Below, piece by piece: positions 1-64,000 of a DNA stretch of 64,000 bases. Origin of the DNA: Leucoraja ocellata (Eukaryota); the NCBI GenBank assembly GCA_036785375.1, contig JAWMAR010000076.1, forward strand, positions 7,812,001 to 7,876,000. Reading direction: 5' to 3'. The notes under the pieces are model-generated. The model saw only the letters and a list, made by a program, of their open reading frames with translations. It was not told the DNA's origin and searched no databases. Within the stretch, counting starts at the first letter, position 1. Every line of letters starts with the position of its first letter. Position numbers and translations under genes: made by a program.

Positions 1-744
1 GGTATTATCGCGTAGAAGCTGGCAATAATGTCAGGGAATGATGTGTTGGATGTGGAAGCTAAAGGGGTAAAAGATGAGGACCAGCAGAGCTCTGTCCCAG
101 TTCTGTATGGAGAGAGGGCTGATGTTGAAGTGCTGAAATTTGTCAGCCTTTACAACCTAGAGGTCACCATCGTGGGGAATAATGTTCACAATTCACAGAA
201 TTCGCAGTTTCTTCTGCCACGGTTTAAACTGGATGATTGCTACTTGGAAGAGTCTGTGTGCAATTAGTGCACTGGCAGTTGTAATGCCTTTGGGGGATTA
301 GTGCTGGAGAGAGAGGACAATGCAGTTCAACAAAGTTGGCCGGTGAGACGGAAAAGGGGAGGTGCACTTACTCGCTGGTTTTCTTTATAACTGTAAGGTT
401 GGTGACATTATGGAAGAAATCTGCCGGGGGATGATAAACAGAGGGAGGTTGCAGAGTTGCATGTCAAGTATGGGTATGTAAATATATTTGTGGTATGGAG
501 ATGAGGAAAAATAGCAGCTCTGAGAAAACTCACACAAAATTTTAGTGTGAAAACTCAGATTTGGTTTTGAAAGACAGCAGAAGGGACAATTTTGTGGATC
601 AAGTCAAGTTGGATTTATTGTCATATGTTCCATGCGATACAAACAAATAACAGCAGATACTGGTTCATACCAATGATGCCATTAAACTTAGTGAAATGCC
701 AGGGTTTTCCACACTGACAACTCTAACCCAATCGGTAGTAAAGA

Positions 745-1185
745 GAGCAAACGTATTTATTCAAGAGGACTGGTATATAAAACAGGGATGTAATGTTGAG
801 TTTCCATAAGGCACTGGTAAGGTCGTATTTGGAATATTGTGAGCAATTTTGTGCACCATATCTGAGGAAGGATGTGCTGGCTCTGGAGATGGTCCAGAGG
901 AGGTTTACAAGAATGATCCCAGGAATGAGTTGGTGGGATGAGCGTTTGCTGGCACTGGGCTTGAACTCACTGGAGTTTAGAAGAATGAGGGGGGGATCTC
1001 ATTGAAACCTACAGAATAGTGAAAGGCTTGGATAGAGTGGACGTGGAGAGGATGTTTGCACTGGTGGATGTTTGGGGAGAATGGAGTTAGGAGGGAGAGA
1101 TAGATCAGCCGTGATTGAATGGTGGAGTAGACTTGATGGGCCGAATAGCCCAATTCTACTCCTATCACTTGTGACCATGTGACCG
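745..1185 (+). mobile_element. CR1 LINE 3' fragments
   Basis: KALVRSYLEYC...VQRRFTRMIPG...SLEFRRMRG, plus a CR1 3' UTR-like end. Confidence 0.8.
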
Positions 1186-3903
1186 TAAGAATTTAGTGTG
1201 AAAATTCAGTTTTGACCGTAAGACAGCAGAAGGGACAATTTCAGGGATCAAATCAAGTTGGGTTTATTGTCATATGTACAGTGCGATTCAGACACAGTGT
1301 ACAAACTTTAGAATGTAGAAACAAAGAACTGCAGAGATACTGGTTCATACCAAAAATGCTATTAAATTAAGTGAGATGCCAGAGTTTCCAACACTGATGA
1401 CTCTAACCAAAGAGACTAAATTAGTCAGTCCATCAAATGTCCATGAACGCTGAGCAGGTTCCCATTTGCAGAGCGGAGTCCCTTGGTAATAATGTACAAA
1501 ATTAGAGCATTTAAGAAGTATCCAAAAGAACACTTGAATGTCTCAGGCAAACAGGGATATGGACCAAATGTTGGGTGGTGGGGTTAACATGGAAGGTTGT
1601 CCACTGATCAGCATGGATGAATGGGGCCAAATGGCCTGTTTACATGTTCTTGCTCCCTACTCCCTTTCATTCTCTCATTCTCTCTCTCCCTCTCTTTCTC
1701 CATACTTCTTCTTTCTCACCTTCCCCTCTTTCTCCTCTCCTCTCCCTCTGCCTCTCACTCCTTATTCTCCCATAGATCCATCCAGTACAGAAATGAAGCT
1801 GTGCCCTTTTCTCTAGTCTGAACTGGGATGATGATTCTGACTATTTGCAGTAACTATGCACTCCAAGATCTCTCTGTAAATCCAAGCTCCCTGCCCTTTC
1901 TATGACCTACCAGAATCTGACTTCCCAAAGTGCATTACCTCACACTTGTCAGGATTAAATTCCATCTGCCACTGCTCTCTGCTATTTTACAGCTGTTCTA
2001 TGTCCCGCAACCTCCTTTGCTGTCTACGACTCCACTAGATTTTGTTTTGTCTGCCAACTTGTTAATCAGACCATGCACACTCTCATCCAAGGTAGACACA
2101 ATATGCTGGAGTAACTCAGCGGGACAGGCAGCATCTCTGGAGAGAAGGAATGGGTCAAGACCCTTCTTCAGACTGATGACAGGGGAGTGGGCGATACAAA
2201 GATATAATGTAGTTCGAGACACTAAGACTGGTGGGAGAACTGCGAAGGGGGAGGGGATGGAGAGAGAGGGAAGGCAAGGGCAAAGGAACAACATTAGCTA
2301 TCCCACAGTCTTATGGTACCTCAGCCACAACCAATGAAAATAAAAAATAATCTTTGTCTGAGCACTAGCAAGCTCCTCCCTTGCTTCTCTTTGCATCCTG
2401 GAGTCAATCCTGGAGTAAGGCCCTGTGGAGTTATCCACAGTAATATGCTCCATGCTCCAATATATCTATCACTTTATTCTTCCTGATACAGACATGTTCC
2501 AGAATATCAGCATAACCTAACCTCCTCTTTAACCTGCCAGACTTTATATCCTTCTCCCTAGTGAAACCTACGAGAAGGAATCATCTTACCAACAAATAGC
2601 GAGCAGTCCTGAACTACTGTCTACCTCATTGGAGACCCTCGGACTATCTGTGATTGGAATTTACTAAATTTATCTTGCAACAAATTTTATTCACAACATT
2701 CCCTTTATCGTGTATACTGTGGATGGCTCGATGGTAATCATGTGTTGTTTTTCTGCTGGACTGGTTAGCACGCTACAAAGGCTTTTCACTGTACCTTGGT
2801 ACACGTGACAAGAAGCTAATGATAACATAGAAATAGAAATTAGGTGCAGGAGTAGGCCATTCGGCCCTTCGAGCCTGCAAGTAATGACAAGTATTCATTT
2901 AGTATTCATCACACATATTCCCTGATTCCACACACCAATTATATCTTGGACCCCCAAATGATTCTGTTCCTTCTTTACTAACCCTCTTGCTTCCAATACA
3001 CCAATAAAAGTTTTAAGGTTTCTCCCTAAACCCACATGCCAAGGACATTTCAATGCCCCTTTGTACCTTCCTAATTCATTTCTCAAGTTTTCCAATACGT
3101 CCCTATAAACCTCAATGGACTTACTTGATACAAATTTCCTAAACCTAACATACCCATACAACTTCTTTCGCCTGATCAAACCTTTGTTAATAATCTACCT
3201 TGATCTCCCTTTCTATCTTGTTGCGGTCTTATATTTTCGTTTCTCTGTACCCATATTCTCCTCTCTGTTTCTTTTTCTTATGTACTACCTGATATATTAA
3301 TTTATGCTATGGTTTTCCCCAGAGAGCACGCAAAACAAAGTGTTTCCCCATATTTAAGAACATCATCGTGAAGTGGGTGACTTTAGAATCCGAATCAGTG
3401 CATGGGACTTTCAAGTTCAAGTTCAAATGTATTTATCACATGCACCATAGGTGCAGGGAAATGCATTATGTGGCCATTGTGGAGAGTTGTGGCCATTATG
3501 GAGAGTTGTTTGTGAGAGGGACGGGACTGGCAGCAAAATGTTCCAGGTGTGATAGTGATAGAGGTGTAAAAGAGGTGGCGGAGAGGCATTAGTGATCGGG
3601 GAGAATATTAGAGCGGCACTCAAAGAGGACATGCTGGAGTGTTCATCCATTGAGGCAATATGGATGCACCTCAAAAATAGGAAAGGTGCAATCACTCTGA
3701 GGGNNNNNNNNNNNNNNNNNNNNNNNNNNNNNNNNNNNNNNNNNNNNNNNNNNNNNNNNNNNNNNNNNNNNNNNNNNNNNNNNNNNNNNNNNNNNNNNNN
3801 NNNNNNNNNNNNNNNNNNNNNNNNNNNNNNNNNNNNNNNNNNNNNNNNNNNNNNNNNNNNNNNNNNNNNNNNNNNNNNNNNNNNNNNNNNNNNNNNNNNN
3901 NNN

Positions 3904-4032
3904 TCTCAGGCAGAGGAGAGACTCTTCAAGCATCTCTTTACCGGGTACAACCGCTGGTCCAGACCTGTGGCCAACAGCTCGGATGCCGTCATTGTGAACT
4001 TTGGCCTTTCCATTGCCCAGCTCATTGATGTG
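3904..4032 (+). CDS. CHRNA2: nAChR alpha-2 subunit, first visible coding exon (5' part lost in N gap)
   Basis: [43 protein letters not shown] followed by donor gtgaga. RLFKHLFxGYNRW is alpha2-like rather than alpha4-like. Confidence 0.9.
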
Positions 4033-4174
4033 GTGAGATACATCTGGATTAAGAGGCAGTGGGGATGGGGTGGAATGCCCTTTGTAGGAAAGGATTTAAC
4101 TGAGGAAGTCTACCAGCATGTATCACAGAGTTTACGAAACCCACAAGCTGCTTTCTGCAAATAGCCAAAGACTG

Positions 4175-7100
4175 GGGTGGCACAGAGGCACAACTGATAG
4201 AATTACTGCCTCACAATAATAATGCTTTATTTCAGACACAGGTCTATATAACACATCATACAGTATAAGGAGATACAAAAAAAACATTAAAAATTGCATA
4301 TTAGCCTATATGATATACAAGCTATTGCACCAATGCCATCTTAGCCTAGAAGTGAATCTATAGCAGCTTTTCAGAGGGCTGACTAGGGCTTCAATTATGT
4401 GGTTCTCTGACTTGTCCAGACGACACATAAAACTAAACGTCAGCTGTCTTAAGAGTGCCTCACAGGTTGGCACTCTAGTGGACACAAACAATTGAATGGC
4501 ACTATGCCACCTAGGGACATGAAGCAGCAACCTCATTGCATCATTGTATGCTACCTTGAGCCTCTGCATACTCTTTTTCTTATAGTCAGACCACAATTGA
4601 GCAGTATATAATGGTGTGATATAGGTTCTGAACACGGAACACTTCACAAAGTCAGAGCACATAGAAAACTTCCTTATAAGTATGTTAGCTTGAAAATAAA
4701 ATTTACAGCGCTGTCGGTAGAGGTCTTTGCATCCGTCCAGTCATCGGATATGACATGACATAGGTATTTAATTTCCTCACACACAGCAAGAGGACTGCCT
4801 GACAAGTAAAAGGCTGGAAAAGTTGATTTCCTGTCCTCAGCGCTTCTAACTATCGTTATGCGGCTTTTCTTAGCGTTATACTTTATGTCATAATCAATGC
4901 CATACTGAGAGCACACCTTCAACATCTGCTGCAGCCCAGCGCTAATGGACAGAGCAGGACCAGGTCATCTGCATACATAAGATGATTAACAATAGTGTTG
5001 CCCACAAGACAGCCAGTTTTTAACCTATTTAACTGATTTGATAATTCATCCATATAAACATTAAATAAAATAGGAGACAAAATTCCTCCTTGCCGCTCTC
5101 CCGTTACTAACACAGAATGGAGCAGATACAACATTGTCCCATTTAACCTGAAACGTTTGATGGGCATACCAAAACACTAAAATTCTCACTAAAAATTTAG
5201 GGGCACCTCTATCTAGCAATTTTACAAACAATTGTTCATGATTAATTCTATCAAATGCCTTGGACGCATCAATAAAACATAGGAATACAGATGAATTCAG
5301 GCTTGTGTACCTGAACACAATCTCTTTAAGAGCATAGATACACTGGTCAGTTCCATGTTTTCTTTTGAACCCAAACTGATTGACAGTAGTAAGGACATAC
5401 ATTTCTAGCTTTGTTAGCAGTATTCTCTCCAGTACTTTAGACAAGATACTGGCTAATGCAATAGGTCGATAATTGTCAATACTGTTGAGCTTACCAGCCT
5501 TGTCTTTAAGCACAGGCACTAACATTACAGACATAATAGCATTTGGCAGGACACCATGAACCAGACAACCATTAAAGCACATGGAAAGCAAAGGGCAGAG
5601 CTTATAGCTGGCATATTTTAGATGTTCTGCAGTAATGCAGTCCATACCGTAGGCTTTGTTGTTATCCACCATGTTAATGGCATCATAGACATCTGCTGCC
5701 CTAACAATCATATCTGCTGAGAGATCAATATGTTCATGATTGATTCTAACTGGGTTACTTTTAACACAATTAAAAAGGTTACGGTAGTGCTCACGCCAGA
5801 TCTCAGCTATTTTTTCTGGGCTACTAATCCCTTCAATGTCAGACGGTAGGGGTGTTTTATTGTTATTCATTACTTTGACCTCTTTCCAGTAGTAGTAAGG
5901 TTGTTGTTCTGTAGCTTTCTGGCAAGCGAGTCTGCTCTCATTGTGTTTTCATTTTTCTTAATAACACGAAGTGCATACTTAACTCTAGCATTTGTGCACT
6001 TTTCATATCTAGCAATACTAGGCCTACCTGCCTCTGACCAGAGTCTATAGGCCTCTCTTGCCTCAGCGTACTGCTCAGCCACAAACTCATTCCACCCAGG
6101 TCTGATGTTGGGTACCTTACATTTACTTTTACGAAAGGGTTCACTGAAGCATTGAGACATTTCACAATAACATCATACATGGCACAGAGTTTTTCAGCAT
6201 GTTGCACATCCTTACAATTCATATCTGAGCACATTAGGGCCTCTTGAGGCAATGCAATATTATTTAAAAAACTGTCCGTTCGCAGTGAGTATCCAGCCAT
6301 AACCTCTCTGCTCAGTTTTGACCAGTCCAGTTTACTTGAGGAAGCAACATTATTATTACTGGACAGTAGGGGGACATTCTCAACATTTAACCGTGCAGCA
6401 ATAGGTATGTGATCAAAGGTGGCAAGTTCATAACAAATCTCCACATTTTCCAGTGAGGCATGAACATCAGCTGTGGTCACAATATGGTCTAACCAAGATG
6501 TTGTGTGCCATGCTTCACTAACATAGGTAAAACTTGTGTCAGGTAACAGAGCTTTACTCGATAGAATTAATTTAGACTCATTACAAAACTGCTGCAGGTG
6601 TGCTGCAAATAAAGATTTGCTATCTGCCATGTCAGCATTAAAATCACCCATGACGTAGACACAGGATGAGCTGTTGTCCTCTATGAAGGACTGAATAAAA
6701 GCTAACCTGTTCAGAAATTCGTTCTCATGCTCATATGATTCATACGGTGTATAAACATTTAAGACAGTAAATTTATTTTCATTATAATTACACTCTAGCC
6801 CTATGGCCCAGTCAACATTTAGACCCACCACCTTCACCAGTGAGTCATATTTGATGTTCCACAGTATAGCTACACCACCAGCTATCCTACCTCGAACCAG
6901 CCTCGTACTGAGGTCGGTAGTGGACTCTCCAGCCCCATGGAAGTTCATGTGTAGAGTGTTCAACTTATCCAGATCTTGTTTTGCCATCCAGGTTTCTTGC
7001 AGGCACAGAATGTCACATTGGTCCATCAGTGTGTCCACCACCAAACGTATTGATCTATCAGTAGCAGAATGTCCTACTCGCAAACCGCGAGTGTTGTATG

Positions 7101-7481
7101 AAACAGCATGCATTTAATGTGTTTTGTCGCTCCCTGCAGAACAGCTGGCCTTCATCCCGTCCTCGCCCACAGATGCAACAGACAATGTCAGAAATCTGGG
7201 TTTGATCCTGACCTTGGTTGCTGTCTATGTGTAATTTGCAATTTCTCCCTGTGGCCATGTGGGCTTCCTCCCACATCCCATAAACATGTAGGTTTGTAGG
7301 TCACTCATCCTTTGTAAAATTGCCTCTAATGTAGGGAGTGGATGAGAAAGAACTATTACTGGTTCCACATTTGACTAGAATTGACTAGAAGTAGTCTGAA
7401 TGGGTGATCGATGTTTGGCATGGACTCGGTATGCAAAAGGGCCTTTAGCCATGCTGTATCTCTAAACTAAACTAAACTAAA
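4175..7481 (+). mobile_element. HE1/V-SINE-like SINE split by the LINE insertion (pieces ~4175-4217 and ~7187-7481)
   Basis: tRNA-like head GGTGGCAC...CTGCCTCACAAT continues after the LINE with GTCAGAAATCTGGGTTTGATCC and ends in (TAAAC)n. Confidence 0.7.
4218..7181 (-). mobile_element. 5'-truncated LINE with near-complete frameshifted ORF2 (APE + RT), probably RTE-X clade
   Basis: ORFs 5938-7113 (SYNTRGL, LCLQETW, MGDFN, WLDH, FDH), 5061-5870 (YRPIAL, FIDASKAFD), 4919-5167 (QGGILSP, YADD) and 4306-4662. AATAAA plus (TAT)n tail. TSD ACAAT at 4213-17 and 7182-86. Clade assignment is tentative. Confidence 0.9.
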
Positions 7482-8595
7482 CTTGGTTAACGAGGGAAAG
7501 GTAGATTTTAAGGTAGAGAGAGGTTGAAAAGTACAATGAAGTTCTGCAAACAACCTTTTGGGAGTGGAGTAACATGGCTAGGAGTTTTTATTTGATTAAT
7601 GTTGAAGTAAGGTTGATTACGCTACAAACGGTACAGAACAGATTCACAATGATATTGCTGGGTCTGGAGGGCTCAAGTTGTAAGGAGAGACTGGGTAGAA
7701 CTTGGACTATTTTTCCCTTGAGCATAGGAGGCTGAGGGGTGACCTAATGGGGGGGTTTATAACGTCATGAAGGACATAGATAAATCGAGTGGAAATAGGG
7801 TTGTGGAGTCTACAATTTAAGATGAAAGGGGAAAGGTTTAACAGAAACCTGAGGGGCAACTTTTCTGCAGGGAGTTTGCTGGGTACATGGAATAAGCTGA
7901 CAGAGGGAGTTCAGGCAAAATTACAGCATTTAAAAGATATTTGGATAATTACGGGTTTTGGGGATGTGGGTCAAATGCAGGGAAATGTGAAGAGCACATG
8001 AAGGCATCTTACTTGGCATGGATGAGGCTGCCTATAGGTCTGTTTGCATGTTTATAACTCATTGATGATGGATAAACCAGACACAAATAAACAGATTTAT
8101 AGGAATAGATATTAAAATTTAAACAAGCCTGCTCCTGAATCATTTACAGAATATCCACTCTGTGGGTTGTTATCTGCATTTCAGAGATTGAGTGGGTCTG
8201 ATTATCTCTGGCAATCTGCAGCAGCTTGTAACCATTAACACATCCCTTGAGCGTCCATCCTCTCACACAGTGCTGGGAAATGGAAGGCCGGAATGGAAGT
8301 TTGGATGGAAGCCAGATATTCCCCAGAGCGAGAGAGTGATCTACACCCTGACTCTCTCCATTCCACTGAGGCCCGTTCGCAAGTACTTGTGAATGCAGCA
8401 GTGATCTATATGTGGGAATTGTTTTTGCCTCATTGGAGAGGGGTCAACACTCCTACTCATCGCAACCTAAAGGAATGTTGTGCTTCTTGGGGTTAGGGTT
8501 CTTGAAGGTTGCCATCCAGACATGCAAAAGAGGTTCCTAAGTGGCTTATTTTGAGGTATAAATTGGTCTTTGACTTTTAATCGAGGGAAATGTTC

Positions 8596-8860
8596 TTAGT
8601 TTAGTTTAGTTTAGAGATACAGCGAGGAAACGGGCTCTTCGCTTGACTGCGATCCCCGTCCGTGCACATTCGGGACAATTTAGATTTTTTACAAAAGTCA
8701 ATTAACCTACAAGCCTGTGGATCTTTGAGGTGTGGGAGGAAGCCAGAGCATGTGGTCACGGGGAGAATGTACAAGCTCCGTACACACAGCGCCCATAGTC
8801 AGGATCGAACCTGGGTCTCTGACGCTGTAAGGCTGCAACTTTACCGCTGTGCCACCATGC
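8596..8860 (-). mobile_element. HE1/V-SINE-like tRNA-derived SINE
   Basis: (GTTTA)n tail on the + strand; reverse complement of the A/B-box head and conserved core. Confidence 0.75.
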
Positions 8861-9011
8861 CTCCCCTGTCCTGAGGGACCAGACAGGACAGCATGGGAGA
8901 AACGTGAGGGGGTGGAGTGCATGTTGTAAGGTTGGGGTGAGGGAGAGTTGAGGGTGCCAGGAGGAATGGGCAAGTTGGAGGAGAATGCAGGGATCAGGGG
9001 AGAACGGTCAC

Positions 9012-9152
9012 ACAAAAAGGCTGGAGAAACTCAGCGGGTGCAGCAGCATCTATGGAGCAATGGAAATAGGCAACGTTTCGGGCCGAAACGTTGCCTATTT
9101 CCTTCGCTCCATAGATGCTGCTGCACCTGCTGAGTTTCTCCAGCCTTTTTGT
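9012..9152. repeat. Near-perfect ~140-bp palindrome (Penelope pLTR-derived hairpin element)
   Basis: Arms ACAAAAAGGCTGGAGAAACTCAGC...CAACGTTTCG / CGAAACGTTG...CTGAGTTTCTCCAGCCTTTTTGT centred near 9082. Related copies at ~9752-9965, 10205-10600, 26670-26885, 27145-27405, 29460-29700, 40050-40225, 55842-56010, 59750-59990. Confidence 0.85.
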
Positions 9153-10680
9153 CTACCTTCGATTTTCCAACATCTGCATTCCTTCTTAAAAACTCAGGGG
9201 AGAAGGGTCATGAACAGTTGGAGCAGAAGGTGGGGAGGAGAGTGTTGAAGACTCAGCCAGTGCCTCCTCTGACAAGACTCTATATGACGGAGTGAGTGAT
9301 CACTCAGCCCCCCCCCCCCCCCCCCCCCCTCACCCCACCCTCCAAGGGGTGACATTATATTTCTATAATGTCATTGCTCAGGCACCTACAGGATTAAAAT
9401 CTCAGCCTGCCCAACCTCTTTCAGGTCCCTTGAGTCCTGGCAACATTGCGCTGAAGATTCACTGTACTCTCTCCAGCTAAAAGGCACTTTCATACAGCTG
9501 GGTGACCAAGCGATACACAATACTCCAAGTGCAGCCTCACTAATGTCTTATAGAGTAGCAGCATAACATCCCAACCTCTCTATTCAATTTGCTGGCTTGA
9601 TGAAAGCCAGCATGCCAAACACTTTCTTGATCACCCTATCTACCTGCAATGCCACTTTCAGGGAGCTATGCACTCCTCGGCCCCTCTACCCAACAACGCC
9701 ATCTACTGGAAATTTCTACCCTGATCCGACATCTCAAAATGCAATATCTGGAACACAAAAAAGCTGGAGAAACTCAGCGGGTGCAGCAGCATCTATGGAG
9801 CGAAGGAAATAGGTAACGTTTCGGGACAAAACCCTTCTTCAGAAACGTTTCGGGCCGAAACGTTGCCTATTTCCTTCGTTCCATAGATGCTGCTGCATCC
9901 GCTGAGTTTCTCCAACTTTTTTGTGTACCTTCGATTCTCCAGCATCTGCAGTTCCTTCTTAAACACTGCAATATCTGGTACTCACCTGAATTAAACTCTA
10001 ATTGCAATTCGTCAGCCAAGTTACCCATTTCTTTATAATTCTTTATAATCCCCATCATCTACAAAACCAGCTATTTTAGGGTAATCTGAAAACATACTAA
10101 CTATGGTTTGTTCATTCTCATGCAAATCATTTAAATACATGACAATATTCCATAGAGAGCAGCTCCTTCGAAGTCGGTTCTGAGCACACCCTGGAAACTA
10201 TTGTAGAAACAAAGAATTGCAGACGCCGGTTTGTAGCAAAGATAATCACAAGGTGCTAGAGTAACTCAACGGGTCAGCAGGCAGCATCTCCGGAGAAAAA
10301 AGAATGGCGAGGTTTCAGGTCGTGACCCTTCTTCAGACTGCTTTAAAAAAAATGATGTCTCGTCAGCAAGTTAGAGAAATAAAGGTCCAGAAAGGGTTGA
10401 TGGCCATCTGGGGGAGTCCAAGAGGAGGGGGAATGTTGGAGACAGGAGAAGTGGTCATCACTGGGCAATGAGGACTCCTTCCCACAGAAGAAGGAGGCGG
10501 AGGCAACGGAAGAAGAGCTCCGACCCACGGCGTCACCCATCCTTTTTCTCCATAGATGCTGCCTGACCCGCTGAGTTACTCCAGCACTTTGGTGTCTATC
10601 CTAGAACCTTCTGTTTGCCGGAAATCTCCTCTGCACCAGATCTGTGAGTTGAGGCTCTGTATCGGGAACAGACACAAAGT

Positions 10681-10940
10681 GGGCGGCACGGTGGTGCTGT
10701 GGTAGAGTTGCTGCATTACAGCGCCAGAGACCCGGGTTCGATTTTGACTACAAGTGCTGTCTGTACGAAGTTTGTATGTTCTTCCCGTGACCGTGTGGGT
10801 TTTCCCCAGGTGCTCCGGTTTCCTCCCGCACTCGAAAGACGTACAGGTTTGTACGTGTTAGTGTACAGGGATCGCTGGTCGGCACGGACTCGGTGGGCTG
10901 GAAGGTCTGTTTCCGCCTTGTATCTCTAAATAAACTAAAC
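10681..10940 (+). mobile_element. HE1/V-SINE-like SINE
   Basis: GGGCGGCACGGTGG...GACCCGGGTTCG head, core TTTGTATGTTCTTCCCGTGACC...GGTTTCCTCCC, and (TAAAC) tail. Further copies at ~11873-12152, 12590-12886, 16236-16510, 16940-17275, 28155-28450(-), 35899-36192, 41324-41635. Confidence 0.8.
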
Positions 10941-11167
10941 AAAGTGAGTAACTCAGCATCTCTGTAGAAAAAGGAGTGGATGAAGTTACTGGTCGGGACC
11001 CTCCAACTATCAGAAATATGATGTTGGGCATGTTTTATCACAAGGTTTAAGGGCAGTTAGGGACATGCGGTAAATGCTGGTCTTGGCAACGATAACACAT
11101 CAGCTGATTTATTTCTGGTTGGCCATAACTCTGAGACTGATTGTTATCTCTGTGACACCTCCTCTAG

Positions 11168-11212
11168 GATGAGAAAAACCAGATGATGACGACCAATGTA
11201 TGGCTCAAGCAG
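11168..11212 (+). CDS. CHRNA2: nAChR alpha-2, 45-nt exon
   Basis: ctctag|GAT...CAG|gtgggt encodes DEKNQMMTTNVWLKQ, the canonical 45-nt nAChR exon. Confidence 0.95.
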
Positions 11213-12189
11213 GTGGGTGTTTCCATTCTCTGCCAGTTTGCACCTCAGGACAGGGCCATCCCAGGATCACAAGCTGCTGGGTTAGGTCTCCTTGTTCTCC
11301 ACCTATAGTTTTTATGAGCTGGCAAAATAGGCATCAATGTCAATCTCTCATGGTTGTGCTAAGTACCAATAGTTTAGCCCAAGCCCACACCTGCAGAACA
11401 TAGAACAGTACAGCACAGGATGATGTTCTTCAGTCTACAGTGCCTGTGCTGAACATGATGTCAGGTTAAATTAATCTCATCTGCATGCTCTCCATTTCCT
11501 GCTTATCCATGTGCCTACCTAAAATGCCACTTCATATCTGCTTCCACCACCATCCCTGTCAATGTGTGATAGGCACCCACTGCACTCTGTGGGGGACAAA
11601 AACTTGCACCGCACATCTCTCTTAAAATTTCACTGTCTGACCTTAAAACTTTGCCGTCTAACCATGTCAGTAAACATCTTATCCACCCTCTCCAAAGCTT
11701 CCACATCCTGATGGGACCATAATTGCACAGAATATTCCAAATATGTCCCAAGCTTTCAAGGAACATCTTGACACCTTGTGTGCTTCTTAGATGAAAGTAA
11801 CAATGTTTTGGTTTGATACCTATATGTATAACCCTTTTTAGATCAATGTCTCCTTAGAACAGTGTAATAGTATGCGGCAGGGTGGTGCAGTGGAAGAGTT
11901 GCTGCCTTACAATTCCAGGTTTTGATCTTGACTACTGATGCTGTCTGTACGATGTTTGCAGTTCTCCCTGTGACCACATGGGTTTTCTCTGGGTACCCCC
12001 ACACTCCAAAGTCACACAGGTTTATAGTTTAATTGGCTTTGGTAAATAAATAATTGCCCCTATTGTGTAGGATAGTGCTAGTGCACTGGTAATCGTTGGG
12101 CAACACTGACTCAGTTTCCATGCCGTATCTCTAAACTAAAAATTAAACTAAACTGTATCTTCTATTTCTAATTCTTGTGTCTGTTCAAG

Positions 12190-12299
12190 GAATGGTTTGA
12201 TTACAAACTCACATGGGACCCTGGGGAGTTTGATAACATTACGTCAATCCGTGTCCCATCTGAGATGATCTGGATACCCGACATTGTTCTGTACAACAA
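12190..12299 (+). CDS. CHRNA2: nAChR alpha-2, 110-nt exon
   Basis: ttcaag|GAA...AA|gtaagt encodes [36 protein letters not shown](N), including loop A. Confidence 0.95.
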
Positions 12300-14079
12300 G
12301 TAAGTCTCACTAACCTGCTGATCAACTTGTATAATTTCAGAGGATAAATCAGCACAGACATTAAAACTACAAATCAGGCAATTGGCAATCAACATGAGCA
12401 AGGTTTAGACCATTGATCCCAAATCTGCCAGGGTAGTGAGAAAGGCTCCCTCAGCACTACCCTGGCACAAAATTGTGTGTTACATACAGAGTAAAACTTT
12501 CTCAACACTATCCCATTGAGCATATTTCAAGTTAAGGGCTTTTGTAGGTTTTGCTACAATGTGTGTTCCCATTATGGATGGCATAAGCAGAGGGCGGCAC
12601 GGTGGGGCAGCTGGTAGAGCTGCTGTCTCACAGTGCTGGAGACCTGGGTTTGATCCTGACCTCGGGTGCTGTCTGCACAAGGTTTGCAGCTTCTCCCTGT
12701 GACCACATGGGGTTCCTTCTAAACACAAAGACACACGGAATTGTAGGTTAATTGACCTATATAAATTACGCCTATTGAGTAGGGATTGGATGAGAAAGTA
12801 AGATAACATAGAAATAGTGTGAATGGGTAATTGATGGTCAGCATGGACTCAATGGGCCAAAGTGTCTGTTTCCATGGTATCTCTAAACAGTGCTAATTAT
12901 ATATTACGCATGATGAATTAGGGAATACAACTTGTATCAGGTGGGCTCAATTAGTTATAATACAATTTTGATCAGGAACTAACGGCCATTTAAAATTCAC
13001 TTTATTTATTTAATTATTTCGAACAGAATAAAATAATAAAAAGCAAGTGTGAAATAGCATACAAAAAACAAAACAAGAATATTTATAAAGTGTCATAAAC
13101 AATATCTATAAATAAATGAAATCGTATGTGTCCGAAAAGGAGCAGGAAGAAGCCAAGGCTTATTAATTCCCACCCCTTATTCAACTGCTTATAATTATCT
13201 TATACAAATTTTGCAGCTATATGTACACCATATGTACACCAGCAGCTATATGTACACCAAATTATTTACATTTATACACTATTCAAGTATTTACAAAGCC
13301 ATACAAAAAAGAGAGAAAACAAGAAAAAAGAAAAAACCCTCATATACTATACAGTATCTTAGTCAAATATACAACCCATCACCCGTTGAAAATTGATAAG
13401 CCGGAAAAGGTTGTTTTGGAAAAAAACAGTGTAAGGGAAAAAAAGATTTCCGTGTAACCTCCCCACAGTAACAAGAACCATTGTCTCTTAAGAACAGAAG
13501 ACTGTGGCGGTCACATCATTGGGTATTTTTAAACAGAGTTTGACAGATTCTTGATTATTAAAGGCGTCAAAGGTTATGAGGAGAAAGCAGGAGAATGGAG
13601 TTGCGAAGGAAAGATAGATCAACCATGATTGAATGGTGGAGTAGATTCGATGGGCCGAATGACCTAATTCTATTCCTCTGACATGAACTTGTGAACATAG
13701 TCAGTCAGTTTGACAGCGGGTTGTCATTGACATTGTTTCTATTGACACTTGTGTAATGATATGGTATTAACCAATGTAACATGCAGCCTTTAGCATTTTT
13801 AGCTTGCAGTAGAATATATAAACTTATAGCTATTAAAAAACTTAACTTTAGTTATGAAAGTCCTGCTCCTCGTGCCTGTGCTGATAGCAGGAAATTGGTT
13901 ATCCCAGGGACTCCACTAGCTTAGACTCAGTTTAATCAGTTTGAAGTTAACCTCTCACTAATGTTGGAAGACAGCTGGTTTAGACTGAGCCAGGATGAGG
14001 CAATCCATTGCAAGTGTAAGCACCTGTTTTCTCCTTGTGCGGTGTGGTGGGAGTGCTGCCCTGTGTTTCCTGGTTGCAG

Positions 14080-15103
14080 TGCGGATGGTGAGTTTGCCGT
14101 GACACACATGACCAAGGCTCACCTCTTCTCCGCCGGACGGGTCCAGTGGATTCCCCCAGCCATCTACAAGAGCTCCTGCAACATCGACGTCACCTTCTTC
14201 CCCTTCGACCAGCAGAACTGCAAGATGAAGTTCGGCTCCTGGACCCACGACAAGTCCAAGATTGATCTGCGGAACATGGACAGGAACGTAGACCTGAAGG
14301 ACTACTGGGAGAGTGGCGAGTGGGCCATTGTCAATGCTGTGGGCATCTACAACAGCAAGAAGTACGATTGTTGCTACGAAATCTATGTCGATATTACGTA
14401 CTCCTTCATCATTAGGAGGCTCCCGCTCTTCTACACAATTAACCTGATCATCCCCTGCCTTCTCATCTCCTGCCTCACCGTCCTGGTCTTCTACCTCCCC
14501 TCGGGCTGTGGGGAGAAGATCACCCTTTGTATCTCGGTCCTGCTCTCTCTTACTGTCTTCCTGCTGCTGATCACGGAGATCATTCCCTCCACCTCCCTGG
14601 TCATCCCTTTAATTGGCGAGTACCTGCTCTTCACCATGATCTTCGTCACCCTCTCCATTGTCATCACAGTCTTCGTCCTCAACGTCCACCACCGTTCGCC
14701 CAACACCCACAAGATGCACCGGTGGGTCCGCAGGGTGTTCCTGGAATTTATTCCCCGCTGGCTCTTCATGAGGAGACCGGGACGCCAGGCGGAGACCATC
14801 GCCAACCACCTCGGGCTGCAGGGGCCCTGCCAGGGATGCCCACGGTCCGAGCTCAGGGACTCCAGCACCAGCTTGGCGTTGTGCCAGGCGAGGTCGCCGC
14901 TGGGCCTGCACGCCCGTGGCTGCCAGAGCCACCTGGAGACTGGCATGTGCCCGGGAGGGAGAGCAGACCATGGCTGGAGGAGCTGTCCCAGTGGGAGCAT
15001 GGAGGCCGAGTCCAACCCGCTCCTGTCTGCCAACATCCTCCGGGCGCTGGAGGGCGTGAACTACATCGCCAACCACCTGCGGGCGGAGGACGCAGACTTC
15101 TCG
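14080..15103 (+). CDS. CHRNA2: nAChR alpha-2, large exon (Cys-loop, loop C vicinal CC, M1-M3, intracellular loop)
   Basis: ttgcag|T GCG GAT ... TCG|gtgggt. Encodes [34 protein letters not shown], and M2 [17 protein letters not shown]. Core of ORF 13961..15238. Confidence 0.96.
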
Positions 15104-18100
15104 GTGGGTATGGGGTGGGTGGGGAGCAGGTTTGGCGGGGGAGCTGGGAGAGTTGGGGGGGGGTGTGGGCAACAGGAGCATGAGGCTCTGGGAGGATTAT
15201 GTGGTGAGAGGGTCAGGGTAGGGCAAACAGGGAGGTGATGGGAAGTTTGGGACATCGGCATGGGTTTGGGTGGAGGAAGAGATAATGGCTGGGAACATTG
15301 TGGTGGTTGGAGGATGAGGTAGAGACCAGAGGTAGCAGAGTCAGGTAGACTGGGGCAGGAGGTGCATGGTTTGGTGAAGGACAGAAACATATGGCTGGGT
15401 GATTGCGGAGTGGCTGTGGGGTTTGCAGTTGATCAGGTTTAGGGGCTGGAGTGGGGAAGGAGCAAGGCAGGTGCTTAGGAGGCTTCCTGGCCCATGGAGA
15501 ACATGGACTAATAGATGGGCTTGCATATTAAGATATTGATTGCTTTTTAAAGTTCTTGGAACAGAGCAGTATTGTCAGTTCACAAAGTAATTATAGCTAC
15601 AAAATCACTCTGCTGTAATGATACAAAACAGGCAGATGGTCCATAGTAAATGTGGAGACTCCCTCACATTGGGTTGGGTCAGTTGGGCAGGAACAGTAAT
15701 CAACAGGAATCAATTCTTTAGTCAGAGGATGGTGAATCTGTGGAATTCTTTGCCACCGAAGGCCGTGGAGGCAAAGTCAGTGGAAATATTTAAGGCATAG
15801 ATAGATTCTTGACTAGTTCAGGTGTCAGAGGTTATGGGGAGAAGGCAGCAGAATGGGGTTAGGAGGGAGAGATAGAGCAGCCATGATTGAATGGCGGAGT
15901 AGACTTGATGGGCCGAATTCTACTCCTATCACATGATCTTAAAAACCATAGGCCACAATGGCCTTCATCTTCTCCATTCATCAAGGTGTTAAACTGACAC
16001 AAAGATAGAGGATCTAACTCACAGTAGCTGCCGACTTAACCTTTGCATACAAGTTCGCAGTCTGGGCTCGCAGTCTTTTCAAGGGCTCGCAGCCTGTCAC
16101 TATTCTAATTATATCAACCCATTGATGAATAAATCCCAATCGGCCAGATCCCACGACCAACTCCCCCTTTGTGGGTAATGTAGTAATGACCCATCTCATA
16201 TCTTGCTTAACTCAAGTGGTCTTTGTGCACCCTGTGTTGGCACAGGGCTGCACCATTGTGTACAATGCCTGAGAGCCTGGTTCAATCCTGACTACGGGTA
16301 CTTTCAGTACAGAGTTTGTATGTTCTCCCCATCACCTGCGTGGGTTTTCCCCGGGTGCTTTGGTTTCCTCCCTCACTTAAAAGACGTACAGGTTTGTAGC
16401 TAAATTAGCTTTGGTAAATATTGTAAATTGTCCCTTGTGTGTAGGATAGTGTTAATGAATGGGGATCGCTGGTCAGTGTGGACTTGGTGGGCCAATGGAC
16501 TTGTTTCCATGTTTTTAATGTCAAAGAACACTGTCTCATCACCCTTTTCTCTGACCATGAGATGCCACGTTAATGTAGTTAATATTTTCATGCGATTAAT
16601 ACCATATTCCTAACAAGTTTTCATGTAACTTTCAGCTTATTAGTGACTTTGCACCCAAAACTCTGCTTCCTAGAACCCTATCAATAGTTTACTTCTGACA
16701 GTAACATAGCCTCTCAGAGCACAACAAAGTGATTGAATTTCCTCCCTCACACCCATCTCCAACAACATCATCCCACAAAGGCCTAGTTTGCATTCACTGA
16801 ACCTGGTCTATGTGCTGAGTATCAGGGAGGTACAATGGGGACATTCCTCACATCCTCTCATCAAACTTCTCTGAGTCATCGCATAACGATTTAAGTGTCG
16901 CCTCTATGTTGAGTAGTTCTGTGGAACAGAGGGGAGAGCCACTGCCTCACAGTACCAGCAATCGAGGTTCAATCAGACCTCCCATACTTTCTTTTTGTGG
17001 AGTTTGCATGTTCTCATTGTGACCGCTTGCGTTCCTTCTGGGTACTATGGTTTCCTCCCACATCCCAAAGACGTGCAGATCAGTGGGATAATTTTCTGCT
17101 ATGAATTGCCATAGTGTCTAGGCATGTGGTAGAGCTTGGGAAGAGTTGATGGGAATTTGGGGAGAATAAAAAAAAGTGGGTTTAATGTAGGATTAGTGTA
17201 AATGGTTGTGTAAATTCATGTAAATGATCAGCATGGACTCAAGAGTGGGCCAAGGTCCTGTTTATGTGCTGTGTCCCTCCACGATTGGTTCTGGCAGCAC
17301 ACATAGTCACCTATTCCAGTTCAGTCAGGGAAAGGTTTCCATCTCTGGATAGACCTGTGGCAAAACAACTCATCAGATGATCCAGTGCTCTAAACAGCAG
17401 CGGAATCTGTAGCAGGTTCATGAGATACTGCTCAGAACTCAACCACTGAGGAACTTTGGTTTAATCCTTTTCTGGGGCTGGTGCTAGGATAGGATTATGG
17501 CAGAGATTTTCGNNNNNNNNNNNNNNNNNNNNNNNNNNNNNNNNNNNNNNNNNNNNNNNNNNNNNNNNNNNNNNNNNNNNNNNNNNNNNNNNNNNNNNNN
17601 NNNNNNNNNNNNNNNNNNNNNNNNNNNNNNNNNNNNNNNNNNNNNNNNNNNNNNNNNNNNNNNNNNNNNNNNNNNNNNNNNNNNNNNNNNNNNNNNNNNN
17701 NNNNNNNNNNNNNNNNNNNNNNNNNNNNNNNNNNNNNNNNNNNNNNNNNNNNNNNNNNNNNNNNNNNNNNNNNNNNNNNNNNNNNNNNNNNNNNNNNNNN
17801 NNNNNNNNNNNNNNNNNNNNNNNNNNNNNNNNNNNNNNNNNNNNNNNNNNNNNNNNNNNNNNNNNNNNNNNNNNNNNNNNNNNNNNNNNNNNNNNNNNNN
17901 NNNNNNNNNNNNNNNNNNNNNNNNNNNNNNNNNNNNNNNNNNNNNNNNNNNNNNNNNNNNNNNNNNNNNNNNNNNNNNNNNNGGAGGGGTGACCCGACAG
18001 AATCTTGAATTCTCACTGCCTTTTCCCTGAGTAGGAGATCCATAACTAGGCGGACATACAACCGTTTTAAGGTGAGAATACGTTTAATAAAGTGAGACAT

Positions 18101-19163
18101 GGGTATAAAGGGGACCTGAGGAGCAACATTTTCACTTGCAGAATACTCTTCCAGCTTTCTCTCCCCCTGACCCCCCCCCCCCCACCCCACACTCCTGCAA
18201 TCATTCTGAAGAAGGGTTCCGACCCAAAATGCCACATATCCTTGGTCGCCTGGAATGCTGCTTGACCCGCTGAGTTACTCCAGCATTTTGTTCTTTCCTT
18301 GGTAAGCCAGCATCTGCAGTTCCTTGTTTCTACAGTGGGCACATGGCACGAGCTACCAGAAGAAGTGGTAGGGATGGATATATTCACAATGTTTAAAAGG
18401 CACTTGGATAGGTTTATGGATAGGAAGGGTTTCAAGGGACACGGGCCAAACACAAGCAAATGGGTCCAGCTCATGGAAACAAGTTGGTCAGTATGGATAG
18501 TTGGGCCAAAGGGCCTGTATCTCTGCCTTATAACTATGGTTCTGTGTCTTTGAAAGGAGCACATATTTGGAAGTGGAAGAGGAAACCACTAGGTGACTGG
18601 AAAGTGGAACTCGCCATTGTGGGAAATGCCAAAAGCAGACATATATCTGCACTAGAAAATTAGATACATATATGCGAACAGGGAGGAAATGGTAGGCTGA
18701 GTCAATGCAGTTACATGCTGAGCATAAATACTGCTGCTGGCTGGGCTAAATGGGCTCTTTCTGTGCTCCATATAACAAATCTATTATGTTTGTAAATGTA
18801 ACAAAAACGCCTCATGAATGTGCTCCCTAATATTGCTGGCAGTAGGGTCCAGGAGATCAATACTTCGTTCCCAATGAATTCTGGAACTATTGGGCAGGTT
18901 GTAATACAGAACGTCCAAGGCTTTCTCCATTCCACATCACTCGTTGATGTGACTGGAATATCCCACAAGGAATCTACCAGGAACACATCGGACTTTGCCC
19001 TGAGAACCCGGGAAACCTGGAGATTCTAGTCGAGACCCTGTCTCCTGAATAGTGGATGCTGGAAAAGATCTCTGTTAAGATGAGTAGGCGGCAGATATCC
19101 TCACACAGCAACATGCCACATTTCCCCTAATTTTAACCTGACTTTATTCCTTCTCCTCTGTGA

Positions 19164-19295
<132 letters not shown>

Positions 19296-19473
19296 AGGGT
19301 GCCATGTGCAAGGTGGGAAGAATATGGAGGGTGCACATCACCCAACAACCAGTCCCGCCCTCTGATGACCCAGGGCTCAGGGAAGAGGTTATCCAGTGAC
19401 CCACACACTGAACCCCAACACACTCTTGCTTTCACCCACGAGCATTATCAATATAGCGTTTGGATGGAAACAC

Positions 19474-19487
19474 ATTAAAAAAATAAA
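19474..19487 (+). terminator. Candidate polyadenylation signals of CHRNA2
   Basis: ATTAAA (19474-79) and AATAAA (19482-87) about 180 nt after the stop, followed by a GT-rich tract. Confidence 0.5.
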
Positions 19488-20999
19488 AAAAAGATTTAAA
19501 AATTGTTGATTTGTGGTTCATTGAAAATCCTATCATTAGCTTGATACTTTTTCAATGTGATAGAATATTCCATAACATTTCTGCATCTCTCAGCTCTTTT
19601 TGATGACTGGAAACGTAGGAAGAGTTTTGGATTTCCACCAAGGAAACGTCACCTATTCTCTCATCACCTTCCTCATTGACCTGAGTGAGGAAGACTGCAG
19701 ATGCCATCCATCACGGCCAGTAACCTTCCCCCCAACTTCCTGGGCCCCAATGCAATAACATTCTGCTTTCTGGTACTGGGAATTTATGAGACGTTTGGAT
19801 AGGCACATGGATATGCAGGGAATGGAGGGATATGGATTACGTACTGGCAGTGTTGGCCTTGGCATCATGTTTGGCACAGACATTGTGCGGCAAAGGACCT
19901 ATTCTCGTGCTTTGTTCTATGTTTTATGAGTAAATCCGATCCTTCAGCCTCAATGTTACCATTCAATAACCCACACCCTGTGGAATTCACTGCCACAGAA
20001 GGCTGTGATGGCCAAGTTAATGGATATTTTGAAGGCAGAGATAGATAGATTCTTGATTAGTGTGGGTGCCAGGGATTATGGGGAGAAGGCAGGAGAATGA
20101 GGTTAGGAGAGAGCAATAGAACAGCCATGATTGGATGGTGGAGTAGACTTAATGGGCCAAATGGCCTAATTCTACTCCTATCACTGATGACCTTATGGCC
20201 CCCTGTTCTTCCAATCCCAATGGTCCACATAGGATCTCTTATCTTTTCTTCACTTTTTCCAACACCCCTCCCTCCTTTACTGAGACTCATCACCCTCCTT
20301 CCAACTGCTTCCAACTGCCCATCATCTACACATATCCACCTCATCTCCCTTGGTTTACCCTTCATATCTCTTTCCCGACCTGGCACCATCTGCTCCTTGC
20401 CTCTTGCACACTTGGTTCCAGTACTGTCGCCTTGGATATCGTGTATATTTCGTGTTTTTATCTTTTTGCAAGCAAAGCACCAAGGCAAATTCCTTGTATG
20501 TATACATACTTGGCTAGTAAAATTGTATTCAATACAATTCAATTAAATCCGTTCCTTCACCTGTTCTTGGTGGCCAGTTCCAGGTTCCCAGGATGCTGAC
20601 GGTGGGTGACTCAGTGAAAGTGATTCCATTGACTATCAAATGGAAGTGATTTAAACTTCTTGTGGATATTGCCATGGCTTGATATTTCCATGACCCAAAT
20701 GTTGCTTGCCACATATTAACCCATGCCTAAGTATTATCTGGGTTTTGCATGATGAGACATGGACCGTTGCATTCACTTAAGAGTTGGATCTTGATCAGCA
20801 AGAAAAGTTGTGCCAGAGGGCGTCTTTCTGTGCTGTACACCTCTATGATTTTATAACTGTGACACTTCAGCGGATTTATTTACCTTTTTGCCCCTCAAGA
20901 CTGCCAACAGCTCCTCTTTTGTAAAGTGGATGTTTCAAATCATCTCTGTTCTCTTCTTTGAATTCCCTAGCTTCCATTACCGTCTCCACTGATAAGACC

Positions 21000-21600
21000 A
21001 TAGGAACATAAGAGCAGAATAAGGCCATTCGACCCTTTGACTCTGCTTCACCATCTCATCATGGCTGCACTTTTTTCCCCTCTCAACACCATTGTTCTGT
21101 CTTCTCCCCATAACCTTTGATGACATTACAAATAAAAAATAATGAAGCTCCACTTTAAAAATACTCAATGACTTGGTGTCCCCTGTCATCTGTTACAATG
21201 AATTCCACAGATTCACCACCATTTGGCTAAAGAAATTTATCCTCATATCAATTCTTGAGGTGTGTCCTTTTATTCTGAGTTTGTGCCCTCTAGTCCTAGA
21301 TCTACCCACTACAGGAAACATATTTTCACATTCACTTCAGTTCTTTCATTATTCGGTAGGTTTTAATCAGATCTCCTCTCATCCTTCTAAATTCCAGTAA
21401 GTACATTCCCAGAACCTTCAAATGCACACCATACATCAACCCAATTATCCCTGGGATCATTCTCGTAAACCCCGGACCTGCTCCAATGCCAGTACGTCCT
21501 TCCTCAGATGTGCGGCCCAAAACTGCTCAGAATGATCGAAATAAAGTGTCTTATAAAACCTCAGCATTTCATCCTTGTTTTTATATTCTAGTGTTCTTCA
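21000..21600 (-). mobile_element. CR1 LINE 3' fragment
   Basis: FTRMIPG...LEFRRMRGDLIKTYRI on the minus strand, plus 3' UTR. Confidence 0.75.
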
Positions 21601-22254
21601 AAATGAATGCTTCTTCTTATCGAGTCCACACACAAGATTAGAAGTTGTTCAGCCAGAGCTGAACACACTTCTCGGCATCTGCATACAATGGGATCTGTCT
21701 TGCGCTTCATGTGCTTCTTGTGCGTTGTGGTGGAAAGATTGGTGAAAACAGGGCCAAGACGTGAACGTTCTTTCCTTGACCCCAAATGAATGCTAACAAT
21801 GCATTTGCCAATCTGCAAATTATCCATGATGGAGCAGGTCTTTCTGCTCCATCATGCCCAAGTCCCTTTGCATCTCTGAATTCTGAATCCTCTCACCATT
21901 TAGAAAAAATGCATGACCCTACACTTTACTATACCGTAGCCCATCTGCCAATTCTTTGCCCACTCTTCTAACCTGTTCAAAACCTTCTGCAGCCATCCTG
22001 CCCCTCAACCTATCTTTGTATCATCTGCAAACTTGGCCACAAAGCCATCAATTCTATCATCCATATCTGTAACTTAAAACGTGAATAGTAGTGGACCCAA
22101 CATCGACTCCTGCAGAACACCACTATTCAGAAAATGTCCGTTTATTCCCGCTCTTTGCCTTCTGCTAGTCAGCCTATCTTCAATCCATGCCAGTACCCTT
22201 GCATATAATACCATAGGCTCCAAAATTGTTTAGCAGCCTCATGTACAACTGTTA

Positions 22255-22620
22255 TAGAGGTGCATATTGATCTTATAGAGGTGTATAATATCATGAGAGG
22301 AATAGATTGGGTAGACACAGAGTCTCTTTCCCAGAGATGGGGAATTGAGAACCAGGGGACATAGGTTTAAAGTGAGGTGGGAATGGTTTAATAGGAACCT
22401 GAGGGGTAACTTTTTCACACAAAGTGTGGTGGGTGTATGGAACGAGTTGCTGGAGGAAGTTGTTGAGGCAGGGACTATTGCAACATTTAAGAAACAATTA
22501 GACAGACGCATGGATAGGACAGGTTTAAAGGGATATGGGCCAAACACAGGCAGACTGGTGTAGATAGAACGTGCTGATGGGTGTGGGCAAGTTGAGTTGA
22601 AAGGCCTGTTTCCACTATGA
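22255..22620 (+). mobile_element. CR1 LINE 3' fragment
   Basis: RTRGHRFKV...NFFTQSVVGVWNEL...FKKQLD. Confidence 0.8.
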
Positions 22621-23527
22621 CCTTCTCAAAGACCATCTGAAAGTCTTCATTCAGTCTTTTAGTCTACTAGATAATCTCATAGGACTATCTACATTTTACT
22701 TGAGAAATATTTTCTGAAATATCTGAAATGAGCTGATAGATGAAGGCATTGAAGCGGATCGAATTTTTGCTTTTAAAAGAATTTGCAAAGATATTTGGAA
22801 AGGAAGAGCTTAGAGGGCTAAATGCAGGCAAATGGGACAAGCCCAATATGCAAGCTCAGTCAGCATGGGCAAAGTGGGTCAAAACGTATCCATGCAGTAC
22901 AGCTCTCTAAGAATCCAAGAATGCAGAGGGTTCAGGTGAGGGAAAGGAGTTTTAAAAGAGATCTGACAGGAAAGTTTACACATAAGGAAGTTGATATCTG
23001 GAACTCACTGCCAGAGGAGGTGGTGAAATCAGATACAATCACTACATTTAAGGCACATTTGACAGATACTTTAATAGGCAAGACATGGAAGAATACAATC
23101 CAAATGCGGGCAAATGGGATTGGTGCATTTCTGCAAGTGTGGTCAGCATGGATATGTTGTGTCGAAAGGCCTGTCTCTGTTCTATTTGAGTCCGTTTTCA
23201 CCAGTGGAAGATTTTCGAATGAATGGTCTGTGTGTTTCAAGTAATGGGAATAACTCTTAAAATCAAGGCACAAAAACACTTTGTTTAGAGATGGCAGTGA
23301 ATCTCTGGAATTCTCTACACCAGTCGGTTAGGGAAACTAAATCATTGGAAGGATTTGAAGTACAGGTAGATGGTGAGATTGTGGACTCTGGGGATCCAGC
23401 ACGGAGGAGATACAGCCCGAGGTAGATCAGCCATGATCACATTGAATGGCAGGGCAAAGTTTGAGGGGCTAAGTGACCTAGTCCTCCTCTTGCTTTCTTG
23501 TGTTTTGTCAGTGAAGCCAATATGCTA

Positions 23528-23630
23528 CGGGAAATAACCAACTTCCCTTGTGAAAGAAAAAACAGTCAGAAACACTATTGGCACTGCTTCCTCTTTCTAC
23601 ATTCCCAACTACTGCTGGAGGAAGGAAGTA
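23528..23630 (+). promoter_or_regulatory. Putative TATA-less promoter with clustered ETS (GGAA/TTCC) cores
   Basis: ACTTCC (23541), CTTCCT (23587) and GGAAGGAAGT (23620) lie just upstream of the leader ATG at 23714. Confidence 0.4.
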
Positions 23631-23713
23631 GAATGTACAGTCAGCAAGGGACATTATTGTGACCCAAGTTGAATTCTGCGCATTCACTAAACTCCGGCTA
23701 CCATTCTGTTGAG

Positions 23714-23765
23714 ATGAGCGATAAATGTCTTTTTGGTGTGACTCTCTCCATCTGTTTGGTGGTGG
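23714..23765 (+). CDS. VJ-ITAM receptor gene 1, exon 1 (signal peptide)
   Basis: MSDKCLFGVTLSICLVV-G|gtaagt. The phase-1 donor matches the phase-1 acceptor of the V exon, as in typical Ig-superfamily leader exons. Confidence 0.8.
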
Positions 23766-24341
23766 GTAAGTACCAGTGTGTTTGGGTACTGTTGGAAGTT
23801 CTATTACAGAACCTGGCATAGGATGAGATGTGGTGTGAGTCTGACATTTAGTTTAGTTTAGTTTAGTTTAAAGATACAGCACAGAGATAGGCGGTGCAAC
23901 CCACTGACTCCGAGCCGAACCCCAATCCAACTTTGTCTAAACTCCCCTTATAACCATATAACCATGTAACCATATAACAATTACAGCACGGAAACAGGCC
24001 ATCTCGGCCCTTCTAGTCCGTGCCGAATACTTATTCTCCCCTAGTCCCATCTACCTGCATTCAGACCACAACCCTCCATTCCTTTCCCGTCCATATAACT
24101 ATCCAATTTATTTTTAAATGATAAAATCGAACCTGCCTCCACCACTTTCACTCGAAGCTCATTCCACACAGCTATCACTCTCTGAGTAAAGAAGTTCCCC
24201 CTCATGTTACCCCTAAACTTCTGTCTAAACTAGCTTTCAATAATCTTCTGTACCCTCTTAAAGCCTCCACAACCTTACTGTAATGGGCTGTTCAGCACTC
24301 TACAATGCACTCCAAATGTGGACCATTTAATTGTAGCATTT

Positions 24342-24627
24342 TTTTTTTTTAATTAAAAAAATAAATATTTTTATTAGAAACAATGTACAATAATATAAAG
24401 CATGAATAACATAATACATTTCATGTACAACTTCTTGTTTTAAATTTAGTAGTAAAAAAAAGTAACAAAAGCAAGAAAAAGAGAGAAAAGGAATGTTAAA
24501 TAAAATAGTGATATTGACAGTTTATTAAAAAAAATAGAGAGAAAGAGCCCATAAAGATGTAAAGCCCGAGAGAAAAAAACAAAAGGGAGAGATGAAACAA
24601 AAAAAAAGGATAGAGAAAAAAAAAGAA
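24342..24627 (-). mobile_element. Poly(A)-tailed L1/Tx1-like 3' fragment with 15-bp TSD
   Basis: TTAATTGTAGCATTT at 24327-41 and 24628-42 flanks a poly-T-led AT-rich insert. Confidence 0.7.
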
Positions 24628-25112
24628 TTAATTGTAGCATTTATGAGACTTTTAGATAGGCACATGGATATGCAGAGGGAGGAGGGATATGGATGATGTG
24701 CATGTAGAGGAGATTAGTTTACTGCTGCATCATGCTTGGTGCAGACATTATGGGCAGAAGGGCATGTTCCTGTACTGTATTATTCTGTTCTATATTCTAA
24801 TGTTAACCATGTATCATCCAAATTGTTAATGTAGATAACAAACAACAGTGAACTCAGCACTGACCCCCACAACACTCCACTGGTCACAGACTCCCAATAA
24901 GGAAAACAACTCTAAACATATACACTTTGATTTCTTCCTCCGTCAATTTTGAATCCAATTGTTTCAGGCCCATTCCAGCCTCCTGTTCACCCCATTAATG
25001 CATCCGTTCGATTAGTTCACCACCCGTCTCACTCTGCCTCTGTCCAGTTTGGCACTGTCATTATATCCACTGGGCTCTGCTCCCTCTGACATTCACTCAC
25101 TTTTACCCACAG

Positions 25113-25475
25113 GTGTAAAGGCAAGCATGGCCCTGATACAATCCCCAGAAGCTCTGTTGGTGCATGAAGGTGAAAGGGTGGAAATCCGGTGTGCCCTGGA
25201 GAGCAGCAATGTGAACTACACTGTGGAGAAGTACCAGGGACACTGGTACAACTCACACAATCATTTGACATCGGATGGAATAATCCTCACCCTGTTCCCT
25301 GATGGTGGAGTTTACAGGTCACGAGGCTATTCTGAGCGATTTCAACTTTCCAGGAACATCACCAGTAACAGCTATTTTCTGACCATCAGAGAGGTGAAGA
25401 TCAATGACTCTGATGATTACATCTGTGGCATTTGGGGGAACACCTTTGGAAAAGGAACCCAGTTAATTGTAACCA
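25113..25475 (+). CDS. VJ-ITAM receptor gene 1, exon 2 (single V-set Ig domain with germline-joined J motif)
   Basis: ccacag|GT GTA AAG...GTA ACC A|gtgagt. Contains QSP, IRC (B-strand Cys), HWY, RFQLSR, LTI, DSDDYIC and FGKGTQLIVT. No RSS between V and J. Confidence 0.93.
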
Positions 25476-25906
25476 GTGAGTACTTTATGTTGCCTCTATT
25501 TCCACAAATGTTCCTTTGTTAACATTTCATAAGGAACCCTGATACAGTTTTTTAAGTTCCACAGAAACATTCATAATTAAAAATTTACTGAATCATTGAG
25601 TCATATGCAGGTCTGTTGACCCAACTCGTTCACACCGAGCTAGATGCCCATATACCCGTACCTTTTGCCCACATTTGACCCATATCCCCATAAATGTCTG
25701 CTATCTATGCAACTGTCCAAATGTATTTTGTCTTGATATTGTACTTGCTTCTATTAAATATACACAAATCCCATTTGCCCTCCTTTGACCCATACCCCCA
25801 TAAACCTGTACAGTCTATGCATCTGTCCAAATTTATTTTTAGTTTTGCTGTTGTACTTGCCTCAATTACTTTCATATGACTGCCATCTCACTTTAAAGCT
25901 TGCCGA

Positions 25907-26032
25907 CCAGGGACGTCACTAGTAACAGCTGCTCACTGACCACCACCATGGTGGAGGTCAATGACTCTGCTAATTATATCTGTGACATTTAGGGGAAATT
26001 CGTTGGATATGGTACCCAGCTGAATGTAACCA
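25907..26032 (+). pseudogene. Degenerate copy of the 3' half of the V-J exon
   Basis: RDVTSNSCSLTTTMVEVNDSANYICDI*GKFVGYGTQLNVT aligns to RNITSNSYFLTIREVKINDSDDYICGIWGNTFGKGTQLIVT. TAG at 25990-92 replaces the Trp codon. Confidence 0.85.
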
Positions 26033-26046
26033 GTATTGGTTCTTTA

Positions 26047-28146
26047 AACCCCTTTTTCACGGGGCGACTTGACGCAAGAGTTAACCAAAGTTGAACATCG
26101 TGGGAACCTCTTGCGATAACCGTACGGCATTCGTGGACCACCGTGGACCACCGTGGCGCTAACGGCAGGTACTCGTGTAACTTGGTGACTCGGGAGAAAA
26201 TTCAAACAAGCTTGAATTTCTCCAAGAGTGACTTGTACACTTGTGGTTGAACATTGCAACATTATATGCAGGTAGTGGCCAGTGCGATATCCGTACTGAC
26301 TCTTGCGTGTACCGTGGGAACTCCTGCGAACGGTGAACCCGGAAGCTGGACAGAGGGGACAGAAGGTGAGTAAAAATTGTCTTCTGTGGGATTCAATTTA
26401 AAAAATAAAGATTTGCATCCGCATATGGACATCAACTTATTCATGAGTTATGTTAATGAGATTCAAGAAAATAACTATAATCTTTAAAAGGGACTTTACT
26501 GAAAGGTCCCGCATTTTTATGGTCCGTGAGAAATTTTTCACATGTACTTCTTTGAGAGATACAGCTCGGAGTCCTCACCGACCAGCGATCGATGCCTTTC
26601 CGAAGCAGGGTCCGGAACGCTACCAATCAATGTTCTCCAGATACCCGTGTAAAGGAGTGAACTGCACATGCTGGTTTAAAACGAAGACAGACACAAAAAG
26701 CTGGAGTAACTCAGCAAGTCAAGCAGCATCTCTGGAGAAAAATAGGTGATGTTTCGGGACGAGACACATCTTCAGACTCAATTCCGATTAGGATGTCTGA
26801 AGAAGGGTTCCGATTCGAATCGCCACCTATACTTTTTCTCCAGAGATGCTGCCTGACACGCTGACTTACTCCAGCTTTTTATGTTTTTCTTCCCAGATCT
26901 GACTTACCTGCTGAGTTACACCAACATTTTGTGTCCGTGTTCACTATGAACATTGAATTATTTAATTTTAGGTAACTTACACCCTCTCTCTCTCTCCCCC
27001 GCCCACCCCCTCCTGCCCCCCCCCCCCCCCCCCCCCCTCCCCCATGCAGTAAATGTCGGTTAACCAGTCCAAGGTTTGCAACGCTGGTTCCCTCTTGGGA
27101 TCACACTATCCCTAGCCAACAATTGGCATATCAGGGAACCAAATATAGACATAAAGTGCTGGAGTGACTCAGTGGGTCAGGCAGCATCTCTGGAGGAAAG
27201 GGTTAGGCGACATTTCGGGTCGGGATCCCTCTTCAAAATACCCTGCTGAGGTCATCTGTTGTTGGCCCTGATTTGTCCCGGTCTTTTCTTGCTTCCAGTT
27301 CCCCCCTACAATCATCCCGAAGAAGGGTCCCGACCAAAAATGGAATCTATTCCTTTTCTCCAGAGATGCTGCTTGGCCCGCTGAGTTACTCCAGCATTTT
27401 GTGTCTAACTTGCTGATTCAGACAGTTTTTGATTTACTCTGAAACACACGTTGGAAATTTAAACTTGGGCGCAACTAACATCGTCTTACCACCGTGGGAA
27501 CTCTTTAACTCAGCGGGAAGGCAGCAGTTAATTGTTGCTCCCTTCAGTTTCCCAGGGGGTCAGGACGGGACTGGAGTTGGGAGGGAAAGGTGGGGGAGTC
27601 GAGGGAGAGGAGGGGGAGACAGATGGGGGAGTCTTCATTTACTGGCGGCGGGTGTCTGTCACTGAAACAGGCAAGTGAGATTTCACATCCACCTTGTGTG
27701 TGCCTCTCTCTCTCTCCCTCCCTCCCTCTCACGCAGGCTGAGAGACTGCCTCTGTGAGTGTACGTCTATTTCTCCCCCTCTCCCACACACAGTAAAGAAC
27801 GAGTAACTCTGCTCACTCCATCTGTGTCTCCCACATACACAGTAAAACTCTGCTTTGTGTGTGTATATACCAATTCAACCAAGGGAGGATATTTATAGTG
27901 TGTGAAAAAAAAGTGACATCATTTGTGCCACGTGATGATTTAATTACACTTGACAGTTTACAATGTCATTCAAGATTTAACGGGAAAGCTCGGGAGACGG
28001 ACAAGTCACTCGCACAAATAACAGAAATGCCGAGTACCGTGGGAACTCTTTGTCTACCCCCCCATTATATCGTGTGATATCGTGCTAGACCACGCCCACT
28101 TCACTCTGGCTACATCTTGCGTCAAGTCGCCCCGTGAAAAAGGCCT
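26047..28146. mobile_element. Non-autonomous DNA transposon with ~28-bp TIRs (PIF/Harbinger-like, tentative)
   Basis: Left CCTTTTTCACGGGGCGACTTGACGCAAGA; right TCTTGCGTCAAGTCGCCCCGTGAAAAAGG. Nested hairpin elements inside. Confidence 0.75.
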
Positions 28147-30240
28147 ATTCGCCAAAAAGATATCGTGCGGAAACAGGCCCTTCGGCGTACCGAGTCTGCA
28201 CCGACCAGCAATCCCTACACATTAACTCTATCCTACACACACTAGGGACTTTTTACATTGATGCCAAGCTAATTATCTACAAACCTGTAGGTCTTTGGCG
28301 TATGGGAGCAAACCGAAGATCTCGGATGAAACCCACGCGGTCACGGGGAGAACGTACAAACTCCATACAGACAGCACCTGTAGGCGGGATTGAACCCAGG
28401 TCTCTGGCACTGTAAGGCAGCAACTCTACCGCTGCTCCCCCGTGCCACCCATATGATTATATTTGATTCTATTTCTAGTTATGTTCCTGTATTAGCACCT
28501 CACAATGAATGTGCCACCCTGTTATCAGTTCTAATGAGAGAGTCATTAGAAGAACAGAGGATGAAACATGAGCTAAGGTTCATTTATTTTTAACTAATTA
28601 CCGCGCATAACTCCACTATGTCCTGAGATTTGGGGTAATTAAGGAGGGAGAATAAATGCTGCCATTGCCGGTGACGGCCACGTCCTGGGGACGGATAAAT
28701 ATATTCAAATACACAATATTCAGAAAAACTCTATTAATCCCTTATTCGACCTTTTAGCTCACCAGGTGATCTTTGCTGTGGTCCCCATCCACTCTCTGGC
28801 CCTTGGTTCCCCGGTTACCTTTAAACTTATCTCTTCTGCCTCCAGTGCTCACTTAATCACTTACCAGCTTAACTATATGTACGAAGGAACTACAAATGCT
28901 GGTTTACTCCAAAGATAGACACAAAAAGCTGTAGTAACTCAATGGGTCAGGCAGCATCTCCAGTGAAAAAGAACAGGTGACGGTTCGGGTCGAGACCCTT
29001 GTTCAGACTGATAATCAGTGACGAGGGAAATGAGAGTTATAGAAGGTACATCGAACAAATGAATGAAAGATATGCAAAAAGCAACAATGATTATGGAAAG
29101 GTAGAGGTCACAATGGTCTATTGTTGGCTGTGGTGGAGCCGACAAAATCATTACTCTTTAATTTCTTTAGTTTGAAAGAGAATTTAAAATATATATGAGC
29201 ATTAACAAAGTGACCTCCAAGAGTCTGAAATATTTGCCAATCTATTTCCAACAAAACCCTGAGTGTGCCAGATTATTGGAGTTTTAATGTTTCAGATCCC
29301 AGCCTCACTCAGCAGGTCTAAACAATCCCTTCCCACCGTCCAGGGACACAAATAGCCTTTCCAGGTTAAGCAGTGAATGACTTGCACTTTTTCCAAACGG
29401 ATGTACTGCATTTGGTGTTCTCCGCGTGGTCTCTTCCACACGGAGGAAATTAACACAGTTGACACAAAGTGCTTTAGTAACTCAGCGGGTCAGGCAGCAT
29501 TTCTGGTGAAAAAAGATGGGTGACGTTTCAGGTCAGAACCGTTTTTCAGGCAATGTAACTGTGCAGCGTGTAAACATGGGTTCTAACCCGATACATCACC
29601 CATCCTTTTTATCCAGAGATGCTACCTGACCCGCTGAGTAACTCCAGCACTTTGTGCCTGTCATCGGCTTAAACCAGCATCTGCAGTTCCTTTCTACACA
29701 GATGGAGTGAATGCTTTGTGGAGTATTTACACTCCATCTACAGGAGTGACCTTGAGCTTCCTGGTGTCACCACTCCACTGCTACCCTGACCTCTCTATGT
29801 GTCACTTCTGCACTGTTACAACGGGACCCAATTGAAGCTTGCTCACATTTAATGATTTCTAAATTAATGCTTATTTGGTTCATTAGGAAGTATTCCAGTA
29901 ATTGGCCAGGTAAACTCACTCGCTTTTGAACACTCGGTGCTCCCCTTCCTTCCTTTATTACAGTACATTTATATCAGAATGGTCAATGAAGGTTAAAGGA
30001 ACAGGGTGCCTCTGGGGACTGTGTTTTATTCAGTGGCCATTTAGGTCAGCTGGTGGACTTGGGTTGAATAGCAATGTTAAATTCCTGTGTGTACCTTTTG
30101 CAGGATTCCGGGGAATGAGTGGGTTAGGATCAGTGGACCACTCTTTCAAAGAACTGACACAGAACGATGGGCCAAGTGGATTTCTTATGCACTGACATTA
30201 CTTTTCCCTGATGTTTTCCAATTATGTGATTTCTTTGCAG

Positions 30241-30375
30241 TTTCTCAAACAAAGGAGAATCAAGTTGTGATGACGTGCCTTCCCTGGATGATTCTGTCTT
30301 TGGTGCTGGGAGTTCTTGCTGTTACTGAAGCCATTTGCCTCATCAGATGCAGAGCTTCGGGAAGCCACCAATCCT
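30241..30375 (+). CDS. VJ-ITAM receptor gene 1, exon 3 (stalk and transmembrane)
   Basis: ttgcag|TT TCT...TCC T|gtatgt encodes (I)SQTKENQVVMTCLPWMILSLVLGVLAVTEAICLIRCRASGSHQS; phase 1-1. Confidence 0.85.
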
Positions 30376-30540
30376 GTATGTGTAACTAAATCATTCAGTC
30401 TGAACTGATTGCTGTGTGGTTAGTGAAATGGGAATGGCAGGTTCCGATTGTCAAAAAGCCGTCATTATACTATTGGACAGCAAAGTGGGATTCACAGCTC
30501 CGAGGCTGCTAATTGTGAGACCTTGTTCTCTATTTCACAG

Positions 30541-30614
30541 CCCAGTCTGGAGCGGATGATGATCAGACCCCAGGAGCAGATTATGAAAACAATTCCGTGG
30601 CAAGAAATGTCCCG
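30541..30614 (+). CDS. VJ-ITAM receptor gene 1, exon 4 (cytoplasmic, DYEN motif)
   Basis: tcacag|CC CAG...CCG|gtgagt encodes (S)QSGADDDQTPGADYENNSVARNVP; phase 1-0. Confidence 0.82.
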
Positions 30615-31094
30615 GTGAGTTCTGATGGTTTTCTGGGATATGCAGACCTGTGCTGGGATCCCTCTCCCTATGGTGTGCTATTAGTTTCCCATCAGGTATT
30701 TACTCCACTGGCTTTGTGGATCATTGAGTGTTTTGTTAATCATTGAGCGTTTTGATCATCATCGCAATGTCTTTATGATTTGTAAATGTACATGGTGCAT
30801 CTATCAATGGAGAGTGGGACATGCACTGCTCATGAGCAGGCTTGTGAGAACACACTACCAGGTCTAACAATCCACTGAAGGTTCAGCTTCAGCTGTTTAA
30901 CCTGAGAGGAGATCAACCTCTGGATCTCTCCTGCTTTTGTCTGCTCAGAACCATCCTTTCTGGCCAAACATTTGGCCATCAGCTCCACCATTAGCACAAC
31001 TACTTTAACTGTTGTCTGATAATGTCCATTTCATACTAATTGCAGTGTTTAACCACAGTAAAGGCAGGTTCTTGATTAATGGGTTTCAGAATCC

Positions 31095-31512
31095 TTTGTA
31101 CTCGCTAGAAGATTGAGGGGGGATCTTATAGAAACTTACAAAATTCTTAAGTGGTTGGACAGGCTAGATGCAGGAAATTTGTTCCTGATGTTGGGGAAGT
31201 CCAGAACAAGGGGTCACAGCTTAAGGATAAGGGGGAAGTCTTTTGGGATCGAGATGAGAAAAACCTTTTTCACACAGAGAGTGGTGAATCGGTGGAATTC
31301 TCTGCCACAGAAAGTACTTGAGGCCAGTTCATTGGCTATATTTAAGAGGGAGTTAGATGTGGCCCCTGTGGCTAAAGGGATCAAGGGGTATGGAGAGAAG
31401 GCAGATACAGGATACTGAGTTGGATGATCAGCCATGATCACATTGAATGGTGGTGCATGCTCGAAGGGCCGAATGGCCTACTCCTGCACCTATTTTCTAT
31501 GTATCTATGTTT
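31095..31512 (+). mobile_element. CR1 LINE 3' end (young)
   Basis: RGDLIETYKIL...RTRGHSL...FFTQRVVNRWNSLP...GY*, followed by 3' UTR and (TCTATG)-type tail. Confidence 0.85.
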
Positions 31513-32148
31513 CAAAAATCTCTCCCCATGATTTTGATGATAATCATTCTTAATACTTCATCTCCGCTGAAACTGCTGACTCCTGCGTGACATGGAGTGT
31601 GTGTGGTGTGTGTGTGTGTGCTTGTTGATTCCATTTCCATGGAGTGTGTGTCCCAGATTAGAGATTGCTGTCGTTTCAGTGTGCGGAAACATTATATTTT
31701 TCTTATGAGTGTAGTTCCAGCATCTCCCATCTTCGCACGGAAAATATTCAGTACTTGCTCTCCTGAACAATGAAGGGAGCTGCCAGGAATCCTGCTACAA
31801 CCTTTCAGACCCTCTGCTCCGATTTATTTCCTCTCTCCCTTCAGTTGCCCGACCACAGACTGACTAGGAGTTTCAGAGATGGAGAAACAAAGTCTGTTCT
31901 CAGGCTGCACAACACCCCCTGCCAATGGGGTTTGTGTGAAGTGCCCAGTATTCTGTTCCTTTCATCTTCCTGATCCTCTGTCAATTATTTCCAGTGACTG
32001 CAATATTTTGCTTAACTTGACAATAACCTCCACTTCCTTCTGTGCACTTAACACCTGACTTTGTAGTTTTCAATAACACGAGTGACTGCAGTGAATTCTG
32101 AAGCCAGCTTTTTGACCAAAGTAACTATTTGATTGTGTTGTGTTGTAG

Positions 32149-32190
32149 AACTCAGGAGATCACCAGGCAGATCCAAACGCCATCTACATG
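32149..32190 (+). CDS. VJ-ITAM receptor gene 1, exon 5 (first ITAM tyrosine)
   Basis: ttgtag|AAC...ATG|gtaaga encodes NSGDHQADPNAIYM; phase 0-0. Confidence 0.82.
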
Positions 32191-32280
32191 GTAAGAAAAG
32201 TCACATTTAAGACGTTGAAGCATTTCGATGAGCACGAGTTGCCAAGCTGCTGTTTCCAACATTTCTTTGTTTTCTGCTAG

Positions 32281-32323
32281 GATTTGCAAAGACCCACTCA
32301 GTCCGTCTACGGTCATCTCCGAG
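32281..32323 (+). CDS. VJ-ITAM receptor gene 1, exon 6 (rest of ITAM)
   Basis: tgctag|GAT...CGA G|gtacgt encodes DLQRPTQSVYGHLR. Read-through would end GTFQ* at 32337. Confidence 0.82.
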
Positions 32324-33060
32324 GTACGTTCCAGTAACTGTTGACAATGGCGCATCTGCACCATGTGATAACTGTCAACTGCTGCAGAATGGTTGAGGAT
32401 TCAGACAGGAATGACAAGCGTGGAGTTGGGCTGACAGGAGTTCAGTCTGACTACATGTTTGGTTCAGAGAGTAAATTAACACCCATCACCGAGTCGGAAA
32501 ATCTGACTTTGAACACACATCCTTGCAATCCTGGTAACACTGAGGTGAGAGGTGAGAAGTTTTTGATGGACCTTTAGAGGCAACTTTTTCATGCAGACAG
32601 TAGTCCATTTCCCAAATGAGTTGCCTGAGAAAGCTATAGAATCCGATACAATTACAACTTTCAAAGAACATTTGGACAGATATTTGAATAGGAAGGGTCA
32701 AGAGGGCCAAATACAGGTAAGTGGAATTAGCCCAGAATGATAACTTGATTAACACGGACAAGGTGGGCTTAAGGGCCTGTTTCCATGCTATATAGCTCTG
32801 TGACCAGGACTTTAAGATCCCATGGGGTTCAAAGTTATTCGAGAACAGAGATACATACCTGTGTTTAGACACTCAACGGAACAGTTCGGGCAATGTCTGG
32901 AACTGATTTGAACTCATGCATTGAAGCACAGAAAGTGCTGTATTATCACAAGGGGTCGGGCAGCATCTCTGGACAACATGAACACATGACCCTTCAGACT
33001 CATGCATTCTTCACCATTTTGCTTTGTGTAACTGGTTTCTGTTTAATTTTCTTTAAACAG

Positions 33061-33071
33061 GCAGCAAATAA
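33061..33071 (+). CDS. VJ-ITAM receptor gene 1, exon 7 (GSK*, then 3' UTR)
   Basis: Strong polypyrimidine acceptor ttttctttaaacag|GC AGC AAA TAA. Total CDS is 720 nt (239 aa plus stop). Confidence 0.65.
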
Positions 33072-33501
33072 GTGTCCCACAGCTGAATTGTCTCGGCGTC
33101 CTGTTTAATTGAAGGAAGATTGGATGATATCTGCACAGGCAGACACGTCGGACATGTAAAGATATAAGGCCAGAGGTTCCATTTGCTTTGTGCTTGACAC
33201 AAGAAATGTTTATTATAAGGAACTTTTGGGATATGTGCATCAAGAAAAAACATCCCTTTCCACACCATTGATAAAAGTATAGGGAAAATAAGTGACATCT
33301 ACATTGAAGCTGGTTGATTGGATGCCATGTATCAGCTAGTTAGTTGCTTACCAATGTATGATACGAATTTAAAGACTATCAAGTATATGGAGACTTTCCA
33401 ATGGTTGTATAGACTTCCGCAAGTTATTGTTTACTGCTTTAAAATATTGCATTGATTGTTCAAATTGTTCAACTGCCTGTATATAGATGTTGCTGCTTTC
33501 T

Positions 33502-33507
33502 AATAAA
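33502..33507 (+). terminator. Candidate polyadenylation signal of VJ-ITAM gene 1
   Basis: AATAAA about 430 nt after the stop, ending a repeat-free AT-rich stretch before repeats resume. Confidence 0.5.
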
Positions 33508-33959
33508 CATGCAGCTTAAACTGTGAAGCTATGTTTGAGATAATAGGAGAGGGCTGAGTGAAATGTTGCATTGTGGTCTCTCTTAAATATCGTCCCTCTC
33601 ACCTTAAGCCAATGTCCTCCAGTTTTACAATCTGTACCATGGGGAAATAAACTGTATGTTCACTTTATCCATGCCTCGTGTCATTTTACATACTTCAGAA
33701 AGATCACCCTTCAGCTTCCTATGCTCCAAAGGAAAAAGGTCGCAGACAATCCAGCTTCACTTTATAACTTAGACCTGCAAGGATCAGTAAAATCCTGGTG
33801 AATCTTCTGCACCTTCTCCAACGTAGTGACATCTTTCCAATAACTAGCGACTGAAACTGCACACAGTATTCCAAGTGTGGTCTCACCAATAACTTGTGCA
33901 GAAATATCATGATGCCCCAATTTTGGTATATGCTCAAGAGTACTTCTGTAATGGTCAAG

Positions 33960-35430
33960 AGTTCTAAGAAAAAGGCATTGGACAGGTATAGGCAACTGGG
34001 ATCAAGTGGTATCCCTGAAGGAGTTTCGGGAACTAAGCTAAAAAGGGAAATCAGAAGGGCAAAAAGGGGAGAGGAGATGGCTCTGGTAGATAACACTAAT
34101 GATAATCCCAAGAGATATTAAAAGCACGTACAAGGAAAAAGGGTAACCAGTGAAAATGTGGGACCCCTCAGGAATCAAAGTGGTCAATTCTGTGTGGAGC
34201 CACAGGAGATGGGCAAGGTCCTCAACAAGTGTTTTTACCGTGGAGAAAGACAGGAGAATGGGGGATCTTGGGGTAGTACTGGAAGTGGCTTGAGAGCAGT
34301 CAGTATTATGGTCGCAGACGTGCTGAAGTTACCTAAAGCGTATGAAGATAGACAAATTTCCCGGGCCTGATCAGTTATATCCTAGGGAAACGAGGAGCCC
34401 TTGCAGAGACTTATGAATCATTGTTAAATGCAGACGAGTTGCCGGAAGACAGGGAGGCAAATGTTGTGCCTCTATTCAAGAAGGGCTGCAGGGAAAAGGC
34501 TGGAAACTACAGGCAGTGAGCTTAACATTTGTGGTTGGAAATTTACTAGGGAGTATTCTGGGGGATACGATACGATATATATATCTGCACTTTGATGGAC
34601 AGGGGCTGATTAGTGATAACCAACATGGTTTTGTACATGGGAGGTCGTGTCGCTCAAATCTGTTTGAGTTATTTGAGGATGTGACCAAAAAGGTCGATGA
34701 AGGTAGAGCTGTGGACATTGGATATATGTATTTTAGTAAGTCATTTGAAAAGGTAGGATGCTCTAGAAAGTTAGATCTAATGGGATTCATGGAGATATCG
34801 ATGAATGGATAGAAAATTGACTTAATTGAAAGAAGCAGAGGGTGATGGTGGAGGGTTGGTTTTTCAGACTGGAGGCCTGTGACTGGTGGTGTGCCTCAGG
34901 GTTTAATGCTGGGCCCATTGCTGTTTGTCATCTGTATCAATAATTTGTATCAGAACGTGCATAGCATGGTTAGCTAGCTTGCAGATGACACTAAAGTGGG
35001 TGGTATTGTAGATAGTGAACATGGTTATCAAAAGTTGCAGCAGGATCTTGTTGATTGGGCAGGTGGGCTGAGCAATTGTTGATAGAATTTAATACAGATA
35101 AATGTGAGGTGTTGCATTTGGGAACACAAACATGGGCAGCATCTACACAGTAAATGGTAGAGCAGAGGGATTTAGGAGCACAGGTATATAGGTAATTGAA
35201 AGTGGCATTACAGGTAGATAGGATGGTCAAAAAGGCTTTTGGCACATTGGGCTTCATCAGTTAGAGCACTGTATAGAAGTTAGGAGGTCATGTTGTACAC
35301 GTTTAAGATGTTGGTGAGGCTGTATTTAGTGTATTTTGGGAAACATGTTATGGGAAAGATGTTATCAAGATGAAAAAGAGCACAGAGAAGATTTATGAGG
35401 TTTTTGCCAGGACTCAAAGATAGCTTGGGA
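33960..35430 (+). mobile_element. Degenerate CR1 LINE RT region
   Basis: NQHGFVHGRSC, VPQG-like, ADDTK and KCEVLH motifs across shifted frames. Confidence 0.8.
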
Positions 35431-36833
35431 CTACATCCTTAGCATAAAATTAATTTATTCTGGATCTCCCAACCTACTCACTGCGGTAGGTACCTTGTAC
35501 AATTTTATTTGAACTTTCTCTGTGTCTGTAACACTGTATTCTGTACGCTTGATATTTTTGCACTCCCTGTTGTACTTGTGCCTGGTGTGATTGTACTCAT
35601 GTGTGGTATGATTTGCATGGGTAGCACACTAAACAACGTATTTTCACTGTATCTCAGTACACGGATTAATAATAAACTAATTTCAATGCAAATGTGTGTC
35701 AGGCCAGGGGGATGGTGTCTGCCAAGGATCTGTTTTGTTGCTGGGTGAATTGTAATGGATTAAGGATGTCTTTGCCAGCAAACATCTTACTCCAATTAAC
35801 CTCTGCATGCTCTTTTCTAATACTGTTAAAATTAGCCTTCCCTAATTTAAAATTTAAATTGTGGACCAGTTCTGTTCTTTCCAATAAGTATTTTAAAATG
35901 GGGCACAGCGGTAGAGTTGCTGACTTAGAGCGTTTGCAGCGCTGGAAACCCTGGTTCATCCCGACCACAGGGTTGTACGTCCTCCCCGTGACCACGTGCG
36001 TTTTCTCCGAGATTTTCAGTTTCCTCCCACGCTCCAAAAACGTACAGGTTTGTAGGTTAATTGGCTTTGATTTACAGACTTGGTATATGTGTACATTGTC
36101 TCTAGTATGTGTAGGCTTGTGTTAATGTGCAGACTTGGTGGGCCAAAGGGCCTGTTTCTGCGCTGTATCTCTAAACTAAATCAAACTAAACTAATAGACC
36201 TCTGGGCATTGTTCCAAAGTGCTCCCTCACTGACCTCAGTCACTTGCCCTGCCCTATTTCCCAAGAGTAGGTTAAGCTCTGCCCTCTCCATAGCAAAGTC
36301 ATCTATTATGTGTGGTGAAACCATTCTGAACACACTGAACACATTCCATCCCATCTAAGCCTTTAACACTATTGCAGCCCAGCCTATATTAGGAAGGATA
36401 AAAGATCATACTTTGAATCGGGAAAAACTCAGGGCCAAAATGCTTCTATTGCAATTTCATCGGTAAGTGGAGAACCACTTAAAGTTACTTTGGAATTTGG
36501 GGCCAGGATATTGCCTCCAGCACCTTCAGGGTCAGCGTTCCTTGAGACACAGAGACGGACGGGCGAGGAGAGGGACTTTGGTCGGTGGGCCGACCTGTTC
36601 GAGGGCGCTGGAGAATCATTGAATAAAAATCATTGAACCATCCTCAACATTCACTCACTCCACCACAGGTACACAGTAGCAGCGGCTTGTAGCATCTTCA
36701 GGATACATTGCAGCAAGTTGTCTTCCAATCCACCCATCATACTGACCTGGAAACATATCGATGTTCCTTCACCGTTGCTGGTTCAATAACCTAGAACTCT
36801 CTCTCCCTCATAGCATTGTGGGTGTGCATTGAT

Positions 36834-37212
36834 AATGGGTGGAAATTCTGGGGAGATGTGCCCCCCACCTCCATGTTTTCTAGTATGTCGAAACATAATC
36901 TAGGCCTATTCTCCAGCCTCTTTACCCGTAAGGGCGGAAATCGCTTTTAAAACATGGGGGGACACAATTGCTTGGCAGCCCGATGACAAGTTTGCATGAC
37001 AACTAACAATTTTATCTCCTCCCATCAAAAGTTTCTTTATCTATGTTTTTGTTAGTTTGTGAAAAGTTTATGTGCATTGTTTTCCCTCTCTCTCACCTCC
37101 AAGGATAGTGCTTCTGTTTACCGTTATTTGCTTCAGTTTTATTCAGTGTTATTTATCATGTTGTAACTTTTGAAAGATTTAAACGGCTAACCTAGAGAGA
37201 GAGAGAGAGAGG

Positions 37213-37244
<32 letters not shown>

Positions 37245-38146
37245 AAACAACACACATAGACTTTTCACAAACTAACAAAAACATACATAAATAAACTTTT
37301 CATAAACTAACAAAAATAAATATAAACATACTTAATTTTTTTTAATTTCATATAACATCCCTAAATTGTGGGTAAAAATGACTGAATAACGTGTGCGAAT
37401 GAGGGGCTACCCCTGCAAACCATCTTGACCGCCGGGTCCCTTAATGATCCTCCAATATCCGTTTAAATCTTTCCCATCCACCAATACATCAAAAGTTCAC
37501 AATGGGTCTGAAGGAGGGTCGAGACCCGAAACATCCCATTTTCCTTCTCTACATAGATGCTGTCTCACCCGCTGTGTTCCTCCAGCATTTTTTGTCTGCT
37601 TCCAAAGCTCAAATAGTAATTATACCTGCATCAGACAGTTTTAAGAAATTCTCCCGTGAATTTTATTCAAAGGAATGCGTCAGGAATACTTGAAGGTCAA
37701 AACACAATTACATTTACTGATGAATGCATATCGATGTATTGGTTGGTGACACATCAAACTAACAGTGTTAATACGACAGTTAAAACATTGTTTTTGTCTC
37801 AGAGAAATAAAGTGATAAACGACTCCAATCGTTCTTCAGTACTCATTAAACCAGAGAACGTTTTATTAATGTAAAATTCCAAGGCGGTTTTGGTTTTGCT
37901 GCAATCTATTTGGTGTATTGTATGAGGAATGGATGAGCGTTTATCATTACCAAAGGATAACATTTAATTGTTTTCAGATTCTGAGCCAGCTGACCATGCA
38001 TGCGGCCGCAACTCCGCAGCGCGCGGTCGGATGGGAATTGATTGCAAAATACGTTTCACAAAACATGGGGGGGATTGTCCCCCACCTCTCAAAACATGGA
38101 GGGGACATGTCCCCCCCTGTCGCCCACCCTGGGATTTCCGTCCATG
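36834..38146. mobile_element. Non-autonomous hAT-like element with degenerate TIRs
   Basis: Left ATGGGTGGAAATTCTGGGG; right CCCTGGGATTTCCGTCCATG. Subterminal AAAACATGGGGG/TGTCCCCC repeats. Internal inverted repeat ~37030-37070 / 37250-37300. Confidence 0.55.
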
Positions 38147-38241
38147 CCTCCCGCCCACCACGGAAGGAAGCTAGCACTACACTCTTCCCAATTACGGCTA
38201 ACTGTAATTACCGTATCATGCGTACGTACGTATGCGTTCAT

Positions 38242-38310
38242 CAGGGGTCTCCAAACTATGGCCTGTGGGCCACATATGGCCCACCGTGAGATTTTATCCG
38301 GCCCGCAACA
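38242..38310 (+). mobile_element. hAT-Charlie-type terminal fragment
   Basis: CAGGGGTCTCCAAACTATGGCCTGTGGGCC...TTTATCCGGCCCGC, a typical Charlie end. Confidence 0.55.
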
Positions 38311-38534
38311 AGCTCAGCACAGAACGGAGCATGTGTCAGTTAGGCGTCGAGTCGATTCGAGTCGGGAACGTGGCGGCCCAGAGCTGCTCATAGTGTTGTT
38401 ACCGGGTAGGTCCCTTTAATTGTCAGAACCGAGACATCTGCAGGGCTGCCGTGAAGAAGGGTGCAATGTTGGGGGACAGGAGGGTTGTTGAGCGGTAGCA
38501 AAATGGGTCGACAGCACATTATAACGTGCGATTG

Positions 38535-38725
38535 TTCCTCTCTGCCCTATCTGCCCTCTCTCCCTGCCCTCTCTCTCTGCCCTCTCTCCCTGCCCTCTCT
38601 CTCTGCCCTCTCTCCCTGCCCTCTCTCTCTGCCCTCTCTCTCTGCCCTCTCTCTCTGCCCTCTCTCTCCGCTCTCTCTCTCGGCCCTCTCTCTCCGCTCT
38701 CTCTCTCCCCTCTGTGCCCTCTCCC
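38535..38725 (+). repeat. Pyrimidine-rich minisatellite (~13-bp unit, CCCTCTCTCTCTG variants)
   Basis: Direct tandem repeats visible in the sequence. Confidence 0.9.
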
Positions 38726-38904
38726 TTTGTGGCCACCCCATGTTATAAAAACGATTTCTACCCATGCTTAGTACGGGTGTTAGACGTGATGGTGAAGGTA
38801 GGAGAATTGGGGTTGAGAGGAAAAGATAGATCAGCCATGATTGAATGGTGGAGTAGCCTTGATGGGTCAAATGGCCTAATTCTGCTCTGATCAAATGACC
38901 AGAG

Positions 38905-40030
38905 CCAGGATGTTTAGGCACTAAAAAACTGAAATAGGCAGGCAAAAAGGCATAATAGAATCACAAAAAAGGCAGGAAAAAGTCATTTATTGACTAAAAA
39001 GGCATGTATTTCCACCACCAAAATATGGGTAAAATTGATACTATATTAAATGACCAAAGTTGCCTGGTTGCACATAATTACCAGCATTGTTTTCAAATTA
39101 TCTTGTGTTAAACTATGCCTTCTGTCAGACAGAATATGATTCAGTTGTGAAAAACATCTTTCTACCTCAACTGAGGTCACTGGTGCTACCAAAAACAAGC
39201 TAGAGACTCTATATTCATGTCGATATCTTGTGCACTACAACTACCTTTGAGAACTTTAGCTATGTTTTATATTTCTTCAAGATCTTTGTTAGCTAAAATC
39301 ACTCTCACACATTTTCCTTGTATGTCTTTACCTACATCGCCAGGAATTTTACCAAAATCGTCAGTTATTTTTTTGAAAACCTGCAAGTTATTCACTAATG
39401 TTTCGCAATGTTTCTCAAGGGAAGTGATAGCTTGTGGGAAGTTTGCAAAATTGGAAGCAATAAACACAAGATCGCGATGGAGGGAATTTTTCTGCATGAT
39501 TTCACTCACAATCCAGACTGGAGCAGATTCTTCTTCTTCAAAGCAGTTGACAATTTATTTTATCTTTTCAAAATTTGCAGCATAGTAGAGTACAGCAGAG
39601 AGCCATGTACCCCACTTAGTCAAAATGGGCTGAAGAGGTAGCGGAATCTCAGGCGCCATTTCCTTGAACATCTGCACATGTGATGGTGCTTTGAGGAAGA
39701 TTTTCTTGACATTGAAAACTAGGCAATCGAAATTTGGAGACAAGATATTTATGTGATTTGCAATTCTATGAAGTCCTTGAGATAAACATGTCAAATGCAA
39801 CATTTTGGGAATAAAACTTTAAGAGCATGAACAGCTTTTTTCATGTACAGAGCTGCATCAATCACAAACAGAAGAACATTCTTGTGTTTTATACCTTCTG
39901 CCCAAAGTACAGCAAGTGAAGATGTAAACAACTGAACAATAGTTGAGCTGATTGACATCTCCAATACTTCCTATGTCAACAAATACTCCTTTGATGGTTG
40001 ACCTGCCTCCAGTGTACCGATGTCCACATT
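38905..40030 (-). mobile_element. Decayed hAT (hAT19/CGGBP1-like) transposase, 3' half and terminus
   Basis: [32 protein letters not shown] and C-terminal APVTSVEVERCFSQLNHILSDRRHSLT dimerisation motif on the minus strand; frameshifted. Confidence 0.8.
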
Positions 40031-40434
40031 GGCAACATATCTCCCCACAGGTAGACAAATATGCTGGAGAAACTCATCTAAGGCAGCATCTATGGAGTGA
40101 AGGAAATAGGCGATGTTTCGTGTCGAGACCCTTCTTCAGACTCCATAGGTGCTGCCTCACCCATTGAGTTTCTCCAGCATTTTTGTCTACCTTCGATTTT
40201 CCGGCATCTGCAGTTCCTTCTTAAATATCTCACCAGAGAGAGCTTGGGAGGGGGTGGGAGGGGGGAGTGGTGGAAAGAGTGGGGAGGGCGGAAGTGGGTG
40301 TAATGAGAGGTGCATGTTAAAGGCATAATAACCATCAATAGCTGACTGAAAGCAAGGAGGAATATACGAGAGGCCAGCATGTAAGTGTTTTCAGACAATT
40401 TTTAGGATGATCAATCCAATGAGGAATGGATCTT

Positions 40435-40775
40435 CATAAGCTATAGGAGCAGAATTAGGCCATTCGGCCCATCATGTCTACTTGGCCATTCAATCATGGC
40501 TGATATATCTTTCCCTCTCAACCCCATTCTCCTGCCTTCTCCCCATAATCTCTGACACCCGTAGTAATCAAGAATCTGTCAATCTCTGCCTTCAAAATAT
40601 TCATTGACTTGGTCTCCACAGCCTTTTGGGGCAATGAATTCCACAGATTCGCCACACTCTGACTAAATAAATTCCTCCTCATCTCTTTTCTAAAGGTACT
40701 ACGGCCTCTGGTCCTAGACTCTCCCATTGGTGGAAACACCCTCTCCACATCCACTCTATCCAGGCCTTTCACCAT
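40435..40775 (-). mobile_element. CR1 LINE 3' end
   Basis: KGLDRVDVE...FSQSVANLWNSLPQKAVE. Confidence 0.8.
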
Positions 40776-42582
40776 TAGGATAGGAAGTTTTATATGAAGT
40801 GACCGTATGTTGGGCAGAGAGGAGATGTGTAACGAGTAACCAAATTTTGCAAGCAACAATATCATCCTGAAATATGAATTTATTCACATTGGTAAATGTA
40901 TTTCTGAAGAGGAAGCCACCTCTAAATAAAACCACATCTGCTTATTTTGGAGGGATTATTTTTAATTGCATCACATTTATGATGAGAGTGCAGAAATTTA
41001 AGGGTGCCTCTGAACAAGAAATTGTGCAATCTGTCGAGTAACATATTTCAGAAGAGGGAGATTACAATATAAATGTCGGTATGGATTTCTGTTTTATCCT
41101 GTACACTTTTGCATTTTCACTGAAAAGGAAGTAATGAGGTTATAAACTAGCATTCTCAATTTTCCACTTTTGCCAGAAAGTTTCTCTCTGCCCTGTCCAA
41201 AACCTGTTACAAGTTTGACCACGGTCTGCAGGTTTTCAGTTTAGTTTAGTTTATAGATACAGCATGGTAACAGGCCCTTTGGCCAACCAAATCTGCGCCG
41301 ACCACCAATCACCCATACACTGGGTGGCACGGATGCACAGCGGTAGACTTGCTGCCTTACAGCGCAAAAAAACTCGGGTTCAACACTGAATAAAGTTGGT
41401 GTCTGTACATAGTTTGTACGTTCTCTCTGTGACCAAATGGGCTTTCTCCGGGTGCTCCGGTTTGCTCCCACACTCCAAAGACGTACAGGATTGTAGGTTA
41501 ATTGTCTTTGGTAAAAATGATAAAAAATTTCCTTAGTATGTAGGTTAGTGCTGGTGTACGGGATGATCACTGGTCGGCTGGGAATCGGTTGTCCGAAGGG
41601 CCCGTTTTCACACTATATCGCTAAAGGCTAAAGTAAAAGATTAAAGACTAGTTCTATCCTACATACTTGGGATAATTTACAGCAGCCAATTAACCCGGAT
41701 AGTTTTATAGTTTCCTGTAATCAGTATATATATTTGTTCTTCTATTTCCTGCTGGTTTTTGGAGGGCCCATTATATCATCCCGTCAGCATGATCGTGCCT
41801 TTGTTTATTGTGAACTCTACCCGCTGTGAATAAACTACCCATAGTGGATTAATCCTCTAGTACCTCTCCTAGTGCCACTGTGAACTTCTCCCTAATCAGT
41901 AATGCATTTCCTCCACCTCACAGCACAACTTTCAGCTTGATCGCCATCAGCAAAGGAGCACCTCAAGGCTGGGTGCTCAGCCCCGTACTCTGTACCCATT
42001 AATGTGTGGCCGGACACAGTTCCAACTTCATCTTCAAATCTGCCAACAACACCACCATAGTTGAACCAATTATGGATGATGATGAGTCAGAGTATTGGGG
42101 AAGATCGATCAACTGGCCAAATGGTGCCAAGAAACAGATCCACATCACCGTGGCCATACTCTCATCTCCCTGTACCATTAGGAAGAAGGTACGGGAGCCT
42201 GAAGGCTGTTACCTCCAGGTTGAAGAACAACCTCTTCCCATCAATCATCAAGTTCTTTAACCACCCTGTACAACCCTACTTCAGCATCAGGGGTGACTAC
42301 AATGATTTGCCCTCAGTACGTCTGAAACTTGCATCTGTGACCATCGTGGATGCATCCAGAGAGAATGGTGAAAACTACTCTGGTGGTCTGCCTACAGTTT
42401 GAGAGTAAATTTTCAGTGGTTTCCACTGCCCACTTTCCCCATGACTTCCTCTTTACACTCCACGCATTTGTGATAAAACAATCTTGTGGGGAAGTTGAAG
42501 AGGTCAGTCGCTTCAAAAACAGTAACGGGAACATCGGGTCTGAATGAACAGAAGTCTGATCGTTGAAAACCAAGTTTGCAAC

Positions 42583-42631
42583 ATGTTTGCACTGATATTC
42601 TCTACCTTGACTCTGTTCCTCTGTGCAGTGG
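42583..42631 (+). CDS. Putative leader exon of paralogous V-domain receptor gene 2
   Basis: MFALIFSTLTLFLCAV-G|gtaagtac shares the GTGG|gtaagtac donor context with the gene 1 leader. In-frame upstream ATG at 42544. ETS cores ACTTCCT (42444) and GGGAAGT (42489) upstream. Confidence 0.6.
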
Positions 42632-43289
42632 GTAAGTACAGTCCCAGGATGGGTCGCCCAGTCTGGGTTAGTTTCATCTGTTTTCAAGTTCAATTTACAT
42701 ATTGCAGTGATGTGTATCTACTATTTTACAGTTGAATATTTCTGTTTAAAATTGAGATGTTTTGTGTTCTTGGTTAGCTGTGAGAAGGACACTGAAGTGT
42801 TCTGCTGTGGGATTCCTACCAAGCATGGATATCAATTTGTTTCTCTGCTTTGGTAATCAAGGTTTAGAAGTCATCTGAGGCTGTTCTGGTTCATCTCGGA
42901 GAAAATTATTTATATGAAATATCAGAAGATAGGAATCACGTACACATTCGCAACCCACACTGTATCTATAAGAAATGCATTAAACAAATGCAAGAAAGAG
43001 TGGAGATTAAACACCCAGATGTAATGGAGGGAATAAAAGTAATGAGATGTGTGAAGGGGATATAATAACGGGAAGAGTGTTTATTTTTCATATGCAGCGG
43101 AAGTGGACTGGAGCAATTAAATTCTTACTTACTTGCCTTCGGCACATTCATCTTTTTGGAGTTTGTACGTTCTCTGTGTGACCATATGGGATTTCTCCGA
43201 GTGCTTTGTTTTCTTCCTACACTCCAAAAACATACACGTTTGTACAATAATTGGATTTGGTAAAATTGTAAATTGTCTCTAGTGTGCGG

Positions 43290-44495
43290 GATAATGCAGA
43301 GGATGCAATAGATGAGGATGGAGGAGGTGCAGGTGAACCTCTGTCGCACCTGGAACGACTGCTGGGTCCTTGAATGGAATCGAGGGGGTAGGTAAAGCGA
43401 CAAGTGTAGCATCTCTTGCGGTTGCAAGGGAAAGTGCCCGGGGAGGGGTTGGTGCGGGAGTGAAGGGAAGAATTGACCAGGGAGTTACGGAGGGAGGGGT
43501 CTTTGTGTAAAGCAGACAGGGATGGAGACGGGAAGATGTGGCGAGTGGTGGGGTCTCGTTGGAGGTGGCGAAAATGACGGAGGACTATTTGTTGTATGTG
43601 ACGGCTGGTGGGGTGAAAGGTGAGGACTAGGGGGACTCTGCCCTTGTTGAGAGTGGGGGGATGGGGAGAGAGAGCCGTGTTACGGGGTATTGAAGACACC
43701 CTAGTGAGAGCCTCACCTATAGTAGGGGAGAGGAACCCCCGTTCCCTGAAGAATGAGGACATTTCAGATGCCCTGGTGTGGAACACCTCATCCTTGGAGC
43801 AGATGAGGCGTAGACAGAGGAATTGGGAGTAGGGGATGGAGTCCTTACAGGAAGCAGGGTGGGAAGAAGTGTAGTCCAGATAGCCATGGGAGTCAGTATA
43901 TTTATGGTGGATGGCGGTCAGAAGTCTATCTGCGATAGAGATAGTGAGGTCAAGAAATGGTACGGAAGTGTCAGAAATGGTCCAGGTATATTTGAGTGCT
44001 GGATGGAAGTTAGTGGTGAAGCGGATGAAGTCAATGAGTTGTGTGTGGGTGCAGGAGGTGGCACCAATGCAATCGTTGATGTAGCGGAGGTAGAGGTCGG
44101 GGATGGGGCCTGGGTACATCTCGAACAAGGATTGTTCGACGTACCCTACAAAGAGGCAGGCATAGCTGGGGCCCATGCACGTGCCCATAGCTATGCCTTG
44201 TATTTGGAGGAAATGGGAGGAGTTAAACTAAAAGTTATTAAGGGTAAGGACCAGCTCCGCTAGGCGGAGGAGAGTATCTGTAGATGGGGATTGGTTGGTT
44301 CTCTGGTCGAGGAAGAACCGGAGGGCTTTGAGACCATCCTGGTGTGGGATGGAGGTATGGAGTGACTGGGCATCCATGGTGAAGATGAGGGGATGGGAGC
44401 CTAGAGAATGGAATGCCCGGAGATGACGGAGAGTGCCTGAGGTGTCTTGAACATAGGTAGGGAGGGATTTAACCAGGGGGGATATGATGAAGTTG
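43290..44495 (-). mobile_element. Penelope-like element (RT plus start of GIY-YIG endonuclease)
   Basis: ORFs 44228-44551 (TMDAQSLHTSIPH), 43217-44188 (MGTCMGPSYACLF, RYINDC, FLDL, VPLVLTFHP, CNRKRCYTC) and FTCTSSILIYCI. Confidence 0.9.
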
Positions 44496-45071
44496 AGATA
44501 TGTTCCTTTTTCTTGCTGATGCTGAGAGCAAAATTCTTGTTCTGACACCACTGAACTAAATTATCGATCTCCCTCCATTACCCTCTCAGCATTAGCCATT
44601 ACTCATCCTAGGATGGTGGTATCATCATAGAATTTAAAGATGGCTTTGTAGCTGCAGCTGGCTACACAGTCACGGGTATACAGAGGGTAGAGCAGGGGTT
44701 TGAACACACAGCCTTGAGGTGCCCCTGTGCTGATGGAGCAGAGACCCAGATCCCTGAGTTTGGACAGGATAATGGTGTTGAACGCTGTGCCTAAATCTAT
44801 AAATCTATTAGGAGAGAGAAAATTGCCCAGGGAGAAATTTTGGCCCAATAACGAGATACAGGCAAAAGACTGCAGAGGCAGGATGGATAATAACACAAAA
44901 GCCAGGAACACTCAGCAGCTCAGAGCTGCAGGTGGGGAGAGAAACCGAGTTAGTTTCAGGCAGATTAACATTCATCATCATTCAATAAGGTTAAACCCAG
45001 GCAAGATTTTCAAATAGATCATGAGAAGAAATTCTGTATTCCACAACAAAAACTGACAGATTTTAACATAA

Positions 45072-45343
45072 TCATCATCATCATCATCATCATCATCGGC
45101 AGTCACTCAAAACGAGTATGACTGTCCTCTCCTCTCCACAGGGTCGTCTACATGTGGGTCTGCAGATGTCTGTAGAGGCCGATCCGCGATCCACACGCCT
45201 TGGTGCAACGTAGGCAGTGGAGACTGGCGGTGGTTGGTAGTCCTCGAGCCCCCTTCTCTCTCTCCTTACTTTGTCTCTGTGACACGGCGCAGTTCCATTT
45301 CGTGCAGCTCCTTCAAGCATGGATTTCCTCCTGGAACGCCTAT
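45072..45343 (-). mobile_element. RTE-like LINE 3' end with (GAT)n tail
   Basis: (CAT)n on the + strand preceded on the minus strand by a Cys/His-containing C-terminus; interrupted at 45344 by the hAT MITE. Confidence 0.55.
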
Positions 45344-46987
45344 CAGGGCCGGCCTTAAGCCCATTGGACCAATTGCTCCCAATTGGTCCCCGTGCCTAAG
45401 GGGGCCCCGCACTTCAGTAGTCTACTCTCTGCTTGGGTAGATCTACCCTGGGTGGAGGGGGGAGAGAGGGGTGGAGAGAGTAGAGGGGTGAAGGAGGAAG
45501 AAAGGGGTAGAAGGGGAGGGGAGCATGAGGGGGAATGGAGAAGGGGGAGAAGGGGGAGAGGGGGAGAGGGGGAGATGGGTCATTCCCTCACGGTCCCAAG
45601 GCAGTGCTCCCGCCCCTCCAGTCGCCGTGCTTCACACACACAGCCCTGGCTCCACCCTTCTTTCTCCCCAGAGAGATGCGGTGAACAATACAAGGAAGGC
45701 TGGGCCTGGGGTTGGAGCAACATTTACAAACCTCGGCCTCAGCTCACACCCGTTCGCCCGGACCCCGGCATCCACTCCCGCCGCCGGCCCTCTCCCTCCC
45801 TTCTCTCCTTCCCTTCCCTCCCTCCCTTCCATATAACCATATAACCATATAACAATTACAGCATGGAAACAAGCCATCTCGTCCCTTCAAGTGCGTGCTG
45901 AACACTTATTTTCCCCTAGTCCCATCTACCTGCACTCAGACCATAACCCTCCATTCCTTTCCCATCCATATACCTGTCCAATTTATTTTTAAATGATAAA
46001 ATCGAACCTGCCTCTACCACTTCCACTGGAAGCTCATTCCACACAGCTACCACTCTCTGAGTAACGAAGTTCCCCCTCATATTACCCCTAAACTTCTGTC
46101 CCTTAATTCTCAAGTCATGTCCTCTTCCCTTCTTCCNNNNNNNNNNNNNNNNNNNNNNNNNNNNNNNNNNNNNNNNNNNNNNNNNNNNNNNNNNNNNNNN
46201 NNNNNNNNNNNNNNNNNNNNNNNNNNNNNNNNNNNNNNNNNNNNNNNNNNNNNNNNNNNNNNNNNNNNNNNNNNNNNNNNNNNNNNNNTTCTCTCCTTCC
46301 ACCCTTCTCTCCCTCACTCACTTCTCTCCTTCCCTCCCACACACACACATAACGCACGAACAACTAACACGCACACATCNNNNNNNNNNNNNNNNNNNNN
46401 NNNNNNNNNNNNNNNNNNNNNNNNNNNNNNNNNNNNNNNNNNNNNNNNNNNNNNNNNNNNNNNNNNNNNNNNNNNNNNNNNNNNNNNNNNNNNNNNNNNN
46501 NNNNNNNNNNNNNNNNNNNNNNNNNNNNNNNNNNNNNNNNNNNNNNNNNNNNNNNNNNNNNNNNNAGGCCCAAAGGGTAGAATGCGGCTGAAGCCCAAAA
46601 TGTAATGCCTGGACTGGTTTTTCGCCAATAATTATTGGTTTTCCAGGATCTAGTTAATTACATGACTTTTTTTTTCATTTCACAGTTAATAAAACAAGTG
46701 GTATTGTAACTATGTACTTTGCAGAGGTGATCTACACATTTTGCTTGTTACTTGTAGGCTTACATATATACAATTTTACATTAAAATGTAGCTTAGATCT
46801 GTTTGGTCCATTAACTCGCTGGCACTTTTTAAGCGCACATTTTGATTACTTTCCATTCTACCATAGAGATATAAAGTCTATAATAGACTGTATTTATATT
46901 TCTATGATTCTACAGACCTTGGCTGGGAACCTGGGGCTCACCAAAATTGTTCCCAATTGGGCCCCGCACCTCCTAAGGCCGGCCCTG
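45344..46987. mobile_element. Non-autonomous hAT (Tip100-like) element
   Basis: TIRs CAGGGCCGGCCTTA / TAAGGCCGGCCCTG with an imperfect 8-bp TSD (ACGCCTAT / ATGCCTGT). Contains a CR1 3' end (~45830-46125) and two gaps. Confidence 0.75.
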
Positions 46988-48639
46988 ATGCCTGTCCAAT
47001 GTGCTCCTAGTTGCTCAGAATTTCTTCAGACTGTTCTTGATGATTTCTTCAGACTGTTCTAGAACATACAGAGTAATGAGTATGACTCATACAGCACGGA
47101 AACAGGGTGTGTAGGAAGAACTGCAGATGCTGGTTTAAACCAAAGATAGACACAAAATGCTGGAGTAACTCAATGGGTCAGGCAGCATCTCTGGAGAAAA
47201 AGAATAAGTGACGTTTTGGGTCGAGACCCTTCTTCAGATTGAGAGTTAGGGGAATGGGAAATGAGGAATATAGATGGTGATATGGAGAGATGTAGAACTA
47301 GGATCAGTCTAACCCATCTGTGCTGACCAAGATGCCTTGTCTAAGCTAGTCATATTTGGCCATGTTTGCTCACATCCGTCAAACCCTTTCCTAAATGTGT
47401 TTGTCCAAATGCCTTATAAATGTTGAATTGCACACGACTCAAACACTTCCTCTGTCAGCGTGTTCCATGTGCAAAACACCACCTACAGGCCCTCTAAACC
47501 TATGCTCTCTTGTTTTTGATTACCCTCCCCTGGGAAAAAAGACTGTGTGCTTTCATCCTATCTATGTCCCTCATGATTTTGTACACCTCAATAAGATCAC
47601 CCCTCAGGAATAAGGAAATCCCCATATGGAATAAAGTCCTTGTTTACCCGACCTCTCCTTATAACACAGTCTCTCGAGTCCTGGCGACCTCCTTGTAAAT
47701 AATTTCTTTACTTTTTCCAGCTTAACATAAGTTATACAAAATAAATTATTTATCAGAAACATTGATGGACAAACAATTACCCAAGACCTGTTCCTTTCCT
47801 GCCCAGGATATGAAAAGAAATAAGCAAGCTAGTTGCAGACACATTATAATTTTCCAAACTTTTCTACATTCGATAATTATACTCCTGGGTTGGAAAATTA
47901 AACTGGCCCTGTGTAAATGTTGTGTTATCCTTGTACTTGTACTGAAGCCCTATAACAAAACAGTTACCACACTGTACGAGCGTGTTTGCTTTCAGTAACT
48001 GATGTTTAGATGCATCAAAGATCCTTTCTAATCAGCATTTCCCAATCCATGACAACTAAGAAATTGACGATTCTGCAAACATGCAATAAAACCACCAAAC
48101 GCTGGAAACCCTCAGCAGGTCTGTCTGCATCTGTGGAAAGAGAGACAGTACACATTTCAAGCTGCAATCTTTGCTCAGAACTGGGAAAGATAAAATGTAA
48201 TAATAAGGAACCACAGATGCTGGTTTATACCAAATATAGACAAGATGCCGTAGTAACTCAAGTAGGCCAGGCAGAATCTCGGGGAAAAATTGGAAAGGTG
48301 ACATTTCAGGTCTGAAGAAGGGTCCTGACCCAAGACCACCTGAGATGCTCCAGCAATTTGTTCTATCTTAAGAGAAAAAAAAGTTTGTTTTGTGTCGTAG
48401 AGAATGCGAGGGTGGGATGGAAAGGCCAAAGAGAATATCTCTGATGTGGAAAGACCAAATTGGTTGATGCAACAAGTTGGAAAGAGATGGTGCTTCCTTG
48501 TCTATATATGTGTTGCTGATAGCTGGGCAGGCTGTGCTAATGGAGAGAGAAAAAACTAAGACAAAGTCACAATTGGATGACTGGCAGAAATGGAGGGCAC
48601 TTGCAGAACTTGCTGCTTCTAAGCTTCAACCCTGACTGA

Positions 48640-49370
48640 TTCTACACCTTGCTTTTCTAAGCAAATGTCCTTCATCATAATTGCTCCGTGGGAAAGCTCA
48701 TTAATAATATGGGGCTGACGGGGATGGGAGATGAGGACAAGAGGAACCCTATCCTTGTTCTGGGAGGATGGAGATGGAAAGAGAGCAGAAGTGTGAGACT
48801 TGTCAGCAGTCACAGTCTTTTTCACAAGCTGAGAGGAAAGAGATAGCGAGCTCGGTAATATAGAGTGAAGACCGCAACTTCTCCCTCATGATCTGTAATG
48901 GTGATTAAACTTTTGTCGATATTGCCTCCATTTAATTTACAGGAAGGATTTCATCAGGTTCCGAATATGTGAGCACACAAAATATCAGGTGACTTTGAGA
49001 GATAAGAGACAGAGAGGTTGCATAATTGGCAGGGCATGTCAAATGGCAACCCTTGATAATCCTTAGAGACCTGCACTTTTAACCTGATGGGGGAATTCAG
49101 AGTTATATACAAAAGCAGAATCAGCTGGTGTAGACTGAATGAATAGCCCAATATTCTGAAAACATTTGTCAGTGAGACTGCGACAGAAATGAGAGAAACT
49201 GAGTCAATAGATCAGACAGTGACCTGATGAGGTTCAGCCATGTTCACAGACACTACTGAGTTAGGCAGTGGTGCAAGTTACCAAGACACAAACAGAGTCA
49301 TTGAGTGGCCAGACTGCGGAAGATGGAATTTATTGATGGAAAATCTAATTTAGATCCATCAACATCAATG
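48640..49370 (+). repeat. Left arm of a ~0.7-kb inverted duplication (partner ~60515-61275)
   Basis: For example CATTGAGTGGCCAGACTGCGGAAGATGGAATTTATT (49.3 kb) vs AATAAATTCCATCTTCCATAGTCTGGCCACTCAATG (60.56 kb); colinear in reverse orientation throughout. Confidence 0.8.
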
Positions 49371-50199
49371 CATTTTATCAAAAGGCTATTTTATGACATT
49401 GTTAGCTGGTATATACTTATTAATTATTTAGTCTTTTGTACACCCTCTTTACTCTTTTGCTCTCCATTTACTGTTCTTACAGAATCTTTTCGGATTCTCA
49501 TTTACTTACCTGCCAAAGCTATCCCATGTCCTCTTCTTGAACTCTAAATTCCCCTCTTGTGTACTAGAGTCCTTAAACTCATCAAGGGATTTGCTTAATC
49601 CCAAACTAACCACAATTCATGCACATTGTAGGTGTCCCTCTATACCCTGCCTGTTGATGTGTCTTTCTGAATTCCTCTGAAACATTCTTTCATATCTACT
49701 TTCACCATTTACCTCAGCAGTACTACCCTGTGTAAAAAAAATTACCTTGTAAATCTCCTTTGAACTTTTGCCCTCTAACCCTTAAAGCCGTGTCCTCTAA
49801 TATTTGATGTTGTCATTCTCGAAAAGGGCTGTTCATCTACTCTATCTACACTTCTCATCATTTTATAAACTATCAGGTCAACCCTCAGCCCCCAATGCCC
49901 CAGAGAAAACAAAACATGATGTCCTCCTTATAGCTGATACACAGACAGATCCAGGTGAACCTTTCCTGCTCCTTCACCAAAGCCTCCTCATCTGTCCTGT
50001 AATGGAGCGACCTGAAGTGCACATAATACTAAATGAGGCCTAATTGGCTTTATAAAGCTGCAACATGACTTGTCAACTTTCATACTGAACACTATGACCA
50101 ATGAAGGCAAGTCGGTGTGGGTTTAGTATTGTCATGTGTGCTGAGATATAATGAAAAGCTTTGTTTCCAGACAAATCACAATTTCCATGAGTATAAAAA

Positions 50200-50935
50200 T
50201 AATAATAATAATAATACATTTTATTTATGGGCGCCTTTCAAGAGTCTCAAGGACTCCTTACAAAAATTTAGCAGGTAGAGGAAAAACATGTAAGGGGAAT
50301 GAAATAAATAGTAGAGACATGACTAGTACACAAAGTAAAGACAGAATTCAATACAAAACACAATATGGCAATTAATGCACAGATGAAAAGGGAGGGGGAC
50401 GTGGGGCTAAGGATAGGCAGAGGTGAAGAGATAGGTCTTGAGGCGGGACTGGAAGATGGTGAGGGACATGGAATTGTAGATCAGTTGTGGGAGGGAGTTC
50501 CAGAGCCTGGGAGCTGCCCTGGAGAAGACTCTGTCCCCAAAACTGCAGAGGTTGTTCGTGGATGGAGAGGAGACCAGCTGATGTGGATCTGAGGGACTGT
50601 GAGGGTTGGTAGGGGGAGAGGAGGTCAGTGAGATATGGGGGGGCAGATGGTGGAGGGCTTTGTAGGTGAGGATCAGGATTTTGTAGGTGATCCGGTGGGA
50701 GATGGGAAGCCATTGAAGTTGTTTGAGGACTGGAGTGATGTGATGCCAGGATTTGGTGTGGGTGATGAGTCGGGCGGCTGCGTTCTGGACCAGTTGGAGT
50801 CGGTTGATGTGGGTGGAGTTGATGCCAAGGAGAAGTGAGTTGCAATAGTCCAGTCGGGAGGAGATGAAGGCATGGATGAGTCTTTCAGCAGCAGGAGGTG
50901 TGAGAGAGGGTCTGAGTTTGGCGATGTTGCGGAGA
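50200..50935 (-). mobile_element. L2 LINE 3' fragment
   Basis: Minus strand reads SRLDYCNSLL and QLVQNAAAR; (ATT)n tail at ~50200. Confidence 0.75.
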
Positions 50936-50937
50936 TA

Positions 50938-50970
<33 letters not shown>

Positions 50971-51182
50971 TTATTGGCCAAGTATTCACATACAAGGAGT
51001 TTGCCTTGGTGCTCCACCCACGTAACAATATGACATACAGTGACAGTTACGAATGACTCAGAAAACACTAAACATTAATAATTGATGAAATATTAATTAT
51101 AAAACACCATTGATCAAGCATGTGAACCAACAAAATACCAGATCAAAGGGAGGCTACAGAATTTTGGCTGTTGAGTAGAGCT

Positions 51183-52730
51183 CATGCATAAAATCTGTTT
51201 TTATGTTAGTGTAGAAATAGCAGGGGCTATGACAGAAATATTTCAAATGTCATTAGAAACGGGAATAGTGCCGGAGGATTGGCGTACTGTGCATGTTGTT
51301 CCATTGTTTAAAAAGGGGTCTAAGAGTAAACCTAGCAATTATAGACCTGTTAGTTTGACATCAGTGGTGGGCAAATTAATGGAAAGGATACTTAGAGATA
51401 ATATATATAAGCATCTGGATAAACAGGGTCTGATTAAGAACAGTCAACATGGATTTGTGCCTGGAAGGTCATGTTTGACTAATCTTGAATTTTTTGAAGA
51501 GGTTACTCGGGAAATTGATGAGGGTAAAGCAGTGGATGTTGTATATATGGACTTCAGTAAGGCCTTTGACAAGGTTCCTCATGGGAGGTTGGTTAAGAAG
51601 GTTCAATGGTTGGGTATTAATGGTGGAGTAGCAAGATGGATTCAACAGTGGCTGAATGGGAGATGCCAGAGAGTAATGGTGGATGGTTGTTTGTCAGATT
51701 GGAGGCCAGTGACTAGTGGGGTGCTACAGGGATCTGTGTTGAGTCCACTGTTGTTTGTCATGTACATCAATGATCTGGATGATGGTGTGGTAAATTGGAT
51801 TAGTAAGTATGCAGATGATACTAAGATAGGTGGGGTTGTGGATGATGAGGTAGATTTTCAAAGTCTACAGAGAGATTTATGTTGAAAGAGTGGGCTGAAA
51901 GATGGCAGATGGAGTTTAATGCTGATAAGTGTGAGGTGCTACATCTTGGCAGGACAAATCAAAATAGGACGTACATGGTAAATGGTAGGGAATTGAAGAA
52001 TGCAGGTGAACAGGGGGATCTGGGAATAACTGTGCACAGTTCCCTGAAAGTTGAATCTCATGTAGATAGGGTGGTAAAGAAAGCTTTTGGTGTGCTGGCC
52101 TTTATAAATCAGAGCATTGAGTATAGAAGTTGGGATGTAATGTTAAAATTGTACAAGGCATTGGTGAGGCCAATTCTGGAGTATGGTGTACAATGTTGGT
52201 TGCCTAATTATAGGAAGGACGTCAACAAAATAGAGAGAGTACATTTACTAGAATGTTGCCTGGGTTTCAGCAACTAAGTTACATAGAAAGGTTGAACAAG
52301 TTAGGGCTTTATTCTTTGGAGCGCAGAAGGTTAAGGGGGGACTTGATAGAGGTCTTTAAAATGATGAGAGGGATAGACAGAGTTGACGTGGATAAGCTTT
52401 TCCCACTGAGAGTAGGGAAGATTCAAACAAGGGGACATGACGAGAATTAAGGGACAGAAGTTTAGGGGTAACATGAGGGGGAACTTCTTTACTCAGAGAG
52501 TGGTGGCTGTGTGGAATGAGCTTCCAGTGAAGGTGGTGGAGGCAGGTTCGTTTTTATCATTTAAAAATAAATTGGATAGTTATATGGACGGGAAAGCAAT
52601 GGAGGGTTATGGTCTGAGCGCAGGTAAATGGGACTAGGGGAGAATACGTGTTCGGCACGGACTAGAAGGGTTGAGATGGCCTGTTTCTGTGCTGTAATTG
52701 TTATATGGTTATATGGTTATATGATTATAT
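51183..52730 (+). mobile_element. CR1 LINE RT region and 3' end, nested inside a Rex1-like 3' fragment (~50938-51182 and ~52731-53090, minus strand)
   Basis: ORFs 51184-51885 (NYRPVSLTS, DFSKAFD, QGSVL, YADD), 51879-52277 and 52253-52637; (TTATATGG)n tail. Confidence 0.9.
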
Positions 52731-53287
52731 GTCTGGCTGTGGCAGCTTTGACAGTCTGGAGTCACCTTCCAGAGGGAAGTGATTCAAAGATTTTGTTGCC
52801 AGGGTGAGATCAATGGGTCAGAGATGATCTTGCCCGCTCGCTTCCTGGCACTTGCAGTGTACAATTCATCAATGGAGGGAAGGTTGCAGCCAATAACCTT
52901 CTCAGCTGACGGGACGATTCGCCGCAGCCTCCAGGTGTCATGCTTTGTGGCTGAGCCAAACCAGACCATGATGGAGAAGGTGAGACCAGACTCTACGATG
53001 GCCATGTAGAATTGGACCATCATTGCCTGTGGCAGATTGTGCTTCCTCAGCTGCCGTAGGAAGTACATAATGTTGTGCCTTTTTGACTGTGGAGTCGATG
53101 GTAGCCCAGTCATACACAAGTACAACAGGTAGTGTAAAGAGAAAATTACCAGAGCACAGAATATAATGTTACAGCATGATAGCATTACAGTTATGGAGTC
53201 ATACTGACCAACTTGCCCACGCCAACCAACATGCCCCGTCTAAACTAGTCCCACCTGCCTCTGTTTGGCCCATATCCCTCTATACAA

Positions 53288-55258
53288 ATCAAGTCAAGTC
53301 AAGTCAAGTTTATTTGTCACATACACATACGAGATGTGCAGTGAAATGAAAGTGGCAATGCTCGCAGATTTTTGTGCAAAAGACAAACAACAAAACAACC
53401 AAACAAATTATAAACACAATCATAACACACATATTCTTTTACATAATAAATAATAGAAGGAAAAACGTTCTGTAGAGTTAGTCCCTGGTGAGATAGGCGT
53501 TTACAGTCCGAATTGCCTCTGGGAAGAAACTCCTTCTCAACCTCTCCGTTCTCACCGCATGGCAACTGAGGCGTTTGCCTGACCGTAGCAGCTGGAACAG
53601 TCCGTTGCAGGGGTGGAAGGGGTCTCTCATGATTTTGTTTGCTCTGGAGTTGCACCTCCTGTTGTATAGTTCCTGCAGGGGGGTGAGTGAAGTTCCCATA
53701 GTGCGTTCGGCCGAACGCACTACTCTCTGCAGAGCCTTCTTGTCCTTGGCAGAGCAATTTCCAAACCAGATGGTAATGTTACCGGACAAGATGCTTTCCA
53801 CCGCCGCTGCGTAGAAGCACTGGAGGATCCTCGGAGACACTCTGAATTTCCTCAATTGCCTGAGGTGGTAAAGGCGCTGCCTTGCCTTACTCACGAGTGC
53901 TGAGGCGTGTGATGCCCATGTCATATCCTCAGAGATGTGGACTCCCAGATATTTAAAACAGTTCACCCTATCCACAGGATCCCCATTTATACTCAATGGA
54001 GTGTACGTCCTCGGATGATGTGCCCTCCTAAAGTCCATGATCAGCTCCTTTGTTTTTTTGTTGTTCAAGAGGAGGCTGTTATCCTGGCACCAGAGTGCTA
54101 GATCAGCCACCTCCTCCTGGTAGGCCTTCTCATCGTTGTCTGAGATCAGGCCCACCACCACAGTGTCATCAGCAAACTTAATTATTGAATTGGAGCTGAA
54201 CCTAGCCACACAGTCATGTGTGTACAGGGAGTACAATAGGGGGCTGAGGACGCAACCCTGGGGCGATCCTGTGCTCAGGGTGAGGGACTTCGATGTATTC
54301 CCTCCCATCTTGACTACCTGGGGCCTGGCGGTGAGAAAGTCCAGGACCCAGGCACACAGGGAGGTGTTGAGCCCCAATTCCATTAACTTCCCGGCCAGTC
54401 TGGTGGGGACTATCGTGTTGAAGGCTGAACTGTAGTCTATGAACAGCATCCTCACGTAGCCCCCCTTCTGGCTGTCCAGATGGGAGAGAGCGGTGTGCAA
54501 GACCTGGGAGACCGCATCGTCCGTGGACCTGTTCGGACGGTATGCGAACTGCAACGGGTCCATGTTCCGAGGGAGAAAGGCGCAGATGTGATTCTTCACC
54601 AGCTCTCAAAGCATTTCATGACTACCGAGGTAAGGGCCACCGGACGGTAGTCATTCAGACAGGCTGGGGAGGCATTTTTTGGTACTGGTACAATGATGGA
54701 TTTTTTGAAGCAGGCAGGGACCACGGACTTGTCCAGGGAGAGGTTGAATAATGTAGTGAGCACTGGAGCTAGCTGCGTAGCACAGGACTTGAGTACTCGC
54801 CCCGAGATGCCATCGGGGCCTGCAGCTTTTCTCGTGTTCACCCGTGTCAGTGCCCTCCTCACGTCGTGCTCGGACAGCGAGAATGTGTGCACACTCCTCC
54901 CTTCAGCTTCGGTAGCCAGCCCCCTGTCGGTATTGTCGATAGTCGGCAGACCTGGAGTGGTGTTGCCCCTCTCAAAACGAGCGTAAAAGGAGTTCAGGTC
55001 GTCAGCTAGGGAGGTGCCGGCACTTGCGGATGAGGGAGGTGTGCTTCGGTAGTTGGTTACAATCCGTAGCCCCTGCCACAGGCTTCTGGTGTCCTGCTGC
55101 TCCATCTGTAACTCCATCTTGTCCCTGTACCTTCTCTTTGCGTCCTTCACTGCCCTTCGCAGTTGGAAGGACTCTGCCTTGTAGACGTCCATGTTTCCTG
55201 ATGCCAGGCCCGAGTTGTAGGCAGCGGTACGAGCATTCAAGGCCACACGAACAGACCT
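53288..55258 (-). mobile_element. Rex1/Babar LINE, 5'-truncated, near-intact RT
   Basis: ORFs 54596-55393 and 53478-54599 ([38 protein letters not shown]) with a single frameshift; (TTGAC)n tail. Confidence 0.9.
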
Positions 55259-57102
55259 CAAGTACCTGTCCAAATATTTTTGAAACATTATGATAAAGAC
55301 AGCTACCTCCTCTGGCAGCTCCTTCCATACACCTACCACCCTTTGTGAAAAAACATTGCCCCTCAGGTTCCTGGTAAATCTTTCCCACCTCACCTTAAAT
55401 CTATGTCCTCTGGTTCTTGAAGTTACAGAGAAAAAAATCTTAAAATCGGCAATGAGATAATTTGGAAGATTGAGCCGACACCCCAGCTTAAGGGAGTTAT
55501 GTTCAGTAGTCTGATAACAGTGGTGAAGAGCTTGTTCCTGAATCTGGTGGTATGTAGTTTCAAGCTTTTAAATCTTCTGCCCGAAGAGAGAGGGAAGAAG
55601 AGGGAATAACTGGGGTAAAAAAGATCCTTGACTATGTTAGCTGCCTTCCCAAGGCAGCATGAAGTGTAGTTGTAGTCGATGGGAGAGGGTGGCTGAATTG
55701 TAATAAACTGTAATCCACAACTCAACAATATCTTGCAATCTTGGGTAGACGATGCCAAACCAAGCTGTGATGCATCTTGCTAGGATGCTTTCCACAATTC
55801 CAGCAAATCTTTAATGCAGTGCCTAATATTTCTGTCTCAATAGACACAAAAAGCTGGAGTTACTCAGCGGGTCATGCAGCATCTCTGGAGAAAAGGAATA
55901 GGTGATGTTTTTTAGGTTTGAGACGCTTCTTTGGTCTGAAGATAGGTCTCGACCCACAATGTCACCTAATTTTCCAAAGATACTGCCTGACCTGCTGAGT
56001 TACTACAGCTTCATAAAGACACAAGTGTGCAGATGCTGGTTTATACCAAAGATAGACACAAAAAGCTGTGGAATTCTCTGCCTCAGAGGTCGGTGGAGGC
56101 CGGTTCTCTGGATACATTCAAGAGAGTGCTTGATAGGACTCTATAAGATAGCGGAGTCAGGAGATACGGAGAGAAGGCAGGAACCCGGGTACTGATTGGG
56201 GATGATAAGCCCAGATCACATTGAATGGTGGTGCTGGCTCGATGGGCTGAATGGCCTACTGCACCTATTGTCTATTGCCTTTTTGTGGCAGTGATTCCTG
56301 TAACTTCCTTTGATGGTGGGGAGGTCAGAATCCATGATGGACTGGGCAGCGATCACCAGTTTTTGCAATTTTCTTCACTCCTAGGTGTTTGAGTGGCCGA
56401 ACCCTGATGCAACCAGTCAATATGTTCTCAACTGTATATCTGTAGAAGTTCAAGAGTTAAAATGGACTTGCAAGTTACTTTTTCTAACTATTAAGCAATG
56501 AGGAACACGTTATTTTGAAAAATGTTTCAAAATATGGATTGTAAAAGGCAGGTCTCTTTCTTTCGGTAACTAGGGTGCTAGGAAAAGTTTAAACATTCTC
56601 TAAGTGTGGGGGAAATTCAGGAGAAATCGTGGCAGAATGTCCACATTTGTGCCCATCAAGCAGATTGTTTATAGGAGTGCAGGATAGATGTCAAGAGTCA
56701 AGAGTGTTTTATTGTCACATGTCCCAGATAGAACAACATTCTTTATTTCATCAGCACAACAGAATATGTAAACATAGTGTACTGTAAACAACATAATAAA
56801 TGAGAAAAAGGGTTCAGTGTGTGTATATATACATAAATATCTGAAGAAAGATCTCGACCTGAAAAATCACCCATTCCTTCTCCCCGCGGATGCTGCCTGC
56901 CCCACTGAGTTACTGCAGCTTTTTGTGTATATAATGCCATGCAATGCGTTCACTTATGTTCTCGGCTGGTTTCGACAAGATACTGTAAATACTGGTCTGT
57001 TGGATCCTGCACTCTTTGCAGAGCACAATGAAGTCGGCTGACTAATTGACTGTGCGGATTGCTACTCAATAGCCAACAGTATGGGATGGGGGGATTTTGC
57101 CC

Positions 57103-57839
57103 ATCTAAATAGTGGTCGATTAGGAAAAGGGGAGATGCAACGAGACCTGGGTGTCATGGTACACCAGTCATTGAAAGTAGGCATGCAGGTGCAGCAGGCA
57201 GTGAAGAAAGGGAATGGTATGTTAGCATTCATAGCAAAAGGATTTGAGTATAAGAGCAGGGAGGTTCTGCTGCAGTTGTACAGGGTCTTGGTGAGATCAC
57301 ACCTGGAGTATTGCGTACAGTTTTGGTCTCCTAATCTGAGGAAAGCCATCCTTGCCTCAGAGGGAGTACAGAGAAAGTTCACCAGACTGATTCCTGGGAT
57401 GGTAGGACTTTCATACGAAACAAGGCTGGATAGACTCGGTTTGTACTCGCTAGAAATTAGAAGATTGATGGGGAATATTATAGAGTCTCACAAAAGAGGT
57501 TGGACTGGCTAGATGCAGGAAGATTATTCCCGGTGTTGAGGAAGTCCAGAACAAGGGGTCACAGTTTAAGGATAAGGGGATGTCTTTTAGGACCGAGATG
57601 AGAAAATCATTTTTTACACAGAGCGGTGAATCTGTGGAATTCTCTGCCACAGAAGATAGTTGAGGCCAGTTCATTGGCTATATTTAAGAGGGAATTAGAT
57701 GTGGCCCTTGTGACTATAGGGATCAGTGGGTATGGAGAGAAGGATACTGAGTTGGATGATCAGCCATGATCATATTGAATGGCGGTGCAGGCTCGAACGG
57801 CCAAATGGCCTACTCCTGCACCTATTTTCTATGTTTCTA
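57103..57839 (+). mobile_element. CR1 LINE 3' fragment with TSD TGCCC
   Basis: RDLGV...HLEYCVQFWSP; TGCCC at 57098-102 and 57840-44. Confidence 0.85.
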
Positions 57840-57971
57840 TGCCCTTGTTTTTCCTTATTAATTAACTTGAGCAATTGATGGGTCCGAATTTGAGGTCGTT
57901 CCATAAACATACCGTCTGCGGTGCAGTGTAAGACCGCTTCCAGTTTACACAGAGCCTGCCTTCCCAGTAAC

Positions 57972-58316
57972 ATAGAAACATAGAAACATTGAAAATAGGT
58001 GCAGGAGTAGGCCATTCGGCCCTTCGAGCCTACACCGCCATTCAATATGATCATGGCTGATCATCCAACTCGGTATCCCATCACTGCCTTCTCTCCATAC
58101 CCCCTGATCCCTTTAGCCACAAGGGCCACATCTAACTCCCTCTTAAATATAGCCAATGAACTGGCCTCAACTACCTTCTGTGGCACAGAATTCCACAGAT
58201 TCACCACTCTTTGTGTAAAAAAAGATTTTCTCATCTTGGTCCTAAAAGACTTCCCCCTTATCCTTAAACTGTGACCCCTAGTTCTGGACTTCCCCAACAT
58301 CGGGAATAATCTTCCT
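57972..58316 (-). mobile_element. CR1 LINE 3' end with TSD TAAC
   Basis: RTRGHSL...FFTQRVVNLWN; TAAC at 57968-71 and 58317-20. Confidence 0.85.
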
Positions 58317-58860
58317 TAACGGCAGTGGGTCTGTTCTAGAGATTATAAAAGTATCAGTGCGGGACTGGATACCATCCCTGTTGGGCGTTCCCTTGCTGTT
58401 GCTCCAGAGGGACGGAAGCGTTATTTTGTCCTTTAATCTTAAAGTTATATACAGCAGTACAACTATAACTAACAACACGACCACATGCTTTGCGTTATAG
58501 ACACAGACCCTTATTTCCATCTTTGTTTATTATCTGCTTCCTCCTTCTATGGGGGTTGGTGTATTTTCACTATCTATCCATTTCTTCATCAGAGATAGCT
58601 TAAAGCTTCCCCCGTACGGCAAATCTCCGTTTGACCAATCATACAGATCGCTACTAAAAGTTACCACGTACAGTATCGGTCAACTCCGGTCTCTTTTATT
58701 CCAACATCAGCTGGTGATCCCGGCGTGATGGGGTAGATGCTTAGATGTTTGCACTTGTGAGAGAATCTTGACTGAGGGAACATATTACAATAAATGCCCG
58801 GTCATTTAAAACACTAAGGTGTGTAGACATTTTTGCAGAGAGTAGTGAATTTCTGAAATT

Positions 58861-59165
58861 GGGCGGCACGGTGGTGCAGCGGTGGAGTTGCTGCCTTACA
58901 GCGCTTGCAGCGCCAGAGACCCGGGTTTGATCCCGAGTGCGGGTACTGCGTGTACAGAGTTTGTACGTTCCCCACATTACTGTGTGGGTTTTCTCAGAGA
59001 TCTTCGATTTCCTCCCACACTCCAAAGGTGTACAGGTTTGTAGGTTAATTGGCTTGATTTAAGTGTTTATTTAGGATAATGTTAATGTGCAGGGATCGCT
59101 GGTCGGTGCGGACACAGTGGGCTGAAGGGACTGTTTCCGCTCTGTATCTCTAAACTACACTAAAC
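58861..59165 (+). mobile_element. HE1/V-SINE-like SINE (well preserved)
   Basis: GGGCGGCACGGTGGTGCAGCGG head, B-box, conserved core and (TAAAC) tail. Confidence 0.8.
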
Positions 59166-60514
59166 TCTGCCTCAGGGAGTTGTAGAAGCTAGACCATTTA
59201 AAGTACTTAAGGTGGAGGGAGACAACCTTTTGAGGGATCGGGAGAATCGAGGTCGATTGTGCACAGAGGATGAGATGAGTTCTAGGCAGATCAGCCATGA
59301 TCATATTGAATGGTGAGGGAAGCTTGAGGGGCCTGGTTAAGAATTACCTACTTCTCTTTGTTGAGGGATCAAAACACAGTGAACCAAAATTAAAAATAAT
59401 TGTAGAAGCATTGGAGGCATGATGAGGGATAAAAGATCAGCAGAAAGTGGGAGGGGTTGAGAAGTAGCTGCTTGAGTGAAACAGGATGACGGATGCTGAG
59501 AGGTTTTCTGAATGGAAGGCTCTGTGGATTGGTTCTTCCCAGCCTCTTGCTTCTTGTGAGCTTTAGAAATGATTCTTTTGATTTGAACATAAAATACCAA
59601 ATTTATGAATCTTGCAGATAATATCAAAAATTGGCAGTGTTACTGATAGTGAAGAAGAATGTTTGCTGCCACTGGAGGGCAGCACTAGATTGTCCATTGA
59701 TTGGGTGGCATGTGGAATTCAATCCAGAGAAGTGTGAAGTGATCGATGGACATAACATGCTGCAGTAACTCAGTGGGTCAGGCAGCATCTCTGGAGAAAA
59801 GGATAGGTGGCATTTTGGGTTGAGACCCTTCTTCAGACCAACTTCAGAACTTCTTCGTGTCTGAAGTAGGGTCTCGACCCAAAATGACATCTGTTCCTTT
59901 TCTCCCAAGATGCTTCTGACCTGCTGAGTTACCAGAACATTTTGTTTCTATCTCCAGTGTAAACCAGCATCTGTAGTTCCTTCCTACACTCTTTGTCTGT
60001 TCCACTGTGAAATCTCCTCAAGGTAGGCCTATTTCAAAGAGGTTATCCTCTGATGGGAGTTCTGCAACACCCTTTCTCGCTGCTATTCCTCTGTGGCTGA
60101 AGAAGAGTATCGACCTGAAACGTCACCTATTCCTTTTTTCCAAAGTTGCTGGGTTACTCCAGTATTTTGTGTCTACCTTCGGTGTAAACCAGCATCTACA
60201 GTTGCTTCCTATACACAGTGAAGTGATAGACTTTGGGCAGGGCCAACTTGGTTAGCTCCTTGTAGCCAAATCCCCTGATGGCATCTGGGCATTCTGGATC
60301 AGAGCACACCACCACTCCTTTGGGATTGGCATTAGAGAGCAACTGTACACTGGAAGATCCTGAAAAGATAAAACTATTGTTTAAAATCAGTGGTGAGTAA
60401 AGGTAACTCTGGCATGAATGATAGATTGGGATACATGAATAATTAATTTACATATACCACCAAACGATGTTCAAAATAACTGGGATGACATGCGTTAAGA
60501 AGAGAGTGGTTTGA

Positions 60515-61275
60515 TATTGATGGATCTAAAATATATGTCGACATATTTCCCCGCAATAAATTCCATCTTCCATAGTCTGGCCACTCAATGCCTCTGTCTG
60601 TATCTTTGTAATTTGCACAACATCCTCTGCTTCCTAATTCAGTCGTGTCTGTAAACATGGAATATCACGTGAACAAGTGTGAACATCCGGTCACTGTCGA
60701 AACTATGAACTGAGTTTCACTCGCCACTTTGCTGTCTGACCCGCTAAATGCTTCCAGGATTTTCCTTCAGATCTGATTTTGCTTTTATATATAACTCTGA
60801 ATTCTCCCATTTGGTTAAAAGTGCAGATCCCTAAGGATTACCAAGGATTGCCATTTGACACACTCAGCGAATCATGGAACTTCTCTGTCTCTTGTTTTAC
60901 AAAATCACCTCATATTTTGTGTGTTCACATTTTTGGCACCTAATGAAATCCTTTCTGCAAATTAAATGGAGGCAATATCCACAACAGTTTCATCATCATC
61001 ACTGACAATGAGGGAGGAGTTGTCGTCTTTAAGCCATATTACTGAGCTCTCTATCTCCTTCCCCTATGTCCGTGAAAAAGACTGTGATTGCTGACAAGAC
61101 TCTCAACAGTTCATGTACCAAGTCTCACATTTCTGCTCTCAATCCCTGTCCGTCCACCCAGAACAAAGATAGGGTTCCACTTGTCCTCATCTCCCACCTC
61201 TGTCAGTTCCACATTGTTAATGAGGGTTTTCCCACAGAGTAATTGTGGCAAAGGACATTGGCTTAGAATAGCAGA
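60515..61275 (-). repeat. Right arm of the inverted duplication (partner ~48640-49370)
   Basis: Reverse-complement matches such as ATTAAATGGAGGCAATATC vs GATATTGCCTCCATTTAAT. Confidence 0.8.
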
Positions 61276-63773
61276 TTCCCACTAGTCACAGAACTCCAGC
61301 CAGAATATCTTCCTTCCACACCCCTGCGTCTTCTATGAATAAGCCATTTCTGAATGCATATGACCAAGTCATCGTGAATTCTAGACATCTTACATTTCTG
61401 GATCAGCTTATCATGAGAAAATTATCAAAAGCCTTATTAAAATCCATGTCTACAACATCCTCTGCCTAACCTTCATCAATTAATAGTGCAACTCCTCCAG
61501 TACATTTACCTCCCTCTCAACCACACTTGAAACATCAAAAACCTGGAACATTAAGCTGCAAGTTATGTCCTGTTTGATAGCTTGATATAAATGATTATCA
61601 TATCATAAGATCATGTGATAGGAGCAGAATTAGGTCATTCAGCCCATCAAGTCTACTCCACCATTCAATCATGGCTGATCTATCTCTCCCTCCCAACCCC
61701 ATTCTCCTGCCTTCTCCCCATAACATCTGACACCCGTACTAATCAATATTGTTATCTGGATGAGAAAACAGGAGAGACACTTGGGTATAAAGAAGGGGGC
61801 GCTGCAGTGGCAGCAGCCTGTCAGCAGCACGTTAGTTTTTTCAACTTTTTTAATTTTTTTAGTATGTTTTAAAGTATGTTTTTTAATGTTTCTCGGTGTG
61901 TTTTGTGTGGGGGGGTAAGGGGGAAACCGCTATGGTCGCCTCCTCCACGGAGAGGCGACTTTTTCCAGGTCGCCTCCCCCGTGGCCTAACAGCAAGGATC
62001 GGCGCGGCCTTTCCCGGAGACGCGCCCGGGGCTTCAGCGGCGGGTGCAGCGTGGACTCTCGGCGTGGAGCGGGTGAGCCCTCGCTGGGGCTCGCTGGAGG
62101 AGAGCGCTCCGTTTCTCTGGCCCGGGGCTGCCGGCAGCCTGAAGCAGCGGTCTGCAGAACTCCAGCTGGTGCGGCGTCTACAGCCCGGGATTCCTCGTGG
62201 GGGACCCGGGGGAAGAAGAAGCCATCACTGCTGGCCCGCGGCCAACTTCTACCGCGGGGCCGGAGGGGAGCTTCGACCATCGGCCCTGCGGTCTGCGGTG
62301 CTTCTGGCTGCGGCGCGGCGAGAACCTTAAATCTTCGACCGCCGGCCTGCGGCCTACACCAGCCTGAAGCCGCGGTCTCCGGTGGGGCAGAGCCGATCCT
62401 GGACTTACCTTGACTTTGACTTTGTCCCTTACCATCTGGACGCCTGCAGCAACGGCTGCGGAGGTGGAGGTCCCGACCACGGGGGAAAACGGAGGAGGTC
62501 TGACCACGCTCTGTGCCTTCCACCACAGTGATGAATGCTGTGGTGGATGTTTGTGTAAAATGTTTATTGTGGTTGTGTGTTCTTTATTACTGTACCGCTG
62601 CTGCAACCCAATTACCACCGACCCNNNNNNNNNNNNNNNNNNNNNNNNNNNNNNNNNNNNNNNNNNNNNNNNNNNNNNNNNNNNNNNNNNNNNNNNNNNN
62701 NNNNNNNNNNNNNNNNNNNNNNNNNNNNNNNNNNNNNNNNNNNNNNNNNNNNATATAAATTAGGAGAGGAAAGGGGCAAGAAAAAATATCACTGACAGTC
62801 AAAATTAAGAAGAATCCCAAGGATTGAACAATTGTATTAGAGTAAGAGGGTAACCAGGGAAAGAGTAGGAGCCAAGGAAAGTGAGGGCTGTTGCAAAGAA
62901 CAATGGGGACCCGGCATGGGGTGGACTGCATTGAGGGACAGTGGGCGAACAAAGTGGGAACTTTAATTTTAGGATCCTCTTCTGCGTTTGTTTGTTTTGT
63001 TTGTTTGTTCGTTCTGGTTAAGGCGCTGTGCACACGCCAGCCAACAGTTGCTTTGCTTTTTCTTTTTTTCACTTTTAATTTCAAGTATTTGTGTACCTTG
63101 TGTGTTGTGACTGTTGGCAGAACAATTTCCCTCCGGAGATGAATAAAATGTTATCGTATTGTATCATAAAACTGCTGCCAGATGCTGTGAAGTTTTGTAT
63201 CTTCTGCCCGACAGGACAGGGGACAAATAGGAATGACAGGGGAGAGAATGGTCTTTCACTATGTTGGTTGCTTTCCCGAGGCAGCGTGGAGTGTAGGGTA
63301 GAGTAATTGTCAAACTAGGCTGTGATGTAATCAACAGGATGCTTTATGCGGTCCATGTGTAGACATTTGTAAGAGCTGTTGGAAGCATGCTGAATATCCT
63401 TAGTCTTCTTTATCTGACTCTGCAACAGAATCTTACATATACTAAATGAATGTTACTAGAACTGCTAGCTTTGTTCCTGATTTACTGCTCTGTTTAACAC
63501 ACTGTGTACAGTCAACAAGCATTTACATGGAGCAGGATTTAACCTTTGGTATTCAGTGTTTGTACTTTTGAGCTGTTGCTTTTACCAAAGATATTGTTTG
63601 TAATTTCAGTGCAGAGTGAAAGAGCGAAGCTCAGGAGAAAACAAAAGAGTTTACAAATTGAGGATACATGTGCAGAACATTCATGAATATCCAAGAGCTT
63701 TCATGCTGCCAGTCATTTTAAATTATTTTTGTTGTCATCATCTGTTCTGATCTTTGGTTGTTATTACCCATAG

Positions 63774-64000
63774 GTCTAACAGCAAACACAGTCATGATCC
63801 AATCCCCAGGAGCTCTGGTGGTGCGTGAAGGTGAAACAGTGGAGATACGGTGTGTCCTGAACAGCACCAATGTGAAAGTCATTGTGAAATCATTCCACGT
63901 TCACTGGTACAACTCACGTAATGGAGGAATCAAACTTAGTCTTTTGGTCAATGGCATCACTTACAGGTCACTGGGCTTCTCCGAGCGATTTCAGCTTTCC
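63774..64000 (+). CDS. Paralogous V exon, gene 2 (truncated by the window end)
   Basis: ccatag|GT CTA... encodes GLTANTVMIQSPGALVVREGETVEIRCVLNSTNVKVIVKSFHVHWYNSRNGGIKLSLLVNGITYRSLGFSERFQLS, colinear with the gene 1 V exon. Confidence 0.9.

What the first reader, a model, noticed from the sequence alone, without database searches (positions are those of the whole stretch)
42583..64000. Second diverged paralogue, indicating a tandem receptor cluster with loop-focused variation
Seen: the V exon at 63774 keeps framework motifs (IQSP, GExVEIRC, HWYNS, YRS, SERFQLS). It differs strongly in the CDR1-like segment (NYTVEKYQG vs KVIVKSFHV) and the C'/CDR2-like segment, which is 4 aa shorter. The best leader candidate is 21 kb upstream at 42583, with similar donor context and ETS cores. 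Inference: a germline-diversified multigene family, possibly paired activating/inhibitory receptors, with a TE-inflated first intron.
Basis: partly seen in the sequence, partly recalled or inferred. Interest (0 to 1): 0.75.

Follow-up and report, generated by a model that had tools for sequence, protein, structure and literature searches.

The report
Antibody-related paired immune receptors in skates
This is the second of five clustered skate genes for antibody-like surface receptors, three with predicted activating and two with predicted inhibitory tails; their tip loops differ sharply between gene copies, and their domains are closest to one antibody light-chain class, from which they likely arose.

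Summary
The V exon at 63774 is intact and continues past the window into V2, transmembrane and ITAM-like tail exons (349 aa). It is gene 2 of a five-gene cluster beside a CHRNA2-like gene in a skate. Genes 1-3 end in an ITAM-like tail, genes 4-5 in an ITIM-like plus ITSM tail. The 42583 leader is well supported by homology but its junction was not read in RNA. The long first intron is family-wide and no richer in repeats than intergenic DNA. A second contig, likely the other haplotype, has the same five genes. V1 CDR loops show pN 0.24 against pS 0.07, while V2/V3 are conserved. Close homologues were found only in cartilaginous fish; RefSeq mostly calls them uncharacterised, and no paper on them turned up. 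They likely derive from a germline-joined light-chain gene, but the root is unresolved (AU p 0.16-0.43). Verdict: new variant of paired IgSF receptors.

The parts
42583..42631 (+). Gene 2 leader exon (type B, 16 codons + 1 nt, phase-1 donor)
   Evidence: RefSeq models P0011 (Leucoraja) and P0217 (Amblyraja) join this leader type to V1; junction not read in RNA
42445..42454 (-). PU-box-like ETS site in the gene 2 promoter (label recalled)
   Evidence: the same core is seen upstream of the gene 4 and 5 leaders
42632..63773 (+). Gene 2 intron 1 (21,142 nt; 12,897 nt on the other contig), with LINE-type RT fragments at 51175-51882 (+) and 53481-54605 (-)
   Evidence: blocks homologous, in the same order, to intron 1 of genes 4 and 5
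63774..64000 (+). Gene 2 V1 exon, germline V-J, cut by the window end (full exon to window-equivalent 64124). Then V2 65503-65847, TM 84436-84570, tail exons 84736-84809, 86913-86954, 87045-87087, last exon from 90791; C76 = window + 7,812,000
   Evidence: V1-to-V2 splice seen in one contig of run X1
23587..23596 (-). PU-box-like ETS site in the gene 1 promoter
23714..23765 (+). Gene 1 leader exon (type A)
   Evidence: matches the leader of Pristis P0017 and Mobula P0009/P0022
25113..25475 (+). Gene 1 V1 exon (V-J, 363 nt), 97% identical on the other contig
25903..26034 (+). Decayed 3' fragment of a V1-type exon with a stop
30241..30375 (+). Gene 1 transmembrane exon; gene 1 has one Glu near the inner end of the hydrophobic stretch, genes 2 and 3 have no charged residue there
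30541..30614 (+). Gene 1 tail exon 1 with a YEN motif
32149..32190 (+). Gene 1 tail exon 2, ending in Y-M (first half of the ITAM-like motif, phase-0 intron)
32281..32323 (+). Gene 1 tail exon 3 (D-L, 7-residue spacer, YGHL)
33061..33112 (+). Gene 1 last coding exon (two possible acceptors 4 nt apart; short either way)

Best explanation
The window holds genes 1 and 2 of a five-gene cluster of non-rearranging V-J receptors, predicted to be paired activating and inhibitory leukocyte receptors, whose V domains group with sigma-2 antibody light-chain V and likely derive from a germline-joined light-chain gene. Shown: the exon structure, open frames, two tail types, excess replacement changes in the V1 loops, and the tree grouping. 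Inferred: V1 at the tip binds a variable ligand through its CDR loops while V2/V3 repeats act as a conserved stalk. Genes 4-5 would recruit SHP-type phosphatases through the ITIM-like/ITSM pair on meeting a self ligand. Genes 1-3 would recruit Syk-type kinases through the ITAM-like motif. Genes 2 and 3 likely arose by joining the 5' half of an inhibitory gene to the gene-1 tail and act as decoy counter-receptors against pathogens that exploit the inhibitory ones. Gene conversion likely keeps their tips matched.
For: All 5 of 5 gene models on C76 are open, with AG/GT ends (one GC donor in gene 5). Tails: YMDL-x7-YGHL/I in genes 1-3, split by a phase-0 intron as PMC2832619 describes for ITAM genes; ILYADI...TEYAAI in genes 4-5. 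Both tail types occur in 12 of 23 species sets, sharks and rays alike (116 proteins). V1 of genes 2-5 on two contigs (8 exons, 28 pairs): CDR pN 0.239, pS 0.068, bootstrap pN-pS 0.11-0.23; framework 0.052/0.040; V2 (16 exons) 0.037/0.067; V3 (6 exons) 0.023/0.036. Gene 2 shares leader type, intron-1 blocks and V1 type with genes 4-5 and keeps decayed V3 and second-V2 pieces before its TM exon. Eight nucleotide states are exclusive to gene 2 and gene 5 of C76, six in CDR1; the next partition has 4. Origin: a sigma-2 V query ranks, after its own 3 loci, 17 cluster V2-type exons (89-96 bits) above every other light-chain, heavy-chain or TCR V among 150 scored (best 87.2). Trees give receptor + sigma-2 group 99/95, 98/94 and 89/89. 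The query V is 104 of 116 identical to named Leucoraja type I light chain. V2/V3 have CDR1/CDR2 lengths 8/7, the sigma-2 lengths in PMC5985310.
Against: No ligand, cell type or signalling was tested. The ITAM lacks an acidic residue at -1 to -3 and the ITIM ends in I, so both are 'like' motifs by the consensus in PMC2832619; only the ITSM fits exactly. The leader-V1 junction was not read in RNA. The direction of descent is not fixed: placing the receptors outside all rearranging receptors is not rejected (p-AU 0.16; 0.43). All-light-chains-without-receptors is only borderline rejected (0.051 and 0.047), and sigma-2 monophyly is not rejected (0.43). In the largest tree the receptors are sister to, not inside, core sigma-2, support falls to 89/89, and a long-branch Xenopus V-J-C protein sits next to them. 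No gar, coelacanth or turtle sigma-2 was retrieved. The gene 2/gene 5 conversion tract has p 0.011 alone but 0.31 after correction for 28 pairs. pN/pS is a counting method, recombination biases it, and CDR limits were set after the sequences were seen. C5 as second haplotype is inferred from 1-2% mismatch in most collinear blocks and a duplicated flanking gene.
Confidence: 0.68

Rival explanations
1. The family is a non-rearranging relic of the V-J gene that the RAG transposon invaded, like UrIg or as proposed for NITRs; its likeness to sigma-2 reflects shared old features. It would still work as paired receptors.
For: Root unresolved. Receptors are sister to core sigma-2, not nested. Members exist in Callorhinchus, so the family predates the shark-chimaera split.
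Against: All three careful trees place it inside the Ig/TCR radiation, flanked by V-J-C light-chain-like proteins. Reciprocal best match is one light-chain class. Neighbours are CHRNA2-like and ZNF395/704-family genes, whereas UrIg and UrIg2 lie in the MHC and the antigen-receptor complex (PMC12227049).
Confidence: 0.22
2. These are diverged members of a known family (NITR, SIRP, CD28/PD-1, pIgR/CD300/MDIR) and the sigma-2 likeness is convergence or old gene conversion.
For: The ITIM-ITSM tail resembles SIRP-alpha and PD-1 (recalled). RefSeq gives some members SIRP-like or pIgR-like automatic names. The Atlas feature search ranks an immune-type-receptor cluster first and a PD-1 cluster second (0.94, 0.93), which is generic V-set likeness.
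Against: No six-cysteine I domain and no C1 domain in any of 5 models. NITR-, SIRP-, NCR3- and CD300-like V domains fall far away in the trees. CD28-family genes have a single V and other neighbours in the passages read. RefSeq names are inconsistent across orthologues.
Confidence: 0.07
3. The loop variation is not pathogen-driven: these are self/non-self (allorecognition) or homophilic adhesion receptors whose alleles diversify to match a polymorphic self ligand such as MHC class I.
For: Allelic V1 pairs differ at 13-22 of 116 residues, as much as many paralogue pairs. Gene 1 is nearly monomorphic.
Against: Activating copies sharing the tip with inhibitory ones fit a decoy race, as in CEACAM1/3 (PMC2832619). 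Neither reading was tested; they are not exclusive.
Confidence: 0.25

Closest known systems
Ig light chain sigma-2 (sigma-cart, type I, NS5)
   Same: Nearest V-domain relative; V and J in one exon, as all skate type I genes are (PMC2192082 abstract); split leader; CDR1/2 lengths 8/7 in V2/V3.
   Different: No C domain; 1-6 tandem V domains; TM and tyrosine-motif tails; 6-residue CDR3; V1 has a 12-residue CDR1; residues that pair with VH (recalled positions) are partly lost.
NITRs of ray-finned fish
   Same: Clustered, germline V-J exons, activating and inhibitory forms, fast V evolution (bioRxiv 2021.06.11.448072 passages).
   Different: No six-cysteine I domain; activation motif is in the tail rather than a charged TM residue; NITR domains fall elsewhere in the tree.
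CEACAM1/CEACAM3-type paired receptors
   Same: Works alike: ITIM/ITSM and intrinsic ITAM-like partners, phase-0 intron in the ITAM, one inverted gene, shared ligand-binding tips (PMC2832619 passages).
   Different: Different V type (here C23-W41-C104 with a J strand); no shared ancestry claimed.
UrIg / UrIg2
   Same: Elasmobranch non-rearranging V-J genes with split leader, repeated domains homogenised by conversion (PMC12227049 section 7).
   Different: UrIg2 has one V-J plus C1 domains and lies in the antigen-receptor complex; here only V domains, paired tails, another locus.
SIRP, PD-1, skate MDIR, marsupial TCR-mu (all recalled, not read here)
   Same: SIRP/PD-1: ITIM-ITSM tail layout. MDIR: multi-domain paired receptors in a skate. 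TCR-mu: a pre-joined Ig V exon captured by another receptor.
   Different: SIRPs carry C1 domains; MDIR domains are CD300/pIgR-like without J; TCR-mu stays a rearranging receptor.

Membership tests
Paired activating/inhibitory IgSF receptors (kind) | Clustered genes with near-identical ectodomains and opposite tail motifs | tested here: met
Paired activating/inhibitory IgSF receptors (kind) | Opposite signalling shown in cells; leukocyte expression | not testable with these tools
   Only PU-box-like promoter sites and one spliced contig from a run guessed to be RNA
Ig light chain sigma-2 | V domain groups with sigma-2 V; CDR1/CDR2 lengths 8/7 | tested here: met
   lengths met for V2/V3, not V1
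Ig light chain sigma-2 | V-J followed by a C1-set constant exon, no TM | tested here: not met
   Models are L-(V)n-TM-tail; true sigma-2 loci on C94 and C230 have the C exon
NITR | Membrane-proximal I domain with six cysteines | tested here: not met
   V2 has two cysteines in most copies, V3 three; definition
NITR | Germline J-like strand in the V exon | tested here: met
   FGxGTxLxV in V1
CD28/PD-1 family | Single V domain, conserved CDR3 proline motifs, known synteny | tested here: not met
   1-6 V domains, no CDR3 proline; CHRNA2 not mentioned in PMC11599192
UrIg/UrIg2 | One V-J plus several C1 domains; MHC or antigen-receptor-complex location | tested here: not met
   no UrIg sequence was identified for the trees
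SIRP | V-J plus C1 domains; V groups with SIRP V (recalled) | tested here: not met
   No C1 exon; the SIRP-like rows, labelled by eye, fall outside
MDIR / CD300 / pIgR | CD300/pIgR-type V without J strand (recalled) | tested here: inconclusive
   No MDIR sequence was on hand; a CD300-like skate V (L088) is distant in the tree

The most novel reading that the evidence does not exclude
More than 400 million years ago (date recalled) cartilaginous fish turned a germline-joined antibody light-chain gene back into an innate receptor: its V-J exon lost the constant domain, gained ITAM and ITIM/ITSM tails, and founded a paired family whose CDR loops are now diversified by selection and gene conversion instead of RAG. 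Traffic ran from adaptive to innate, the reverse of the usual story for germline V-J receptors.
Probability: 0.55. Interest if true: 0.82.

Novelty: new variant of a known kind. Interest (0 to 1): 0.64.

Why it matters
Sharks and skates have few described activating/inhibitory leukocyte receptors. This family supplies a conserved ITAM/ITIM pair across sharks and rays with KIR-like allelic diversity, so natural-killer-type or decoy recognition becomes testable in them. Germline V-J receptors are usually read as relics of the pre-RAG ancestor. A family that is sister to one light-chain class either shows the reverse route or is a new candidate relic; both bear on how antigen receptors arose.

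Tried and rejected
RNA search for V1: no RNA holder listed. Two raw RNA runs of unknown tissue, about 5-6% read, gave no reads on V1 and almost none on V2; not used as evidence. First fold of V1 failed (pLDDT 49.8). The second (90.7) matched antibody V domains, but its alignment held light chains and the PDB is rich in antibodies, so it only confirms a V fold. The wide structure search was not run. The 93-row tree did not finish; its quick version gave 82 for the same grouping. Smaller trees left out long-branch rows (NITR-like, TIM-like, nectin-like, one TCR-gamma, several receptor rows). ESM Atlas gave generic V-set clusters. A nearer leader was sought and rejected. No further diverged family member was found elsewhere in the genome beyond the far gene. 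A heptamer-like CACAGTG in V2 codes C-T-V and has no nonamer; taken as chance (read). Earlier-findings look-ups were empty. Ten paper searches found no description of the family. Subscription journals and figure alignments are not covered, and no supplements were read.
Full report
Setting. The window is G000:C76:7812001-7876000. The nearest proteins come from Leucoraja, Amblyraja and Rhinoraja, so the animal is a skate. Positions past 64000 are given as window-equivalents (C76 = window + 7,812,000), from stretches fetched.

Observation. The V exon starts at 63774 after an ATAG acceptor, has the quoted motifs, and is 64% identical to the gene-1 V. CDR1 differs as described. The four missing residues are in the C-C' loop, not CDR2. 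The exon runs 351 nt to a GT donor without a stop.

Gene 2. It continues with V2 (65503), a TM exon (84436) and four tail exons, giving an open 349-aa model L-V1-V2-TM-tail. Decayed V3 and second-V2 pieces lie between V2 and TM. One contig of run X1, guessed to be RNA and from an organism whose V1 differs at 38 of 353 bases, skips exactly the V1-V2 intron (GT..AG). It also carries 154 further letters beyond the V1 acceptor that do not match the intron; what they are was not read. The leader at 42583 is supported five ways. RefSeq models of related skates join this leader type to V1. Each of the four leader copies per contig sits upstream of one V1. The 21-kb interval shares ordered blocks with intron 1 of genes 4 and 5. 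It is the best of 13 candidates. A PU-box-like 10-mer occurs only in the two promoters. The intron holds two RT fragments, but its repeat cover is 39% against 32-41% in three intergenic stretches, and the eight introns of this type span 11.8-26.2 kb.

The cluster. C76 carries five open genes: g1 L-V1-tail A; g2 L-V1-V2-tail A; g3, inverted, L-V1-V2-V2-tail A; g4 L-V1-V2-V3-V2-V3-V2-tail B; g5 L-V1-V2-V3-V2-tail B. Tail A has YEN and YMDL-x7-YGHL/I, split Y-M|D-L by a phase-0 intron, the split noted for ITAM genes in a figure legend of PMC2832619 (passages). By that paper's consensus it is ITAM-like, lacking an acidic residue at -1 to -3. Tail B has VYSTV, ILYADI and TEYAAI: an ITIM-like motif and an exact ITSM. 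Contig C5 holds the same exons in the same order, mostly 1-2% diverged, with gene 2's leader region at about 90% identity, and a second copy of the flanking gene. I read it as the other haplotype. Flanks: a CHRNA2-like exon at 13925-15238 (232 bits to alpha-2 versus 212 to alpha-4), a FAD-binding exon further up, and downstream a weak PAG-family and a DUF4772 exon. That these match human 8p21 is recalled.

Variation. Among 8 V1 exons of genes 2-5, the 24 CDR codons have pN 0.239 and pS 0.068 (bootstrap of the difference 0.11-0.23). The 92 framework codons have 0.052 and 0.040 (interval spans zero). The four allelic pairs pool to 50.7 replacement against 3.3 silent differences in the CDRs. V2 (16 exons) and V3 (6 exons) have pN below pS. 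Gene 1 was left out because it is four codons longer; it is 97% identical between contigs. On C76 the closest V1 to activating g2 is inhibitory g5 (13 differences; its allele 15); on C5, g3 and g4 are closest (10). Eight sites are exclusive to g2 and g5 of C76, six in CDR1. The run test gives p 0.011, or 0.31 after correction; only a framework run between g2 of C76 and g5 of C5 survives correction. Conversion is likely, not proven.

Range. Of 106 homologues of V2, 105 name a shark, ray or skate and one names no organism. Callorhinchus has members with V-V-V-TM. By strict patterns, 12 of 23 species sets (116 proteins, species assigned by hand from tool labels) hold both tail types. Names are 'uncharacterized' or inconsistent automatic labels.

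Origin. The search of 1.84 billion representatives returned Ig light chains and V arrays right after the family. One cluster member is named Igsigma-2, and the genome's own V-J-C loci on C94 and C230 match named Leucoraja type I light chain (104 of 116 for the C94 V). Queried back, that V ranks cluster V2 exons above all lambda, sigma, heavy-chain and TCR V among 150 scored of 469 candidates. Careful trees give receptor monophyly 100/99, 100/99 and 91/81, and receptor plus sigma-2 group 99/95, 98/94 and 89/89; class labels other than the named ones were set by eye. V2/V3 keep the 8/7 CDR lengths given for sigma-2 in PMC5985310 (passages). Against a firm direction: a basal position is not rejected (p-AU 0.16 and 0.43), excluding the receptors from the light chains is borderline (0.051, 0.047), and sigma-2 monophyly is not rejected. 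Kinship is well supported; descent from a light chain is the likelier reading because V-J-C proteins surround the receptors in the best trees, the range is confined to cartilaginous fish, and the locus is not where UrIg and UrIg2 lie (PMC12227049 abstract and section 7).

Mechanism. Inferred from motif families: the inhibitory genes dampen leukocytes on binding a self ligand through V1. The activating genes, two of them built from inhibitory 5' halves, fire through Syk when a mimic binds the same tip, which drives the loop diversity. Ligand, cells and signalling are untested.

Literature. Ten searches found no account of this family. I saw passages of PMC11599192, PMC2832619, PMC5985310, PMC6795676 and bioRxiv 2021.06.11.448072, abstract passages of PMC2192082, and the abstract and one section of PMC12227049; no supplements. 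MDIR, SIRP, PD-1 and TCR-mu comparisons are recalled. A description in a subscription journal or supplement cannot be excluded.

Verdict. Real, well-formed, apparently undescribed paired-receptor family with antibody-light-chain kinship: new variant of a known kind, interest 0.64.

Noticed in passing
G000:C76:8539466-8550094 (L037-L039); also C5:871890-876900: A sixth relative about 670 kb away: a diverged V exon, then one 1,988-codon frame joining a V2 domain (91% identical to cluster V2) to a long Asn/Gly/Ser-rich stalk. Rhinoraja has a 1,999-aa model with a TM segment (P0251).
   Followed up: partly
window 13925-15238 (+): Large exon of a nicotinic acetylcholine receptor alpha-2-like gene.
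   Followed up: partly
L027:9135-9890 (-) and L027:601-2992 (-): Exon of a PAG/LIME-like tyrosine-motif adaptor (weak Pfam hit, E 0.0006) and DUF4772 (ZNF395/704-type) exons about 20-30 kb past gene 5.
   Followed up: partly
window 40237-60000 versus C5:281488-300271: Gene 2's promoter and leader region is only about 90% identical between the two contigs, as low as between paralogues, and 43200-60000 does not align collinearly; an old or converted haplotype block.
   Followed up: partly
window-equivalent 294331 (gene 5 TM exon, C76): GC donor on C76 where C5 has GT.
   Followed up: no
G000:C94:6734315, C94:6842705, C230:195609: Only three sigma-2 (type I) light-chain V loci surfaced in this assembly (counts are lower bounds), against at least 89 clusters reported for little skate (PMC2192082 abstract).
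   Followed up: no
P0190 (Xenopus tropicalis) and P0099 (Chiloscyllium punctatum): Two V-J-C light-chain-like proteins fall beside the receptor/sigma-2 group; possible unrecognised sigma-2-related genes.
   Followed up: partly
window 5064-7113 (-): LINE fragment with endonuclease and RT domains.
   Followed up: no
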